Positions 1 through 64,000 of a stretch of DNA of 64,000 bases are shown one piece after another (positions within the stretch are counted from its first letter, which is position 1; every line of letters starts with the position of its first letter). Source of the stretch: Pristiophorus japonicus (lineage: Eukaryota); NCBI RefSeq assembly GCF_044704955.1, contig NW_027252668.1:4464001-4528000 (forward strand). Direction: 5' to 3'. Below the pieces are notes generated by a model, which was given only the letters and a program-made list of their open reading frames with translations, did not search any database and was not told the DNA's origin. The position numbers were made by a program, and so were the translations under genes.

Positions 1-563
1 TGCTGTTTGCTTTTAAAACCCTTCTCACAGTTAGAACATTTAAAAGGTCTCTCCTCAGTGTGAACTCGCTGGTGTCTCAGCAGGGCGAATAACTGAGTGA
101 ATCCCTTCCCACAGTCGGAGCAGGAGAACGGTCTTTCCCCAGTGTGAACTCGCTGGTGTGTCAGTAGTCTGGATGATGCAGTGAATCCCTTCCCACAGTC
201 GGAGCAGGTGAACGGACTCTCCCGAGTGTTAACTCGCTGGTGTGTCAGCAGGCTGGATGATACAGTGAATCTCTTCCCACATTCCGTGCAGATGAACAGC
301 CTCTCCCCAGTGGGAACTTGGTGTGTCAGCAGGTGGGATGATACAGTGAATCCCTTCCCACAGTCGGAGCAGGTAAATGGCTGGTGCATTTTCAGCTGGG
401 ACGGGTAGTTGAATAGTTTCCCACAGTCCTCACATTTACATGGTTTCTCCCCAATGTGACTGCGCTTGTGTCTCTCCAGGTTGGATGATTGGCTGAAGCC
501 TTGTCCACACACAGAGCACGTGTACCGTTTCTCCCCACTGTGAACGGTGCCTTCTGCTTCCAT
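1..563 (-). CDS. C2H2 (Kruppel-type) zinc-finger protein exon, 3' end outside the window; several fingers degenerate
   Basis: Manual translation from ATG at 563: [49 protein letters not shown]...[20 protein letters not shown]...[24 protein letters not shown], open to base 1. Polypyrimidine tract plus AG acceptor at 671-672 on minus strand. Absent from the ORF track because no stop lies in the window. Confidence 0.85.
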
Positions 564-1135
564 GGTCAAAAGCTGATGATATTCCGGTCCCGATGTATCG
601 AGTGACTGTCAGATCTTGAAGTGATGTTTGGTTTGAGCTTCCAGTCTACAAATCCTCCCCTTTTAATACCCTATAAAGTGAATTTCAAACAGGTAAAAGG
701 GAGTGTGAGAGAGAACCCACAAAAACACACAGGCAGTTTGTGAAATTGAGCTTGATGAATCTGGTCATTTGTGGGGCCAGCACTAGAAAAAAGTGACAAT
801 GAAAGCTGCCGGATTGTCATAAAAACACATCTGGGTCACGACTGTCCTTCAGGGAAGGGAACCCACCTCCCGTGACAGTCCCACATGGGAAATTGTTGGT
901 CCCACTGGGCCTAGAAGTACTGGGGGTGAAACCCAGCAGCTTCTCCCTCCTCCCCACTCCAGCTCAAACTGATGCAACGAACAGACCCACACAGGAGGTC
1001 AGGGAGAGACTTCCACATCCAGCGCCCTCCCTGATAGAGCAACTGGGAATTGCTGGGCCTGTTGCATAAATGCAAGTGGTGTGCGGGTGGCACTGCCCCC
1101 GGAGTTTGCTGGTGCCAGGCTTGGCGGCTCTGACT

Positions 1136-2268
1136 CGGGGCCTGAGAGCTGCACTCAGTGTTGCCCGGGGCCCGAGAGCTGCACTGGGTGTTGCCCGGGG
1201 CCCGAGAGCTGCACTGGGTGTTGCCCGGGGCCCGAGAGCTGCACTGGGTGTTGCCCGGGGCCCGAGAGCTGCACTGGGTGTTGCCCGGGGCCCGAGAGCT
1301 GCACTGGGTGTTGCCCGGGGCCCGAGAGCTGAACTGGGTGTTGCCCGGGGCCCGAGAGCTGCACTGGGTGTTGCCCGGGGCCCGAGAGCTGCACTGGGTG
1401 TTGCCCGGGGCACGGGAGCTGCACTAGGTGTTGCCCGGGGCCCGAGAGCTGCACTGGGTGTTGCCCGGGGCCCGAGAGCTGCACTGGGTGTTGCCCGGGG
1501 CCCGAGAGCTGCACTGGGTGTTGCCCGGGGCCCGAGAGCTGCACTGGGTGTTGCCCGGGGCCCGAGAGCTGCACTGGGTGTTGCCCAGGGCCCGAGAGCT
1601 GCACTGGGTGTTGCCCGGGGCCCGAGAGCTGCACTGGGTGTTGCCCGGGGCCCGAGAGCTGCACTGGGTGTTGCCCGGGGCCCCGAGAGCTGCACTGGGT
1701 GTTGCCCGGGGCCCGAGAGCTGCACTGGGTGTTGCCCGGGGCCCGAGAGCTGCACTGGGTGTTGCCCGGGGCCCGAGAGCTGCACTGGGTGTTGCCCGGG
1801 GCCCGAGAGCTGCACTGGGTGTTGCCCGGGGCCCGAGAGCTGCACTGGGTGTTGCCCGGGGCCCGAGAGCTGCACTGGGTGTTGCCCGGGGCCCGAGAGC
1901 TGCACTGGGTGTTGCCCGGGGCCCGAGAGCTGCACTGGGTGTTGCCCGGGGCCCGAGAGCTGCACTGGGTGTTGCCCGGGGCCCGAGAGCTGCACTGGGT
2001 GTTGCCCGGGGCCCGAGAGCTGCACTGGGTGTTGCCCGGGGCCCGAGAGCTGCACTGGGTGTTGCCCGGGGCCCGAGAGCTGCACTGGGTGTTGCCCGGG
2101 GCCCGAGAGCTGCACTGGGTGTTGCCCGGGGCCCGAGAGCTGCACTGGGTGTTGCCCGGGGCCCGAGAGCTGCACTGGGTGTTGCCCGGGGCCCGAGAGC
2201 TGCACTGGGTGTTGCCCGGGGCCCGAGAGCTGCACTGGGTGTTACCTGGGGCCTGAGAGCCGCACTCG
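1136..2268. repeat. 30-bp GC-rich minisatellite, about 37 near-identical units (GCCCGGGGCCCGAGAGCTGCACTGGGTGTT)
   Basis: Directly visible 30-bp period; few variants (1332, 1412-1426, 1587, 1-bp insertion near 1681). Confidence 0.98.
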
Positions 2269-2269
2269 G

Positions 2270-3700
2270 TGAAAAAACAGGCAGACAAAAAGCAGGAAAC
2301 TATCGACAATTAGCCTTCCATCTGTTGTTGGGAAAATGTTGGGAGTCCATTATTAAAGAAGCAGTAGCAGGACATTTGGAAAAGCAAAATTCGGTCAGGC
2401 AGAGTCAGCAAGGATTAATGAAGGGGAAATTAAGTTTGACAAATTTGCTGGAATTCTTTGAGCATGTAATGAACAGGGTGGATAAAGTGGATGTGGTGTA
2501 ATTGGACATCCAGAAGGTATTTGACAAGGTGCCACATAAAAGGTTACTGCACAAGATAAAAGTTCACGGGGTTGGGGGTAATATATTAGCATGGATTGAG
2601 GATTGGCTAACTAACAGAAAACAGAGAGTCGGGATAAATGGTTCATTCTTGGGTTGGCAATCAGTAACTAGTGGGGTGCCACAGGGATCAGTGCTGGGAC
2701 CCCAACTATTTACAATCTATATTAACGACTTGGAAGAAGGGACTGAGTGCAACGTAGCCAAGTTTGCTGATGATACAAAGATGGGAGGAAAAGCAATATG
2801 TGAGGAGGACACAAAGAATATGCAAAAGGACACAGTTAGGCTCAGTGAGTGGGCAAAAATCTGGCAGATGGAGTATAATGTTGGAAAGTGTGAGGTCATG
2901 CACTTTGGCCGAAAAAAAATCAAAGAGCAAGTTATTATTTAAATGGAGAAAGATTGCAAAGTGCTGCAGTACAGCGGGACCTGGGGGTACTTGTGCATGA
3001 AACACAAAAGGTTAGTATGCAGGTAAAGCAAGTGATCAGGAAGGCCAATGGAATCTTGACCTTTATTGCAAAGGGGCTGGAGTATAAAAGCAGGGAAGTC
3101 TTGCTACAGTTATACAGGTTACAGGTTATTGGTGAGGCCACACCTGGAATACTGCGTGCAGTTTTGGTTTCCATATTTATGAAAGGATATAGTTGCTTTG
3201 GAGGCAGTTCAGAGAAGGTTCATTAGGTTGATTCCGGAGATGAAGGGATTGACTTATGAGAAGAGGTTGGGCCTCGACTCATTGGAATTCAGAAGAATGA
3301 ATGAGAGGTGATTTATCGAAATGTATAAGATTATGAGGGGGCTTGACAAGGTGGATGCAGAGAGAATGTTTTCACTGATAGGGGGGACTAGAACTAGGAG
3401 GCATAATCTTAGAATAAGGGGCTACCCATTTAAAACTGAGATGAGAAGAAATTTCTTCTCTCGGAGGGTGGTAAATCTGTGGAATTCACTGCCTCAGCGA
3501 GCTGTGGAAGCTGGGATATTGAATATATTTAAGATCGAGATAGACAGTTTATTCACCCAGAAGGGAATAAGAGGTTATGGGGAGCAGGCATTGAATTGGG
3601 CCCGAGTCCATGATTGGATCAGTCATGATCATATTAAATGGCGGAGCAGGCTCGAGGGGCCGTATGGCCGACTCCTGCTCCTATTTTTTATGTTCTTATT
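2270..3700 (+). mobile_element. CR1 LINE 3' fragment (RT region and 3' UTR), decayed
   Basis: ORF pieces [44 protein letters not shown]; tail ending TTATGTTCTTA; frameshifts and stops. Confidence 0.92.
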
Positions 3701-5170
3701 TTCTTATATTGTGGGTGTCTGGTATATGAATGTGGATTGACTCTGTATCTGCCCATTTCTGGTATGTGGATGAGCGTTTTACTGTGTGTGTCAGTTTCTA
3801 ATACGAGAGTGTGGGTTTTATCCTGTACCTGTCAATTTCTGGTAATTGCCTGTGGGTTTCATTCTGTATCTTTCCATTCCTGGTGTGTGAGTGTGTGTGT
3901 TTTGTGCTCTATCTGTCCATCTCTGTTACGTGAATGTGAGCTCTACTTCATACCCGTCATTCTCCAGTATGTTAGTATTGTTTTACTGTGTACCACCAAT
4001 TCCTGGTAGGGTATTCGTTTTACTTTCTGTCAATTTTTGTTATGGAGGTGAGTGTTTATGCTGAATCTGTCAGTCTCTGGTAAATGAGTCTGAGTTTCAC
4101 TCTGTATCTATCTGTCTCTGGTATGTGAGTGTTGGCCTTTCTCTGTATCTCTCCATTTCTGTTATGGGAGTCTGGGTTTTATTCTGTACCTGTCAAGTTC
4201 TGATGTGTGATTGTGGGCCTTACTCTACACTTGCCAGTTTCTGCTTAATTGAGTGGGCTTTTCTTTGTACCTGTCAGTTTCTGCTATGGAAGAGATGTCT
4301 TTACTCTGTACCTGTCAAGTACTGATAAGTGAGTATGGCATTTCACTGTGTCTGTCAATTTATGTTATGGGAATGTGGATTTTAATGTCAGCCTCTGATA
4401 TGTGAGTGTGGGTTTTATACTATATCTCAGCCTCTGATATGCGAGTGTGGGTTTTATACTGTATCCTCAGTCTCTGATGTGCGAGTGTGTGTATTATTCT
4501 GTACCTGTCAGGTTTTGGTATGTGTGTTGAGGTTTAATCTGTGCCTCTAAGTTTCTGCTATGTTGGTCTGGGTTTAATCTGTACCTATTTGTTCCTGCTA
4601 CTTGATTGTGTGTTTTAGTCTGTACCTGTCAGTTCCTGCTGTGAGAGTGTGGAATTTACTCTGTATCTGGTATGTGAATGTGAGGATCAATTTTACTTTT
4701 TACTTATATTTCTCTGATATGGGAGTGAAGATTTTGCCTTCTACCTTCATTTTTCTGGTGTGTGCGTGTGGGTTTTACTCTGCCCCTATCAGTTTCTGCG
4801 ATGCAAGTACCAATTTTACTTACTGCCTTTCAGTTTTTGGATATGTGCACATGGGATTTACACTTTACCGGTCACTCTCTGGTGTGCAAGTGCGGATTTT
4901 ATTCTGTTACTGTCACTTTCATGTATGTGTGTGTGTGTGTTGTATACTGTATGTGTCAGTCTATGGTACAGGAATGTGGGTTTTATTCTGCACCTGTCAT
5001 CTTCTGCTATGATCTGGGGGTTAAATACTGAATCCGTCAGATTCTGAAACTTGAATATGGCTTTTGCTCTGTACCCATCAGCTTCTGATATGAGAGTACG
5101 ATTTATACTATCTATTTGTTATTTGTTCCGATAGGGGTTTTATTCTCTACCTGCCAGTTTCTGGCAAGTG
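3700..5170. repeat. Degenerate about 40-bp satellite (TATGTGAGTGTGGGTTTTATTCTGTACCTGTCAGTTTCTGG-like)
   Basis: Recurring GTGAGTGTGGG...CTGTACCTGTCAGTTTCTG motif at about 40-bp spacing; same family as later arrays. Confidence 0.8.
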
Positions 5171-5374
5171 AGTGTGGGTGTTTCATGTACCTGCCAGTGT
5201 GATCGGTTTCAATGGTGAAACAGCATCTGATTCTACTACTCCATGTGGCTGCAAAATTCACAATGTAACTCTGCCATTTCGGATCACTGTGGGACTGACT
5301 GATTCTGCTGCCTGTGATAATAGGATTGAGGCCAGTTCTGTTTCCCTACGCTCTGTGAGTGATAATGTACTTAC

Positions 5375-5463
5375 TGTGTGGGAGAAGGAGCTGCCTGAAC
5401 TGTTCCTCGTGTTCCGAGTGGAGGAAAGCTCACATTTGTTCTGGCTGGTTGAAGAATATTGCT
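5375..5463 (-). other. Candidate small 5' exon (paralogous copies at 29968-30056 and 36776-36864)
   Basis: Minus strand: TTATTCTCAG acceptor and ACA/GTAAGT donor, both retained in the three paralogous copies. Confidence 0.4.
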
Positions 5464-6214
5464 CTGAGAATAATCATACAAGAACAATATTAGTCACAAG
5501 ATGCAGGTGAAGATTATGATGGATCTGAGAGAAGAACAATGTATCTCTCAATCACCAGCAACACGGTTCTGGAGAACTCAATGCACCAGACAATATAACC
5601 AGTTTTAAAATATTTTCTCCCACACTCCTCTCCTGCAATAGATGCACTTTGTGAAACTCCTCACATCCTCACAGCCAGGTTATGTTTCCACTGTTCACTG
5701 TCCAAGAACAACAGACACGGTGAGATTGGAACTGAATCAGGAACATTCACTACTGATTTGGGGAAAGAAAGCAGCAACGATTTGAAAGATGGAGGTGATT
5801 TACTTTCTCTGTTATCTTACACTGTCCACACACTGCCCGAGAATGGACTCTCCCTCCCCCCACTCACTCCATGCTCCGGAATTAGTTCCTGCTCCACTCT
5901 GCCTCTGACAAACAAACAGCCCCCGACGGAACTAAACCAGGAACGTTCACTCCTGGTTAGGAGAGAGAAAGCAGCAATGATTGTAAACAGCAGATTCTGC
6001 CCATTCTGTCTCCCTTCCCCCTGGACACACACTGTCCACACACAGCCCGAGAATGGCCTGTCCCTCCCCCCACTCACCACGCACTGACACTGGTTCTTGC
6101 TCCATTCCGCCCCTTACACACAGCCCCGGACTCAGTGCCGGTCTCTGAGCTCATCTGCGGACACGCTCCCAAAGCGCTGCGCTGCTGTAAGGAGGCTGCT
6201 GCTCGCTGCCTTAC

Positions 6215-6420
6215 CCCGGGGCCGCGGGCTCTCCATTTCCGGCTGTTTGAAACCATCTTCTTCCGCTCACTGAGTGCATGGTGATCACAGGCAGGACTGG
6301 GGGAGGGGAGGGCGCATGCACTCTTCTGCTCACTGGGACTCGACACAGGGGGTGGGGCTGAGCCTCGCATGCGCAGCTCTTTGCAATAATTCAGCCTGTA
6401 AAAATCAAAGTGCACTTTTC
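6215..6420 (-). promoter_or_regulatory. Candidate CpG-rich promoter and first exon, copy A
   Basis: NRF1-like GCGCATGC / CGCATGCGCA motifs (about 6312 and 6366), GCGGAAGAAGATGG (ETS/YY1-like) at the ATG 6256, donor GGG/GTAAGG at 6214. Confidence 0.5.
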
Positions 6421-6550
6421 CCAATTTACTTTTATCAGAATCTGAACAAAGGAACTGGGCCTGGGGGGAAAGGACAGAGAATGATTAAAGCTGGGAGCCT
6501 TGTCCCTTGGAGATGCTCAATTTGGGATCATCCGTGCAGGGTGTTTACAT

Positions 6551-7245
6551 AACATAAGAACATAAGAATTAGGAATCTAGCCCCTCGAGCCTGCTCCGCC
6601 ATTCAAAAAGATCATGGCTGATCTGGCCGTGGACTCAGCTCCACTTACCCGCCCGCTCCCCATAACCCTTAATTCCCTTATTGGTTAAAAATCTATCTAT
6701 CTGTGATTTGAATACATTCAATGAGTTAGTCTCAACTGCTTCCTTGGGCAGAGATTTCCACAGATTCACAACCCTCTGGCAGAAGAAATTCCTTCTCAAC
6801 TCGGTTTCAAATTGGCTCCCCCGTATTTTGAGGCTGTGCCCCCGAGTTCTAGTCTTCCCGACCAGTGGAAACAACCTCTCCGCCTCTATCTTGTCTATCC
6901 CTTTCATTATTTTAAATGTTTCTAGAAGATCAGCCCTCATCCTTCTGAACTCCAACGAGTAAAGACCCAGTCTACTCAATCTATCATCATAAGGTAACCC
7001 CCTCATCTCCAGAATCAGCCTAGTGAATCGTCTCTGCACTCTCTCCAAGGCTAGTATATCTTTCCTTAAGTAAGGTGACCATAACTGCACGCAGTACTCC
7101 AGATACGGCCTCACCAATACCCTATACAGTTGCAGCAAGACCTCCCTGCTTTTGTACTCCATCCCTCTCACAATGAAGGCCAGCATTCCATTCGCCTTCC
7201 TGATTACCTGCTGCACCTGCAAACTAACATTTTGGGATTCATGCA
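6551..7245 (-). mobile_element. CR1 LINE 3' part, interrupted by the Tx1 stack; resumes at 14395-14450
   Basis: Tail (CATAAGAA)n at 6551; protein LHESQNVSLQVQQVIRKANGML...RVVNLWKSLP; collinear with the uninterrupted copy at 26447-27693; absent from paralogous site near 38940. Confidence 0.93.
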
Positions 7246-9535
7246 ATTTGATCCGATTTTTGTACGCCGCCGCGGAGTGTCTGATTAAGGTTAACGGGTC
7301 CTTGACGGCGCCCCTTCGCTTTAGGAGAGGGGTGCGCCAGGGATGCCCCATGTCCGGCCAGTTATATGCCATCTGCGTGGAGCCTTTCCTGCGCCTCCTG
7401 CGGACGAGGTTGACGGGACTGGCTCTGCAAGGGCCGGGCGTGGAGGTCGTCCTCTCGGCTTACGCCGATGACGTGCTCCTCGCGATAGAGGATCCCGCTG
7501 ACCTGCGGAGGATGCGTGAGTGCCAGGAGATTTACTCGGCCGCGTCCTCCGCCAGGATCAACTGGGAGAAATGTTCCGGAATCTTGGTGGGTCAGTGGCG
7601 GGTGGACTCCCTGCCGGAGGAGCTCAGGCCTTTTGCCTGGAGCACGACCCATCTCCTCTATCTGGGAGTCTACCTTAGCCCCGACGAGGGAGCCTGGCCG
7701 GCGAACTGGCAGGAGCTGGAGGCCAAGGTCGCCGCTCGCCTAGGGCGCTGGACAGGACTGCTCCGAGTGCTGTCCTACAGGGGTCGAGCGCTAGTCATAA
7801 ACCAGCTGGTGGCCGCAATGCTGTGGTACCGGTTGGTCACTTTGACCCCTCCCCCTGCGTTTGTCGCCAAGATACAGAAGAAGCTGGTGGACTTCTTCTG
7901 GAACAACAGGAAAAACTGGGTCTCTGCCGCGGTCTTGAGTCTCCCGCTTGAGGAGGGCGGTCAGTCGTTGGTGTGCGTCAGCGCCCAGCTCGCGACTTTC
8001 CGTCTTCAGACCCTGCAGAGATACCTTTACGTCGAGCCCCCTCCTAGGTGGTGCGCTCTGGCGAGGTATTTCTTCCGCCAGCAGCTCGACCTCAACTATG
8101 ACACGCAGCTCCTGTTTGTGAACTTGGGGGGTGCCAGGACCGCCCTCCGGGAGCTGCCTGTCTTTTACAGGGAACTCATCAGGGTCTGGAACAAAGTCTC
8201 CACCAAGCGCAGCTCTCCGCCGGCTGGAGTGGCGGCTGTCCTGCAGGAACCGCTGCTCGGGAATCCGTACCTCCACGGCCGAGGTTTTATGTGGCGGTCG
8301 GAAGAGAGGGCTGTGGCTGGTGAGGTGACCAGGGTCAGGGACCTGCTCGATGGCGGAGGAGCGGGCTGGATGGCGCCAGACACGCTGGCGCGGCGCCTAA
8401 ATTCTGCCAACGTCCGCCACGCGGCCGATGCCATCGAGTCGCTAAAAACAGCTCTGGGCCCTGACTCCGTTAGGTGCATCGAGGAGGCTCAAGCACGTGG
8501 GGAGATCCCGTCCGAACTGACCCCCGTCCGGACGGAATTCCTCATCGGCGCCAAACCCCGGAACCTCCCTCGGGGGCCGGCGCCTCACAACTTGAGCCGC
8601 CTCGGGGAAATCCCCTCTGTGCCTTTCAGTTCCGCGCGGAGGGGTTTCCTGTACGGGCTGCTCCTGCACACCCTCAACTTTGCCATCCTCGCCGGCCGTC
8701 CGGACACGCCATGGCGTACCATCTTGCCGTCCGGAGGAGGCGGGGGTCCCCGATGGAGGGCACTCTACGCAGGGGTCCTCCCACTATTCATCGGGGGCTT
8801 GGCCTGGAGGATGGTGCACGGAGCAGTGCCGTGCAATAAATTTTTAAGCCGGTTCACGGACTCCCAGGCTGCCTGCAATTTCTGCGGTCTGGAAGAGTCC
8901 GTGTTCCATGTTTTTATGGAATGCACAAGGTGGCAGCCCCTGTTTTATTATTTGAAGGGGCTGCTCCTGAAATTCTGGGTGCACTTCAGTCCCACTCTCC
9001 TGATCTTTGGGCACCCTGTGCGGAGGGGAGTGGGTAGGTCCGAAGGCCTCCTCGTAGGACTGCTCCTGGGCACGGCCAAGGGTGCCATCAGCCGGTCCAG
9101 GCAGCGGGCGGTCGAGGGGGTCGTTCAACCTGACTGCCTGCCTCTCTTCCGCTCTTACATCCGGTCCAGGGTGTCCTTGGAGATGGAGCACGCGGTGTCT
9201 ACCGGTACGCTCGCGGCCTTCCGCGAGAGGTGGGCACCGGAGGGACTGGAGTGCATCATCACGCCCGGCAACCAAATTTTAATTTGATTTTACGTTTTAA
9301 AGTTAATTTGTTTTAATTGCCGGTGCTTTTAGTGTCCCCTTCCCTTTTATAGGGGGCACTGGGGAAAAATTGTGATTTTAGTGCCAAAAAAAAAACAAAA
9401 AAAAAAGAAAAACACAAAAAAAAAAGAAAAAAAAAGGGGGGAAAAAAAAAGGGCCTTGTAAATGTCTGGAGTGTCACCCAGGTCGGGTGGCACCGTTTAA
9501 TGTTTTATGTTTTGCAGGTGAACTCCAAAAAGAGT
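7246..9535 (+). mobile_element. Tx1-clade (L1 group) non-LTR retrotransposon, 5'-truncated copy 1; ORF2 remnant open to 9287
   Basis: RGVRQGCPMSGQLY and AYADD RT motifs, YLGV, GRALVINQL, C-terminal CNFC...H...C zinc knuckle; no endonuclease; structured 3' UTR. Confidence 0.88.
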
Positions 9536-9543
9536 TTCATGCA

Positions 9544-11831
9544 ATTTGATCCGATTTTTGTACGCCGCCGCAGAGTGTCTGATTAAGGTTAACGGGTCCT
9601 TGACGGCGCCCCTTCGCTTTAGGAGAGGGGTGCGCCAGGGATGCCCCATGTCCGGCCAGTTATACGCCGTTTGCGTGGAGCCTTTCCTGCGCCTCTTGCG
9701 GACGAGGTTGACGGCACTGGCTCTGCAAGGGCCGGGCGTGGAGGTCGTCCTCTCGGCTTACGCCGATGACGTGCTCCTCGCGATAGAGGATCCCGCTGAC
9801 CTGCGGAGGATGCGTGAGTGCCAGGAGATTTACTCGGCCGCGTCCTCCGCCAGGATCAACTGGGAGAAATGTTCCGGACTCCTGGTGGGTCAGTGGCGGG
9901 TGGACTCTCTGCCGGAGGAGCTCAGGCCTTTTGCCTGGAGCACGACCCATCTCCTCTATCTGGGAGTCTACCTTAGCCCCGACGAGGGAGCCTGGCCGGC
10001 GAACTGGCAGGAGCTGGAGGCCAAGGTCGCCGCTCGCCTACGGCGCTGGACAGGACTGCTCCGAGTGCTGTCCTACAGGGGTCGAGCGCTAGTCATAAAC
10101 CAGCTGGTGGCCGCAATACTGTGGTACCGGCTGGTCACTTTGACCCCTCCCCCTGCGTTTGTTGCCAAGATACAGAAGAAGCTGGTGGACTTCTTCTGGA
10201 ACAACAGGAAGCACTGGGTCTCTGCTGCGGTCTTGAGTCTCCCGCTTGAGGAGGGCGGTCAGTCGTTGGTGTGCGTCAGCGCCCAGCTCGCGACTTTCCG
10301 TCTTCAGACCCTGCAGAGATACCTTTACGTCGAGCCCCCTCCTAGGTGGTGTGCTCTGGCGAGATATTTCTTCCGCCAGCAGCGCGACCTCAATTATGAC
10401 ACGCAGCTCCTGTTTGTGAACTTGGGGGGTGCCAGGACCGCCCTCCGGGAGCTGCCTGTCTTTTACAGGGAACTCATCAGGGTCTGGAACAAAGTCTCCA
10501 CCAAGCGCAGCTCTCCGCCGGCTGGAGTGGCGGCCGTCCTGCAGGAACCGCTGCTCGGGAATCCGTACCTCCACGGCCGAGGTTTTATGTGGCGGTCGGA
10601 AGAGAGGGCTGTGGTTGGTGAGGTGACCAGGGTCAGGGACCTGCTCGATGGCGGAGGAGCGGGCTGGATGGCGCCAGACACGCTGGCGCGGTGCCTAAAT
10701 TCTGCCAACGTCCGCCACGCGGCCGATGCCATCGAGTCGCTAAAAACAGCTCTGGGCCCTGACTCCGTTAGGTGCATCGAGGAGGCTCAAGCATGTGGGG
10801 AGATCCCGTCCGAACTGACCCCCGTCCGGACGGAATTCCTCATCGGCGCCAAACCCCGGAACCTCCCTCGGGGGCCGGCGCCTCACAACTTGAGCCGCCT
10901 CGGGGAAATACCCTCCGCGCCTTTCAGTTCCGCGCGGAGGGGTTTCCTGTACGGGCTGCTCCTGCACACTCTCAACTTTGCCATCCTCGCCGGCCGTCCG
11001 CACACGCCATGGCGTACCATCTTGCCGTCCGGAGGAGGCGGGGGTCCCCGATGGAGGGCACTCTACGCAGGGGTCCTCCCACTATTCATCAGGGACTTGA
11101 CCTGGAGGGTGGTGCAAGGAGCAGTGCCGTGCAACAAATTTTTAAGCCGGTTCACGGACTCCCAGGCCGCCTGCAATTTCTGCGGTCTGGAGGAGTCCGT
11201 GTTCCATGTTTTTATTGAGTGCACGAGGTTGCAGCCCCTGTTCCATTATTTGAAGGGGCTGCTCCTGAAATTCTGGCTGCACTTCAGTCCCACTCTCCTG
11301 ATCTTTGGGCACCCTGTGCGGAGGGGAGCGGGTAGGTCCGAAGGCCTCCTCGTAGGACTGCTCCTGGGCACGGCCAAGGGTGCCATCAGCCGGTCCAGGC
11401 AGCGGGCGGTCGAGGGGGTCGTTCAACCTGACTGCCTGCCTCTCTTCCGCTCTTACATCCGGTCCAGGGTGTCCTTGGAGATGGAGCACGCGGTGTCCAC
11501 CGGTACGCTCGCGGCCTTCCGCGAGAGGTGGGCACCGGAGGGACTGGAGTGCATCATCACGCCCGGCAACCAAATTTTAATTTGATTTTACGTTTTTAAG
11601 TTTAATTTGTTTTAATTGCCGGAGCTTTTAGTGTCCCCCTTCCCTTTTATAGGGGGCACTGGGGAAAATTGTGAATTTAGTGCCCCAAAAAAAAAAACCA
11701 AAAAAAGAAAAACACAAAAATAAAAAAAAAAGGGGGGAAAAAAAAAAGAGCCTTGTAAATGTCTGGAGTGTCACCCAGGTCGGGTGGCACCGTTTAATGT
11801 TTTATGTTTTCGCAGGTAAACTCAAAAGAGT
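9544..11831 (+). mobile_element. Tx1-clade retrotransposon, 5'-truncated copy 2; ORF2 remnant open to 11585
   Basis: Same motifs and same 5' junction (TTCATGCAATTTGATCCGA) as copy 1, with private substitutions. Confidence 0.88.
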
Positions 11832-11839
11832 TTCATGCA

Positions 11840-14108
11840 ATTTGATCCGATTTTTGTACGCCGCCGCGGAGTGTCTGATTAAGGTTAACGGGTCCTTGAC
11901 GGCGCCCCTTCGCTTTAGGAGAGGGGTGCGCCAGGGATGCCCCATGTCCGGCCAGTTATACGCCGTTTGCTTGGAGCCTTTCCTGCGCCTCTTGCGGACG
12001 AGGTTGACGGGACTGGCTCTGCAAGGGCCGGGCGTGGAGTTCGTCCTCTCGGCTTACGCCGATGATGTGCTCCTCGCGGTAGAGGATCCCGCTGACCTGC
12101 GGAGGATGCGTGAGTGCCAGGAGATTTACTCGGCTGCGTCCTCCGCCAGGATCAACTGGGAGAAATGTTCCGGACTCCTGGTGGATCAGTGGCGGGTGGA
12201 CTCCCTGCCGGAGGAGCTCAGGCCTTTTGCCTGGAGCACGACCCATCTCCTCTATCTGGGAGTCTACCTTAGCCCCGACGAGGGAGCCTGGCCGGCGAAC
12301 TGGCAGGAGCTGGAGGCCAAGGTCACCGCTCGCCTAGGGCGCTGGACAGGACTGCTCCGAGTGCTGTCCTACAGGGGTCGAGCGCTAGTCATAAACCAGC
12401 TGGTGGCCGCAATGTTGTGGTACCGGCTGGTCACTTTGACCCCTCCCCCTGCGTTTGTCGCCAAGATACAGAAGAAGCTGGTGGACTTCTTCTGGAACAA
12501 CAGGAAGCACTGGGTCTCTGCTGCGGTCTTGAGTCTCCCGCTTGAGGAGGGCAGTCAGTCGTTGGTGTGCGTCAGCGCCCAGCTCGCGACTTTCCGTCTT
12601 CAGACCCTGCAGAGATACCTTTACGTCGAGCCCCCTCCTAGGTGGTGTGCTCTGGCGAGGTATTTCTTCCGCCAGCAGCGCGACCTCAATTATGACACGC
12701 AGCTCCTGTTTGTGAACTTGGGGGGTGCCAGGACCGCCCTCCGGGAGCTGCCTGTCTTTTACAGGGAACTCATCAGGGTCTGGAACAAAATCTCCACCAT
12801 GCGCAGCTCTCCGCCGGCTGGAGTGGCGGCCGTCCTGCAGGAGCCGCTGCTCGGGAATCCGTACCTCCACGACCGAGGGTTTATGTGGCGGTCGGAAGAG
12901 AGGGCTGTGGCTGGTGAGGTGACCAGGGTCAGGGACCTGCTCGATGGTGGAGGAGCGGGCTGGATGGCGCCAGACACGCTGGCGCGGCGCCTAAACTCTG
13001 CCAACGTCCGCCACGCGGCCGATGCCATCGAGTCGCTAAAAACAGCTCTGGGCCCTGACTCCGTTAGGTGCATCGAGGAGGCTCAAGCACGTGGGGAGAT
13101 CCCGTCCGAACTGACCCCCGTCCGGACGGAATTCCTCATCGGCGCCAAACCCCGGAACCTCCCTCGGGGGCCGGCGCCTCACAACTTGAGCCGCCTCGGG
13201 GAAATTCCCTCCGTGCCTTTCAATTCCGCGCGGAGGGGTTTCCTGTACGTGCTGCTCCTGCACACTCTCAACTTTGCCATCCTCGCCGGCCGTCCGGACA
13301 CGCCATGGCATACCATCTTGCCGTCCGGAGGAGGCGGGGGTCCCCGATGGAGGGCACTCTACGCAGGGGTCCTCCCACTATTCATCGGGGACTTGGCCTG
13401 GAGGGTGGTGCACGGAGCAGTGCCGTGCAACAAATTTTTAAGCCGGTTCACGGACTCCCAGGCCGCCTGCAATTTCTGCGGTCTGGAGGAGTCCGTGTTC
13501 CATGTTTTTATCGAGTGCACGAGGTTGCAGCCCCTGTTCCATTATTTGAAGGGGCTGCTCCTGAAATTCTGGCTGCACTTCAGTCCCACTCTCCTGATCT
13601 TTGGGCACCCTGTGCGGAGGGGAGCGGGTAGGTCCGAAGGCCTCCTCGTAGGACTGCTCCTGGGCACGGCCAAGGGTGCCATCAGCCGGTCCAGGCAGCG
13701 GGCGGTCGAGGGGGGTCGTTCAACCTGACTGCCTGCCTCTCTTCCGCTCTTACATCCGGTCCAGGGTGTCCTTGGAGATGGAGCACGCGGTGTCCACTGG
13801 TACGCTCGCGGCCTTTCGCGAGAGGTGGGCACCGGAGGGACTGGAGTGCATCATCACACCCGGCAACCAAATTTTAATTTGATTTTACGTTTTAAAGTTT
13901 AATTTGTTTTCATTGCCGGTGCTTTTAGTGACCCCCTCCCCTTTTATAGGGGGCACTGGAAAAATTTGATTTTAGCGCCCCAAAAAAAAAACAAAAAAAA
14001 AAGGAAAAAAAGAAAAAAAAAAGGGGCCTTGAAAATGTATGCTGTGTCACCCAGGCGGGTGGCATGGTTTTAATGTTTATGGTTATTTTCAGGTAAACTC
14101 AAAAGAGT
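11840..14108 (+). mobile_element. Tx1-clade retrotransposon, 5'-truncated copy 3; +1 frameshift in G-run near 13710
   Basis: Same 5' junction; ORF splits into 11671-13728 and 13676-13882; 3' UTR visibly more divergent than copies 1, 2 and 4. Confidence 0.88.
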
Positions 14109-14116
14109 TTCATGCA

Positions 14117-14394
14117 ATTTGATTTACGTTTTAAAGTTTAATTTGTTTTAATTGCCGGTGCTTTTAGTGTCCCCTTCCCTTTTATAGGGGGCACTGGGGA
14201 AAAATTGTGATTTTAGTGCCCAAAAAAAAAACTACAAAAAAAAAGAAAAACACAAAAAAAATAACCCAAAAAAAGGAAAAAAAGGGCCTTGTAAATGTCT
14301 GGTGTGTCACCCAGGTCGGGTGGCACGGTTTAATGTTTTATGTTTTGCAGGTAGACTCTAATAGAGTTTCATGCACAAGGGCTCCAAAAAGAGT
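14117..14394 (+). mobile_element. Two further Tx1 remnants: 3'-UTR-only copy (14117-14367) and 14-bp 3' tip (14381-14394)
   Basis: 14117-14367 matches the UTR of the long copies; GCTCCAAAAAGAGT is flanked by 13-bp direct repeats TTCATGCACAAGG (14368-14380, 14395-14407). Confidence 0.85.
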
Positions 14395-14571
14395 TTCATG
14401 CACAAGGACCTCCAGGTCCCTCTGCACCGCAGCATGTTGTAATTTCTCCCTATTCAGCCATCTTCACAAAGCAATCCTGCAAAAACATCGGAGGGACGAG
14501 GGAGTGGGAGTTTTTGCTGGGACCGTGCAGGAGTTAATATCTGACAGAAATAGTTCGAGATTAGTTTAGTT

Positions 14572-14830
14572 AGAGAAACTTCTTCACCCAGAGAGTGGTG
14601 AACCTGTGGAATTCTCTACCACAGAAAGTTGTTGAGGCCAATTCACTAAATATATTCAAAAAGGAGTTAGATGAAGTCCTTACTACTAGGGGGATCAAGG
14701 GGTATGGCGAGAAAGCAGGAATGGGGTACTGAAGTTGTATGTTCAGCCATGAACTCATTGAATGGCGGTGCAGGCTGGAGGGGCCGAATGGCCTACTCCT
14801 GCACCTATTTTCTATGTTTCTATGTTTCTA
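14572..14830 (+). mobile_element. CR1 3' tip, (TTCTATGT)n-tailed subfamily
   Basis: RVVNLWNSLPQKVVEA coding remnant and tail; TTAGAG on both sides; absent from paralogous site near 39065. Confidence 0.85.
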
Positions 14831-14849
14831 TTAGAGTCAAACACTCGGT

Positions 14850-15760
14850 CACTGAGAGTAATATCGAAGTGGATAATCAAGAGGTTATATGTAGGGAGGA
14901 ACTTATTGCAATCACTATCACGAATGAAGTAGTACTCGGTGTAATAATGGGACGAAAGACGGGCAAGTCGCCTGGAATTGATGGCTTACATCCTGTGGTC
15001 TTATGAAATGTAGCTGTAGAGATAGTGGATGCATTGTTTGTAATCTACCAAAATTCCCTGGATTGTGGGATGGTCCCAGAAGATTGGAAAACCGCAAATG
15101 TAACATCCTTATTTAAAAAAGGAGGCAGACAAAAAGCAGGAAACTATCACCCAGTTAACCTAACATCTATCAATGGGAAAATGCTGGAGTCCATTATTAA
15201 TGAAGCAGTAGCAGGACATTTGGAAAAGCATGATTCATTCAAACAGCATGGTTTTATGAAAGGGAAATCATGTTTGACAAATTTGCTGGAGTTCTTTGAG
15301 GATGTAACGAGCAGAGTGGATAAGGGGGAACCTGTGGATGTGGTGTATTTGGATTTTCAGAAGGCATTCGATAAAGTGCCACATAAGAGGTTACTGCACA
15401 AGATAAAAGCTTATGGGATTGGGAATAATATATGCTTGGATAGAGGATTGGCTAACGAACAGAAAACAGAGAGTCGAGATAAATGGGTCATTTTCCGGTT
15501 GGCAAACAGTAACTAGTGGGGTGTCGCAGGGATTGGTGCTGGGTACTCAACTATTTACAATCAATATTAATGACCTGGATGATGGGATCGAGTTTAATTT
15601 AGCCCTCTGGTGGCTGTACAGAGTAAATACAAGTATACAGATATAACAAAAGGGTTATGCGGAGCGGGCAGGGAAGTGGAGCTGAGTCCATGATCAGATC
15701 AGCCATGATTTTATTGAATGGCAGAGCATGCTCGAGGGATCAAATGGCCTACTCCTGCTC
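14850..15760 (+). mobile_element. Older CR1 fragment, internally deleted paralog of 39075-40873
   Basis: KSPGIDGLHP, VPEDWKTANV, YLDFQKAFDKVPH; jumps to 3' UTR near 15640. Confidence 0.85.
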
Positions 15761-16226
15761 TGATCACAGCCAAGCGAGTGATAAATGTGGGACACTGTTT
15801 CTCTCACTCTCTGACACTGTCCCGCAGTGTGGGATTCATAATGTGTCTGTCTCTGGTACAATATAGTGAGAGAGGAGACTTCATCTTCTGTCTCTCCAGA
15901 ATAAAACGGGACTTCACAGGTCAGTCTGGAACTGATACTGTGCATGTCTTTCTGTGTCTCACCGCCCGACCTCGCACTCTCCTGTCTCTCGCTCAGACCT
16001 CTCCCCTCTCTCTCTGCCTCTCTGTTGCTATTCGCTCTCTCTTGTACTGGTTGTGAAGGCGGGATACTGTTATTTAGCGTGATGTGGAAACACTGTTGGA
16101 AGTGCAAGACGGATAATGTCTCTGTTTCTCTCTCTGGTGCAATACATGAAGGTGTAGCACTGTTACTGAGCGTATTATGGAGACACTGATACAAAGTGTA
16201 AAACTGATACTGTATCTGTCTGTGTC

Positions 16227-16715
16227 TGGGCGACCAACATCCTCAAGGTTGTGGCCGATGGCAAGGATCGCAGAGGAATGTCCCTGGCCACGATAAAGAA
16301 GACTCTGGCGGCCAAAGGTGTGGATGTGGAGAAGCGCAGGTCCCAGATCAGATTCAGTAATCAGAAGAATGTGATGAATGGCTCCCTGAAGCAGATCAAG
16401 GGCACGGGCGCCTCGGGCTCCTTCAAAATCGCTAAGACGGATCCCCAGGAGAAAGTGGGAAAGAAGGTGAAGAAGCCAGCAGCCAAGAAAGCAGCAGCCA
16501 AGAAATCTCCAGCAAAGAAAGCAGCAACTAAGAAAACGAGCACCAAGAAGGCACCAACAGCAAAAAAGATAGCGAAAGGGCCGGCTGGGAAGAAGGCGGC
16601 GGTGAAGAAACCCAAGAGCCCCAAGAAAATGAAGGCGACCAAAAAGGTGGAGAACCCGAGGGTCAAGGCCACGTCCAAATCAGCAAAGGCCAAGAAAGCA
16701 GCGCCCAAAAAGTAA
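16227..16715 (+). pseudogene. H1: Histone H1, 5'-deleted copy A (no promoter or ATG)
   Basis: Globular-domain remnant [10 protein letters not shown] and K/A/P tail; relative to copy B about 1.2 kb (approx. 41376-42544) is missing. Confidence 0.9.
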
Positions 16716-16749
16716 ATAAAAAGGCAACTTCTAAACATTTAAACCTAAA

Positions 16750-16790
16750 GGCTCTTCTCAGAGCCACCCACGCCTTTCAGAAAAGAGCTG
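16750..16790 (+). terminator. Histone 3' stem-loop and downstream element (H1 copy A)
   Basis: GGCTCT-TCTC-AGAGCC-ACCCA followed by AGAAAAGAGCTG (U7 HDE). Confidence 0.92.
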
Positions 16791-16889
16791 ATCCCGGAAT
16801 CAAATAATCCCTGTCCCGGGCTCAGATTCCAGAAAGAAATCATTGAAAATGACCCCGGGATCCCTCGTGACTCATTGCCATTGGCTGCA

Positions 16890-17175
16890 CCCAACCCCGC
16901 CCCTACCCCAGGGTCTGCACCCGCCCCTACCCCAGTATCTGCACCCACCCCTCCCCCAGTGTCTGCACACACCCCTCTCCCAGTGCCTGCACCCACCCCT
17001 CCCCCAGTGCCTGCACCCTCCCCCAGTGTCTGCACCCACCCCTCCCCAGTGCCTGCTCCCACCCCTCCCCCAGTGTCTGCACCCACCCCCCACCCCCAGT
17101 GTCTGCACCCACCCACCCCCCCAGTGTCTGCACCCACCCCTCCCCCAGTGTCTGCACACACCCCTCCCCCTGTGC
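16890..17175. repeat. About 23-bp C-rich minisatellite (CCCCTCCCCAGTGTCTGCACCCA); shorter paralog at 43380-43465
   Basis: Roughly 12 units here against about 4 in copy B. Confidence 0.9.
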
Positions 17176-17797
17176 CTACAATAAAACACAGAGAATGGAA
17201 TGTCCGGCCCGGGACTCACTGTAACTGGGATTTGAGTCCGGCTCCAGTCTCAGTTCCTGGTCATTGTCATTTCACAGATTCAGGGGGAAGAGTCTCTGTG
17301 AGACGATGGGACTGGCGGCGATATCTCGCCTCACAACTCAAACTCCAAACTCCAGATTCTCAAAATCAGCTGGAATAAGGTGTTTGTAAAGTGCTGAACC
17401 GGTCTGTGAGAGGAGATGGAATGAAGTCTGAGATTGACAGGGAACGGACTATATAGGCGGGAATATTCCTGATTGTGAATTGTACCGGGACCTTATTTAA
17501 CAGGTTCTGGTCCCTGGAAGCCTTGAATATGAATTCCGAGTCTGTAAGGGTTTGTGCGAAGCACTGTGTATCGGTTGTATTGTGGAGAAAACAATTTGAA
17601 ATTGGCGGTTGTAGAAAGCTGGAGGTGGAGCTGGAAGATCAGAGGCGGCGCTCTGCTCTGTCTCTCAATCTCAATCTTGATTCTGTCTCCTCCCCTTCCC
17701 GCCTCTCTCACTCTGCGCTTTCTCAGTCAGGTCGGGCCGGCTCTCTCAAAAATGAGCCAGGAGGAGTTGGTTCCTCATTCAGCGACAGTTTGAGTGA

Positions 17798-18118
<321 letters not shown>

Positions 18119-18257
18119 ACAACTCCACCCTTTCCACCCAGCACAACACAAAGGCTCTTTTAAGAGCCACCCACCTCCTCACAGAGAGAGCAGTGACCTG
18201 GGGATGGGAGTGTGGACAGTTTGGGTGGGAAATTATTTCAGCTATTTAATTAAAGGA

Positions 18258-18345
18258 AACACTTTGATATATATAGCGCCTTACACGGCCATCGGACTTC
18301 TCAAAGCCAATAAAGTACTTTTGCAGTGCAGTCGCTGTAGGAATA
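18258..18345 (-). mobile_element. 3' fragment of DeuSINE/SacSINE1-like SINE
   Basis: TATATAGCGCCTT...AGCCAATAAAGTACTTTT resembles the 3' end of the element at 47929-48347. Confidence 0.5.
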
Positions 18346-18699
18346 TGGGAACTATTAAATATTTTAGAACAATAGTTTAATATGAGATCAGAAACTCCGG
18401 GTGTCCCGGTCACAATGAGCGGGCGGGGATACACAGTCTCCTTTAACCGACATTACAGTCTCCCCTCACAGATAATCCTGTAATGTTGTGAGCTTTGTGT
18501 GACAATTGATGAAACGGGACGGCACTGGCGGGATGGATGCGGGACTTTGTGTTTACAGGATGCAGTGACCGGGGAATTATTCCCGCCCGCTACAGACCCA
18601 TCAGGGAATGGGACAGAATTAAAACCGGAATGTTAAAGAGAATGGGATTGGTGATTTATAATGGGGCACCATCGAGGTTATAAAGAGCCGGATTCTTAA

Positions 18700-19379
<680 letters not shown>

Positions 19380-19742
19380 ACTCTTCCTGCCCGGGCTCCA
19401 AGCTTTCGCACCAAGTGCAACAACGGCTCTTTTCAGAGCCACCAAATCAGCAAAGGAAAGGGCTGCGACCCGCTCCACGCAAACTGTCCCGTGTACACAC
19501 CGTGCACGTCTTGTAGTGTTACTATAACTGGGGCTTTATGTAGTGTAGGCGGTGATTATCTGACGGTGCGGCTTTCATACATGTATCGATGCGAGTCAGA
19601 TGCCCAGTATACCGACTACACCAGCCCAATGTGGGTCGCTAACTAAGTGGGAGATGTGATAGTGAATTGATCCCACTGCACATACCGGTACAGATTCCAG
19701 AGAGGGGACGAGCTGTCTGTAATCTGTATCTCACCTTTTAAC

Positions 19743-20231
19743 CAGCGAAGGTTCACCAGACTGATTCCCGGGATGGCGGGACTGACCTATCAAGAAAGAC
19801 TGGATCAACTGGGCTTGTATTCACTGGAGTTCAGAAGAATGAGAGGGGACCTCATAGAAACATATAAAATTCTGACGGGGTTAGATGCAGGAAGAATGTT
19901 CCCAATGTTGGGGAAGTCCAGAACCAGGGGTCACAGTCTAAGGATAAGGGGTAAGCCATTTAGGACCGAGATGCGGAGGAACTTCTTCACCCAGAGAGTG
20001 GTGAACCTGTGGAATTCTCTACCACAGAAAGTTGTTGAGGCCAATTCACTAAATATATTCAAAAAGGAGTTAGATGAGGTCCTTACTGCTAGGGGGATCA
20101 AGGGGTATGGCGAGAAAGCAGGAATGGGGTACTGAAGTTGAATGTTCAGCCATGAACTCATTGAATGGCGGTGCAGGCTAGAAGGGCCGAATGGCCTACT
20201 CCTGCACCTATTTTCTATGTTTCTATGTTTC
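19743..20231 (+). mobile_element. CR1 3' fragment inserted in the H3-H2A spacer of copy A only
   Basis: RT C-terminus plus TTCTATGT tail; empty site in copy B near 45245. Confidence 0.92.
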
Positions 20232-20629
20232 TTAATGCGGGCACAGGTCGGATACTATTTGGGATATTTTAAATTAGCCATGAGATGGAATTCCATCCTT
20301 CTGTACGCAAATTTAAAAAAAAGATAAAAGTCCTCATGGATCAATCTGTTCAGAATGTATATATTTCTCCCTATGGAATTATTACTCCTATAAAAGTCAG
20401 TGAGCCCATCAACCGCTCATTCCTTTATACTCGGCTCTTATCATCCGGTTCACATTCGGCTGTCCCAACATGTTCAATAACTAGCGGTCTGACGTTCAGC
20501 TTCCGTCGATTTTGTATAAAATTAGATCAGTGACAATTGTGATCCACAAAACAGAAAGCAGCCCTTTCACAGATACTGTGGGTGGCTCTGAAAAGAGCCT
20601 TTGGGTTATTAGATTAAATCCTGTCCGCT

Positions 20630-21004
20630 TTACTTGCCCTTGGGCGCACTGGCGGTTTTCTTGGGCAGCAGCACAGCCTGGATATTAGGCAGCACTCCAC
20701 CCTGAGCGATGGTCACCTTTCCCAGCAGCTTGTTGAGCTCCTCGTCGTTGCGGATGGCCAGCTGTAGGTGTCTGGGGATGATGCGGGTCTTCTTGTTGTT
20801 GCCGGCCAGCTCCAGGATTTCAGCGGTCAGATACTCGAGCACAGCAGCCATGTAGACCGGGGCTCCGGCACCCACACGCTCAGCGTAGTTCCCCTTTCGC
20901 AGATGCCTGTGAACACGGCCCACAGGGAACTGCAGTCCGGCCCGCGAGGAGCGAGACTTGGCCTTGGCCCGAACTTTACCGCCACTTTTTCCTCTCCCAG
21001 ACAT
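20630..21004 (-). CDS. H2A: Histone H2A (copy A) with in-frame 12-bp deletion (AARD), possibly a pseudogene
   Basis: [11 protein letters not shown] versus [15 protein letters not shown] in copy B; stem-loop 20584-20599; TATA at 21062-21066. Confidence 0.9.
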
Positions 21005-21479
21005 TTCCACAATCCACACGTTCAGAGAAAAAATGAGAAACTTCTCCGATAACTGCTTTTCTTATACCTTCTGGAGGAATGTGGGGTGTGAACTTGTAAT
21101 TGGTCGCTCGGTGGTGAATTTCATTCGTCTTTTCAGATGACCAATCACACTCTGTTGAGCCCACCAATGAAAGTAGGGCGGAAATTACTGTATCCAACAG
21201 TCAGAATAACGATTTTTAATTCAAAAACCCCGCCAAGAAATTTTAAAATAGCGGATTATGTTAATATAAATTCACCATTAGTCAAAGATTTCCCAACACG
21301 TTTTAATTAATTTTGTCTTTTACATATTTCCCTTGCAAGTTCCAGGCTGTTACAATCAGGATTAAATTCGGGTACTATTTCAAACTGTAATGGGCGGGAA
21401 TCAATCTCCACCGATTCTGTAATGGGACATATTCCAACTCAATCTTTGTAAAAGTTGGGTTTCACAGATTATTTTCTCT

Positions 21480-21706
21480 GCCTTCCACTTTTAATATTCT
21501 CCTTTCCATCCTTTGCTTCTGCCCCCCTTCTATTTCCCTCTGTCTCCCTGCATAGGTTCCCATCCCCCTGCCACATTAGATTAACTCCTCCCCAACAGCA
21601 CTAGCAAGCACTCCCCCTAGGATATTGGTTCCGATCTTGCCCAGGTGCAGACCGTCCGATTTGTACTGGTCCCACCTCCCCCAGAACTGGTTCCAATGTC
21701 CCAGGA
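21480..21706 (-). mobile_element. CR1 ORF1 end (esterase-like) and inter-ORF fragment, at the right breakpoint of duplicated copy A
   Basis: Minus strand reads LGHWNQFWGRWDQYKSDGLHLGKIGTNILGG, with the DGLH motif of CR1 ORF1 SGNH-type domains. Confidence 0.75.
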
Positions 21707-22780
21707 TGTATGTATCTATCCTTGCGCTGCCAGCGTCTGGTATGGGTGTATGTATCTATCTGTGCCTGTCAGTCTGTGGTATGGGAGTATGTATTTATCA
21801 CCGTACCTGACAGATACTGTTATGGGAGTATATATCTATCTGTGTGCCAGTCAATCTCTGGTATGGGAGTATGTATCTATTTCTGTGCCTGTCAGTGCAT
21901 GGTATGGGAGTATGCATCTATCTGTGCCTGTCAGTCTCTGATATGGGCGTATATATCTATATGTGTGCTGCCAATGTCTGGTATGGGTGTATGTATCTTT
22001 CTCTGTGCCAGTTAGTGTCTGGTAAGGATGTTTCCAGTTATGTGAATGTCAATCTCTGTTATGGGAGTATGTATCCATCTCTGTGCCTGTCGGTCGCTGG
22101 TGTCGAAGTATGTATCTATTTGTGTACCTGTCAGTCTCTGGTATGGGCGTATGTATCTATCCATGCGCTGTCAGTGTCAGGTATGAGTGCATGTGTCTAT
22201 CTCTGTGCTGTCAGTATCTGGTATGGGTGTATGTATCTATCTGTGCGCTGTCAATCTCTGGTATGGGAGTATGTATCTATCTCTGTCCCTTTCAGTTGCT
22301 AATATATACCTGTCAGTTTCTGGTATGTGAGTGAGCGGTTTATACCTATCAGTTTCTGATATGTGAGTGTGGAGTTTAATCTGCACCTATTGGTTTCTGG
22401 TACATGAGTGTGTATTTTATCTGTCCCTGTCAATCTATGGTATAGGAGTGTGCGTTTAATTTGTATATGTCAGTTTCTGGTACGCGAGTGTGGGTTTTAG
22501 TCTTTATCTGTCAGTCTCTGGTGTGTGACTGTTTTTTCTTCTTTCTATCTGTCAGTTTCTGGGATGTGAGTGTGGATTTTATTTCATACCTATCAGCCAT
22601 ATGTGAGTGTGTGTTTCACTCTGTAACTGTCTGTCTCGGGTTTGTGAGTATGGTCTTTTCTCTGTATCTGTCAGTTTCTGTTATGAGACTCTGGGTCTTA
22701 TTCTGTACATGTCATGTTCTGGTATGTGAGTGTGGGGGGTTACTCTGTACCTGTCAGTTTCTGTTATGGGAGTGTGAAAA
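21707..22780. repeat. 39-bp satellite variant grading into the 41-bp family
   Basis: GTATGTATCTATCTGTGCCTGTCAGTCTGTGGTATGGGA period 39 up to about 22300, then 40-41-bp units. Confidence 0.85.
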
Positions 22781-23290
22781 GCAGAATATTTATTAAAAGG
22801 TGAGAGACTAGTCAATGCTGTTATTGTGAGGGATTTGAATGTCTCAGTAAACACATCACAGAAAGTTAATGTGCAGGAACAGGAAGCAATTAGGAAGGTA
22901 AAAGTTTTGGGCCTATACCCTTGGAGATGAGAAGAATGAGAGGTGATCTCAATGAAACATCAGATTCTGAGGGGGATTTACAGAGTAGATGCCGAGAGGC
23001 TGCTTCCCCTGGCTGGAGTGTAGAACTAGGAGCGAAAGACTCACGATAAGGGCTCGGCCATTTAGGACTGAGATGAGGAGACACTTGTTCACTCAGAGGG
23101 GTGTGAATCTTTGGAATTCTCTACTGCAGAGGGCAGCGGATGCTCAGTCGATGACTGTATTTGAGACTGAGATCGGGAGGTTTTTGGGCACTAAGAGTTA
23201 TGGGGATAAGGTGGGTAAATGGAACTGAGATAGAAGTTCAGTTCAGGTGTTATTGAAAGATAGAGCTGGCTCGAGGGGCTGCATGACGTA
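22780..23290 (+). mobile_element. Old CR1 3' fragment, duplicated at 34265-34740
   Basis: RPFRTEMRRHLFTQRGVNLWNSL in both places. Confidence 0.8.
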
Positions 23291-23594
23291 TTATTACTGT
23301 TATTTCTTATTTTATTTTAGCTGTCACTCCCTGGGTTGTGAATGTGAGTTTTAGTCTGTATCTGTTAGACTCTAATATGTGAGTGTGGGATTTACTTTAT
23401 AGCTATCTGTCTCTTCGATGCGAGTGTGGGGTTTAATCTATACCTCTGTTAGTCTCTGGTATGTGAGTGTGGGGTTTATTCTGTACCTGTCAGTTTCTGG
23501 TATGTGCTTAATCTCTGCTTGTCAGTTTCTGATATGTGAATGTATGTTTTATTCTGTACTTGTCAGTCTATTGTCAGTATGTGAATGTGTGTTT

Positions 23595-25720
23595 CATAGA
23601 AACATAGAAATTAGGTGCAGGAGCAGGCCATTCGGCCCCTCGAGCCTGCACCGCCATTCAATAAGATCATGGCTGATCTTTGAACCTCAGTACCCATTTC
23701 CTGCTTTCTCTCCATACCCCTTGATCCCTTTGGCCATAAGGGCCATATCTAACTCCCTTTTGAATATATCTAATGAACTGGCCTCAATAACTTTTTGCAG
23801 TAGAGAATTCCACAGGTTAACCACTCTGAGTGAAGAAGTTGCTCCTCATCTCAGTCTTAAATGGCTTACTAACCCTTATTCTTGGTTCTGGAACTCCCCA
23901 GCAATGGGAATATTCTTCCTGCCTCTAACCTGTCCAATCCCGTCAGAATTTTACATGTTTCTGTGAAATCCCCTCTCATTGTTCTAAACTCCAGTGGATA
24001 CAAGCCCAATTGATCCAGTCTCTCCTCATATGTCAGTCCTGCCATCCCAGGAATCAATCTGGTGAACCTTCGCTGTACTCCCTCAATAGCAAGACCATCC
24101 TTCCTCAGATTAGGGGACCAAAACTGAACACAATATTCCAGGTGAGGCCTCACCAAGGCCCTGTACAACTGTAGTAAGATCTCCCTGCTCCTATACTCAA
24201 ATCCTCTAGCTGTGAAGGCCAACATACCACTTGCCTTCTTCACCGCCTGCTGTACCTGCATGCCAAACTTCAATGACTGATGTACCATGACACCCAGGTC
24301 TCGTTGCATCTCCCCTTTTCCTAATCTGTCACCATTCAGATAATATTCTGACTTCTGTTTTTGCCACCAAAGTGGATAACCTCACATTTATCCACATTAC
24401 ACTGCATCTGCCATGTATTTGCCCACTCACCTAACCTGTCCAAGACACCCTGCAGCCTCTTAGCGTCCCCTCACAGCTCACACCGCCACCCAACTTAGTG
24501 TCATCTGCAAACTTGGAGATATTACATTCAATTCCTTCATCTAAATCATTGATGTATATTGTAAATAGCTGGGATCCCAGCACTGAACCAATGCATCCAC
24601 TATCTTTGTAGCCACTTCTTTTAAGACCCTAGGATGTAAGCCATCAGATCCAGGGGACTCGTCTGCCTTTAGTCCCATCACTTCATCGAGCACCACTTTA
24701 GTGACAGTGATTGTACTGAGCTCCTCTCTCCCCATAGTCCCTTGACTATCCACTATTGGGTCGTCTTCAGTATCCTCCACCATGAAGACTGACACAAAAT
24801 ATTTGTTCAACGTCTGCCATTTCCCTGTTCTCCAATATTAATTCCCCAGTCTCATCCTCTCGGGAACCAAAATTTACTTTAGCCACTCTTTTCCTTTTTA
24901 TATACCTGTAGAAACTCTTACTATCTATCTGTTTTTATGTTCCTTGCTAGTTTACTTTCATAATCTATCTTCCCTCTCTCTCATTTTTTTTAGTCGTTCT
25001 TTGCTGGCTTTTAAAAGTTTCTCAATCCTCTGGCCTCCCACTAGTCTTGGCCCTCGTTTTCAATTTGATACCATCCCTTATTTCGCCAAGGATGGTTATC
25101 TCTTCTCTTACAGTCTTTCCTTCTCATTGGGATATATTTTTTTGGCGAGTTATGGAATATCTCCTTAAATGTCTGCCACTGCTCATCAACCGTCCCATTT
25201 TTTTATCTATTTTCCCAGATCAATTTAGCCAACTCTATCCTCATACCTTTATAGTCTCCTTTATTTAAGCTTAGGACACTGGTTTGAGATCCAACTTTCT
25301 CACCCTCCAACTGAATTTGAAATTCAACCGTGCTATGGTCACTCATTCCTAGAGGATCCTTTACTGGAAGATCATTTATTAATCCTGTCTCATTATACAG
25401 TACCAGAGCTAAGATAGCCTGATCCCTGGTTGGTTCAAGGAAACTATCCCGAATACACTCTATGAACTCTTCCTCAAGGCTACCCTGGCCAATTTGCTTT
25501 GTCCAATCAATATGAAGGTTAAAATCACACATGTAAAAAAGGAACGACAATAATCAAGACTCCATTATTTCTTGATTTATACTCCATCCAACAGTGTAGC
25601 TACTGTTCATCTCCGGAATCAACCTCGTGAACCTTCTCTGACTGCCTCCAACGCAAGTATATCTCTCCTTAAATAAGGAGACCAAAACTGTACGCAGTTC
25701 TGGCCTTGCTAACGATGCCC
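23595..25720 (-). mobile_element. Composite CR1 fragments (RT 3' part 23595-24585; endonuclease/linker part beyond)
   Basis: QRDLGVMVHQSLK...; DFNLHIDW, EPTRDQAIL, LGMSDH endonuclease motifs. Confidence 0.87.
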
Positions 25721-26446
25721 ACATACCGTGAATAAATAAAATGTTTTAAATGCAAGATTGTTCACCCTTGATCGAGACTCCATCAGAGGAAATAGTTATT
25801 TTGTATCTACCCTATCAAATACTTCAACCGTCTAAACTCAAGGGAATGCACACTAAGTTTATGTAACCTTTCTTCATAATTTAACCCTTAAGCACGAGCA
25901 TCATTCTGGTGAATCTGTAATGTACCCATTCCAAAGCCAATATATCCTTCCCGAGTACAACGCTTCAGATAATGTCTGACCAAGGTCTGTACAACTGTTT
26001 CAATCTGTACTTGTCTGTTTCTGGTATGTGGGTGCATGGGGTTTATTCTGTACCTGTAGTTTGTGGCATGTAAGAGGAGGATTTAATCTGTATCTGTCAG
26101 TTTCTGGTATGTGAGTGTGGGGTTTAATCTGTACCTGTTAGTCTCTGTTATGGGAGTATGGGGTTTATTCTGTACCTGAAAGTTTCTGGTATGTGAGCAT
26201 GGTTTTCCTATCTAGCGGTCAGAATCTGGCATTTCAGTGTGGTCTTTAATCTGTACCTATCAGTGTTTGGTATAGGAGTGTGGGTTACATCTGTACCTGT
26301 CATTTTCTGGTATTTGAGTGTAGGTCTATTTGGTACCCGTCCGTTTCTGGTATGTGAGTGTGGGATTCAATCTGTACTTGTCCATTTCTGGTATGTGAGA
26401 GTGGGGTTTATTCTGTACTTGTCAGTTTCTGATGAGTGTGGTATTT

Positions 26447-27693
26447 CATAAGAACATAAGAATTAGGAACAGGAGTAGGCCATCTAGCCCCTCGAGCCTG
26501 CTCCGCCACTCAACGAGATCATGGCTGATCTGGCCATGGACTAAGCTCCACTTACCCGCCCGCTCACCATAAGCCTTAATTCCCTTATTGGTTAAAAATC
26601 TATCTATCTGTGATTTGAATACATTCAATGAGCTAGCCTCAACTGCTTCCCTGGGCAGAAAATTCCACAGATTCACAACCCTCTGGGAGAAGAAATTCCT
26701 TCTCAACTCGGTTTTAAATTGGCTCCTTTGTATTTTGAGGCTGTGCCCCCTAGTTCTAGTCTCCCCGACCAGTGGAAACAACCTCTCTGCCTCTATCTTG
26801 TCTATCCCCTCCATTATTTTAAATTTTTCTATAAGATCACCCCTCATCCTTCTGAACTCCAACGAGTAAAGACCCAGTCTACTCAATCTAGCATCATAAG
26901 GTAACCCTCTCATCTCCGGAATCAGCCTAGTGAATCATCTCTGTACCCGCTCCAAAGCCAGTATATCCTTCCTTAAGTAAGGTGACCAAAACTGCACGCA
27001 GTACTCCAGGTGCGGCCTCACCAATACCCTGTACAGTTGCAGTCGGTCCTCCCTGCTTTTGTACTCCATCCCTCTCGCAATGAAGGCCAACATTCCATTC
27101 GCCTTCCTGATTACCTGCTGCACCTGCAAACTAACTTTTTGGGATTCATGCACAAGGACCCCCAAGTCCCTCTGCACCGCAACATGTTGTAATTTCTCCC
27201 CATTCAAATAATATTCCCTTTTACTGTTTTTTTTTCCAAGGTGGATGACCTCACATTTTCCAACATTGTATTCCATCTGCCAAACCTTAGCCCATTCACT
27301 TACCCTCTCTAAATCTCTTTGCAGCCTCTCTGTATCGTCTACACAACCCGCTTTCCCACTAATCTTTGTGTCATCTGCAAATTTTGTTACACTACACTCT
27401 GTCCCCTCTTCCAGGTCATCTATGTATATTGTAAACAGTTGTGGTCCCAGCATCGATCCCTGTGGCACACCACTAACCACTGATTTCCAACCCGAAAAGG
27501 ACCCATTTATCCCGACTCTCTGCTTTCTGTTAGCCAGCCAATTCTCGATCCATGCTAATACATTTCCTCTGACTCCGCGTACCTTTATCTTCTGCAGCAA
27601 CCTTTTGTGTGGCACCTTATCGAATGCCTTTTAGAAATCTAAATACACCACATCCATCGGTACACCTCTATCCACCATGCTCGTTATATCCTC
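26447..27693 (-). mobile_element. CR1 3' fragment carrying an empty Tx1 target site (TTCATGCACAAGG, 27145-27157)
   Basis: ORFs 26935-27615 and 26446-26913; CATAAGAA tail; same subfamily as 6551-7245. Confidence 0.93.
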
Positions 27694-29780
27694 TATGTGA
27701 GTGTGGGGTTTAATATATACCTATCAGTTTCTGGTATGTGAGTGTGGGGTTTAATATATACCTATCAGTTTCTGGTATGCGAGTGTGGGGTTTAATCTGC
27801 ACCTGTCAGTTTCTGGTATATGAGTGTGTATTTTATCTGTCCCTGTCAATCTGTGGTATATAAGTGTGGGTTTAGAAACATAGAAACATAGAAAATAGGT
27901 GCAGGAGTAGGCCATTCGGCCCTTCCAGCCTGCACCGCCATTCAACGAGTTCATGGCTGAACATCCAACCTCAGTACCCCACTCCCGCCCTCCCGCCACA
28001 CCCCATAGAAACATAGAAAATAGGTGCAGGAGATTTGTATATGTCAGTTTCTGGTATATGAGTGTGTGATTTAATCTGTAGCTTTCAGTCTCTGCTATGT
28101 GAATGTGTGTTTTAATCTGTACAAGTAAGTTTCAGGTATGTGAGTGTGCGTTGCATCTGTACCTGTCAATTTCTGGTGTCTGAGAGTGGGTTTTAATCTG
28201 TACCTGTCAGTTTCTGGTAGATGAGTGTGGTGCTTAATCTGTACCTTCAATTTCTGGTATGAGTGTGTATTTTATCTGTCCGTCAATCTGTGGTATGAAT
28301 GTGGGTTTAATTTGTATATGTCAGTTTCTGGTATTTGACTGTGTTTTATCCTCTACCTGTCAGTTTCTGGATGTGAGTATGGGATTTATTCTGTACCTGT
28401 CAGTTTCTCGTATGTGAGTGTGGGGTTTAATCTATACCTTTTAGTCTCTGTTATGTGAATGTGTGTTTTAATCTGTAGAAGTTTCAGGTATGTGAGTGTG
28501 TCTTGCATCTATACCTGACAGTTTCTGGATGCGAGTGTGGGTTTTATTCTGTACCTATCAGTTTCTGGATGTGAGTGTGGGATTTATTCTGTACCTGTCA
28601 GTTTCTCGTATGTGAGTGTGGGGTTTAATCTGTACCTTTTAGTCTCCGTTATGTGAATGTGTGTTTTAATCTGTAGAAGTTTCAGGTATGTGAGTGTGTC
28701 TTGCATCTATACCTGACAGTTTCTGGATGTGAGTGTGGGTTTTATTCTGTACCGGTCAGTTTCTGGTACGTGTGTGTGGGTTCATTCTGTTCAAGTCAGT
28801 CTCTAATTTGCCAGTGTGGGTTTATTCAGTACTTGTCAGTTTCAGTTTTGAGTGTGTATTTTATTCTGTACCTGTCAATCTCGGATATGAGATATCTGAT
28901 ACCTTTCATTTTCTGTTTTGTGAGTTTTGATTTAAACATGTATCGGTCAGTTTCTGATATGTGAGTGTGCATTTAATCTGTACCTGTCAGTTTCTGGTTT
29001 AACCTGTACCTGTCAGCTTCTATGTATGATACATGAATGTATACTGTATGTGTCTCTGATATGCGAGTGCGTGTATATTTCTCTAACGATCAGATTTAGG
29101 TATGTGTGTGGGGGTTTAATCTGTGTCTCTCAGTTTCTGGTGTGTTACTCTGGGTTTAATCTGAACCTCTTCGTCCTGCAATTTGGGTCTGTGTTTTAGA
29201 CTGTATCTGTCAGTTCCTGCTATATGAGCGGGGATTTACTCTGTATCTGCCCGTCTCTGGTATGTGAACGTGAATATCTGTTTTATGTTCTCCCTGAATT
29301 TGTCTGATATGTGAGTAAAGGTTTTACCTTTCTGATAGGTGTGTGTGGGTTTCACTCTGCATCTGCCAGTTTATGAGATGGCAATATGTCTTTAGCTCAG
29401 AAACTGTCAAATTCTGCAATGCAAGTATCAGTTTTACTTTTTACCTCTGTTTTCTGACATGTGACTCTGGGATTTACAATCGACATGTCACTCTCTGGTG
29501 TGGAGTTTACTCTATATGTCACTTTCATCTATGTGGGTGTGGGTTGTATATTGTATCTGTCAGTCTATGGTACGGGAGTGTGGGTTTTATTCTGCACCTG
29601 TCATTTTCTGGTATGTTCGAGGTGGCTTAATACTGAATCTCTCCTTTCCTGATACGTGATTATTGATTTTGCTCTGTACCCGTCAACTTCTGATATACGA
29701 GTACAGTTTTTACTTTATAACTTCTAATTTAAGGGATGTGATTGTGTGTTTTATTCTCTAACTGCCTGTTTCTGGCAAGT
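27694..29780. repeat. 41-bp satellite array with CR1 3' tips inserted at 27873-28032
   Basis: ATGTGAGTGTGGGGTTTAATATATACCTATCAGTTTCTGGT period 41; CATAGAAA tails. Confidence 0.85.
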
Positions 29781-30612
29781 GAGTGCGGGTGTTTAATCTA
29801 CATGTCAGTTTGATCTGTTTCAATGGTGATTCTACTGCTCCATGTAAGATTCACAATGTAACTCTGGAAATTCGGATCACTGCGGGACTGACGGCTTCTG
29901 CTGCCTATGACAATAGGATTGAGACCAGTTTTGTGTCTCTGCGCTCTGTAAGTGATAATATACTTACTGTGAGTGAGAAGGAGCTGACAGCACTGTTCCT
30001 TGTGTTCCGGGTGGAGGAAAGATCACATTTATTCAGGCTCAGTGAAGTACTTCTCTCTGAGAGTAATAATACGAGAACAATGTATTAGTTATGATATGGA
30101 CAGGTGAGTGGGAGAATATAAAAAATAAAGTTATAATTAACATGTTTGTTTATAATAAAGTAAAGTATCTGGAGAGGGGAAACCACGATACAAACAGTGT
30201 CATTGTCTGACCTCACTGCAGTACAGTAGCACTGAGATTCTCCACATCTGGTGTGTAGGACAGTTCTATAGTAAGTTATCAGCATCCAGACACAACCCAA
30301 ACCCAGCACTGGTCCATGAATAGGACCACCCGATTGGAACAGTCCAGGTTTATATCTCCCACTCCCATGGGACTACTTGTAAAATTCTGAATCACTTCCA
30401 GGAACATAACCATAGTACCTGGGCTGTACAACAATTGTTTTCAGTCTATTGAAACCGAGGGCCTGTGTAGTTAACAGTATGTCACAGAGTCCGGATCCTG
30501 ATGTATCTGAGGGAGCGACAGGCTCTTGATCACCAGCAACACGGTTCTGGACAACTCACTGCACCAAAACAAAATAACCGATGCTTGAAATGTCTTCTCC
30601 CACACTCCTCAC

Positions 30613-30684
30613 CTGGTGTCTGCAATAGATGCACTTTGTGAAACTCCTCACAACCTCACCGTCAGGCTGTGTTTCCACTGTTCA
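30613..30684 (-). other. Candidate 72-nt non-coding exon (paralogs 37423-37494 and about 5630-5697)
   Basis: TGTTGTTCTTGGACAG acceptor and CAG/GTGAGG donor; donor deleted in the 5630 copy. Confidence 0.4.
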
Positions 30685-30814
30685 CTGTCCAAGAACAACA
30701 GACACGGTGAGATTGGAACTGAATCAGGAACATTCACTACTGATTTGGGGAAAGAAAGCAGCAATGATTTGAAAGAGCGAGGTGATTTGCTTTCACTGTT
30801 ACCTCACGCTGTAT

Positions 30815-31212
30815 ACACAACTATTTTAGTAAAACAATAAATCAAGTGCTCTCTTATTAAAGGGGCATTAAAACAGACAAATTAAACTTTGGTGTTAAAT
30901 GGATCTATTTAAAATTTGGTTCCCGGGGGTGATGATGCACTCCAGTCCCTCTGGCGCCCACCTCTCACGGAAGGCCACGAGCGTACCGGTGAACACCGCG
31001 TGCTCCATTTCCAGGGACACCCTGGCTCGAACATAACCGTGGAAGAGAGGCAGGCAGTCGGGCTGAACACTCCCTCGACCGCCCGCTGCCTGGACCGGTT
31101 AATGGCCACCTTGGCCATGCCCAGGAGCAGTCCTACGAGGAGGCCTTCCGATCTGCCTGCTCCCCTCCGCACAGAGGACCCAAAGATCAGGAGCAGGGGA
31201 CTGAAGTGCAAA
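30815..31212 (-). mobile_element. Older Tx1-related 3' fragment (paralog at about 37625-38022)
   Basis: LHFSPLLLIFG...GLLLGMAKVAINRSRQRAVEG similar to the C-terminus of the stacked element. Confidence 0.85.
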
Positions 31213-32114
31213 TGATTAACGAGTGTCATCCTTATGCAGGAACCACCAAGCAAACTCTACCAAGTAACGTTCATTGGTTCATGTGCAACGGCCTGTGGAG
31301 AACCATGAAATGCTACTGTAAGAACTGCTTACAACCAGAGTCATCAGAGGACCATTTTATCCTCAAGTAGAAAGTAAGAGACTGTCCACACACAGCCCGA
31401 GAATGGCCTCTCCCTTCCCTCACTCACTCCATGTTCCGGAACTAGTTCCTGCTCCACTCTGCCTCTGACAAACAAACAGCCCCCAACGGAACTAAACCAG
31501 GAACGTTCAGTCCTGGTTAGGAGAGAGAAAGCAGCAATGATTGTAAACAGCAGATTCTGTCCATTCTGTCTCCCTTCCCCCTGGACACACACTGTCCACA
31601 CACAGCCCGAGAATGGCCTCTCCCTCCCCCCACGGACTGACACTGCTTTTCTCTATATCTGTTATGGGAGTCTGGGTTTTATTCTCTCCTTGTTATGTTC
31701 TGATATGTTAGTGAGTGTCCTACCCTATAACTGCCAGTTTCTGCTGAATTGGAAGTTGTTTTTCCTTTGTATCTGTCAGTTTCAGGGATGGGCGAGATGT
31801 TATAACCCTGTTCCAGTCAATAACTGGTAAGTGAGGATGGTCTTTACTCTATCTGTCAGTATCTGCTATGTGAGTGTGGGTTTTACTTTGTACATGTCAC
31901 TTTCTGGTATGTGATTGGGTGATTTATTCTGCAAATGTTAATTTCAAGTAAGTGAGTTAGTAATTTACACTGTATGTATCTTTCGCTAGAACACGAATGT
32001 GGCATTTACTCTGTATCTGTCAGTATCTAAGTGCAGGTTTTATTTTATCTGTCAGTTTCTGGTATGTGAGATTCAATTTTATTTTGTATCTGCGTCTCTG
32101 GTATGGGAGTGTGG

Positions 32115-34265
32115 GCGGAGATAAGAAATAATAAGGAAAATAAGTCACTGGTGGGAGCGATCTATAGGCCCCTAACACTAGATACACTGTACCACAGACT
32201 ATAAATCAAGAAATAATGGAGGCTTGCAAGAAAGATATGACAATAATCATGGGTGATTTTAATCTTAATATTGATCGATAAATCAAATTGGTAAATGTAG
32301 TCCCGAGGAAGAGTTCATTGAGTGTATTCGGGTTGGTTTCTTAGAACAATACGTTGTGGAACCAACCAGGGAGCAGACTATTTTAGATTTGGTAATATGT
32401 AATGAGACTGAATTAATTAATAATCTCATACTAAAGGATACTCTTGGGAAGAGTAATCATAGCTTTTCAGAATCTCAAATTCAGTTTGAGGGTGAGAATC
32501 TCAAACTAGTGTCCTGAACTTAAATAAAGGCAATTACAAAGGTATGAAGGCAGAGTTGGCTAAAGTGGACTGCGAAAATAGACTAAAGGGTAAGATGTTA
32601 GATGAGCAGTGGCAAACATTTAAGGAGATATTTCATATCTGTCAACAAATATATATTCCAGTGAGAAAGAAGGACTCTAAGAGAAGGATGAACCATCCAT
32701 GGCTAACCGAGGAAGTAAAGGATGGTATCAAATTGAAAACAAAGGCATACAATGTTGCAAAGAATAATGGAAGGCCAGAGGATTGGAAAATTTTTAGAAA
32801 CCAGCAAAGGATGACTAAAAATACTAAAGAGAGAAGATAGATTACCAGAGTAAACTAGCAAGAATTATAAAAACAGACAGTAAGAGCTTCTACAGGTATA
32901 GCTACAGTAAAAGTTGGTCTCTTGGACAATGAGACTGGGCAGTTAATAATAAGAAACAGAGAAATGGCAGAGACTTGGAACAAATATTTTGTATTGTTTT
33001 TCATGGTAGAAGACACTAAAAGCATCCCAATAACTGATAATCAAGGGGCTATTTGGAGGGGGTAAACTTAAAGCAATCGTGATCACTAGATAAAAAGTAC
33101 TAGGCTAATTAATGGGTGTAAAGGTGGACAAGTCCCCTGGATCTGATGGCCTGCGTTCTAAGGTCTTAAAAGGCATGGATGCTGAGATATTGGATGCATT
33201 GATTGTAACCTTACCAAAATTGCCTGGATTCTGGAGAGGTCCCATCAAATTGGTAAACCGCAAACATAATGCCCCTATTTAAGAAAGGAGGGAGACAGAA
33301 AGCAGGAAACTATAGACCAGTTAGCCGAACTTCGGTCATTGGGAAAATGCTGCAGTCCATTATTAAGGAAGCAATAGCAGGACATTTAGAAAATCATAAT
33401 ACAGTCAAGCAGAGTCAGCATGGTTTAATAAAAGAGAAATCATGTTTGACAAATTTGCTGGAGTTCTTTGAGGATTTAATGAGCAGGGTAGATAAAGGGA
33501 AACCAGTAGATGTGGCGTACAGTGTATTTGGATTTCCAGTAGGCATTTGACAAGGTGCTACATAAAAGGTCACTGCACAAGATAAGCGCTCAGGGGTAAT
33601 ATATCAGCATGCAGAGAGGATTGGCTAAAGAATAAGTCGGGATAAACGGGTCATTTTCAGGTTGGCACACTGTGACTGTAACTAGTGGAGTGCCACAGGG
33701 ATCAGTGCTGGGGCCTCAACTTTTTATAATATATTAATTAATTAATTAATTGCATAATATTAATGACTTGGATAAAGGGACCGAGTGTAACGTAGCCAAA
33801 TTGCTGATGACAGAAAGGTTGATGGGAAAGCATATTGTGATGAGGTGGCAAAGAATTTGCAACAGGATATAGACAGGCTAAGTGAGTGGGCAAAAATTTG
33901 GCAGATGAAGTATAATGTTTGAAAATGTGAGGTTTTCCACTTTGGTGGGAAAAATAAAAAAGCAAATTATTATTTAAATGGGGAGAAATTATAAAATACT
34001 GAGGTACAGAGGGATCTGTGGTCCTTGTACATGAAACACAAAAAGTTAGTATGCAGGTACAGCAAGTAATTAGGAAGGCCAATGGAATGTTGGCATTTAT
34101 TGCAAAGGGGGATAGAGTATAAAAGCAGAGCAGTGCTGCTACAACTGTACAGGGCATTGGTGAGACCACACCTGAAATACTGCGTACAGTTTTGGTCTTA
34201 TTTAAGGAGGGATATACCTCCATTAGAGGCAGTTCAGAGAAGGTTCACGAGGTTGATTCCTGAGA
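32115..34265 (+). mobile_element. Decayed CR1 ORF2 (endonuclease to RT)
   Basis: YRP, MGDFN, HPWLTEEVK, GNYRPVS, LVRPHLKYCVQFW with many frameshifts. Confidence 0.88.
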
Positions 34266-34739
34266 TGCTGTTATTGTGAGGGATTTGAATGTCTCAGTAA
34301 ACACATCACAGAAAGTTAATTTGCAGGAACAGGAAGCAATCAGGAAGCTAAAAGTTTTGGGCCTATACCCTTGGAGATGAGAAGTATGAGAGGTGATCTC
34401 AATGAAACATCAGATTCTGAGGGGGATTTACAGGTAGATGCTGAGATGCTGCTTCCCCTGGCTGGAGTGTAGAACTAGGAGCATTAGACTCACGATAAGG
34501 GCTCGGCCATTTAGGACTGAGATGAGGAGACACTTGTTCACTCAGAGGGGTGTGAATCTTTGGAATTCTCTACTGCAGAGGGCTGCGGATGCTCAGTCGA
34601 TGACTGTATTCGAGACTGAGATCTGGAGGTTTTTGGGCACTCAGGGTTATGGGGATAAGGTGGGTAAATGTAGCCGAGATGGAAATTCAGTTCAGGTATT
34701 ATTGAAAGATAGAGCTGGCTCGAGGGGCTGTATGACCCT

Positions 34740-36270
34740 TATTTCTTACTTTATTTTAGCTGTCAATTTTTGGGTTGTGAATGTGGGTTTTAGTCTGTAT
34801 CTGTTAGACTCTTAGATGCGAGTGTGGGTTTTATTCTGTACTTGTCATTTTCTGGTATATATGAGTGTGGAGTTTAATCTATACCTATCACTTCTTGGTA
34901 TATATGTGTGGCTTACATCTATACGTGTCACTTTCTGGTATTTGAGTGTGGGTATCTATTCTGTACCTGAAAGTACCTGGTATATGAGTGTGGGGTATAA
35001 TCAGTACCCGTCAGTTATTGGCATGTGAATGTGGGTTTTACAAGTAAGTTTCAGGGTATGAGTGTGGGTTGCATCTGTACCTGTCAGTTTCTGGTAATAT
35101 GAGTGTATATTTTATCTGTCCCTGTTAATATGTGGTATATGAGTGTGGGTTTAATCTATATATCAGTTTCTGGTATTTGACTGTGTTTTATCCTGTACCT
35201 GTCAGTTTTTGGTATGTGAGTATGGGTGGTATTCTGTAACTGTCAGCTTCTGAGATGCAAGTGTGGGCTTAATCTATACCTGTCGGTTTCTAATATATGA
35301 GTGTTAATTTAATTTGTACTTGTCAGTTTCTGGTATGTGAGAGTGGGTTTCCATCTGTACATCTCAGATTCTGGTAGATGAGTCTGGTGCTTAATCTCTG
35401 CCAGTCAGTTTCTGATATATAAGGGTGTGTTTTATTCTGTACTTATCAGTCTATTGTATGTGAATGTGTGTTATAATCTGTACTTGTCAGTTTCTGGTAT
35501 GTGAGAGTGGGGTTTATTCTGTACCTGTCAGTTTCTCGTATCTGAGTGTGTGTTTTAATCTGTTCCTGTCAGTTTCTGGTATATGAGTATTGTTTTAATC
35601 TGTACTGGTCAGTTTCTGGTATGTGATTGTGGATTTTATTCTGAACCTGTCAGTTTCTGATATGTGAGTCTGGGTTTAATCTGTAACTGTCCGATTCTGG
35701 CTTATGAGTGGTAGTTTAACCTGTAACGGTCAGCTTTTATGTATGATACATGAATATGGGCTTTAAACTGTATGTGTCTCTGATATGCGAGTGTGTGTAT
35801 ATTTCTGTAACTGTCAGATTTAGGTATGTGTGTGGGGGTTTAATCTGTGCCTCTCAGTTTCTGGTGTGTTTGTCTGGGTTTAATCTGCACCTATTAGCTC
35901 CTGCAATTTGGGTGTATGTTTTAGACTGTACCTGTCAGTTCCTGCTATATGAGCGGGGATTTACTCTGTATCTGCCCGTCTCTGGTATGTGAACGTGAAT
36001 ATCTGTTTTATGTTCTACCTGAATTTGTCTGATATGTGAGTAAAGGTTTTACCTTTCTGATAGGTGTGTGTGGGTTTCACTCTGCATCTGTCATTTTCTG
36101 GTATATTCGAGATGGCTTAATACTGAATCTCTCCTTTCCTGATACGTGATTATTGCTTTTGCTCTGTACCCGTAGCTTCTGATATGAGGGTATTGTTTTT
36201 ACTTTCTAACTTATATATTAAGGCATGTGATTGTGAGTTTTATTCTCTACCTGCCAGTTTCTGGCAAGTG
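34740..36270. repeat. About 41-bp satellite array
   Basis: Same motif family; right part matches 29000-29780. Confidence 0.85.
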
Positions 36271-38611
36271 TGTGCGGGTGTTTAATCTACAGGTCAGTTT
36301 GATCTGTTTCAATGGTGAAGCAGCATCTGATTCTACTGCTCCATGTAAGATTCACAATGTAACTCTTGTACTGTGGACTACTGTGGGACTGACTGCTTCT
36401 GCTGCCTGTGATAATAGCATTGAGGCCAGTTCTGTGTCTCTGCGCTCTGTGAGTGATAATGTACTTACTGTGTGTGGGAAGGAGCTGCCTGCACTGGTTG
36501 ACAGTCCGTGTATGCCAGCAGTGTGGATTGACACTGTGTCAGTGTCTATCTGTTCCTGTGTTTGTGAGTAAGTGAGTGAAAATGGATCTGTCTCTCAGTG
36601 CGATATGTTTGGACTTTGAAACAACATCTTATTGTACTGCTCCAAATGATTGTGGGATTCATAATGTAACTCTGGAAATTCGGATCACTGTGGGACTGAC
36701 AGCTTCTGCTGCCTATGACAATAGGATTGAGACCAGTTTTGTGTCTCTGCGCTCTGTAAGTGATAATATACTTACTGTGAGTGAGAAGGAGCTGACAGCA
36801 CTGTTCCTTGTGTTCCGGGTGGAGGAAAGATCACATTTATTCAGGCTCAGTGAAGTACTTCTCTCTGAGAATAATAATACGAGAACAATATTGGTTATGA
36901 TATGGACAGGTGAGTGGGAGAATATAAAAAATAAAGTTATAATTAACATGTTTGTTTATAATAAAGTAAAGTATCTGGAGGTGGAAACCGCGATACAAAC
37001 AGTGTCATTGTCTGACCTCACTGCAGTACAGTGGCACTCAGATTCTGCACACCAGGTGTGTAGGACGGTTCTATAGTAAGTTATCAGCATCCAGACACAA
37101 CCCAAACCCAGCACTGGTCCATGAATAGGACCACCCGATTCGAACAGTCCAGGTTTATATCTCTTACTCCCATGGGACTACTTGTAAAATTCTGAATCTT
37201 TTCCTGGAATATAACTATAATACCTGGGCTGTACAACAATTGTTTTCAGTCTATTGAAACTGAGTTGAGGGCCTGTGTAGTTAACAGAATGTCACAGAGC
37301 CCAGATCCTGATGCATCTGAGGCAGCGACAGTCTCTCGATCACCAGCAACACGGTTCTGGACAACTCAATGCACCAAAACAAAATAACCGATGCTTGAAA
37401 TGTCTTCTCCCACACTCCTCACCTGGTGCCTGCAATAGATGCACTTTGTGAAACGCCTCACATCCTCACCGTCAGGCTGTGTTTCCACTGTTCACTGTTC
37501 AACAACAACAGATACGGTGAGATTGGAACTGAATCAGGAACATTCACTACTGATTTGGGGAAAGAAAGCAGCAATGATTTGAAAGAGCGAGGTGATTTAC
37601 TTTCACTGTTACCTCACGCTGTATACACAACTATTTTAGGAAAACAATAAATCAAGTGCGCCCTTATTAAAGGGACATTAAAACAGACAAATTAAACTTT
37701 GGCATTAAATGGATCAAATTAAAATTTGGTTCCCGGGGATGATGATGCACTCCAGTCCCTCTGGCGTCCATCTCTCACAGAAGGCCACGAGCGTACCGGT
37801 GAACACTGCGTGCTCCATCTCCAGTGACAACCATGGCTCGAACGTAACCGTGGAAGAGAGGCAGGCAGTCGGGCTGAACACCCTCTCGACCGCCCGCTGC
37901 CTGGACCGGTTAATGGCCACCTTGGCCATGCCCAGAATCAGCCCTATGAGGCGGCCTTCCGATCTGCCCGCTCTCCTCCGCACAGGGGGCCCAAAGATCA
38001 GGAGCGGGGGACTGAAGTGCAAACGATTAACGAGTGTCATCCTTATGCAGGAGCCATCAAGCAAACTCTACCAAGTAACGTTCATTGGTTCATGTGCAAC
38101 GGCCTGCGGAGAACCATGAGATGCTACTGTAAGTACTGCTTACAACCAGAGTCATCAGAGGACCATTTTATCCTCAAGTGGAAAGTAAGAGACTGTCCAC
38201 ACACAGCCCGAGAATGACGTCTCCCTTCCCCCACTCACTCCATGTTCCGGAACTAGTTCCTGCTCCACTCTGCCTCTAACAAACAAACAGCCCCCGATGG
38301 AACTAAACCAGGAACGTTCGCTCCTGGTTAGGAGAGAGAAAGCAGCAATGATTGTAAACAGCAGATTCTGCCCATTCTGTTTCCCTTCCCCCTGGACACA
38401 CACTGTCCACACACAGCCCAAGAATGGCCTCTCCCTCCCCCCCACTCACACCACGCACTGACACTGGTTCTTGCTTCACTCCGCCCCTTTCACACAGCCC
38501 CCGACTCCCCCTCAACTCCCCCCGGACTCAGTGCCGCTCTCTGAGCCCATCTGCGGACACGCTCCCAAAGCGCTGCGCTGCTGTAAGGAGGCTACTGCTC
38601 GCTGCCTTACC

Positions 38612-38820
38612 CCGGGGCCGCGGGTTCTCCATTCCCGGCTGTTTGAAACCATCTTCTTCCGCTCACTGAGTGAATGGCGATCACAGGCAGGACTGGGGGA
38701 GGGGAGGGCGCATGCGCTCTTCTGCTCACTGGGAATCGACACAGGGGGCGGGGCTGCGTCGCGCATGCGCAGCTCTCTGCAATAATTCAGCCTGTAAAAA
38801 TCAAAGTGCACCTTCCCAAT
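38612..38820 (-). promoter_or_regulatory. Candidate CpG-rich promoter and first exon, copy B
   Basis: GCGCATGCGC twice (about 38708 and 38761, NRF1 consensus), GGGGCGGGGC Sp1 box about 38745, GCGGAAGAAGATGG, donor GGG/GTAAGG. Confidence 0.55.
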
Positions 38821-39074
38821 TTACTTTTATCAGAATCTGACAAAGGAACTGGGCCTGGGGGGAAAGGACAGAGAATGATTAAAGCTGGGAGCCTTGTCCC
38901 TCGGAGATGCTCAATTTGGGATCATTCTTTGCAGGGTTTTTCTCTCCACATGAGCCCGTCTTCGCAAAGCAATCCTGCAGAAACATCGGAGGGACGAGGG
39001 TGTGGGAGTGTTTGCTGGGACCGTGCAGGAGTTAATATCTGACAGAAAGAGTCCGAGATTAGTTTAAACACTCT

Positions 39075-40873
39075 CACTGTGAGTAATATCGAAGTACACA
39101 ATCAAGAGGTTATAGGTAGGGAGGAACTTATTACAATCACTGTCACTAATGAAGTAGTACTCGGTAAAATAATGGGACTAAAGCCGGACAAGTCCCCTGG
39201 ACCTGATGGCTTACATCCTGTGGTCTTAAGAAATGTGGCTGTAGAGATAGTGGATGCATTGTTTGTAATCTACCAAAATTCCCTGGATTCTGGGGAGGTC
39301 CCAGCAGATTGGAAAATTGCAAATGTTTAAAAAAGGAGGCAAACAAAAAGCAGGAAACTATAGACCAGTTAGCCGAACATCTGTTGTTGTGAAAATGCTG
39401 GAGTCCATTATTAAGGAAGCAGTAGCAGGACATTTGGAAAAGCATGATTCAATCAAACAGAGTCAGCATGGTTTTATGAAAGGGAAATCATGTTTGACAA
39501 ATTTTCTGCAGGTCTTTGAGGATGCAATAAGCACGGTAGATAAGGGGCAACCTGTGGATGTGGTGTATTTGGATTTCCAGCAGGCATTCGATAAGGTGCC
39601 ACTTAAGAGGTTACTGCACAAGATAAAATCTCATGGGATTGGGAGCAATATATTAGTATGGATAGAGAATTGGCTAACTAACAGCAAACAGAGAGTCAGG
39701 ATAAATGGGTCATTTTATGGTTGGCAAACAGTGATGAGTTGGGTGCCACAGGGATCGGTGCTGGGTCCTCAACTATTTACAATCTATATTAATGACTTGG
39801 ATGAAGGGGCCAAATTTAATTTAGCCAAGTTTGCTGATGATACAAAGATGGGTGGGAAAGCAAATTGTGATGAGGACACAGTAGATATGCAAAGGGATGT
39901 CGGCAGGCTAAGTGAGTGTGCAAACATTTGGCAGATAAGAACATAAGAACATAAGAAATAGGAGCAGGAGTAGGCCATATGGCCCCTCGAGCCTGCTCCA
40001 CCATTTAATACAATCATGGCTGATCCGATCATAGACTCAGGTCCACCTCCAGATGGAGTATAATGTGGGAAAATTAGAGGTTATCCATTTTGGCAGAAAT
40101 AATAGAAAAGAAAATTATAATTTAAATGGAGAAAAATTGCAATGTGCAGCAGTAGAGAGAGCCCTGGGGGTCCTTGTACATGAAACACAAAAAGTTTGCA
40201 TGCAGGTACAGCAAGTAATCAGGAAGTCAAATGGAATGTCGTCCTTTATTGCAAGAAGGATAGAGTCTAAAAGCAGAGAAGTCCTGCTGTACAGGGTATT
40301 GGTAATGCCACACCTGGAGTACCGTGTACAGTTTTGGTCTACGTATTTAAGGAAGGATATACTTACATTGGAGGCTATTCAGAGAAGGTTCACTCGGTTG
40401 ATTCCGGAGATGAGGGAGTTGAGTTATGAGGATACGTTTGAGTAGGTTGGATCTGTACACATTGGAGATCAGAAGAATGAGAGGTGATCTTATTGAAACT
40501 TATAAAATAATAAGGGGGCTTGACAAGGTGGATGCAGAGAGGATATTTCCACATGGGGCAACTAAAACTAGATTACATAGTCTTAAAATAAGGGGCCGCC
40601 CATTTAAAATTGGGTTGAAGAGGAATTTCTTCTCTCAGAGGGTTATAGATCTATGGAATTATCTGCCCCAGACAACTGTGAAGGCTGTGTCATTGAATAT
40701 ATTTAAGGCAGAGATAGACAGATTTTTGATTGATAAGGGAGTAAATGGTTATGGGGAGGACGCAGGGAAGTGGAGCTGAGTCCATGATCAGATCAGCCGT
40801 GATCTTATTGAATGACAGAGCAGGCTCGAGGAGCTAAATGGCCTACTCCTGTTCCGATTTGTTATGTTCTTAT
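39075..40873 (+). mobile_element. CR1 fragment with a nested antisense CR1 3' tip (39937-40049)
   Basis: RT ORFs 39317-39946, 40053-40445, 40426-40779; nested tip flanked by CAGAT direct repeats. Confidence 0.9.
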
Positions 40874-42432
40874 GGCCCTGGGTTGCACGATTGCAGATAG
40901 TTCAATAGGCAAGCGAGTGATAAATGTGGGACATTGTTTCTCTCACTCTCTGACACTGTCCCGCAGTGTGGGATTAATAATGTTTCTGTCTCTGGTACAA
41001 TATCAGTGAGACAGGAGACTGCATCTTCTGTCTCTCCAATGGGAACTTTCAGAATAAAACGGGACTTCACAGGTCAGTCTGGAACTGATACTGTGCATGT
41101 TTTCTGTGTCTCACCGCCCTACCTCGCACTCTCCTGTCTCTCGCTCAGCCCTCTCCCCTCTCTCTGCCTCTCTGTTGCTATCCCTCTCTCTTGTACTTTT
41201 TGTGAAGGCGGGATACTGTTATTTAGCGTGATGTGGAAACAGTGTTGGAAGTGCAAGACTGATAATGTCTCTGTTTCTCTCTGGTGCAATACGTGAAGGT
41301 GTGGCACTGTTACTGAGCGTATTATGTAAACACTGATACAAAGTGTAAAACTGATACTGTATCTGTCTCTGTGTCTTTTCCGCTGGTGCTGTACATTAAT
41401 GTGTGATAATATTATTGAAAGTAATATGGAGACACAGTTCGGTAGTTTAAGATTGATACTGTGTCTGTCTCTCTGTCACTCTCTCTGATAGCCATCTCTG
41501 GGTGTTGAGTATGGGATGGATAGGCACCAGTTACTGATATATGTCCCTCATTTTCTGAGGAGAGAGAGACAAAGAGAGGCTGCAGGGGCGGTGAGCTCAT
41601 AATTTATATTTTCATGTTAGTCAAACATATTTCTGCATTAGAACAATAACAACTTAAAAGCAGATATGGGTTAAGCCAGCCACAGCTATGATTGGCTCCT
41701 GCCCCTGAATCTGGGAACAGACACTGTGAGGAGCGCCGGCCTCAGAGTGTTTAACACTTCCTGAGCTGGGAAACTACAACTGACCCGAGAATCGGCAGCA
41801 CAGCCGAGCGGAGAGGAAAGCCTGTGCTGGGAACTGTAAATCTGGGAACAGTTTGTGCTGTGAATGTGCAGATTTCAACATTGTGTGAGCGAGAGTGTGT
41901 TGAAGGAGCGGGCGGGTTAGACAAATGTCACTGTGTTTGTGTGTCCGCTCTCATCGCCGGATTTCAGAGTCCCTCTTGTGTAAAATTCAAAGATTTCCCC
42001 GTCACAGGATCGCCCTGCTGCCCTGCTCAGGTCTGAAGTGGGAATGAATCAGAAAGTTTGATTTGGTTTCAAATTTCAGTCAAAAACAGAGAAAATATCC
42101 GCGATCGGCTGAGAGAGCGCGACCAGTGCAGCAATGAAACGGGTTTAAATCGAAATTGCTGCCTTCAATTCGGATGGAACTTTCTCGGCAGCAAACATTC
42201 CGGTCTTCGGGACAGAAAGAGGCCAGTCTGGGAATGTGGAGGGCCCGAGTTGAATTGGAATCGGAGAGTGAGTGAGGAGAGAGAAACACACAGAGGCTGG
42301 AGGGGCCGGGAGCTGACAGCAGGATGTCTCCTCCTCGTCCGCTCGCTGCCTTTACGTTGCTCTGTGTCGCCGCTTCTCGTTTCATTTCTGACCCAGCTCT
42401 GACTGTCAGAGAGATTTTCCAGAGTCTCGGAC

Positions 42433-43201
42433 ATGACTGATACTGCAGCCGCCGAAACGGCTCCTCCTGCTGCCGTCGCTCAAACCAAGGCTCCCAGCAA
42501 GAAGAAGAAGGCGGCTCCCCGCTCCGGGCCAGCCGGTCCCAGGTTGGGCGACCAGATCCTCAAGGTTGTGGCTGATGGCAAGGATCGCAGGGGAATGTCC
42601 CTGGCCGCGATAAAGAAGGCTCTGGCGGCCAAAGGCGTCGATGTGGAGAAGCGCGGCTTCCAGATCAGGTCCAGTATCAAGAAGAATGTGATGAATGGCT
42701 CCCTGAAGCAGATCAAGGGCACGGGCGCCTCGGGCTCATTCAAAATCGCTAATACAGATCCCCAGGGGAAAGTGGGAAAGAAGGTGAAGAAGCCAGCAGC
42801 CAAGAAATCTCCAGCAAAGAAAGCAGCAGCCAAGAAATCTCCAGCAAAGAAAGCAGCAGCCAAGAAATCTCCAGCAAAGAAAGCAACAGCCAAGAAATCT
42901 CCAGCAAAGAAAGCAGCAGCCAAGAAATCTCCAGCAAAGAAAGCAGCAGCCAAGAAATCTCCAGCAAAGAAAGCAACAGCCAAGAAATCTCCAGCAAAGA
43001 AAGCAGCAGCCAAGAAAACGAGCACCAAGAAGGCGCTAACGACAAAAAAGACAGCGAAAGGGCCGGCTGGGAAGAAGGCGGCGGCGAAGAAGCCCAAGAG
43101 CCTCAAGAAAGTGAAGGCGGCCAAAAAAGGTGGAGAACCCGAGGGTCAAGGCAACGTTCAAATCAGCAAAAGCCAAGAAAGCAGCGCCCAAAAAAAAATA
43201 A
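42433..43201 (+). CDS. H1: Histone H1 (copy B) with +1 frameshift in A-run 43123-43128; corrected frame ends PKKK* at 43201
   Basis: [13 protein letters not shown]..., globular domain, seven [10 protein letters not shown] repeats; H1 box AAACACA about 42284; stem-loop 43232-43247. Copy A has A5 at the same site. Confidence 0.88.
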
Positions 43202-44118
43202 AAAGGCAACTTCTAAACATTTCAACCCAAAGGCTCTTCTCAGAGCCACCCACGCCTCTCAGAAAAGAGCTGATCCCGGAATCAAATAATCCCTGTCCCG
43301 GGCTCAGATTCCAGATAGAAATCATTGAAAATGACCCCGGGATCCCTGGTGACTCGTTGGCATTGGCTGCACCCCACCGCGCCCCCAGTGTCTGCACCCA
43401 CCCCTCGCCCAGTGTCTGCACCCACCCCTCCCCCAGTGTCGGCACCCACCCCTCCCCCAGTGCCTACAATAAAACACAGAGAATGGGATGTCCGGCCGGC
43501 CTCACTGTAACTGGGATTTGAGTCCGGCTCCAGTCTCAGTTCCTGGTCATTGTCATTTCACAGATTCAGGGGGAAGAGTCTCTGTGAGACGATGGGACTG
43601 GCGGCGATATCTCGCCTCACAACTCAAACCCCAAACTCCAGATTCTCCAAATCAGCTGGAATAAGGTGTTTGTAAATTGCTGAACAGGTCTGTGAGAGGA
43701 GATGGAATAAGGTCTGAGATTGACAGGGAACGGACTATATAGGCAGGAATATTCCTGATTGTTAATTGTACCAGGACCTTATTTAAAAGCTTCTGGTCCC
43801 TGGAAGCCTTGAATATGTATTCCGAGTCTGTAAGGGTTTGTGCGGAGCGCTGTGTATCGGTTGTATTGTGGAGAAAACAATTTGAAATTGGCAGTTGCAG
43901 AAAGCTGGAGGTGGAGCTGGAAGATCAGAGGCGGCGCTCTGCTCTGTCTCTCAATCTTGATTCTGTCTCCTTCCCTGCCGCGCTCTCTGTTCAATCTCTC
44001 ACTCTGTCTCCTCCCCTTCCCGCCTCTCTCACTCTGCGCTTTCTCAGTCAGGTCGGGGCCGGCTGGAGAAAAATGAGCCAGGAGCAGTTGCTTCCTCATT
44101 CAGCGACAGTTTGAGTGA

Positions 44119-44896
<778 letters not shown>

Positions 44897-45646
44897 ACTC
44901 CCCCTGCCCGGGCTCCAAGCTTTCGCACCAAGTGCAACAACGGCTCTTTTCAGAGCCACCAAATGAGCAAAGGAACGAGCTGCGACCGGCTCCACGCAAA
45001 CTGTCCTGTGTACACATCGTGCACGTCTTGTGTTACTATAACTGGGGCTTTATACAGTGCAGGCGGTGATTATCTGGCTTTGATCCAGGTATCAATGCGA
45101 GTCAGATGCCCAGTATACCGACTGCACCCGCCCAATATGGGTCGCTAACTAAGATCTGATCGTGAATTGATCCCACTGCACAGACCGGAATAGATTCCAG
45201 AGAGGGGACGAGCTGCCTGTAATCTGTATCTCACCTTTAACCCAGCTCTTAATGTGGGCACAGGTCGGATACTATTTGTAATATTTTAAATTAGCCATGA
45301 GCGGGAATTCCATCCTTCTGTACGCAAATTTTAAAAAAGGGTAAAATTCCTCATTGATCAATGTGTTCAGAATGTATATATTTCTCCCTGTGGAATTATT
45401 GCCCCTATAAAAGTCAGTGAGCTCATCAACCGCTCATTCCTTTCTACTCGGCTCTTATCATCCGGTTCATATTCGGCTGTCCCAACATGTTCAATAACTG
45501 GCGGTCTGACGTTCAGCTTACGTCTGTTTTGTATTAAATTAGATCAGGGACAATTGTGATCCATAGAACAGAAAGCAGCCCTTTCACAGACAATGTGGGT
45601 GGCTCTGAAAAGAGCCTTTGGGTTATTAGATTAAATCCTGTCCGCT

Positions 45647-46213
<567 letters not shown>

Positions 46214-47048
46214 TTACTGTCTTCAACAGTCAGAATATCGATTTTTAATTCAAAAACCCCGCCAAGAAATTTTAAAATAGCGGCTTATGTGAATATAAAT
46301 TCACCATTAGTCAAAGTTTTCCCAACACGTTTTAATTAATTTTGTCTTTTACATATTCCCCTTGCAAGTTCCAGGCTGTTACAATCAGGATTAAATTCGG
46401 GTACTATTTCAAACTGTCTAATGGGCGGGAATCAATCTCCACCGATTCTGTAACGGGACACATTCCAACTCAATCTTTGTAAAAGTTGGGTTTCACAGAT
46501 TATCGATCGATTCCCCGCAAAGGCGGGAGTGAGCCCTTCTGTGAAAAAAGAGGGACAGAGTGTTCAAACTGCCCCGGTTCTGGTCTCTGTAAGAACTCCC
46601 ATTCTGGGTTGTTACACTTCGGGGAGTCTCGGGTTAATAAACGGACTGACCCGCAACAGGAATTGAAAAATAAACTTGAAAAGGGCATGCGAGAGAGAAT
46701 GTGTGACTGGAATCTGAGTCTCAGCCCCTAAACAAGCTCTTAATTCGGCAGACGGTGTAAATGAACATGTCTGAGCAAAGGGAAACAGCGACCAGGGACC
46801 GTATTTGTAGTTGGCGGAAAATTCCAGCGACGCTAAGGTGGAACCGGACAGTGAAACTGATATCTGAGAATTCAAAACTAAATCTAGCTGGAAGTGTAAA
46901 CATTTTTAAATATACTTGTTCAGGAAATAATTACAGTAAACAGAGTGTAAAGGGAGATGCGTTTGTGCAGCACTTTCAGAGAGGCTGTGGGTGGCTCTTA
47001 AAAGAGCCGTTGTGTTTGGGGTTTGATCTGTCAGGACAGCGGGCAGTC

Positions 47049-47426
47049 TCACTTAGAGCTGGTGTACTTGGTCACCGCCTTTGTCCCTTCCGACACGGCG
47101 TGCTTGGCCAGCTCCCCGGGCAGCAGCAGGCGCACGGCGGTCTGGATCTCCCGGGAACTGATGGTGCGGCGCTTGTTGTAATGGGCCAGGCGGGAAGCCT
47201 CACCCGCGATGCGCTCGAAAATATCGCTCACAAACGAGTTCATGATGCCCATGGCCTTGGAGGAGATGCCGGTGTCGGGGTGAACCTGCTTCATCACTTT
47301 GTAGATGTAGATGGCGTAACTTTCCTTCCTCGACTTTCTGCGCCTCTTGCCGCTCTTCGCTGGGGTTTTCTTGATTACTTTCTTGGCGCCTTTCTTGGCG
47401 GGACCTGTTTTCTTTTCGTCAGCCAT
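47049..47426 (-). CDS. H2B: Histone H2B
   Basis: [11 protein letters not shown]...[10 protein letters not shown]; stem-loop 46993-47008. Confidence 0.98.
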
Positions 47427-47469
47427 CGACTCGTTCAGTCAGGCGCAGATTTGGGGAAACTCTGCTCCG

Positions 47470-47610
47470 AGCCCGTATTATATCGGCAGCCCCACACTCC
47501 GCCCACAGCCCTATGCTAATGAGGGATGGGCGAAGGCAATGGTTGTTATTGGCTTGTCAATATCCATTGTTCTGTATCTCTCTGATTGGATGTTTAAAGA
47601 GACCAATCAG
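47470..47610 (-). promoter_or_regulatory. H2B promoter
   Basis: TATA-like ATATAATA about 47476-47483, octamer variant ATTAGCAT 47513-47520, three CCAAT boxes 47548-47607. Confidence 0.8.
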
Positions 47611-47928
47611 ATTTGTTGCTCGCCACAATCTCAAATTCTTGAATGAGGTCATCAGTTGCAACACCTCCTGATTTGTACTCTGTTCTTTTTGTGTTTCTGT
47701 TCTGCTTTCAAGCAAAAATCTTACGAAGAAGGTTCATGCATTTTTTCCTATCATATATATATTTTAGAATCTGAACAGCAAACTCGCTGCTCTGTTTGCC
47801 GATCTCGATTTCTACATGTTCAACAGACATTGACCGCTTTCTACCCGAGATTGACTGAGGGTGACTTCTGGTCAGGAAACTCCCAGTTTATCAACCGTCG
47901 GGATTTAATATTAAGTAGAAAAATACTG

Positions 47929-48347
47929 ACTTGGATTTATATAGCGCCTTTCATGACCTGCTTCACATCCAATGAAATACTTTTTGAAGAGTAGGCACTG
48001 ATGTAATGTAACGCGGCAGCCAATTTGGGAACAGCAAGCTCCCACAAACAGCAACATGATAATGGTCAAATGATCTGTTGTGTTGTGTTGATCGAGGGAT
48101 AAATATTGCCCAAGACACGCGATAACTCCCCATATTGTTACGAGATGTTTTGCGTCCAGCTGAGAGAGCAGACGGTGGCTCGGTTTAACGTCTTATCCGA
48201 TCGATGTCACCTCCGACAATGTAGCGCTCCCTCAACACTGCACTGGAGTTTCAGCCTAGATTTTTCTGCTCAAGACCCTGGAGTGAGACTTGAACCCACA
48301 ACTTTCTGACTCAAAAGTGAGGGTGCTCCCAACTGAAGCACAGCTGA
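47929..48347 (-). mobile_element. tRNA-derived DeuSINE (SacSINE1-like)
   Basis: Minus strand tRNA-like head with GGTTCAAGTC B box; Deu-domain-like AATATTTATCCCTC...TTGCTGTTTGTGGGAGCTTGCTG...AAATTGGCTGCC; tail AAAGGCGCTATATAAAT. Recognised from memory of the consensus. Confidence 0.78.
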
Positions 48348-48384
48348 TAAGATTGTGATCAATAGATCAGTTTCTTCAGACAGT

Positions 48385-48525
48385 AACCAGCCCTTTCACA
48401 GATAGAGTGGGTGGCTCTGAAAAGAACCAACGTGGTATTAGATTAAATCTTGTCCACTTTCCTTGTTCTTGCTGAACCCAGCCTTGGATTTCTTTGTCAG
48501 AAGCACTGCCTGGATATTGGGCAGT
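48385..48525 (-). pseudogene. H2A: 3' remnant of a third, divergent H2A gene
   Basis: [21 protein letters not shown], stop mutated to GAA, stem-loop GGTTCTTTTCAGAGCC at 48413-48428, UTR similar to the other H2A genes. Confidence 0.82.
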
Positions 48526-48589
48526 TCAGCCATGTTCCTATTAAATTGTGGAGCAGGCTCCAGAGTCCTTTTGGCCTTCTCCTATTTCT

Positions 48590-49850
48590 TATAGCTGTCA
48601 GTCGCTGATATGTGAGTGTTGTTTTTTTACCTCAGTTACTGGCAGGCGAATTTGGGTCTTATTATACACCTGTCAAATTCTGGTATGTGATTATCATTCT
48701 GTTTCTGTCTGTCTCTGTGATATGTGTGTGGGTTTATTCTGCACTTTGTCAGTTTCTGTATGGGAGTGCGTGTTTTATTCTCTACCGGGCAGCCTCTGGT
48801 ATGATAGTGTGGGATTTCATCTGTACCTGTCCATCTGTGGCTGGTATCTGAGTGGGGTTTAATCTGTAATTTCTGGTATGTGAGTGTTGGGTATAATCTG
48901 TACCTGTCATTTCTGGTATTTGATTGTGGGGTTTAATCTGTACCTGTCAGTTTTTGATATCTGACTGGAGTTTAATCTGTACCTATCTGTTTCTGGTATG
49001 TGAGTTGTGTGTTTTATTCTGTACTTGTCAATTTCTGGTATGCAAGTGTTGGATTTATTTTATACCCATCAGTCTCTAGTATGCGAGTGTGGAGTTTAAT
49101 CTGCATCTGTCTGATTCTGGTTTGTGAGAGTTGGGTTTCATCTGTACCTGGCAGGTTCTGATATGTAAGTGTGGGGTTTATTCTGTACCTTTCTGCCTGA
49201 GTATGTGAGTGTAATGTTTATTCTGTACCTGTCAGTGAGTGTGGGGGATATTCGGTACCTCTGTTTCAGGTGTGTGAGTGTTAGATTTAGTCTGTACCTG
49301 GTTGTTTCTGGTATACAAATGTTGTGTTAAATCTGTACCCATCAGTTTCCACTTTGTGAGTGTGGGGTTATTCTGTAGCTGTCTGTCTCTGGTATATGAG
49401 TGTGGGATTTAATCTGTACCTGTCATTTCTGGTATGTGAGTGTGGGTTTAAACTGTAGCTGTCATTTCTCGTATGCGAGTGTGGGTTTAATCAAAATCTG
49501 TACCTGTCAGATTCTGGTGTGTGAATATGGGTTTTATTCTGTATCTATCATTTTCTGGTATGTGAGGGTGGGCTTTTCTCTATTTTTCTGGCCTTGGTAT
49601 GTGAGGATGGGATTTCATCTGTACCTGCCAATCTGTGGCTGGTATATGAGAGTGGAGTATAATCTGTACCTGTCACTTTCAGGGATGTGAGAGTGGGATT
49701 TAATCTGCACCTGTCATTTCTGGTGAGTGTTGGGTATAATCTGTACCTGTAGGATTTCCTCGCTTTCTGTCAACTTCTGCTACAAAGTTTTTACCCTGAA
49801 TTTTTCAGTTTCTGGGAGGGGAATGCGGGTTTCACTTTGTACCGGTCAGC
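48590..49850. repeat. Degenerate about 41-bp satellite
   Basis: Same family as earlier arrays. Confidence 0.85.
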
Positions 49851-52800
49851 ATTTTATGTGTGAGTATGAGTGTTTCCCTGTATATATCTGTCTCTGGTGT
49901 GAGAGGGTGGGCTGATCCCTGTATATATCTGTCTCTGGTGTGTGAGGGTGGGATTTTCTCTGGAAATATCTATCTCTGGTGTGTGAGGGTGGGCTGATCC
50001 CTGTATATATCTGTCTCTGGTATGTGAGGGTGGGATTTTCTCTGTATATGTCTGTGTCTGGTGTGTGAGGGTGGGATTTTCTCTGTATATATCTGTCTCT
50101 GGGATGTGAGGGTGGGATTTTCCCTCTACATATCTGACTGGTGTGTGAGGGTGGGATTTTCCCTGTATATATCTGTCCCTGGTGTGTGAGGGTGGGATTT
50201 TCTCTGTGCATATCTGTCTCTGGTGTGTGGGAGTGGGATTTTCTCGATATATATCTGTCTCTGGTGTGTGAGGGTGGGATTTTCCCTGTATATATCTGTC
50301 TCTGGTGTGTGAGGGTGGGCTTTTCACTATATATCTGTCTCTGCTATGTGAGGGTGAGATTTTCCCTGTACATATCTGTCACTGGTACGTGATTTTCCCT
50401 GTATATATCTGTCTCTGGTATGAGAGAGTGGGATTTTCTCTCTATATATCTGTCTCTGGTCTGTGTGGGTGGGATTTTCCCTGAAAAACAATCTCTGGTG
50501 TGTGAGGGTGGGATTCTCCCTGTATATAATCGGTCTCTGGTATGTGATGGTGGGATTTTTCCTGTATATATCTGTCTCTGGTGTGTGAGGTTGGGATTTT
50601 CCCTGTATATACCCATCTCTGGTGTGTGAGGGTGGGATTTTCTCTGCATATATCTGTCTCTGGTGTGTGAGGGTGGGTTTTTCCATGTATATATCTGTCT
50701 CTGATGTGTGAGGTTGGGATTTTCCCTGTATATACCCATCTCTGGTCTGTGAGGGTGGGATTTTCCCTGTATATATCTGTCTCTGGTGTGAGGGTGGGAT
50801 TTTCTCTGTATATATCTGTCTAGTATGTGAGGGTCGGATTTTCTCTGTGTATATCTGTCTCTCGTGTGTGAGTGTTGGATTTTCTCGGTATATATCTGTC
50901 TCTGGTGTGTGAGGGTGGGATTTTCCCTGTATATATCTGGCTCTGGTATGTGAGGATGGAATTTTCCCTGTATATTTCTGACTCTGGTGTGTGAGGGTGG
51001 GATTTTCCCTGTTTCTAAACGGTCTCTGGTGTGTGAGGGTGGGATTTTCCCTGTATATATTTGTCTCTGGTGTGTGAGGGTGGGATTTCTCCCTGTATAT
51101 ACCCGTCTCTGGTATGTGAGGGTGGGATTTTCCCTGTATATATCTGTCTCGTGTGTGAGGGTGTGATTTTCTCTGCGTATATCTGTCTCTCGTGTGTGAG
51201 TGTGGGATTTTCTCGGTATATATCTGTCTCTGGTGTGTGAGGGTGGGATTTTCCCTGTATAGTTCTGTCTCTGGTGTGTGAGGGAGGGATTTTCCCTGTA
51301 TATATACATCTCCGTTATGTGAGGGTGGGATTTTCCCTGTACATATCAATCTCTGGTATGTGAGGGTGGAATTTTCCCAGTATATATCTGTCTCTGGTGT
51401 GTGAGGATGGGATTTTCTCTGTTTCGAATCGGTCACTGGTGCATGAGGGTGGGATTTTCCATGCTTATATCTGTCTCTGGTATGTGATTGTGGGATTTGT
51501 CCTGTATGGATCTGTCTCTGGTGTGTGATGGTGGGATTTTCACTATATACACCTGTCTCTGGTGTGTGAGGGTGGGATTTTACCTGTATATATCAATCTC
51601 CAATATGTGAGGGTGGGATTCTCCCTGTATATATCAATCTCTGGTATGTGAGGGTGTTATTTTTCCTGTATATATCTGTCTCTGGTGTGTGAGGGTGGGA
51701 TTTTCCCTGTATATATCTGTCTCTGGTGTGTGGGAGTGGGATTTTCTCGATATATATCTGTCTCTGGTGTGCGAGGGTGGTATATTCCCGGTATAGTTCT
51801 GTCTCTGGTGTGTGAGGGTGGAATTTTCCCTGTATATATCTGTCTCTGGTGTGTGAGGGTTGGGATTTTCTCTGTTTATATCTGTCTCTGGTCTGTTAGG
51901 GTGGGATTTTCCCTCTATAATTCTGTCTCTGATGTGTGAGGGTGGGATTTACCTTGTATATATCTGTCTCTCGTATGTGAGGGTGGAATTTTCCCTGTAT
52001 ATATGTGTCTCTGGTGTGTGAGGGTGGGATTTTCTATGTATATAATCGGTCTCTGGTATTTGAGGGTGGGATTTTCTCTGTGTACATCGATCTCTGGTAT
52101 GTGAGGGAATGATTTTCCCTGTATCTACCTGTCTCTGGTTTGAGAGAGTGGGATTTTCTCAGTGCATATCTGTCTCTGGTCTGTGATGGTGGGTCTTTCC
52201 CTGTATATATGTGTCTCTGGTGTGTGAGGGTGGGATTTTCCCTGTATGTATTTGCCTCTGGTGTGTGAGGGTGGGAATTTCCCTGTATACATCTGTCTCT
52301 GGTGTGTGAGGGTGGGATTTTCTGTGTATATATCTGTCTGGTGTGTGCGGGTGGGATTTTTTCTTTATATATCTGTCTCTGGTCTGTGAGGGTGGGATTT
52401 TCCCTGTATAAATCTGTCTCTGGTGTGTGAGGGTGGGATTTTCCCTGTATGTATCTGTCTCTGGTATGTGAGGGTGGGGTTTTCTATGTATATATCTGTC
52501 TCTGGTATGCGAAGGTGGATTTTCCCTGTATATATCTGTCTCTGGTGTGTGAGGGTGGGATTTTCCCTGAATATGCTGTACTGCAGCCCCAGCTGTTTAC
52601 ATTGTACATTAATGATTTGGACGAGGGGATTAAATGTAGTATCTCCAAATTTGCGGATGACACTAAGTTAGGTGGCAGTGTGAGCTGCGAGGAGGATGCT
52701 ATGAGTCTGCAGAGTGACTTGGATAGGTTAGGTGAGTGGGCAAATGCATGGCAGATGAAGTATAATGTGGATAAATGTGAGTTATCCACTTTGGTGGTAA

Positions 52801-55800
52801 AAACAGAAATACAGACTATTATCTGAATGGTGACAGATTAGGAAAAGGGGAGGTGCAACGAGACCTGGGTGTCATGGTACATCAGTCATTGAAGGTTGGC
52901 ATGCAGGTACAGCAGGCGGTGAAGAAAGCAAATGGCATGTTGGCCTTCATAGCGAGGGGATTTGAGTACAGGGGCAGGGAGGTATTGCTACAGTTGTACA
53001 GGGCCTTGGGAGGTATTGCTACAGTTGTACAGGGCCATATCTGTCTCTGGTTTGTGAAGGTGGGCTTTTCCCTGTATATATCTGGCTCTGGTGAGTGAGG
53101 GTGGGATTTTCCCTGTATATGTCAGTCTCCGGTATGGGAGGGTGGGATTTTCTCTGTACATATCTGTCTCTGGTATGTGAGGGTGGGGTTTTGTCTGTAT
53201 GTATCTGTCTCTGGTATGTGAGGGTGGGATTTTCGCTCTTTGTATCTGTCTGGTGTGTGAGGGTGGTATTATCCCTGTATGTATCTGTCTCTGGTGTGTG
53301 AGGGTGGGATTTTCACTGAATATATCTGTCTCTGGTGTGTGATGGTGGGATTTTCCCTGAATATATCTGTCTCGGGTGTGTGAGGGTGGGATTTGTCCTG
53401 TATGGATCTGTCTCTGGTGTGTGAGGGTGGGATTTTACCTGTATATATACAGTCTCCGATATGTGAGGGTGGGATTCTCCCTGTATATATCAATCTCTGG
53501 TATATGAGGGTGGAATTTTCCCTGTATATATCTGTCTCTGGTGTGTGAGGCTTGGATTTTCCCTGGAAATATCTGCCTCTGGTGTGTGAGGGTGGGATTT
53601 TCCCTGTATATATCTGTCTCTGGGATGTGAGGGTGGGATTTTCTCTGTATATATCTGTCTCTGGTGTGTGAGGGTGAGATTTTCCCTGCCTATATCTGTC
53701 TCTGTTGTGTGAGAGTGGGATTTTCTCTGTATATGTACAGTCTCCAGCATGTGAGGGTGGGATTTTCCCTGTATATATCTGTCTCTGGTGTGTGAGGGTC
53801 GGATTTTCCCTGTATATACCTGTCTCTGGTATGTGAGGGTGGGATTTTCTCTGTCTGTATCTGTCTAGTATGTGAGGGTGAGATTTTCTCTGTGCATATC
53901 TGTCTCTGGTGTGCGGGAGTGGGATTTTCTCGATATATATATGTCTCTGGTGTGTGAGGGTGGGATTTTCCCTGTATATATCCGTCTCTGGTGTGTGAGG
54001 GTGGGCTTTTCTCTGTATATAATCGGTCTCTGGTATGTGAGGGTGGGATTTTCTATGTATATATCTGTCTGGTGTGTAAGGGTGGGATTTATTCTCTATA
54101 TATGGCGCTGCTACTTGAGGGTGGGATTTTCCCAGTATATATCTGTCACTGGTATGTGAAGATGGGATTTTCTCTGTGCATATCTGTCTCTGGTATGTGA
54201 TGGTGGGATGTTCCCTGTACATATCTGTCACTGGTACCAGAGGGTGGGATTTTCCCTCTATATATCTGTCTCTGGTGTGTGAGGTTGGGATTTTCCCTGT
54301 AGATATGCAGTCTCCGGTATTTGAGGGTGGGATTTTCCCTGAATATATCTGTCTCTGGTATGTGAGGGTGGGATTTTCTCTGTATATATCTGTCTCTTGT
54401 GTGTGAGGGAGGGAATTTCTCTGTATAGAATCGGTCTCTGGTGCGTGAGGGTGCGATTTTCCATGCTTATATCTGTCTCTGGTATGTGGGGGTGGGATTT
54501 GTCCTGTATGGATCTGTCTCTGGTGTGTGATGGTGTGATTTTTACTGTATACACCTGTCTCTGGTGTGTGAGGGTGGGATTTGCCCTGTATATATCAATC
54601 TCTGGTATGTGAGGGTGGAATTTTCCCTGTATATATGTGTCTCTGGTGTGTGAGGGTGGGATTTTCTATGTATATAATCGGTCTCTGGTATTTGAGGGTG
54701 GGATTTTCTGTGTGTATATCTGTCTCTGGTATTTGAGGGTGGGATTTTCTCTGTGTATATCTGTCTCTGGTATGTGAGGGTGGGATTTTCTCTCTATATA
54801 TGCCTGTCTCTGGTGTGTGAGGGTGGGATTTTCCCTGTATATATCTGTCACTGGTATGTGAGGGTGGGATTTTCCCTGTATATATCTGTCTGGTGTGTGA
54901 GGGTGGGATTTTCCCTGGATATAACTGTCTCTGGCATGTGAGGGTGGGATTTTCTCTGTGCATATCTGTCTCTGGTCTGTGATGGCGGGACTTTCCCTGT
55001 ATATATCTGTCTCTGATGTGTGAGGGTGGGATTTTCCCTGTATATATCTGTCTGGTGTGTGAGGGTGGGATTTTCCCTGTATATATCTGTCTCTGGTATG
55101 TGAGGGTGGGATTTGTCCTGTATATATCTGTCTCTGGTGTGTGATGGTCGGCTTTTCCCTGTATATATCTGTCTCTCGTATGTGAGGGTGGGATTTTGTC
55201 TGTATGTATCTGTCTCTGGTATGTGAGGGTGGGATTTTCGCTCTTTGTATCTGTCTGGTGTGTGAGGGAGGTATTTTTCCTGTATATTTATATATATAAT
55301 CTCCGGTATGTGAGGGTAGGATTTTCCCTGTATGTATCTGCCTCTGGTGTGTGATGGTGGGATTTTCCCTGAATATATCGGTCTCTGGTGTGTGAGGGCG
55401 GGATTTTCACTGAATATATCTGTCTCGTGTGTGTGAGGGTGGGATTTTTCCTGTATATATCTGTCTCGGGTGTGTGAGAGTTTGATTTTCTCTGTATATA
55501 CCTGTGTCTGGTGTGTGAGGGTGGGATTTTCTCTGTATATATCTGTATCTGGTGTGTGAAGGTGGGATTTTCCATGTATATATCTGTCTCTGGTGTATGA
55601 AGGTGGGATTTTCCCTGTATATATACAGTCTCCGGTATGTGAGAGTGGGATTTTCCCTGTATATATCTGTCTCTGGTGTGTGAGGGTGGGATTTTCCCTG
55701 AATATGCTGTGCTGGGGCCCCAGCTGTTTACATTGTACATTAATGATTTGGACGAGGGGATTAAATGTAGTATCTCCAAATTTGCGGATGACACTAAGTA

Positions 55801-58205
55801 GAGTGGCAGTGTGAGCTGCGAGGAGGATGCTATGAGGCTGCAGAGTGACTTGGATAGGTTAGGTGAGTGGGAAAATGCATGGCAGATGAAGTATAATGTG
55901 GATAAATGTGAGCTTATCCACTTTGGTGGTAAAAACAGAGATACAGACTATTATCTGAATGGTGACAGATTAGGAAAAGAAGAAGTGCAACGAGACCTGG
56001 GTGTCATGGTACATCAGTCATTGAAGGTTGGCATGCAGGTACAGCAGGCGGTGAAGAAAGCAAATGGCATGTTGGCCTTCATAGTGAGGGGTTTTGAGTA
56101 CAGGGACAGGGAGGTTTTGCTACAGTTGTACAGGGCCTTGGGAGGTATTGCTACAGTTGTACAGGGCCATATCTGTCTCTGGTGTGTGAGGGTGGGCTTT
56201 TCCCTGTATATATCTGGCTCTGGTGAGTGAGGGTGGAATTTTCCCTGTATAGGTCTGTCTCTGGTATGTGAGAGTGGGATTTTGTCTGTATGTATCTGTC
56301 TCTGGTATGTGAGGGTGGGATTTTCGCTCTTTGTATCTGTCTGGTGTGTGAGGGTGGTATTTTTCCTGTATATTTATATATATAATCTCCGGTATGTGAT
56401 GGTGGGATTTTCCCTGTATATATCTGTCTCTGGTGTGAGGGTGGGATTTTCCCTGTATATATCTGTCTAGTATGTGAGGTTCGGATTTTCCCTGAATATA
56501 TCTGTCTCTGGTATGTGAGGGTGCGATTTTTCCTGAATATATCTGTATCAGGTGTGTGACGGTGCGATTTTCTCTGCATATATCTGTCTCTGGTGTGTGA
56601 AGGTGGTATTTTCCCTGTATATATCTGTCTCTGGTGTGTGAGGGTGGGATTTTCCCTGAATATGCTGTGCTGGGGCCCCAGCTGTTTACATTGTACATTA
56701 ATGATTTGCACGAGGGGATTAAATGTAGTATCTCCAAATTTGCGGATGACACTAAGTTGGGTGGCAGTGTGAGCTGCGAGGAGGATGCTGTGAGGCTGCA
56801 GAGCGACTTGGATAGGTTAGGTGAGTGGGGAAATGCATGGCAGATGAAGTATAATGTGGATAAATGTGAGGTTATCCACTTTGGTGGTAAAAACAGAGAG
56901 ACAGACTATTATCTGAATGGTGACAGATTAGGAAAAGGGGAGGTGCAATGAGACCTGGGTGTCATGGTACATCAGTCATTGAAGGTTGGCATGCAGGTAC
57001 AGCAGGCGGTTAAGAAAGCAAATGGCATGTTGGCCTTCATAGCGAGGGGATTTGAGTACAGGGGCAGGGAGGTGTTGCTACAGTTGTACTGGGCCTTGGT
57101 GAGGCCACACCTGGAGTATTGTGTACAGTTTTGGTCTCCTAACTTGAGGAAGGACATTCTTGCTATTGAGGGAGTGCAGCGAAGGTTCACCAGACTGATT
57201 CCCGGGATGGCGGGACTGACATATCAAGAAAGACTGGATCAACTGGGCTTGTATTCACTGGAGTTCAGAAGAATGAGAGGGGATCTCATAGAAACGTTTA
57301 AAATTTTGACGGGTTTAAACAGGTTAGATGCAGGAAGAATGTTCCCAATGTTGGGGAAGTCCAGAACCAGGGGTCACAGTCCAAGGATAAGGGGTAATCC
57401 ATTTAGAACTGAGATGAGGAGTAACTTCTTCACCCAGAGAGTGGTGAACCTGTGGAATTCTCTACCACAGAAAGTTGTTGAGTCCAATTCACTAAATATA
57501 TTCAAAAAGGAGTTAGATGTAGTCCTTACTACTCGGGGGATCAAGGGGTATGACGAGAAAGCAGGAATGGGGTACTGAGGTTACATGTTCAGCCATGAAC
57601 TCATTGAATGGCGGTGCAGGCTCGAAGGGCTGAATGGCCGACTCCTGCACCTATTTTCTGTGTTTCTGTATATCTGTCTCTGGTGTGTGAGGGTGGGATT
57701 TTCCCTGAATATAATCGGTCTCTGGTGTGAGAGGGTGGGATTTTCCCTGTGTTTATCGGTCTCTGGTATGTGAGGGTGGGATTTTCCCTGTACATATCTG
57801 TCTCTGGTGTGTGAGGGTGGGATTTTCTCTGTATTTTTCTGTCTCTGGTATGCGAGGGTGGGATTTTCTCAATATATATCTGTCTCTGGTATGTGAGGGT
57901 GGGATTTTCCCTGTATATATCTGTCTCTGGTGTGTGAGGGTGGGATTTTCCCTGTATATATCTGTCTCTGGTATGTGATGGTGGGATTTTCCCTGTATAT
58001 ATCTGTCTAGTATGTGAGGTTCGGATTTTCCCTGAATATATCTGTCTCTGGTATGTGAGGGTGTGATTTTCCCTGAATATATCTGTCTCAGGTGTGTGAG
58101 GGTGCGATTTTCTCTGCATATATCTGTCTCAGGTGTGTGAAGGTGGTATTTTCTCTGTATATATCTGTCTCTGGTGTGTGAGGGTGGGATTTTCCCTGAA
58201 TATGC
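49850..58205. repeat. Homogenised 41-bp satellite (GTGTGAGGGTGGGATTTTCCCTGTATATATCTGTCTCTGGT) with embedded CR1 fragments
   Basis: Clear 41-bp period over about 8 kb; CR1 pieces at about 52577-53036, 55707-56168 and 56666-57668. Confidence 0.96.
56666..57668 (+). mobile_element. CR1 3' fragment, the most complete of four co-amplified copies (fourth at 58206-58501)
   Basis: [24 protein letters not shown] to GEKAGMGY-like end plus UTR; premature TGA at 56949. Confidence 0.92.
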
Positions 58206-58501
58206 AGTGCTGGGGCCCCAGCTGTTTACATTGTACATTAATGATTTGGACGAGGGGATTAAATGTAGTATCTCCAAATTTGCGGATGACACTAAGTTGG
58301 GTGGCAGTGTGAGCTGCGAGGAGGATGCTATCAGGCTGCAGAGTGACTTGGATACGTTAGGTGAGTGGGCAAATGCATGGCAGATGAAGTATAATGTGGA
58401 TAAACGTGAGGTTATCCACTTTGGTGGTAAAAACAGAGAGACAGACTATTATCTGAATGGTGACAGATTAGGAAAAGGGGAGGTGCAATGAGACCTGGGT
58501 G

Positions 58502-59051
58502 TGTGGATATCTGAACGGAATATATGGAATTAAGGACAGTGAAGTAAACGGGATATATGAAAATGTATAAGCCATGGAAGAATAGCTGGGAGAATGTCAG
58601 ATTGCAAATAGTGCAACATCAGCATAGCTAACAGTCTGTCTCAAGGTTTCAAGTCACTAATCCTGCCAATAATATCTAATTGTAACATGAAATACATCTG
58701 CAGAATTGCAAGGTCTCAGTAAATAGTCACACCATTAGATTGAAACATTTAGAGGCAATACTTGAGCTTTCAAGAAGAACATCTCATATAGATTGACTAA
58801 TGAGTGGCTGAGTTAGACTGTCAATCCATTTGTATTTTGTTATCTGATTTCAAAACTGTATAACTGTTAACGCTTTACGATGTAACTTCACCTATCCGTA
58901 GGGAGTGTGTACGCTCTATCCAGAGAGTATATCTTCTGTCTGTTAGGTCTTACTGGCCGGTAATAAAGACTGCTTTGTTCAAAGCACAAGAGGTATTCGA
59001 CTCAGTAATTTTACTGAACCAGATTGAAGTAAAAGAATCCAGGAATTTACA
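58502..59051 (+). mobile_element. 5' LTR of endogenous retrovirus
   Basis: TGTGG...TTACA termini; TATAA about 58859; AATAAA 58962-58967; interrupts a CR1 copy; followed by a PBS. Confidence 0.88.
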
Positions 59052-59053
59052 TT

Positions 59054-59071
59054 TGGTGTCAGAAGTGGGAT
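59054..59071 (+). promoter_or_regulatory. Primer-binding site complementary to tRNA-Leu 3' end
   Basis: TGGTGTCAGAAGTGGGAT is the reverse complement of ATCCCACTTCTGACACCA, the 3' end of vertebrate tRNA-Leu(CAA) as recalled. Confidence 0.88.
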
Positions 59072-60957
59072 CTCAATGGACGACTGCCGAAAACTTGCGA
59101 ATTAAGAGCCAGACTAGCCTTGGACGAGACGAGGGGAAAGTGGCCACTGGAGTGAGTATGATTTCAATACTGCTCCAGTTTCCCCCGGTTTCAAAAGTCT
59201 GAGGAAAGTTTAGCCACTCGCTGGTTCTCAGGTAGTGTCTGAACGAGATCCAGGACATTCTGGTGAATACCTTTCAAACTTAGAATAGGGATAGAGATAG
59301 GGAAATTGTGCGATGACGCAAACCAAGCGCCGACTTGGAAAGATAGTTAGAGCTAGATAGGGATGGATGATCAATCATGGATCCAAAAATAAATAGGAAA
59401 GAAAAGAGACTCTTGTGAATGTCTGTTTAAATGAGAAATGCTTCTGTGATTTTTACTGTAAAAAAAAGCCAGGGAGTTGTGGTTTGTTTTATCTCAAACA
59501 GAATGAAAGTTTGTTTTAACCCTTCGTAGTGTTGTCCTGTATGTGGGAAGTTTAAGAGTGTGAACCTTATTGAATTACGTATATTCGGATGATAAGTTAC
59601 GGAGCCAGGAAATGCACAAAGGATAGGTTTGTTAAAAAAAAGAAAAAATTACATGGTCCCGGTGGTTAAAAAAAAAAGAAAAACTTGTTGAAAGAAAACA
59701 TTCAGAGAAGGCACAGCAAAACAACTGAGATGGATTCAAAAGGATTTTAAAAAAAAAATTATATTAAATAACACGACCTTGAGGCTGGAACAATTGAGAT
59801 AACGAAAAGCAGTCCACAGCCTACGTGCCAGACTTCTCTCTAGTTATACAAAAAAAAGTAACGTACTAAATAGGTGCTGAAAAAAAAAATGTTCTGAGAT
59901 TTTAAATTATGAAAAAAATTCCACTGCAGTAAAAAAAAAAATCACTACTGTCCAGTTGACAGAAAAACTCCATTAAATTAGGGCTTTCATTGACTGATTG
60001 AATTTAAACTGCGCAGTAACGTGAAAGTATAGGGAAATTTGGAAACTGAAAGAAATTAATTGAGGCTCATAAGAAATTAAAATTAGAAAATTAGGCTCAC
60101 AGGAAAAAAAATGGGGATTTAAATAGAGGATAGGTGTTCAACTCAGGTACGACGTCGACCTTGTATATCACTTGGCCCATCTAGGCTCTGATTGAATTTA
60201 AAAAAAAAAACCCCGCAGCAACTCGGAAGGTAGGGCCGACGCGAACGCGCAGCGGCGCAGACGCACAAACAACGCGAGACGCGCAGCAGCGCGAGCGTGC
60301 GGCCGAGAGGAGAAGGGCCGAAGCGAACACGCAGGGAAGCGAACGCGCAGTAAAGCGAACGCGCAGTGACGTAGACGCGCAGTACGTAAACGCGCAGTGA
60401 CGTAGACGCGCAGTGACGCCAACGCGTAGTGACGTAGAGGTGCAGCAACGCGAATCGCAAAAGTCAGTGCTAATGTCAGTAAGTCTTTGTAAGTCTTAAG
60501 TGTTTAGAGTTTTAAGTAAAGTTTTAAGTATTGTAATCGTGCGGCGACACGGGTAAGTGTTAGAAGTCTTTGTCTATCTTGTATTGAAATCGCGTGGCGA
60601 CGCGAACCGTGCGGCGACGCGGGTAAGTGTTAGAAGTCCTTGTTTATCTTTTAAAGTTTTAAGTATCTTAACTCGCGCGGCGACGCGAGCCACGGGTCGA
60701 CGCGGATTGCGCGGCGACGTGAACTGCGAGGCAACGCGGATTGCGCGGCGACGTGAACTGCGAGGCAACGTGGTAGTTTTAGTATCCTAAATCGCGCGGC
60801 GACGTGGGTAAATGTTAGCATTAGTAAAGTTTGGTTATTTGGAGTTAGTTAAAGTCAGTGTTAGTTTCTGTAAAGTCTGTGTCTATTTTTAAGTTTGTTT
60901 AAATTGCACGACGACACGAACGCATAGCGACACAGTAATACGAGGAGCAGCGTGAAA

Positions 60958-62340
60958 ATGGGTAATCTGTTAGATAAAACCACGGATGCGGATAGTCCGC
61001 TACAAAAGTTATGTGAGGAATTCCCTGAAAGAGCTGAAGACTTTAGAAAATTATCAGGAGCCCTGAATAAATTATTGGGAGATGATCAATGGCCTCTAGG
61101 TGGCACTAGAAGCGTAGAGGTAGTAAAAAAAAAGGACAGGGATTGTTAAAAAAAAAATTAATTAAAAGATGCATCACTTCCGTCAAGTTGGCAAACAAAT
61201 GCTATTAAATTAGGACTTGCATTGACAGAGGGAACACATGTTAAAACTGTAGACGTCTTAAAGAAAGAATGTGCGCACAAGAAACTTACTAAGAGATCCT
61301 CTGGGACCTCTAAGAAAAGTATTGATCAACTACGAGTTAAAATGGCTGGCATTGTGTTAACCGAGGCTGATGATGAAATTGATGAGTGGCCACTGACTCA
61401 GCGCCCAACGGCGCCTCCCGCACCCCCTGGCCTCTTGCTCCAGTCCTCTTCCCAACACCCTCCACCTTACACTCCGGCGAGAGGAGTTAGGAACAACCCC
61501 ATACCACCAAAGCAACAAACCCGAACTGACTCCTCATCTTCTGATAGCGATTCAGATCCCCAGTTTACAAGCAATATAGCCGAATGGACCAGATCTCACA
61601 CTCGAAAGGGCAGAACTATATCTCGACATCACAAACAGTCCCGTAAATCTTCTAGTCAATCTATCAGTCCAAGTTGTGAAAGACATAGCAAACACCCCCG
61701 CTGATTGAGACGCAGAACTGTCAAGCAGTCAGACAGCTCCGAAACATCCTCCGACCTAGAAATTATTTCCAAGATCCCAAAGTCCCAACACCAATTCCCT
61801 GTCAGACCAATGCCAAACCCTGATGCACAACAAGCTGCAGACCACCTCTCTATAGATGTCTGTGATCTTCAAACAACTATTTGATTGCTCACGCTATCCG
61901 GACAGATGGAGAGGACAGTTAGATATTATTGGCAGGAAAAGAAAGGGGAGGGGGGAGGTGCACCCCCAACCCGGGTCAAGACTGAATACGTGACTAGAAA
62001 GGAAGAGCCATCTCGGGAGGAAGGATCAATAGAACCGTAGTGTTGCATACAGGATTGGATGGATAAGCAAGGATACGGTTATACTAAACAACCAAATGGC
62101 CCGAGCCCTGCTAATAAACCTCCCTATTGTCCCCGGCATGGTATGGGAAGAGGCCGGGACTGGGTAAGAGGAATTGACTGTTTTAATTGTGGGCAGGAAG
62201 GACATTGGAATAAAAATTGCCCCTACCATCAGGATGGAAAAGGAAGAGGAGGAAGAGGAGGGGGGGGCAAGGGGGGAGAGGAGGATCTTACACTAACTTC
62301 TCCCAGAACAACCCCTTTGGTCAATTGTCCCCCGATTGAC
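60958..62340 (+). pseudogene. gag: ERV gag, frameshifted, most of capsid deleted
   Basis: MGNLL (Gly2), QWPLGGT matrix motif, PTAP and PPPY late motifs, single CFNCGQEGHWNKNC knuckle. Confidence 0.85.
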
Positions 62341-64000
62341 TACGCAGCTTGATTGTGCAGGGATCCTCCCCGGACGACGAACCCATTCTGAATGAGTGGC
62401 AACCCTTTTTGATAGTTACGGGAGCCTTCATGTCTTCTGTACAATCAAAGCTTAAACTTCCTGCCTCTACTGAAACACAGGAACTTTCAGGATTCCTGGG
62501 ACAAATCTCGACATTCCCAGTGTCAGAACCGGTTAAAATGGGTTACCAGGAAGAATCGGTGGAACATCGAGTTGTTATCACAACCAATCTGGACTGTAAC
62601 TTGATGGCTAGAGACCTCCTTTGCAAATTCCAGTTGCATTTGGAGTATGGAGATTATTGTAAAACAGGGAACCCTTAAGCGGCAGTATTATACCACTAGA
62701 ACCCCTCAGTGGTGGTCTCTGGACCTGCCGCAGGCACCCTATCACACGATCCCAGTGGAAAGAATCAGGACCTGCAGAACTTTTATCAGGATCACGAAGG
62801 GGAAGTGAAGGGAATTCTATTAAGGGCTAGAGTGACTGAACTGGAAAGAGAGGTAGATTTTGTGGAAGTGGATAAGAATCTGTGGAAACAGCCCCTAACA
62901 ATAGCACCGCATATTGCTCGTGAAGTATTAGCCCCTCACCATGCTAAAGATTTGGGAGTTATGGTACGCAAGGCCATAGATGAGGCTGACCCTACCAGCC
63001 GGGATGTGCAAATTGTAAAACATGACCGAACAGTCCAATTTCATGGGGACCCCGAGAAGGTCTTAACGACTCTACAGCATCATACTGGCTCGGACATACC
63101 TGACTATGTGGATCCTCATGTGTGGGCAGAGAACCCCTCCCCCAAGTGGGTTATACTCCCATTGATCCGATTGAGATCCCAGTGCAGGGCAATCCGACAG
63201 AACCCACTGAAATCACAGGCAATCCTAAACTGACATTTCGGCACTGTACTGCAATTAATCCGGCCTGTTTTCTTACTGAGCCACCCCAAGATGAGGAAGA
63301 ACCCAGTCATGATTGCTTATCTTTAATTTAAGAGGCCACATCAGTCAGGGAAGATTTAGTTGATGTACCAATGGAAGATCCAGACTGTATTCTTACTGAG
63401 CCACCCCAAGATGAGGAAGAACCCAGTCATGATTGTTTATGTATGTTGACGGAAGTACTTCTATTAATCCAGAAGGTACACGAATCTCAGGATACGCCAT
63501 AGTAAACCAGGAGAATCAGGTCTTGGAATCTGCCGCTTTGAAACCGCCTATTCTGCTCAACAAGCTGAACTATTCGCCCTCACCCGAGCCTGTATCTTGG
63601 CCAAAGATCTCAAAGTCGATATCTATACCGACTCTAGGTATGCCTTTGGGGTGGCCCATGATTTCGGACAATTATGGAAAAATAGGGGATTCCTAACCTC
63701 ACAGGGGAATGAGATATCTCATAAACAGTTAGTATCTGATTTGTTGCAAGCCCTCATGTTCCCCAAAAGCATTGCCATTGTCAAATGTACCGCCCATACT
63801 ACCGGAAATTCTCTGGTTGATATAGGGAATCGTTGTCCTGACCAAGAGGCCAAACAGGCCTCTCGTGACCAACAGATGGTAGTGCCCAAAATATGAGTCA
63901 GACTAAAAATCCTGCGAAGGATAAGTTAGCCTCGGAAAAACCAATGCCAACCATCCAAGATGTTATAAAAGTACAGGAGGACGCTCCTGAAAAAGATAAA
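62341..64000 (+). pseudogene. pol: ERV pro-pol remnant: protease, 2H-like domain, RT deleted, connection end, RNase H
   Basis: FLIVTGA (D to V) and NLMARDLL; INPA...HDC; YVDGS, SAQQAEL, IYTDSRYAFGVAHDFG, IVKCTAH: gamma/epsilon-type RNase H. No YxDD RT core seen. Confidence 0.88.

Follow-up and report, generated by a model that had tools for sequence, protein, structure and literature searches.

A stack of insertions inside a CR1 LINE

The window, that is, the whole stretch of 64,000 nucleotides of Pristiophorus japonicus DNA that was analysed, contains a CR1 LINE fragment whose ORF2 is interrupted at TTCATGCA/CAAGG (the slash marking the point of insertion, here and below) by five stacked copies of a Tx1-clade retrotransposon, lying antisense to the CR1. 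Their 3' ends, at 9535, 11831, 14108, 14367 and 14394, all finish in AGAGT directly before TTCATGCA, and the copies, c1 to c5 from left to right, measure 2290, 2288, 2269, 251 and 14 bp. The five ends and the insertion point had been given in an initial annotation of this DNA, and all were correct on re-examination.

The 3' part of the host, consisting of the end of ORF2 and the 3' UTR, extends over 6580..7237 on the minus strand, with short terminal repeats near 6548-6575; it was delimited by self-BLAST of the window against other CR1s, by alignment to an empty CR1 at 27000-27152 and by the reading frame, which is continuous across the site. The host is probably a CR1, judging from the motifs QRDLGV, FTRLIP and RTRGHSL and a short tandem tail, in line with the initial annotation. 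An RVT_1 match is found in the empty-site CR1 copy. The host flanks (7100-7245 on the left, 14395-14456 on the right) align to uninterrupted CR1 around 27145 and rejoin into a single reading frame, ...QRDLEVLVHESQNVS.... In this other CR1 of the same subfamily, the empty target (27141..27157, minus strand) reads GGGA/TTCATGCACAAGG in plus-strand reading and encodes DLGVLVHES on the CR1 sense strand; the element 3' end meets the antisense of these codons, at N/TTCATGCACAAGGA. The four bases upstream of the site are variable (GGGA, GTCA, GTGT). The distance from the target to the CR1 3' end is about 700 bp, and the host keeps just 55-60 bp or so past it on the 5'-ward side (original target and short remainder, 14395..14456, minus strand, 5'-truncated here), and thus amounts to a 3' fragment of about 750 bp. 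The idea that the insertion disabled the CR1 finds no support, since the host was already 5'-truncated and about 80% of the exact sites are empty.

The leftmost target duplication (7238..7252, plus strand, as are all following features) combines the CR1-derived TTCATGCA with ATTTGAT acquired from the 5' junction of c4. Copy c1 (7246..9535) is 5'-truncated at element position 4908, within the RT, and its frame stays open up to the ORF2 stop at 9287; it carries a private C-to-T change at element position 4915 (7257), which recurs in c2 (9555) and c3 (11851) and in 0 of 18 other loci. Copy c2 (9544..11831), on which RVT_1 and zf-RVT were matched, has the truncation point of c1 and another source lineage. 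Copy c3 (11840..14108) shares this truncation point as well, belongs to a divergent 3' UTR subfamily and has an ORF2 frame that is broken near its end. Duplications of TTCATGCA separate c1 from c2 (9536..9543) and c2 from c3 (11832..11839), and an 8-bp one precedes c4 (14109..14116). Copy c4 (14117..14367) comprises the 3' UTR alone, corresponding to element positions 6939-7184. It is followed by a 13-bp duplication, TTCATGCACAAGG (14368..14380), and by c5 (14381..14394), a 14-bp tip of the element 3' end flanked by two copies of TTCATGCACAAGG. Copy c5 is probably the earliest insertion of the stack.

The element and its clade

The intact element is 7.2 kb long, has no poly(A) tail and encodes an ORF1 of about 699 residues and an ORF2 of 1,299 residues with an APE-RT-Zn arrangement. 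The ORF2 of one copy (L062) contains PF03372 and PF00078, as well as a PF13966 match that falls below its cut-off. ORF1 is a separate upstream frame of 699 residues, without a Pfam match, in which a CX2CX4HX4C motif can be recognized by eye; it is 38% identical to part of a Takifugu Tx1 protein. ORF2 is 49% identical to that of Xenopus Tx1L over 100% of its length, and 63% identical in the RT. In a midpoint-rooted RT tree of 35 homologues, drawn without L1, CR1 or Repbase references, the element groups with Tx1L and with turtle, sturgeon and stingray sequences (support 100/98). The full-length identity and this grouping support the original assignment to the Tx1 clade, which belongs to the L1 group of non-LTR retrotransposons. 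As the closest named protein is Tx1L and the target is not rDNA, the element does not fall in the R1 clade, and its resemblance to R1 is limited to stacking.

The element is young. Both ORFs are near full length in 13 of the 20 array copies checked. The genome holds about 5,000 5'-intact copies (some 36 Mb if full length), and about 90% of those found lie in arrays (4,582 versus 489).

Target preference across the genome

Genome-wide, 2,122 of 2,870 exact element 3' ends (74%) are followed by the exact 9-mer TTCATGCAC, against a chance expectation from base composition of about 5e-6 per end and none in reversed-pattern controls; the other 748 lack the exact 9-mer. Among 30 ends chosen without regard to their flank, 24 are on target, the remaining six being three off-site ends, two short target site duplications (TSDs) and one mutated site. 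Similarly, 24 of 29 other best-matching loci are on target directly, and one more via a scar. Pattern counts, with segmental duplicates not removed (the first 14 of the 20 sites sampled reduce to 5), give about 7,073 filled main sites versus 27,469 empty ones, an occupancy of about 20%; element sequence is present in all 20 filled sites sampled. The CR1 variant GTGT/TTCATGTACAAG accounts for at most 280 ends versus 5,932 empty sites. Off-target sites mostly retain A/TTC(A).

In the accessible text of Kojima's paper, a Tx1 family is regarded as sequence-specific if more than 20% of its flanks share one target (PMC4494074); the share here is 74%. The Tx1-clade element is almost certainly site-specific for CR1. 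The tabulation of 3' flanks that the initial annotation had proposed yields the large majority it anticipated, and its view that the family targets a specific CR1 ORF2 sequence, in antisense, is borne out by these flanks and by the counts of filled and empty sites. The endonuclease itself may recognize the CR1 site.

Marks of insertion

The hallmarks of target-primed reverse transcription (TPRT) are present: a fixed 3' end, 5' truncation and a TSD, usually of 13-17 bp. Ten on-target copies that are single or terminal have TSDs of 14-17 bp and diverse truncation points. Such different truncation points and TSDs indicate independent insertions. Four off-target copies (L014, L017, L033, L047) have duplicated 13-15 bp of their own flanks. 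Because duplications also occur at off-target sites, the motif is target DNA and not the element's end; TTCATGCA is duplicated from the target, contrary to what the initial annotation had named as the case against it. Some 5' junctions are less regular: tRNA-like pieces have been added at three of them, and five (L005, L008, L018, L069, L075) have no clean TSD.

One 5' junction, different source lineages

Copies c1 to c3 all start at element position 4908, preceded in each case by the 12 bases TTCATGCAATTT, and have 15 bases (TTCATGCAATTTGAT) in common with the 5' junction of c4. Their ORF2 parts differ by 1.9-2.6% and are no closer to each other than to unrelated copies (sibling ranks 39-58 of 67). 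Each of their 3' UTRs has closer relatives elsewhere; that of c1 shows 2 differences from the L021 and L079 copies versus 7-23 from its siblings. The sole private allele common to all three, private status being judged against 12-60 other loci out of thousands, sits 20 nt from the inferred nick. Hence c1 to c3 share one truncation point and yet derive from different source lineages. Five independent insertions had been proposed at this site: the templates are indeed independent, but c1 to c3 inherit a single 5' junction, which requires an additional mechanistic step. Simple tandem duplication as the sole cause of c1 to c3 is ruled out by the differing source lineages and UTR relatives. Formation of c4 by deletion from a 2.3-kb copy, via the shared ATTTGAT, was considered as well, but the c4 UTR is nearest to copies elsewhere (2 differences from L068, 7-22 from its siblings); the bases shared between c4 and c1 to c3 are better read as junction inheritance.

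The same pattern is seen at other loci. Where the right copy is truncated and the start of the left copy is visible, neighbours have the same start in 15 of 20 pairs at 8 loci and yet carry unrelated 3' UTRs, with 3-20 UTR differences compared with a median of 10 between loci; pairs within an array are not independent, and only segments with near-full UTR cover were included. Full-length neighbours share an identical 5' tract with a median of 87 nt, versus 10 nt between loci, and this tract reaches at least 165 nt in 9 of 23 neighbour pairs versus 0 of 949 pairs between loci. No 3'-anchored sharing was detected in full-length neighbours (median 14 versus 13, P=0.09).

Growth of the arrays

In c3 of the window, as well as in L004, L071 and L073, the left copy contains bases otherwise confined to the junction of its right neighbour. 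In the C7 array, private substitutions rise from left to right (2, 2, 5, 2, 6, 7, 14, 12; rho 0.90, P=0.002), and an allele at position 22, new in copy 7, is inherited by copies 1-6. No significant gradient is seen for C1 (rho 0.36, P=0.38), and none in the window, where c1 to c3 have 11, 12 and 12 private changes. These scars and the C7 gradient make growth mainly at the 5' junction very probable.

Stacking exceeds random choice, with 15 of 30 ends being internal versus at most 20% expected (P=3e-4). Arrays of at least nine full-length copies exist, and even poor, non-CR1 sites hold 2-8 copies (L017, L021, L071). In the C21 array, two pairs of neighbours are identical over 6-7 kb, having been duplicated either in the genome or in the assembly. 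Alleles confined to an array are in some cases distributed patchily among its copies, as at C7 position 591, and suggest gene conversion or re-insertion of the array's own RNA.

A model for integration and its alternatives

The element belongs to the APE-type non-LTR retrotransposons, within the Tx1L lineage, and in this model inserts by TPRT. From the chemistry of this process, its endonuclease is expected to nick the CR1 sense strand at TGAA^T, and the second nick to fall in the opposite strand, about 14 nt downstream. At the 5' junction, the full target would be rebuilt by the duplication, and later copies would therefore enter ahead of earlier ones; for the window this predicts the order c5, c4 and then c1 to c3. 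When a resident copy is present, the new cDNA may pair with the resident top strand and the second nick may fall inside the resident. The newcomer would then take over the junction and the truncation point of the resident, along with a 5' tract varying from about 20 nt to several kb, and would owe the remainder to the new RNA. Such homology-guided joining of the 5' end to the resident copy is the reading we moderately favour. The explanation as a whole, with site-specific TPRT in CR1, growth at the 5' side and homology-guided joining, seems likely from sequence comparison.

It could further be imagined, with slightly less than even confidence, that a resident copy itself acts as a landing pad for new RNPs at its 5' junction, also where it lies at a poor site outside CR1, and that strand exchange with it completes integration, giving mosaic copies and polar full-length arrays without unequal crossing-over. 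If so, LINE integration by an APE element of a vertebrate would be homology-guided and self-reinforcing; this would account for the location of about 90% of the roughly 5,000 5'-intact copies in arrays, and would provide a natural read-out of the position of second-strand cleavage.

A rather unlikely alternative is a single prolonged event, in which, once the first cDNA has been joined, a further RNP primes again from the 3' end left unsealed at the original nick, and each new cDNA pairs with the half-made second strand. The equal ages of c1 to c3, the gathering of 2-8 copies at poor sites and the excess of stacking would all agree with it; the varying ages in C7, however, and the passage of the position-22 allele from copy 7 to copies 1-6 fit separate events over time. 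This scenario and the preferred one are compatible.

Somewhat less likely still is a specificity that stems largely from RNA and not from the endonuclease. Here, the 3' tail of a read-through transcript, carrying the duplicated target, would anneal to the nicked DNA, as the accessible text of PMC2718515 proposes for R1, and the endonuclease might need only A/TTC(A). Since about 90% of the 5'-intact copies lie in arrays, read-through into TTCATGCACAAGG is likely; moreover, off-target sites keep only TTC(A), and one off-target junction (L017) has an extra T. However, no longer CR1 sequence from a read-through tail is seen at the eight off-target 3' junctions L007, L014, L017, L021, L033, L037, L047 and L071, and the endonuclease of Tx1L alone is described as sequence-specific (PMC1950540, in its accessible part).

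Improbable is a tandem duplication of one insertion by unequal exchange, with units later diversified by ectopic gene conversion from thousands of copies. Expansion of a dimer by unequal exchange is the model published for R1 and other arrays (PMC5932611, as far as accessible), and the identical C21 neighbours, two-piece units that are repeated in L079, L051 and L080 and the patchy alleles of C7 are in keeping with it. Against this, it demands conversion over nearly the whole length of almost every unit, even in L071, whose 300-bp units belong to different subfamilies; the shared tracts are anchored at the 5' and not the 3' end, and the age gradient of C7 is polar. Finally, the proposals that TTCATGCA is the element's own terminus, or that a single insertion-bearing CR1 was multiplied by CR1 activity (hitch-hiking), accord with a motif after nearly every end and with some near-identical filled sites, but have practically no probability left and are refuted by the 27,469 empty CR1 sites that contain the motif, its duplication on the 5' side, off-target copies that lack it and duplicate their own flank, truncation points that vary between loci, and a match of 98.6-99.8% between near-identical sites across 4 kb, past the CR1 3' end, which marks these as segmental duplications.

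Occurrence elsewhere and significance

Tx1 families aimed at other transposons are already known. In a literature search that ran mostly outside subscription papers, and wholly outside Repbase and the supplements of PMC4494074, which may list targets, no paper was found that describes Tx1 insertion targeted to CR1 or the target of a Tx1 element in sharks. Parts of ORF2 are present in 20 sequencing runs from 8 organisms and 8 studies, with no RNA run among those listed. Contigs from four runs of other species cover both the element and the CR1 part of the junction, and two listed contigs start exactly at the target base; none of those listed spans the junction. Turtle homologues annotated with PF14529 were considered as a hint of CR1 targeting in turtles but provide no evidence of it, as 0 of 120 proteins have a CR1-like segment above 40% identity.

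A LINE coding motif is hereby added to the known Tx1 targets, and at scale, with about one fifth of the exact sites of one CR1 subfamily being filled. As the target lies close to the CR1 3' end, even truncated CR1 copies offer a site, and CR1 activity keeps producing new ones. CR1 is abundant in many vertebrates, so that related targeting may be overlooked elsewhere. Furthermore, second-strand cutting and priming by APE LINEs are poorly understood, and the arrays hold thousands of records of this event: the extent of the tract in common with the resident copy limits where the second nick can lie. Nicking and reporter assays are feasible because the element is young and intact.

Comparison with known systems

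Tx1L of Xenopus laevis, the type member of the clade (YTX2, P0004), likewise has two ORFs, with an APE-RT-zinc ORF2 of equal length, and likewise inserts at a fixed site within another transposon, as described in the accessible text of PMC4494074 and PMC1950540. Its target is the non-autonomous piggyBac Tx1D, whereas here it is a protein-coding motif of a CR1 LINE. The endonuclease hairpin loop, which the accessible part of PMC1950540 links to target choice, is three residues shorter in the shark element (VRPGVGWS versus VRVRDGHVSQS in Tx1L) and provides a natural comparison for target choice by APE enzymes. According to the main text of Kojima (2015, PMC4494074), crocodilian Tx1-Mar and related Tx1 families also prefer other transposons, namely Mariner-N4, Harbinger and LTR elements, with one site in antisense; their SINE partners are said to insert in tandem, and no LINE is among the targets given in that main text. 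These families are old (85-87% identity), unlike the young shark element.

R1, in Drosophila 28S rDNA, differs in clade and target. It is likewise of the APE type, has a 14-bp TSD and forms tandem arrays when new elements enter the TSD in front of one already in place, at its 5' end (Stage and Eickbush 2009, PMC2718515); a site that is hit twice is reported to seed its arrays (McGurk and Barbash 2018, PMC5932611). In the accessible text of these two papers, distinct truncations stand for independent insertions and identical junctions for later amplification, and neighbours with a common truncation point but different templates are not described. A parallel to the joining step may be R2, for which Khadgi et al. 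(2019, PMC6895275), a paper that in its accessible part leaves APE LINEs open, describe pairing of the cDNA with the target top strand before second-strand cleavage. For R2, the homology is provided by rDNA sequence on the RNA, whereas in the shark element, an APE LINE, it would be provided by the element's own sequence in the resident copy.

Target Site and Its Genomic Surroundings

Within the window, five pieces of a Tx1-clade element lie between TTCATGCA (7238) and TTCATGCACAAGG (14395): c1 (7246-9535), c2 (9544-11831), c3 (11840-14108), c4 (14117-14367) and c5 (14381-14394), each with the 3' end AGAGT. The description of this locus in the initial annotation agrees with the sequence base for base. 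Both insertion flanks align to an uninterrupted LINE at 27145, and, once they are joined, the minus strand reads through (...QRDLEVLVHESQNVS...). The host, which we take to be a CR1 from its motifs, retains only about 55-60 bp on the 5'-ward side of the target and is therefore a short 3' fragment; a Pfam search with the host-type LINE confirmed a reverse transcriptase (RT) and found nothing beyond it.

The window also holds two histone gene clusters detected by motif scan, one with H1, H4, H3 and H2A (16170-21000) and one with the same genes plus H2B (42400-47520). A tandem repeat with a 30-bp unit and long open frames on both strands lies at 911-2300, and a long array of roughly 41-bp units, interspersed with LINE fragments, at 49800-58200. 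Two open frames (61162-61704 and 62700-63233) resemble, by eye, those of retroviruses or LTR elements, with a PPPY motif and a QW/KQP-type stretch.

The 5.9-Gb genome was searched for a 20-base pattern marking the end of one subfamily; of its 2,870 occurrences, 2,122 have TTCATGCAC next. The exact 9-mer follows 24 of the first 30 of these ends; the sequence continues into CR1 at the target in 12 of the 30 and into a further copy in 15, and three lie elsewhere. The expectation that most other copies would have the same 3' flank was borne out at the 29 other loci best matching c4, with the motif directly next in 24, reached through a scar in one, and four off-site. Counting exact matches only, 7,073 terminal junctions are filled and 27,469 sites are empty, an occupancy of about 20%. 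Element sequence flanks all 20 sampled filled sites, the first 14 of which reduce to five once segmental duplicates are merged. The CR1 variant GTGT|TTCATGTACAAG presents 5,932 empty sites versus no more than 280 ends, many of which lie inside arrays, and one of eight such ends examined lies clearly at the upstream flank of that variant; the variant with GTCA upstream carries long arrays.

Target duplications (TSDs) measure 14-17 bp in ten on-target copies that are single or terminal, and off-target copies have duplicated their own flank (13-15 bp). The motif is therefore target DNA, and the possibility that it was simply the element's own terminus, foreseen in the initial annotation, falls away. 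TTC starts seven of the eight off-target sites seen. At one off-target insertion (L033) the flank resembles, by eye, the CR1 endonuclease region in sense orientation. The element is of a known kind, but its target in CR1 is new, real and well supported.

Structure, Affiliation and Age of the Element

A full-length copy elsewhere in the genome (L062) measures 7,184 bp. Its 5' UTR spans 0.9 kb, ORF1 encodes 699 aa and ORF2 1,299 aa, and the 3' UTR, of 240 bp, has an internal A-rich tract and lacks poly(A). In an MFE fold of this single sequence, a hairpin of 12 bp forms about 40 nt upstream of the 3' end (element about 7115-7145), a possible candidate for a recognition signal. ORF2 contains APE, RT and, as a weak match, zf-RVT domains. 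Among named full-length proteins, Xenopus Tx1L ORF2 is nearest to it (49% across the whole length); the nearest protein fragments, from stingray and horn shark, reach 69-71% and point to a cartilaginous fish as the host. An RT tree of 35 rows hand-picked from 120 matches, with no outside references, unites the element and Tx1L in one clade (support 100/98). Among 20 array copies checked, ORF2 has at least 1,299 aa in 18, and 13 combine a long ORF2 with an ORF1 of at least 688 aa; the family is therefore young. Runs X14 and X15 (organisms E and F) show very deep cover by a family related at about 85% identity, which represents high-copy relatives in other species.

Arrays and Shared 5' Junctions

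Half of the 30 sampled ends are internal to arrays, versus at most 20% expected under random site choice (P=3e-4). In a comparison covering copy-copy and main-CR1 flanks, 4,582 5'-intact copies are preceded by another copy and 489 immediately by the main CR1 flank. Some arrays have at least nine full-length copies, and stacks occur at non-CR1 sites too (eight short copies at L071, four at L021, two at L017). Like c5, many copies consist of a very short 3' tip (about 12-35 bp) with a full TSD, among them L080, L032, L111 and L102, and such tips persist as inherited junction scars.

The copies c1, c2 and c3 begin at the identical element base, each preceded by TTCATGCAATTT, of which ATTT is non-element at that position and equals the start of c4. 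They have one allele in common, which lies 20 nt away from the inferred nick and occurs at none of 18 other loci; against the same loci, no second private allele was found. Their mutual ORF2 divergence is 1.9-2.6%, they rank 39-58 of 67 among one another's relatives, their linked alleles reappear at other loci, and the nearest relatives of their 3' UTRs are copies at other loci. Past the shared allele, they behave as unrelated copies.

This combination recurs at other loci. Of 45 neighbour pairs compared, 20 combine a truncated copy on the right with a left copy whose start can be seen, and in 15 of these, from eight loci, the start is identical; same-start neighbours show 3-20 UTR differences, versus a median of 10 between loci. 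In 23 full-length neighbour pairs, identity from the 5' end extends over a median of 87 nt, versus 10 nt in 949 between-locus pairs, and 3'-anchored identity between neighbours is at background level only. Junction scars continue along an array and differ from array to array.

Arrays could also arise by duplication and conversion, which surely act in the C21 array, where two neighbour pairs are identical over 6-7 kb. Near 51.755 and 51.790 Mb, C21 also holds, twice and on opposite strands (L095, L098-L099), an older Tx1 copy broken in its 5' UTR at element position 539 by an insert resembling a CR1 3' piece. Serial re-priming within one event is a second rival for the arrays, and RNA read-through a rival source of the specificity.

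Direction of Growth and Proposed Mechanism

In the window and at L004, L071 and L073, bases unique to the right neighbour's junction recur in the copies to the left. Private substitutions increase from left to right in the C7 array (rho 0.90, P=0.002), where an allele at position 22 is present in copies 1-7 and absent from copies 8-9; the C1 array has no such gradient (P=0.38), and c1-c3 are equal in age. The pattern fits insertion at a regenerated 5' junction.

The sequences themselves show the fixed 3' junction, the TSD length, the truncations and the 5'-anchored sharing. From established target-primed reverse transcription, the first nick would fall at TGAA^T in the sense strand of CR1 and the second about 14 nt further on. 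At a filled site, the new cDNA would be complementary to the resident top strand beginning just behind the TSD. It could pair with the resident, and the second nick would then fall somewhere within the resident copy, so that the newcomer would take over the existing junction together with a stretch of 5' sequence whose length differs from case to case. If the pairing reached further, a short segment in between would be copied as well, which would account for the units made of two pieces at L079, L051 and L080. At L119 a duplication spans the 5' junction, which fits a distant top-strand cut. At L005, L008 and L118, pieces that we take to be tRNA-like separate the CR1 target from the truncated element and suggest template switches to tRNAs.

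Relation to Known Systems

In the literature searched, outside which lie Repbase and most subscription papers, no Tx1 target in CR1 was found; the array-growth signature was likewise not found described, and is testable. Other transposons are already known as targets of Tx1 families, according to parts of PMC4494074 (Tx1D for Tx1L; Mariner, Harbinger and LTR elements for crocodilian families), and a review names "other TEs" among the targets (a passage of PMC8869645). Tandems via double insertion are likewise known (in part of PMC5932611). Growth at a regenerated 5' junction is reminiscent of R1, for which such insertion is described by Stage and Eickbush in sections of PMC2718515, while the exchange between cDNA and top strand resembles that proposed for R2, ahead of second-strand cleavage, in a portion of PMC6895275.

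Follow-up and report, generated by a model that had tools for sequence, protein, structure and literature searches.

The window analysed here, 64,000 nucleotides of contig NW_027252668.1 of Pristiophorus japonicus, was confirmed to contain at 7238–14408 copies of a putative Tx1-clade LINE stacked head to tail within a second LINE at TTCATGCACAAGGA. The host LINE, which we take to be CR1-type from its motifs, beside its match to RVT_1, is interrupted where its RT encodes DLGVLVHES. Three 2.3-kb copies with a single 5' junction make up the stack together with a 259-nt copy and a tip, and the features are as follows.

6547–7237, minus strand: left flank, formed by the 3' portion of the host CR1-type LINE, with inverted-repeat matches to other copies and a match to the empty site at 27145.
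7238–9535, plus strand: copy 1 (2298 nt), with target duplication, putatively inherited 5' junction, 5'-truncated Tx1 ORF2 (RT, zf-RVT; stop at 9287) and 3' UTR.
7257 (also 9555 and 11851), plus strand: rare T common to copies 1–3, 20 nt from the nick; T is found in 1 of 44 other loci.
9536–11831, plus strand: copy 2 (2296 nt), with the 5' junction of copy 1, another source haplotype, and the ORF open to 11585.
11832–14108, plus strand: copy 3 (2277 nt), with the 5' junction of copies 1–2, a third source haplotype, and a +1 frameshift caused by one extra G in the G-run 13710–13715.
14109–14367, plus strand: copy 4, a unit of 3' UTR only (259 nt), with a short (8–9 nt) target duplication.
14368–14394, plus strand: tip unit (27 nt), a 13-nt target duplication and the final ~14 nt of the element.
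14395–14451, minus strand: right-hand target copy TTCATGCACAAGGA (as read on the plus strand), after which the host LINE resumes.
27145–27158, plus strand: empty target site within a further CR1-type copy of the window.

The identical 5' junction of copies 1–3, the first bases of which also open copy 4, had been pointed out in the initial annotation and is borne out by the occurrences of TTCATGCAATTTGAT, which start at 7238, 9536, 11832 and 14109 and are followed by CCGA in copies 1–3 and by 3' UTR in the fourth occurrence. The 15-bp repeat described as flanking copy 3 is likewise present, with TTCATGCAATTTGAT on both sides of this copy. The 19-mer TTCATGCAATTTGATCCGA occurs three times in the 5.9-Gb assembly, every time at the stack locus. 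A dispersed non-autonomous subfamily with the truncation of copies 1–3 was rejected because the junction is found at this locus only, and a segmental duplication together with the nearby histone cluster was rejected on the same uniqueness of the junction. The ORFs of copies 1–3 diverge by 1.9–2.6% over 2038 nt, while over the final 85 nt copy 3 is 9.9, 11.0 and 8.6% apart from copies 1, 2 and 4, respectively, so that the excess UTR divergence reported for copy 3 stands. Given that the UTR is polymorphic family-wide and that copies 1 and 2 differ by just 2.4% (2/83) in their 3'-terminal stretch, this contrast alone does not prove a separate source.

The ORF2 of full-length units is identical to that of Xenopus laevis Tx1L (YTX2_XENLA, 149-kDa protein) at 641 of 1297 positions (49%) along its whole length. 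The 1299-aa frame of a full-length unit matched PF03372, PF00078 and, below the curated cut-off, PF13966 (i.e., APE, RT and a C-terminal zinc motif), and the 699-aa ORF1 matched zf-CCHC with an E-value of 0.004, which is also below the curated cut-off. The best protein matches to the element were turtle, sturgeon and stingray proteins and YTX2-named proteins. By its domains, target preference and 49% identity to Tx1L, the element is predicted to be a Tx1-clade non-LTR retrotransposon. The translation of an empty host copy is an RVT_1 protein containing DLGVLVHESQKVSLQV; histone stem-loops were the only Rfam matches, and thus the target is not an RNA gene. TTCATGCA directly follows 1,988 of 2,761 exact copies of one element 3' end (the other 773 were not looked at). 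The genome contains 25,789 exact empty target sites and 18,152 element 3' junctions of the stack type. Full-length 5' ends lie behind an element 3' end in 4,964 cases versus 530 behind the GGGA host flank; by exact-pattern count there are about 5,500, 90% of them behind another unit. The target duplication (TSD) measures 13–16 nt in 37 of 41 stacks and therefore leaves a fresh target at each junction, in agreement with the earlier proposal that each insertion regenerates its target.

Copies 1–3 were joined in 0 of 200 bootstrap trees, whose rows are mosaics and whose bootstrap is not settled, and the AU test against copies 1–3 as one clade gave p = 0.034 (8 exact duplicates were dropped from the 84 rows of the tree input). 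The family-shared differences comprised 23 synonymous and 7 nonsynonymous changes versus 9 and 19 for private differences (p = 0.0013), which is the synonymous enrichment that the initial annotation had predicted. Because copies 1–3 do not form one clade and their shared differences are synonymous-rich, they are not the product of plain duplication, and the preference for serial insertion from different sources over tandem duplication is upheld: copies 1–3 derive from different source haplotypes. The signature of tandem duplication, i.e., a single clade and private variants in common along the length, is absent for copies 1–3; among the pairs at other loci it was seen in a minority. The source switches before element positions +124 (copies 1 and 2) and +236 (copies 2 and 3). 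The rare T at +20 indicates that the inherited tract is at least 20 nt here, this single base being the evidence in the window for a tract beyond the TSD; the tract exceeds the 3–7-nt microhomology envisaged earlier.

Stacks with a locus-specific shared truncation, which the initial annotation proposed to look for, are common in this genome. One pair was compared per locus; 22 of 73 regions had no eligible pair, two loci near C1 201.9 and 209.7 Mb and apparent mutated-host-flank loci lay outside the sample, and the A-rich tract was left out of all variant counts. Capture of the resident 5' end goes up with resident length. Beside residents of at least 900 nt, the upstream copy had the same start at 16 of 21 loci, was shorter or a tip at 4 and longer at 1, which supports the claim that the junction is taken over from the resident copy. 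With residents of 350–900 nt the start was the same in 7, longer in 2 and shorter in 1 (n = 10), and with those of 100–350 nt it was the same in 7, longer in 10 and shorter or a tip in 3 (n = 20). Truncation hotspots behind the shared starts were rejected for long units, for which same starts between loci numbered 0 of 210 (at least 900 nt). Short units do have common truncation hotspots (8/1275 overall). No strong hairpin that would account for the truncation cluster was found.

Among 28 leftmost same-start truncated pairs, 25 had at least two non-CpG source-diagnostic differences. A local RNA re-inserting at its own locus was rejected because the 3' ends differ. From 5' to 3', the observed/expected source differences per fifth were 0.12, 0.55, 0.54, 0.69 and 0.64 (16 loci), compared with 0.90–1.37 in controls with different starts (23 loci). 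The leftmost-pair subset had a shallower gradient (0.30, 0.38, 0.64; 0.71 in the last 80 nt), and five full-length same-5' pairs had none (0.38, 0.57, 0.36, 0.40, 0.53). Shared private variants lay 24 times 5' and 13 times 3' of the first source difference (a uniform distribution would put 14.6 on the 5' side). The inherited 5' tract elsewhere is often hundreds of nt, up to more than 3 kb, and sometimes includes a whole short unit; in three cases private variants were in common to +3172, 2336 and 2127, with source differences from +3966, 2453 and 2776, respectively. At locus L111 a 29-nt tip is repeated before four copies, each with a different 3' end, and in the C7 array a 484-nt unit is repeated ahead of copies in the same manner. 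Because internal junctions are used as well (L116), copy 4 may have preceded or followed the tip, and copy 1 may be older or younger than copy 2. Leftmost units carried 75 private variants versus 131 in rightmost units (Wilcoxon p = 0.032), an age gradient that was not significant by sign test (9 versus 4, p = 0.27).

These observations, i.e., one 5' junction, many 3' source haplotypes per stack and depletion of differences beside the junction, are probably explained by reverse transcription of each new copy at the TSD beside a resident, followed by its pairing with the 5' part of that resident. The endonuclease would nick the bottom strand at flank^TTCATGCA, where cDNA would be primed (TPRT), and the cDNA would anneal to the matching top strand of the resident downstream, or invade it, for the most part in its first few hundred nt. 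Synthesis would then copy back through the resident 5' junction, plus any short unit between, to the flank, such that the product would combine a resident 5' part with a new 3' part and the arrays would extend mainly leftwards. Two variants may be envisaged, one with a top-strand cut that lies far inside the resident (extended TSD) and one with cDNA invasion of the intact duplex (SDSA-like), and some arrays would be secondarily amplified by unequal exchange. Counted against this mechanism were the shallower leftmost-pair gradient, the plateau below 1, the full-length same-5' pairs without gradient, the private variants 3' of the first source difference, exchange in some arrays, the age sign test, the one-base tract evidence in the window and the mosaic tree rows. 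We give about even chances to the broader proposal that recombination with its own resident would be the normal integration finish of a LINE-parasitising LINE, which would form thousands of self-extending arrays that retain a single 5' end while acquiring new 3' ends.

Whole-unit duplication occurs besides 5'-end inheritance: the C7 and C15 arrays contain tracts shared at the 3' end or internally, as well as exact duplicates, and thus exchange acts too. An order of events in which whole units were first duplicated by slippage or exchange at the 14-nt TSD, and their 3' parts then replaced by junction-primed cDNA or ectopic gene conversion, is nevertheless unlikely. It would accommodate the exact duplicates in 4 of 75 pairs (same-5' pairs differing by at most one base), the conversion-like internal tracts (C15 units 3 versus 6) and an observed/expected plateau of merely about 0.6, but nearly all duplicates would have to be overwritten, as the last 30 nt are not identical in 24 of the 28 leftmost pairs. 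Ectopic conversion predicts that both ends are depleted, whereas differences peak at the 3' end (0.71); moreover, the rightmost units appear older rather than younger, and the dependence on resident length is left unexplained.

The initial annotation had proposed that the element bases GAT/CCGA at the re-cut target forced the truncation; on a normal 13–15-nt staggered overhang, microhomology with these few bases alone would set the truncation of independent copies. The source switches near the junction in the window, the GAT at the end of the 15-nt TSD of copy 3, which matches the element, and the scarcity of source differences in the first 150–300 nt are all consistent with this proposal. We consider it improbable, however, since the shared rare T at +20 lies outside the 13–16-nt TSD, private variants are in common over hundreds or thousands of nt (tracts above 100 nt, and to more than 3,000 nt, contradict it as a general rule), whole short intervening units are carried (L111, C7) and capture varies with resident length.

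DNA-templated repair without reverse transcription, in which a nicked junction invades the TSD of another copy, copies its 3' end and switches to the resident, would be expected to leave the same mosaic, and the template cannot be named from sequence alone. This course is very improbable: just ~14 nt of homology would serve the first invasion beside a truncated resident, whereas the APE and RT frames of the family are intact and inserts end at one exact 3' base. If one truncated copy had simply been multiplied by tandem duplication or unequal crossover and the products had then diverged neutrally, this would account for the identical start and for the three-unit higher-order repeats without scored differences in C15, yet this reading is refuted at this locus, where copies 1–3 have different haplotypes and no private variants in common beyond +20, and it retains hardly any probability. 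The unequal crossover entertained earlier for copies 1 and 2 is similarly disfavoured by their 12 non-CpG source-diagnostic differences, and the leftmost 5' junction cannot be duplicated by crossover within the copies. An assembly artefact is scarcely credible: although the contig is repeat-rich and public read contigs (4 runs) are short, broken in the repeat, do not cross the copy 1/copy 2 junction and are uninformative either way, the copies are 1.9–2.6% apart with distinct family haplotypes, and equal architecture is found at dozens of loci.

To our knowledge, the making of the LINE 5' junction and second strand is still poorly understood. Chimeric L1s formed by cDNA pairing with nearby DNA were reportedly described by Gilbert et al. 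in 2005, and R2Bm is said to use 5' homologous completion. The many natural events found here preserve how much resident DNA was taken up and are mappable from one assembly. Borrowing of the resident 5' end, the likely cause of the shared starts, has been little described as a means by which jumping genes assemble arrays and exchange parts, and would be a direct route to mosaic LINE lineages with an old 5' end and a new 3' end and to TE-derived satellites. If recombination with the resident is the normal finish, it would be a built-in engine for such evolution, full-length stacks would keep the promoter region and ORF1 with the one 5' end, and the genome would hold a genome-wide natural record of 5' junction formation. 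For the Tx1 family here, the working annotation rule is overturned: tandem copies with identical 5' truncations do not have to stem from duplication. Our literature search, outside which lay most subscription papers and Repbase Reports, found no report of routine 5'-end inheritance in LINE stacks or of a CR1-targeting Tx1, although a described family may exist; as far as this search extends, the 14-nt target, which falls in a conserved RT motif of an abundant LINE, extends the site specificity of Tx1 to a new class of host.

The element resembles Tx1L in its ORF2 (49% identity), its APE, RT and zf-RVT, its zinc-knuckle ORF1 and its insertion into another transposable element. Tx1L inserts into Tx1D, a DNA transposon (PMC4494074), whereas the target here is the RT-coding site of a presumed CR1-type LINE; the text consulted on Tx1L mentions no arrays in which 5' junctions are inherited. 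Serial tandem insertion is already known from R1 and SINEU-3. In the crocodilian Tx1-Mar/SINEU-3, tandem copies sandwich the TSD and were read as sequential insertions into Mariner-N4, a similar Tx1-driven insertion into an abundant TE; 5'-junction inheritance and mosaic analysis are absent from the same part of that source (PMC4494074). According to the available parts of PMC2718515 and PMC5932611, tandem R1 in Drosophila rDNA has a 14-bp TSD between units, grows by insertion into the TSD 5' of a resident and is later amplified by unequal exchange. The stacks found here are likewise arrays of a site-specific LINE, with head-to-tail units, one TSD between them and serial insertion beside a resident. 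The independent truncation points expected of R1-type independent insertions, distinct 5' truncations in non-LTR dimers being regarded as the mark of double insertion (PMC5932611, in part), were not found; unlike R1, which targets one gene family, independent insertions here mostly share a truncation, at thousands of dispersed sites. In L1 templated insertions, as far as the accessible text of bioRxiv 10.1101/2024.08.27.596794 describes them, the growing cDNA detaches from the RNA and, in an SDSA-like manner, pairs with homologous DNA close by, duplicating target-side sequence; such events are rare (22 cases), with templates mostly below 250 bp. In contrast, for germ-line insertions of the present family that land next to a long resident, capture would be the usual outcome, over tracts of up to several kb.

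The stack in the window is made up of three long 5'-truncated Tx1-type units, a UTR-only unit and a very short 3'-end unit (the tip), and it interrupts a host LINE:

7238, 2298 nt: copy 1, TTCATGCAATTTGAT then CCGA into the reverse transcriptase frame
9536, 2296 nt: copy 2, TTCATGCAATTTGAT then CCGA into the reverse transcriptase frame
11832, 2277 nt: copy 3, TTCATGCAATTTGAT then CCGA into the reverse transcriptase frame
14109, 259 nt: copy 4, starting with TTCATGCAATTTGAT, 3' UTR only
14368, 27 nt: tip unit, directly after copy 4
27145: empty counterpart of the interrupted host LINE, which is antisense to the stack

The shared CCGA junction and UTR-only fourth unit described in the initial annotation were verified, and RVT_1 and zf-RVT domains were found in the reading frame of the long copies. 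In the 5.9-Gb assembly the 19-nt 5' junction is found at three places, all of them inside this stack, which is a genuine feature known from the assembly, the public read contigs spanning no junction. The interruption lies in the codons for DLGVLVHES of the host LINE, which is probably CR1-type judging by its motifs and whose protein matches RVT_1. The window also contains older related Tx1 fragments at 30903-31210 (target sequence absent from its flanks) and 37713-38021 (both minus strand, 86-88% identical), two histone gene clusters (16.7-20.6 kb and 43.2-47.0 kb) with 8 histone 3' stem-loops, a 30-bp VNTR (38 copies, 1136-2271) and a 41-bp satellite (21.7-36 kb and 48.7-58.2 kb; one array of ~142 copies).

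Copies 1-3 are not duplicates of one another. Their ORFs diverge by 1.9-2.6%, and over the final 85 nt copy 3 diverges from the other copies by 8.6-11%, compared to just 2.4% between copies 1 and 2. Nineteen family-polymorphic sites differ between copies 1 and 2 (12 non-CpG) and 19 between copies 2 and 3 (15 non-CpG), while the only private variant common to all three is a T 20 nt from the nick, present in 1 of 44 other loci. Both checks proposed with the original claim of serial insertion indicated separate sources. A tree was built from 76 rows, after removal of 8 exact duplicates from 84 units and of the A-rich tract; copies 1-3 were separate in 200 of the 200 bootstrap trees examined, a bootstrap that is not settled and whose rows are mosaic, and an AU test rejected a single clade (p=0.034). 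Synonymous to non-synonymous counts were 23:7 for family-shared differences vs 9:19 for private ones (p=0.0013). Plain duplication of a window copy is thus rejected by the different haplotypes, the AU test and the synonymous-rich shared differences.

Full-length relatives of the element are 7.2 kb long, with an ORF1 of 699 aa (zinc knuckle, weak match) and an ORF2 of 1299 aa (APE, RT and zf-RVT) that is 49% identical to the Xenopus Tx1 149-kDa protein along its length; a protein similarity search also matched the element to a stingray protein at 69%, which together with the repeat types present points to a cartilaginous fish as the probable host. The 3' junction pattern has 18,152 matches in the assembly vs 39 for the control; 6,945 of the 18,152 go straight into host sequence (exact pattern), and 25,789 exact empty target sites are present. 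A frequent 3' end has 2,761 exact copies, of which 1,988 run exactly into TTCATGCA, and 37 of 41 stacks have a target duplication (TSD) of 13-16 nt. For full-length copies arrays are the rule: 4,964 of their 5' ends adjoin another unit's 3' end vs 530 adjoining GGGA host flank.

Element 3' ends (e.g., window 11810-11839) lack poly(A). In each of the 14 most frequent 3' variants, the terminal ~22 nt together with the TSD are predicted to form a hairpin, whose subterminal arm imperfectly repeats the junction in inverse order. Immediately 5' of this region is a splice-acceptor-like string (T-rich, CAG). Between element positions 4713 and 4903, at 2.3-2.5 kb from the 3' end, 5' truncations pile up: of 71 locus starts, 11 fall there and only 2 lie further 5'. 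A search for a strong hairpin at that place found none; the window copies start beside it, at 4922. Two copies on different contigs (L024 and L025) both align from position 4073, possibly as a deletion subfamily. Solo inserts of 18-75-nt units are common (L054-L083; 9 of the first 30 junction matches on contig C1), and L103 (C1 near 11,382,570) has an inverted junction, with two target copies facing away across one 3' tip. Sequencing run X8 (organism B) provides a second organism with the element (690-nt contig, 8 differences in 571 nt) and an empty target.

Shared starts with mixed sources are general across the sampled stacks, the sample being 73 parsed regions, mostly first matches of internal-junction patterns on C1 of this one assembly, and not a census. 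Starts were compared for one pair per locus at 51 loci. Upstream of truncated residents (copies already in the site) of at least 900 nt, 16 units had an identical start, 4 were shorter or tips and 1 was longer; the corresponding counts were 7, 1 and 2 for residents of 350-900 nt (n=10), and 7, 3 and 10 for those of 100-350 nt (n=20). Between different loci, long units never had identical starts (0 of 210), and units of all lengths did so in 8 of 1275 comparisons. Among 28 leftmost same-start pairs, 25 had two or more non-CpG source differences, and the last 30 nt were identical in 4, vs 4.3% between loci. Crossover inside copies leaves the leftmost 5' junction single, so these pairs would need another cause.

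Observed/expected source differences in successive 5' to 3' fifths were 0.12, 0.55, 0.54, 0.69 and 0.64 at 16 loci, compared to 0.90-1.37 in different-start control loci (n=23); the gradient was shallower in the leftmost-pair subset (0.30, 0.38, 0.64). Four pairs switch sharply, with shared private variants to +3172, 2336, 2127 and 113 and source differences from +3966, 2453, 2776 and 123, respectively. At L111, four same-start copies with four distinct 3' ends each have a 29-nt tip in front of them, and the array on contig C7 repeats a 484-nt unit in the same manner. Such stretches are more than a short staggered overhang can carry. The inherited tract of the window stack is itself short: it extends 20 nt or more from the nick and stops before element positions +124 and +236. 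The initial annotation, which invoked short GAT/CCGA microhomology, was thus right that the junction comes from the resident and set the scale too short.

Some observations speak against a single mechanism. The gradient is absent from five full-length pairs, and of the 37 private variants that pairs share, 13 are located 3' of the first source difference. Exact duplicates, 3' tracts in common and a higher-order repeat of three units are also present, from which it follows that unequal exchange reworks some arrays; the exact duplicates could also be assembly errors. The arrays on C15 (L034-L040) and C7 (L041-L046) consist of 9 or more 7.2-kb units, and the higher-order repeat of C15 is 99.3% identical.

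A single target, a regenerated TSD and a common 5' junction joined to many 3' sources are established, as are the polarisation of sharing to the 5' side and its dependence on resident length. Judging from these sequence patterns, we infer that the bottom strand would be nicked at the TSD left of the resident, that TPRT would proceed from an outside source RNA, and that the cDNA may then pair with the resident's top strand, synthesis copying back through the resident's junction. Arrays appear to grow mainly leftward: private variants number 75 in leftmost units vs 131 in rightmost ones (p=0.032 by Wilcoxon test, p=0.27 by sign test). Internal junctions are used as well (L116), so the insertion order proposed at the outset is only partly fixed.

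Chimeric L1s reportedly arise in culture, and R2Bm is said to complete its 5' end by homology. Serial stacking and cDNA-DNA pairing are each already known separately. Published work describes tandem R1 arrays with 14-bp TSDs, via insertion at the resident's 5' TSD (PMC2718515), Tx1 families with other transposons as targets and tandem SINEU-3 (PMC4494074), and 22 L1 templated insertions attributed to cDNA pairing with nearby DNA (bioRxiv 10.1101/2024.08.27.596794). Routine stacking combined with such pairing to give genome-wide locus-specific 5' ends was not found in the literature searched, which excluded Repbase and most subscription papers. In PMC5932611, TE dimers are ascribed to double insertion and distinct truncations are its mark, whereas here separate insertions mostly have the same truncation.
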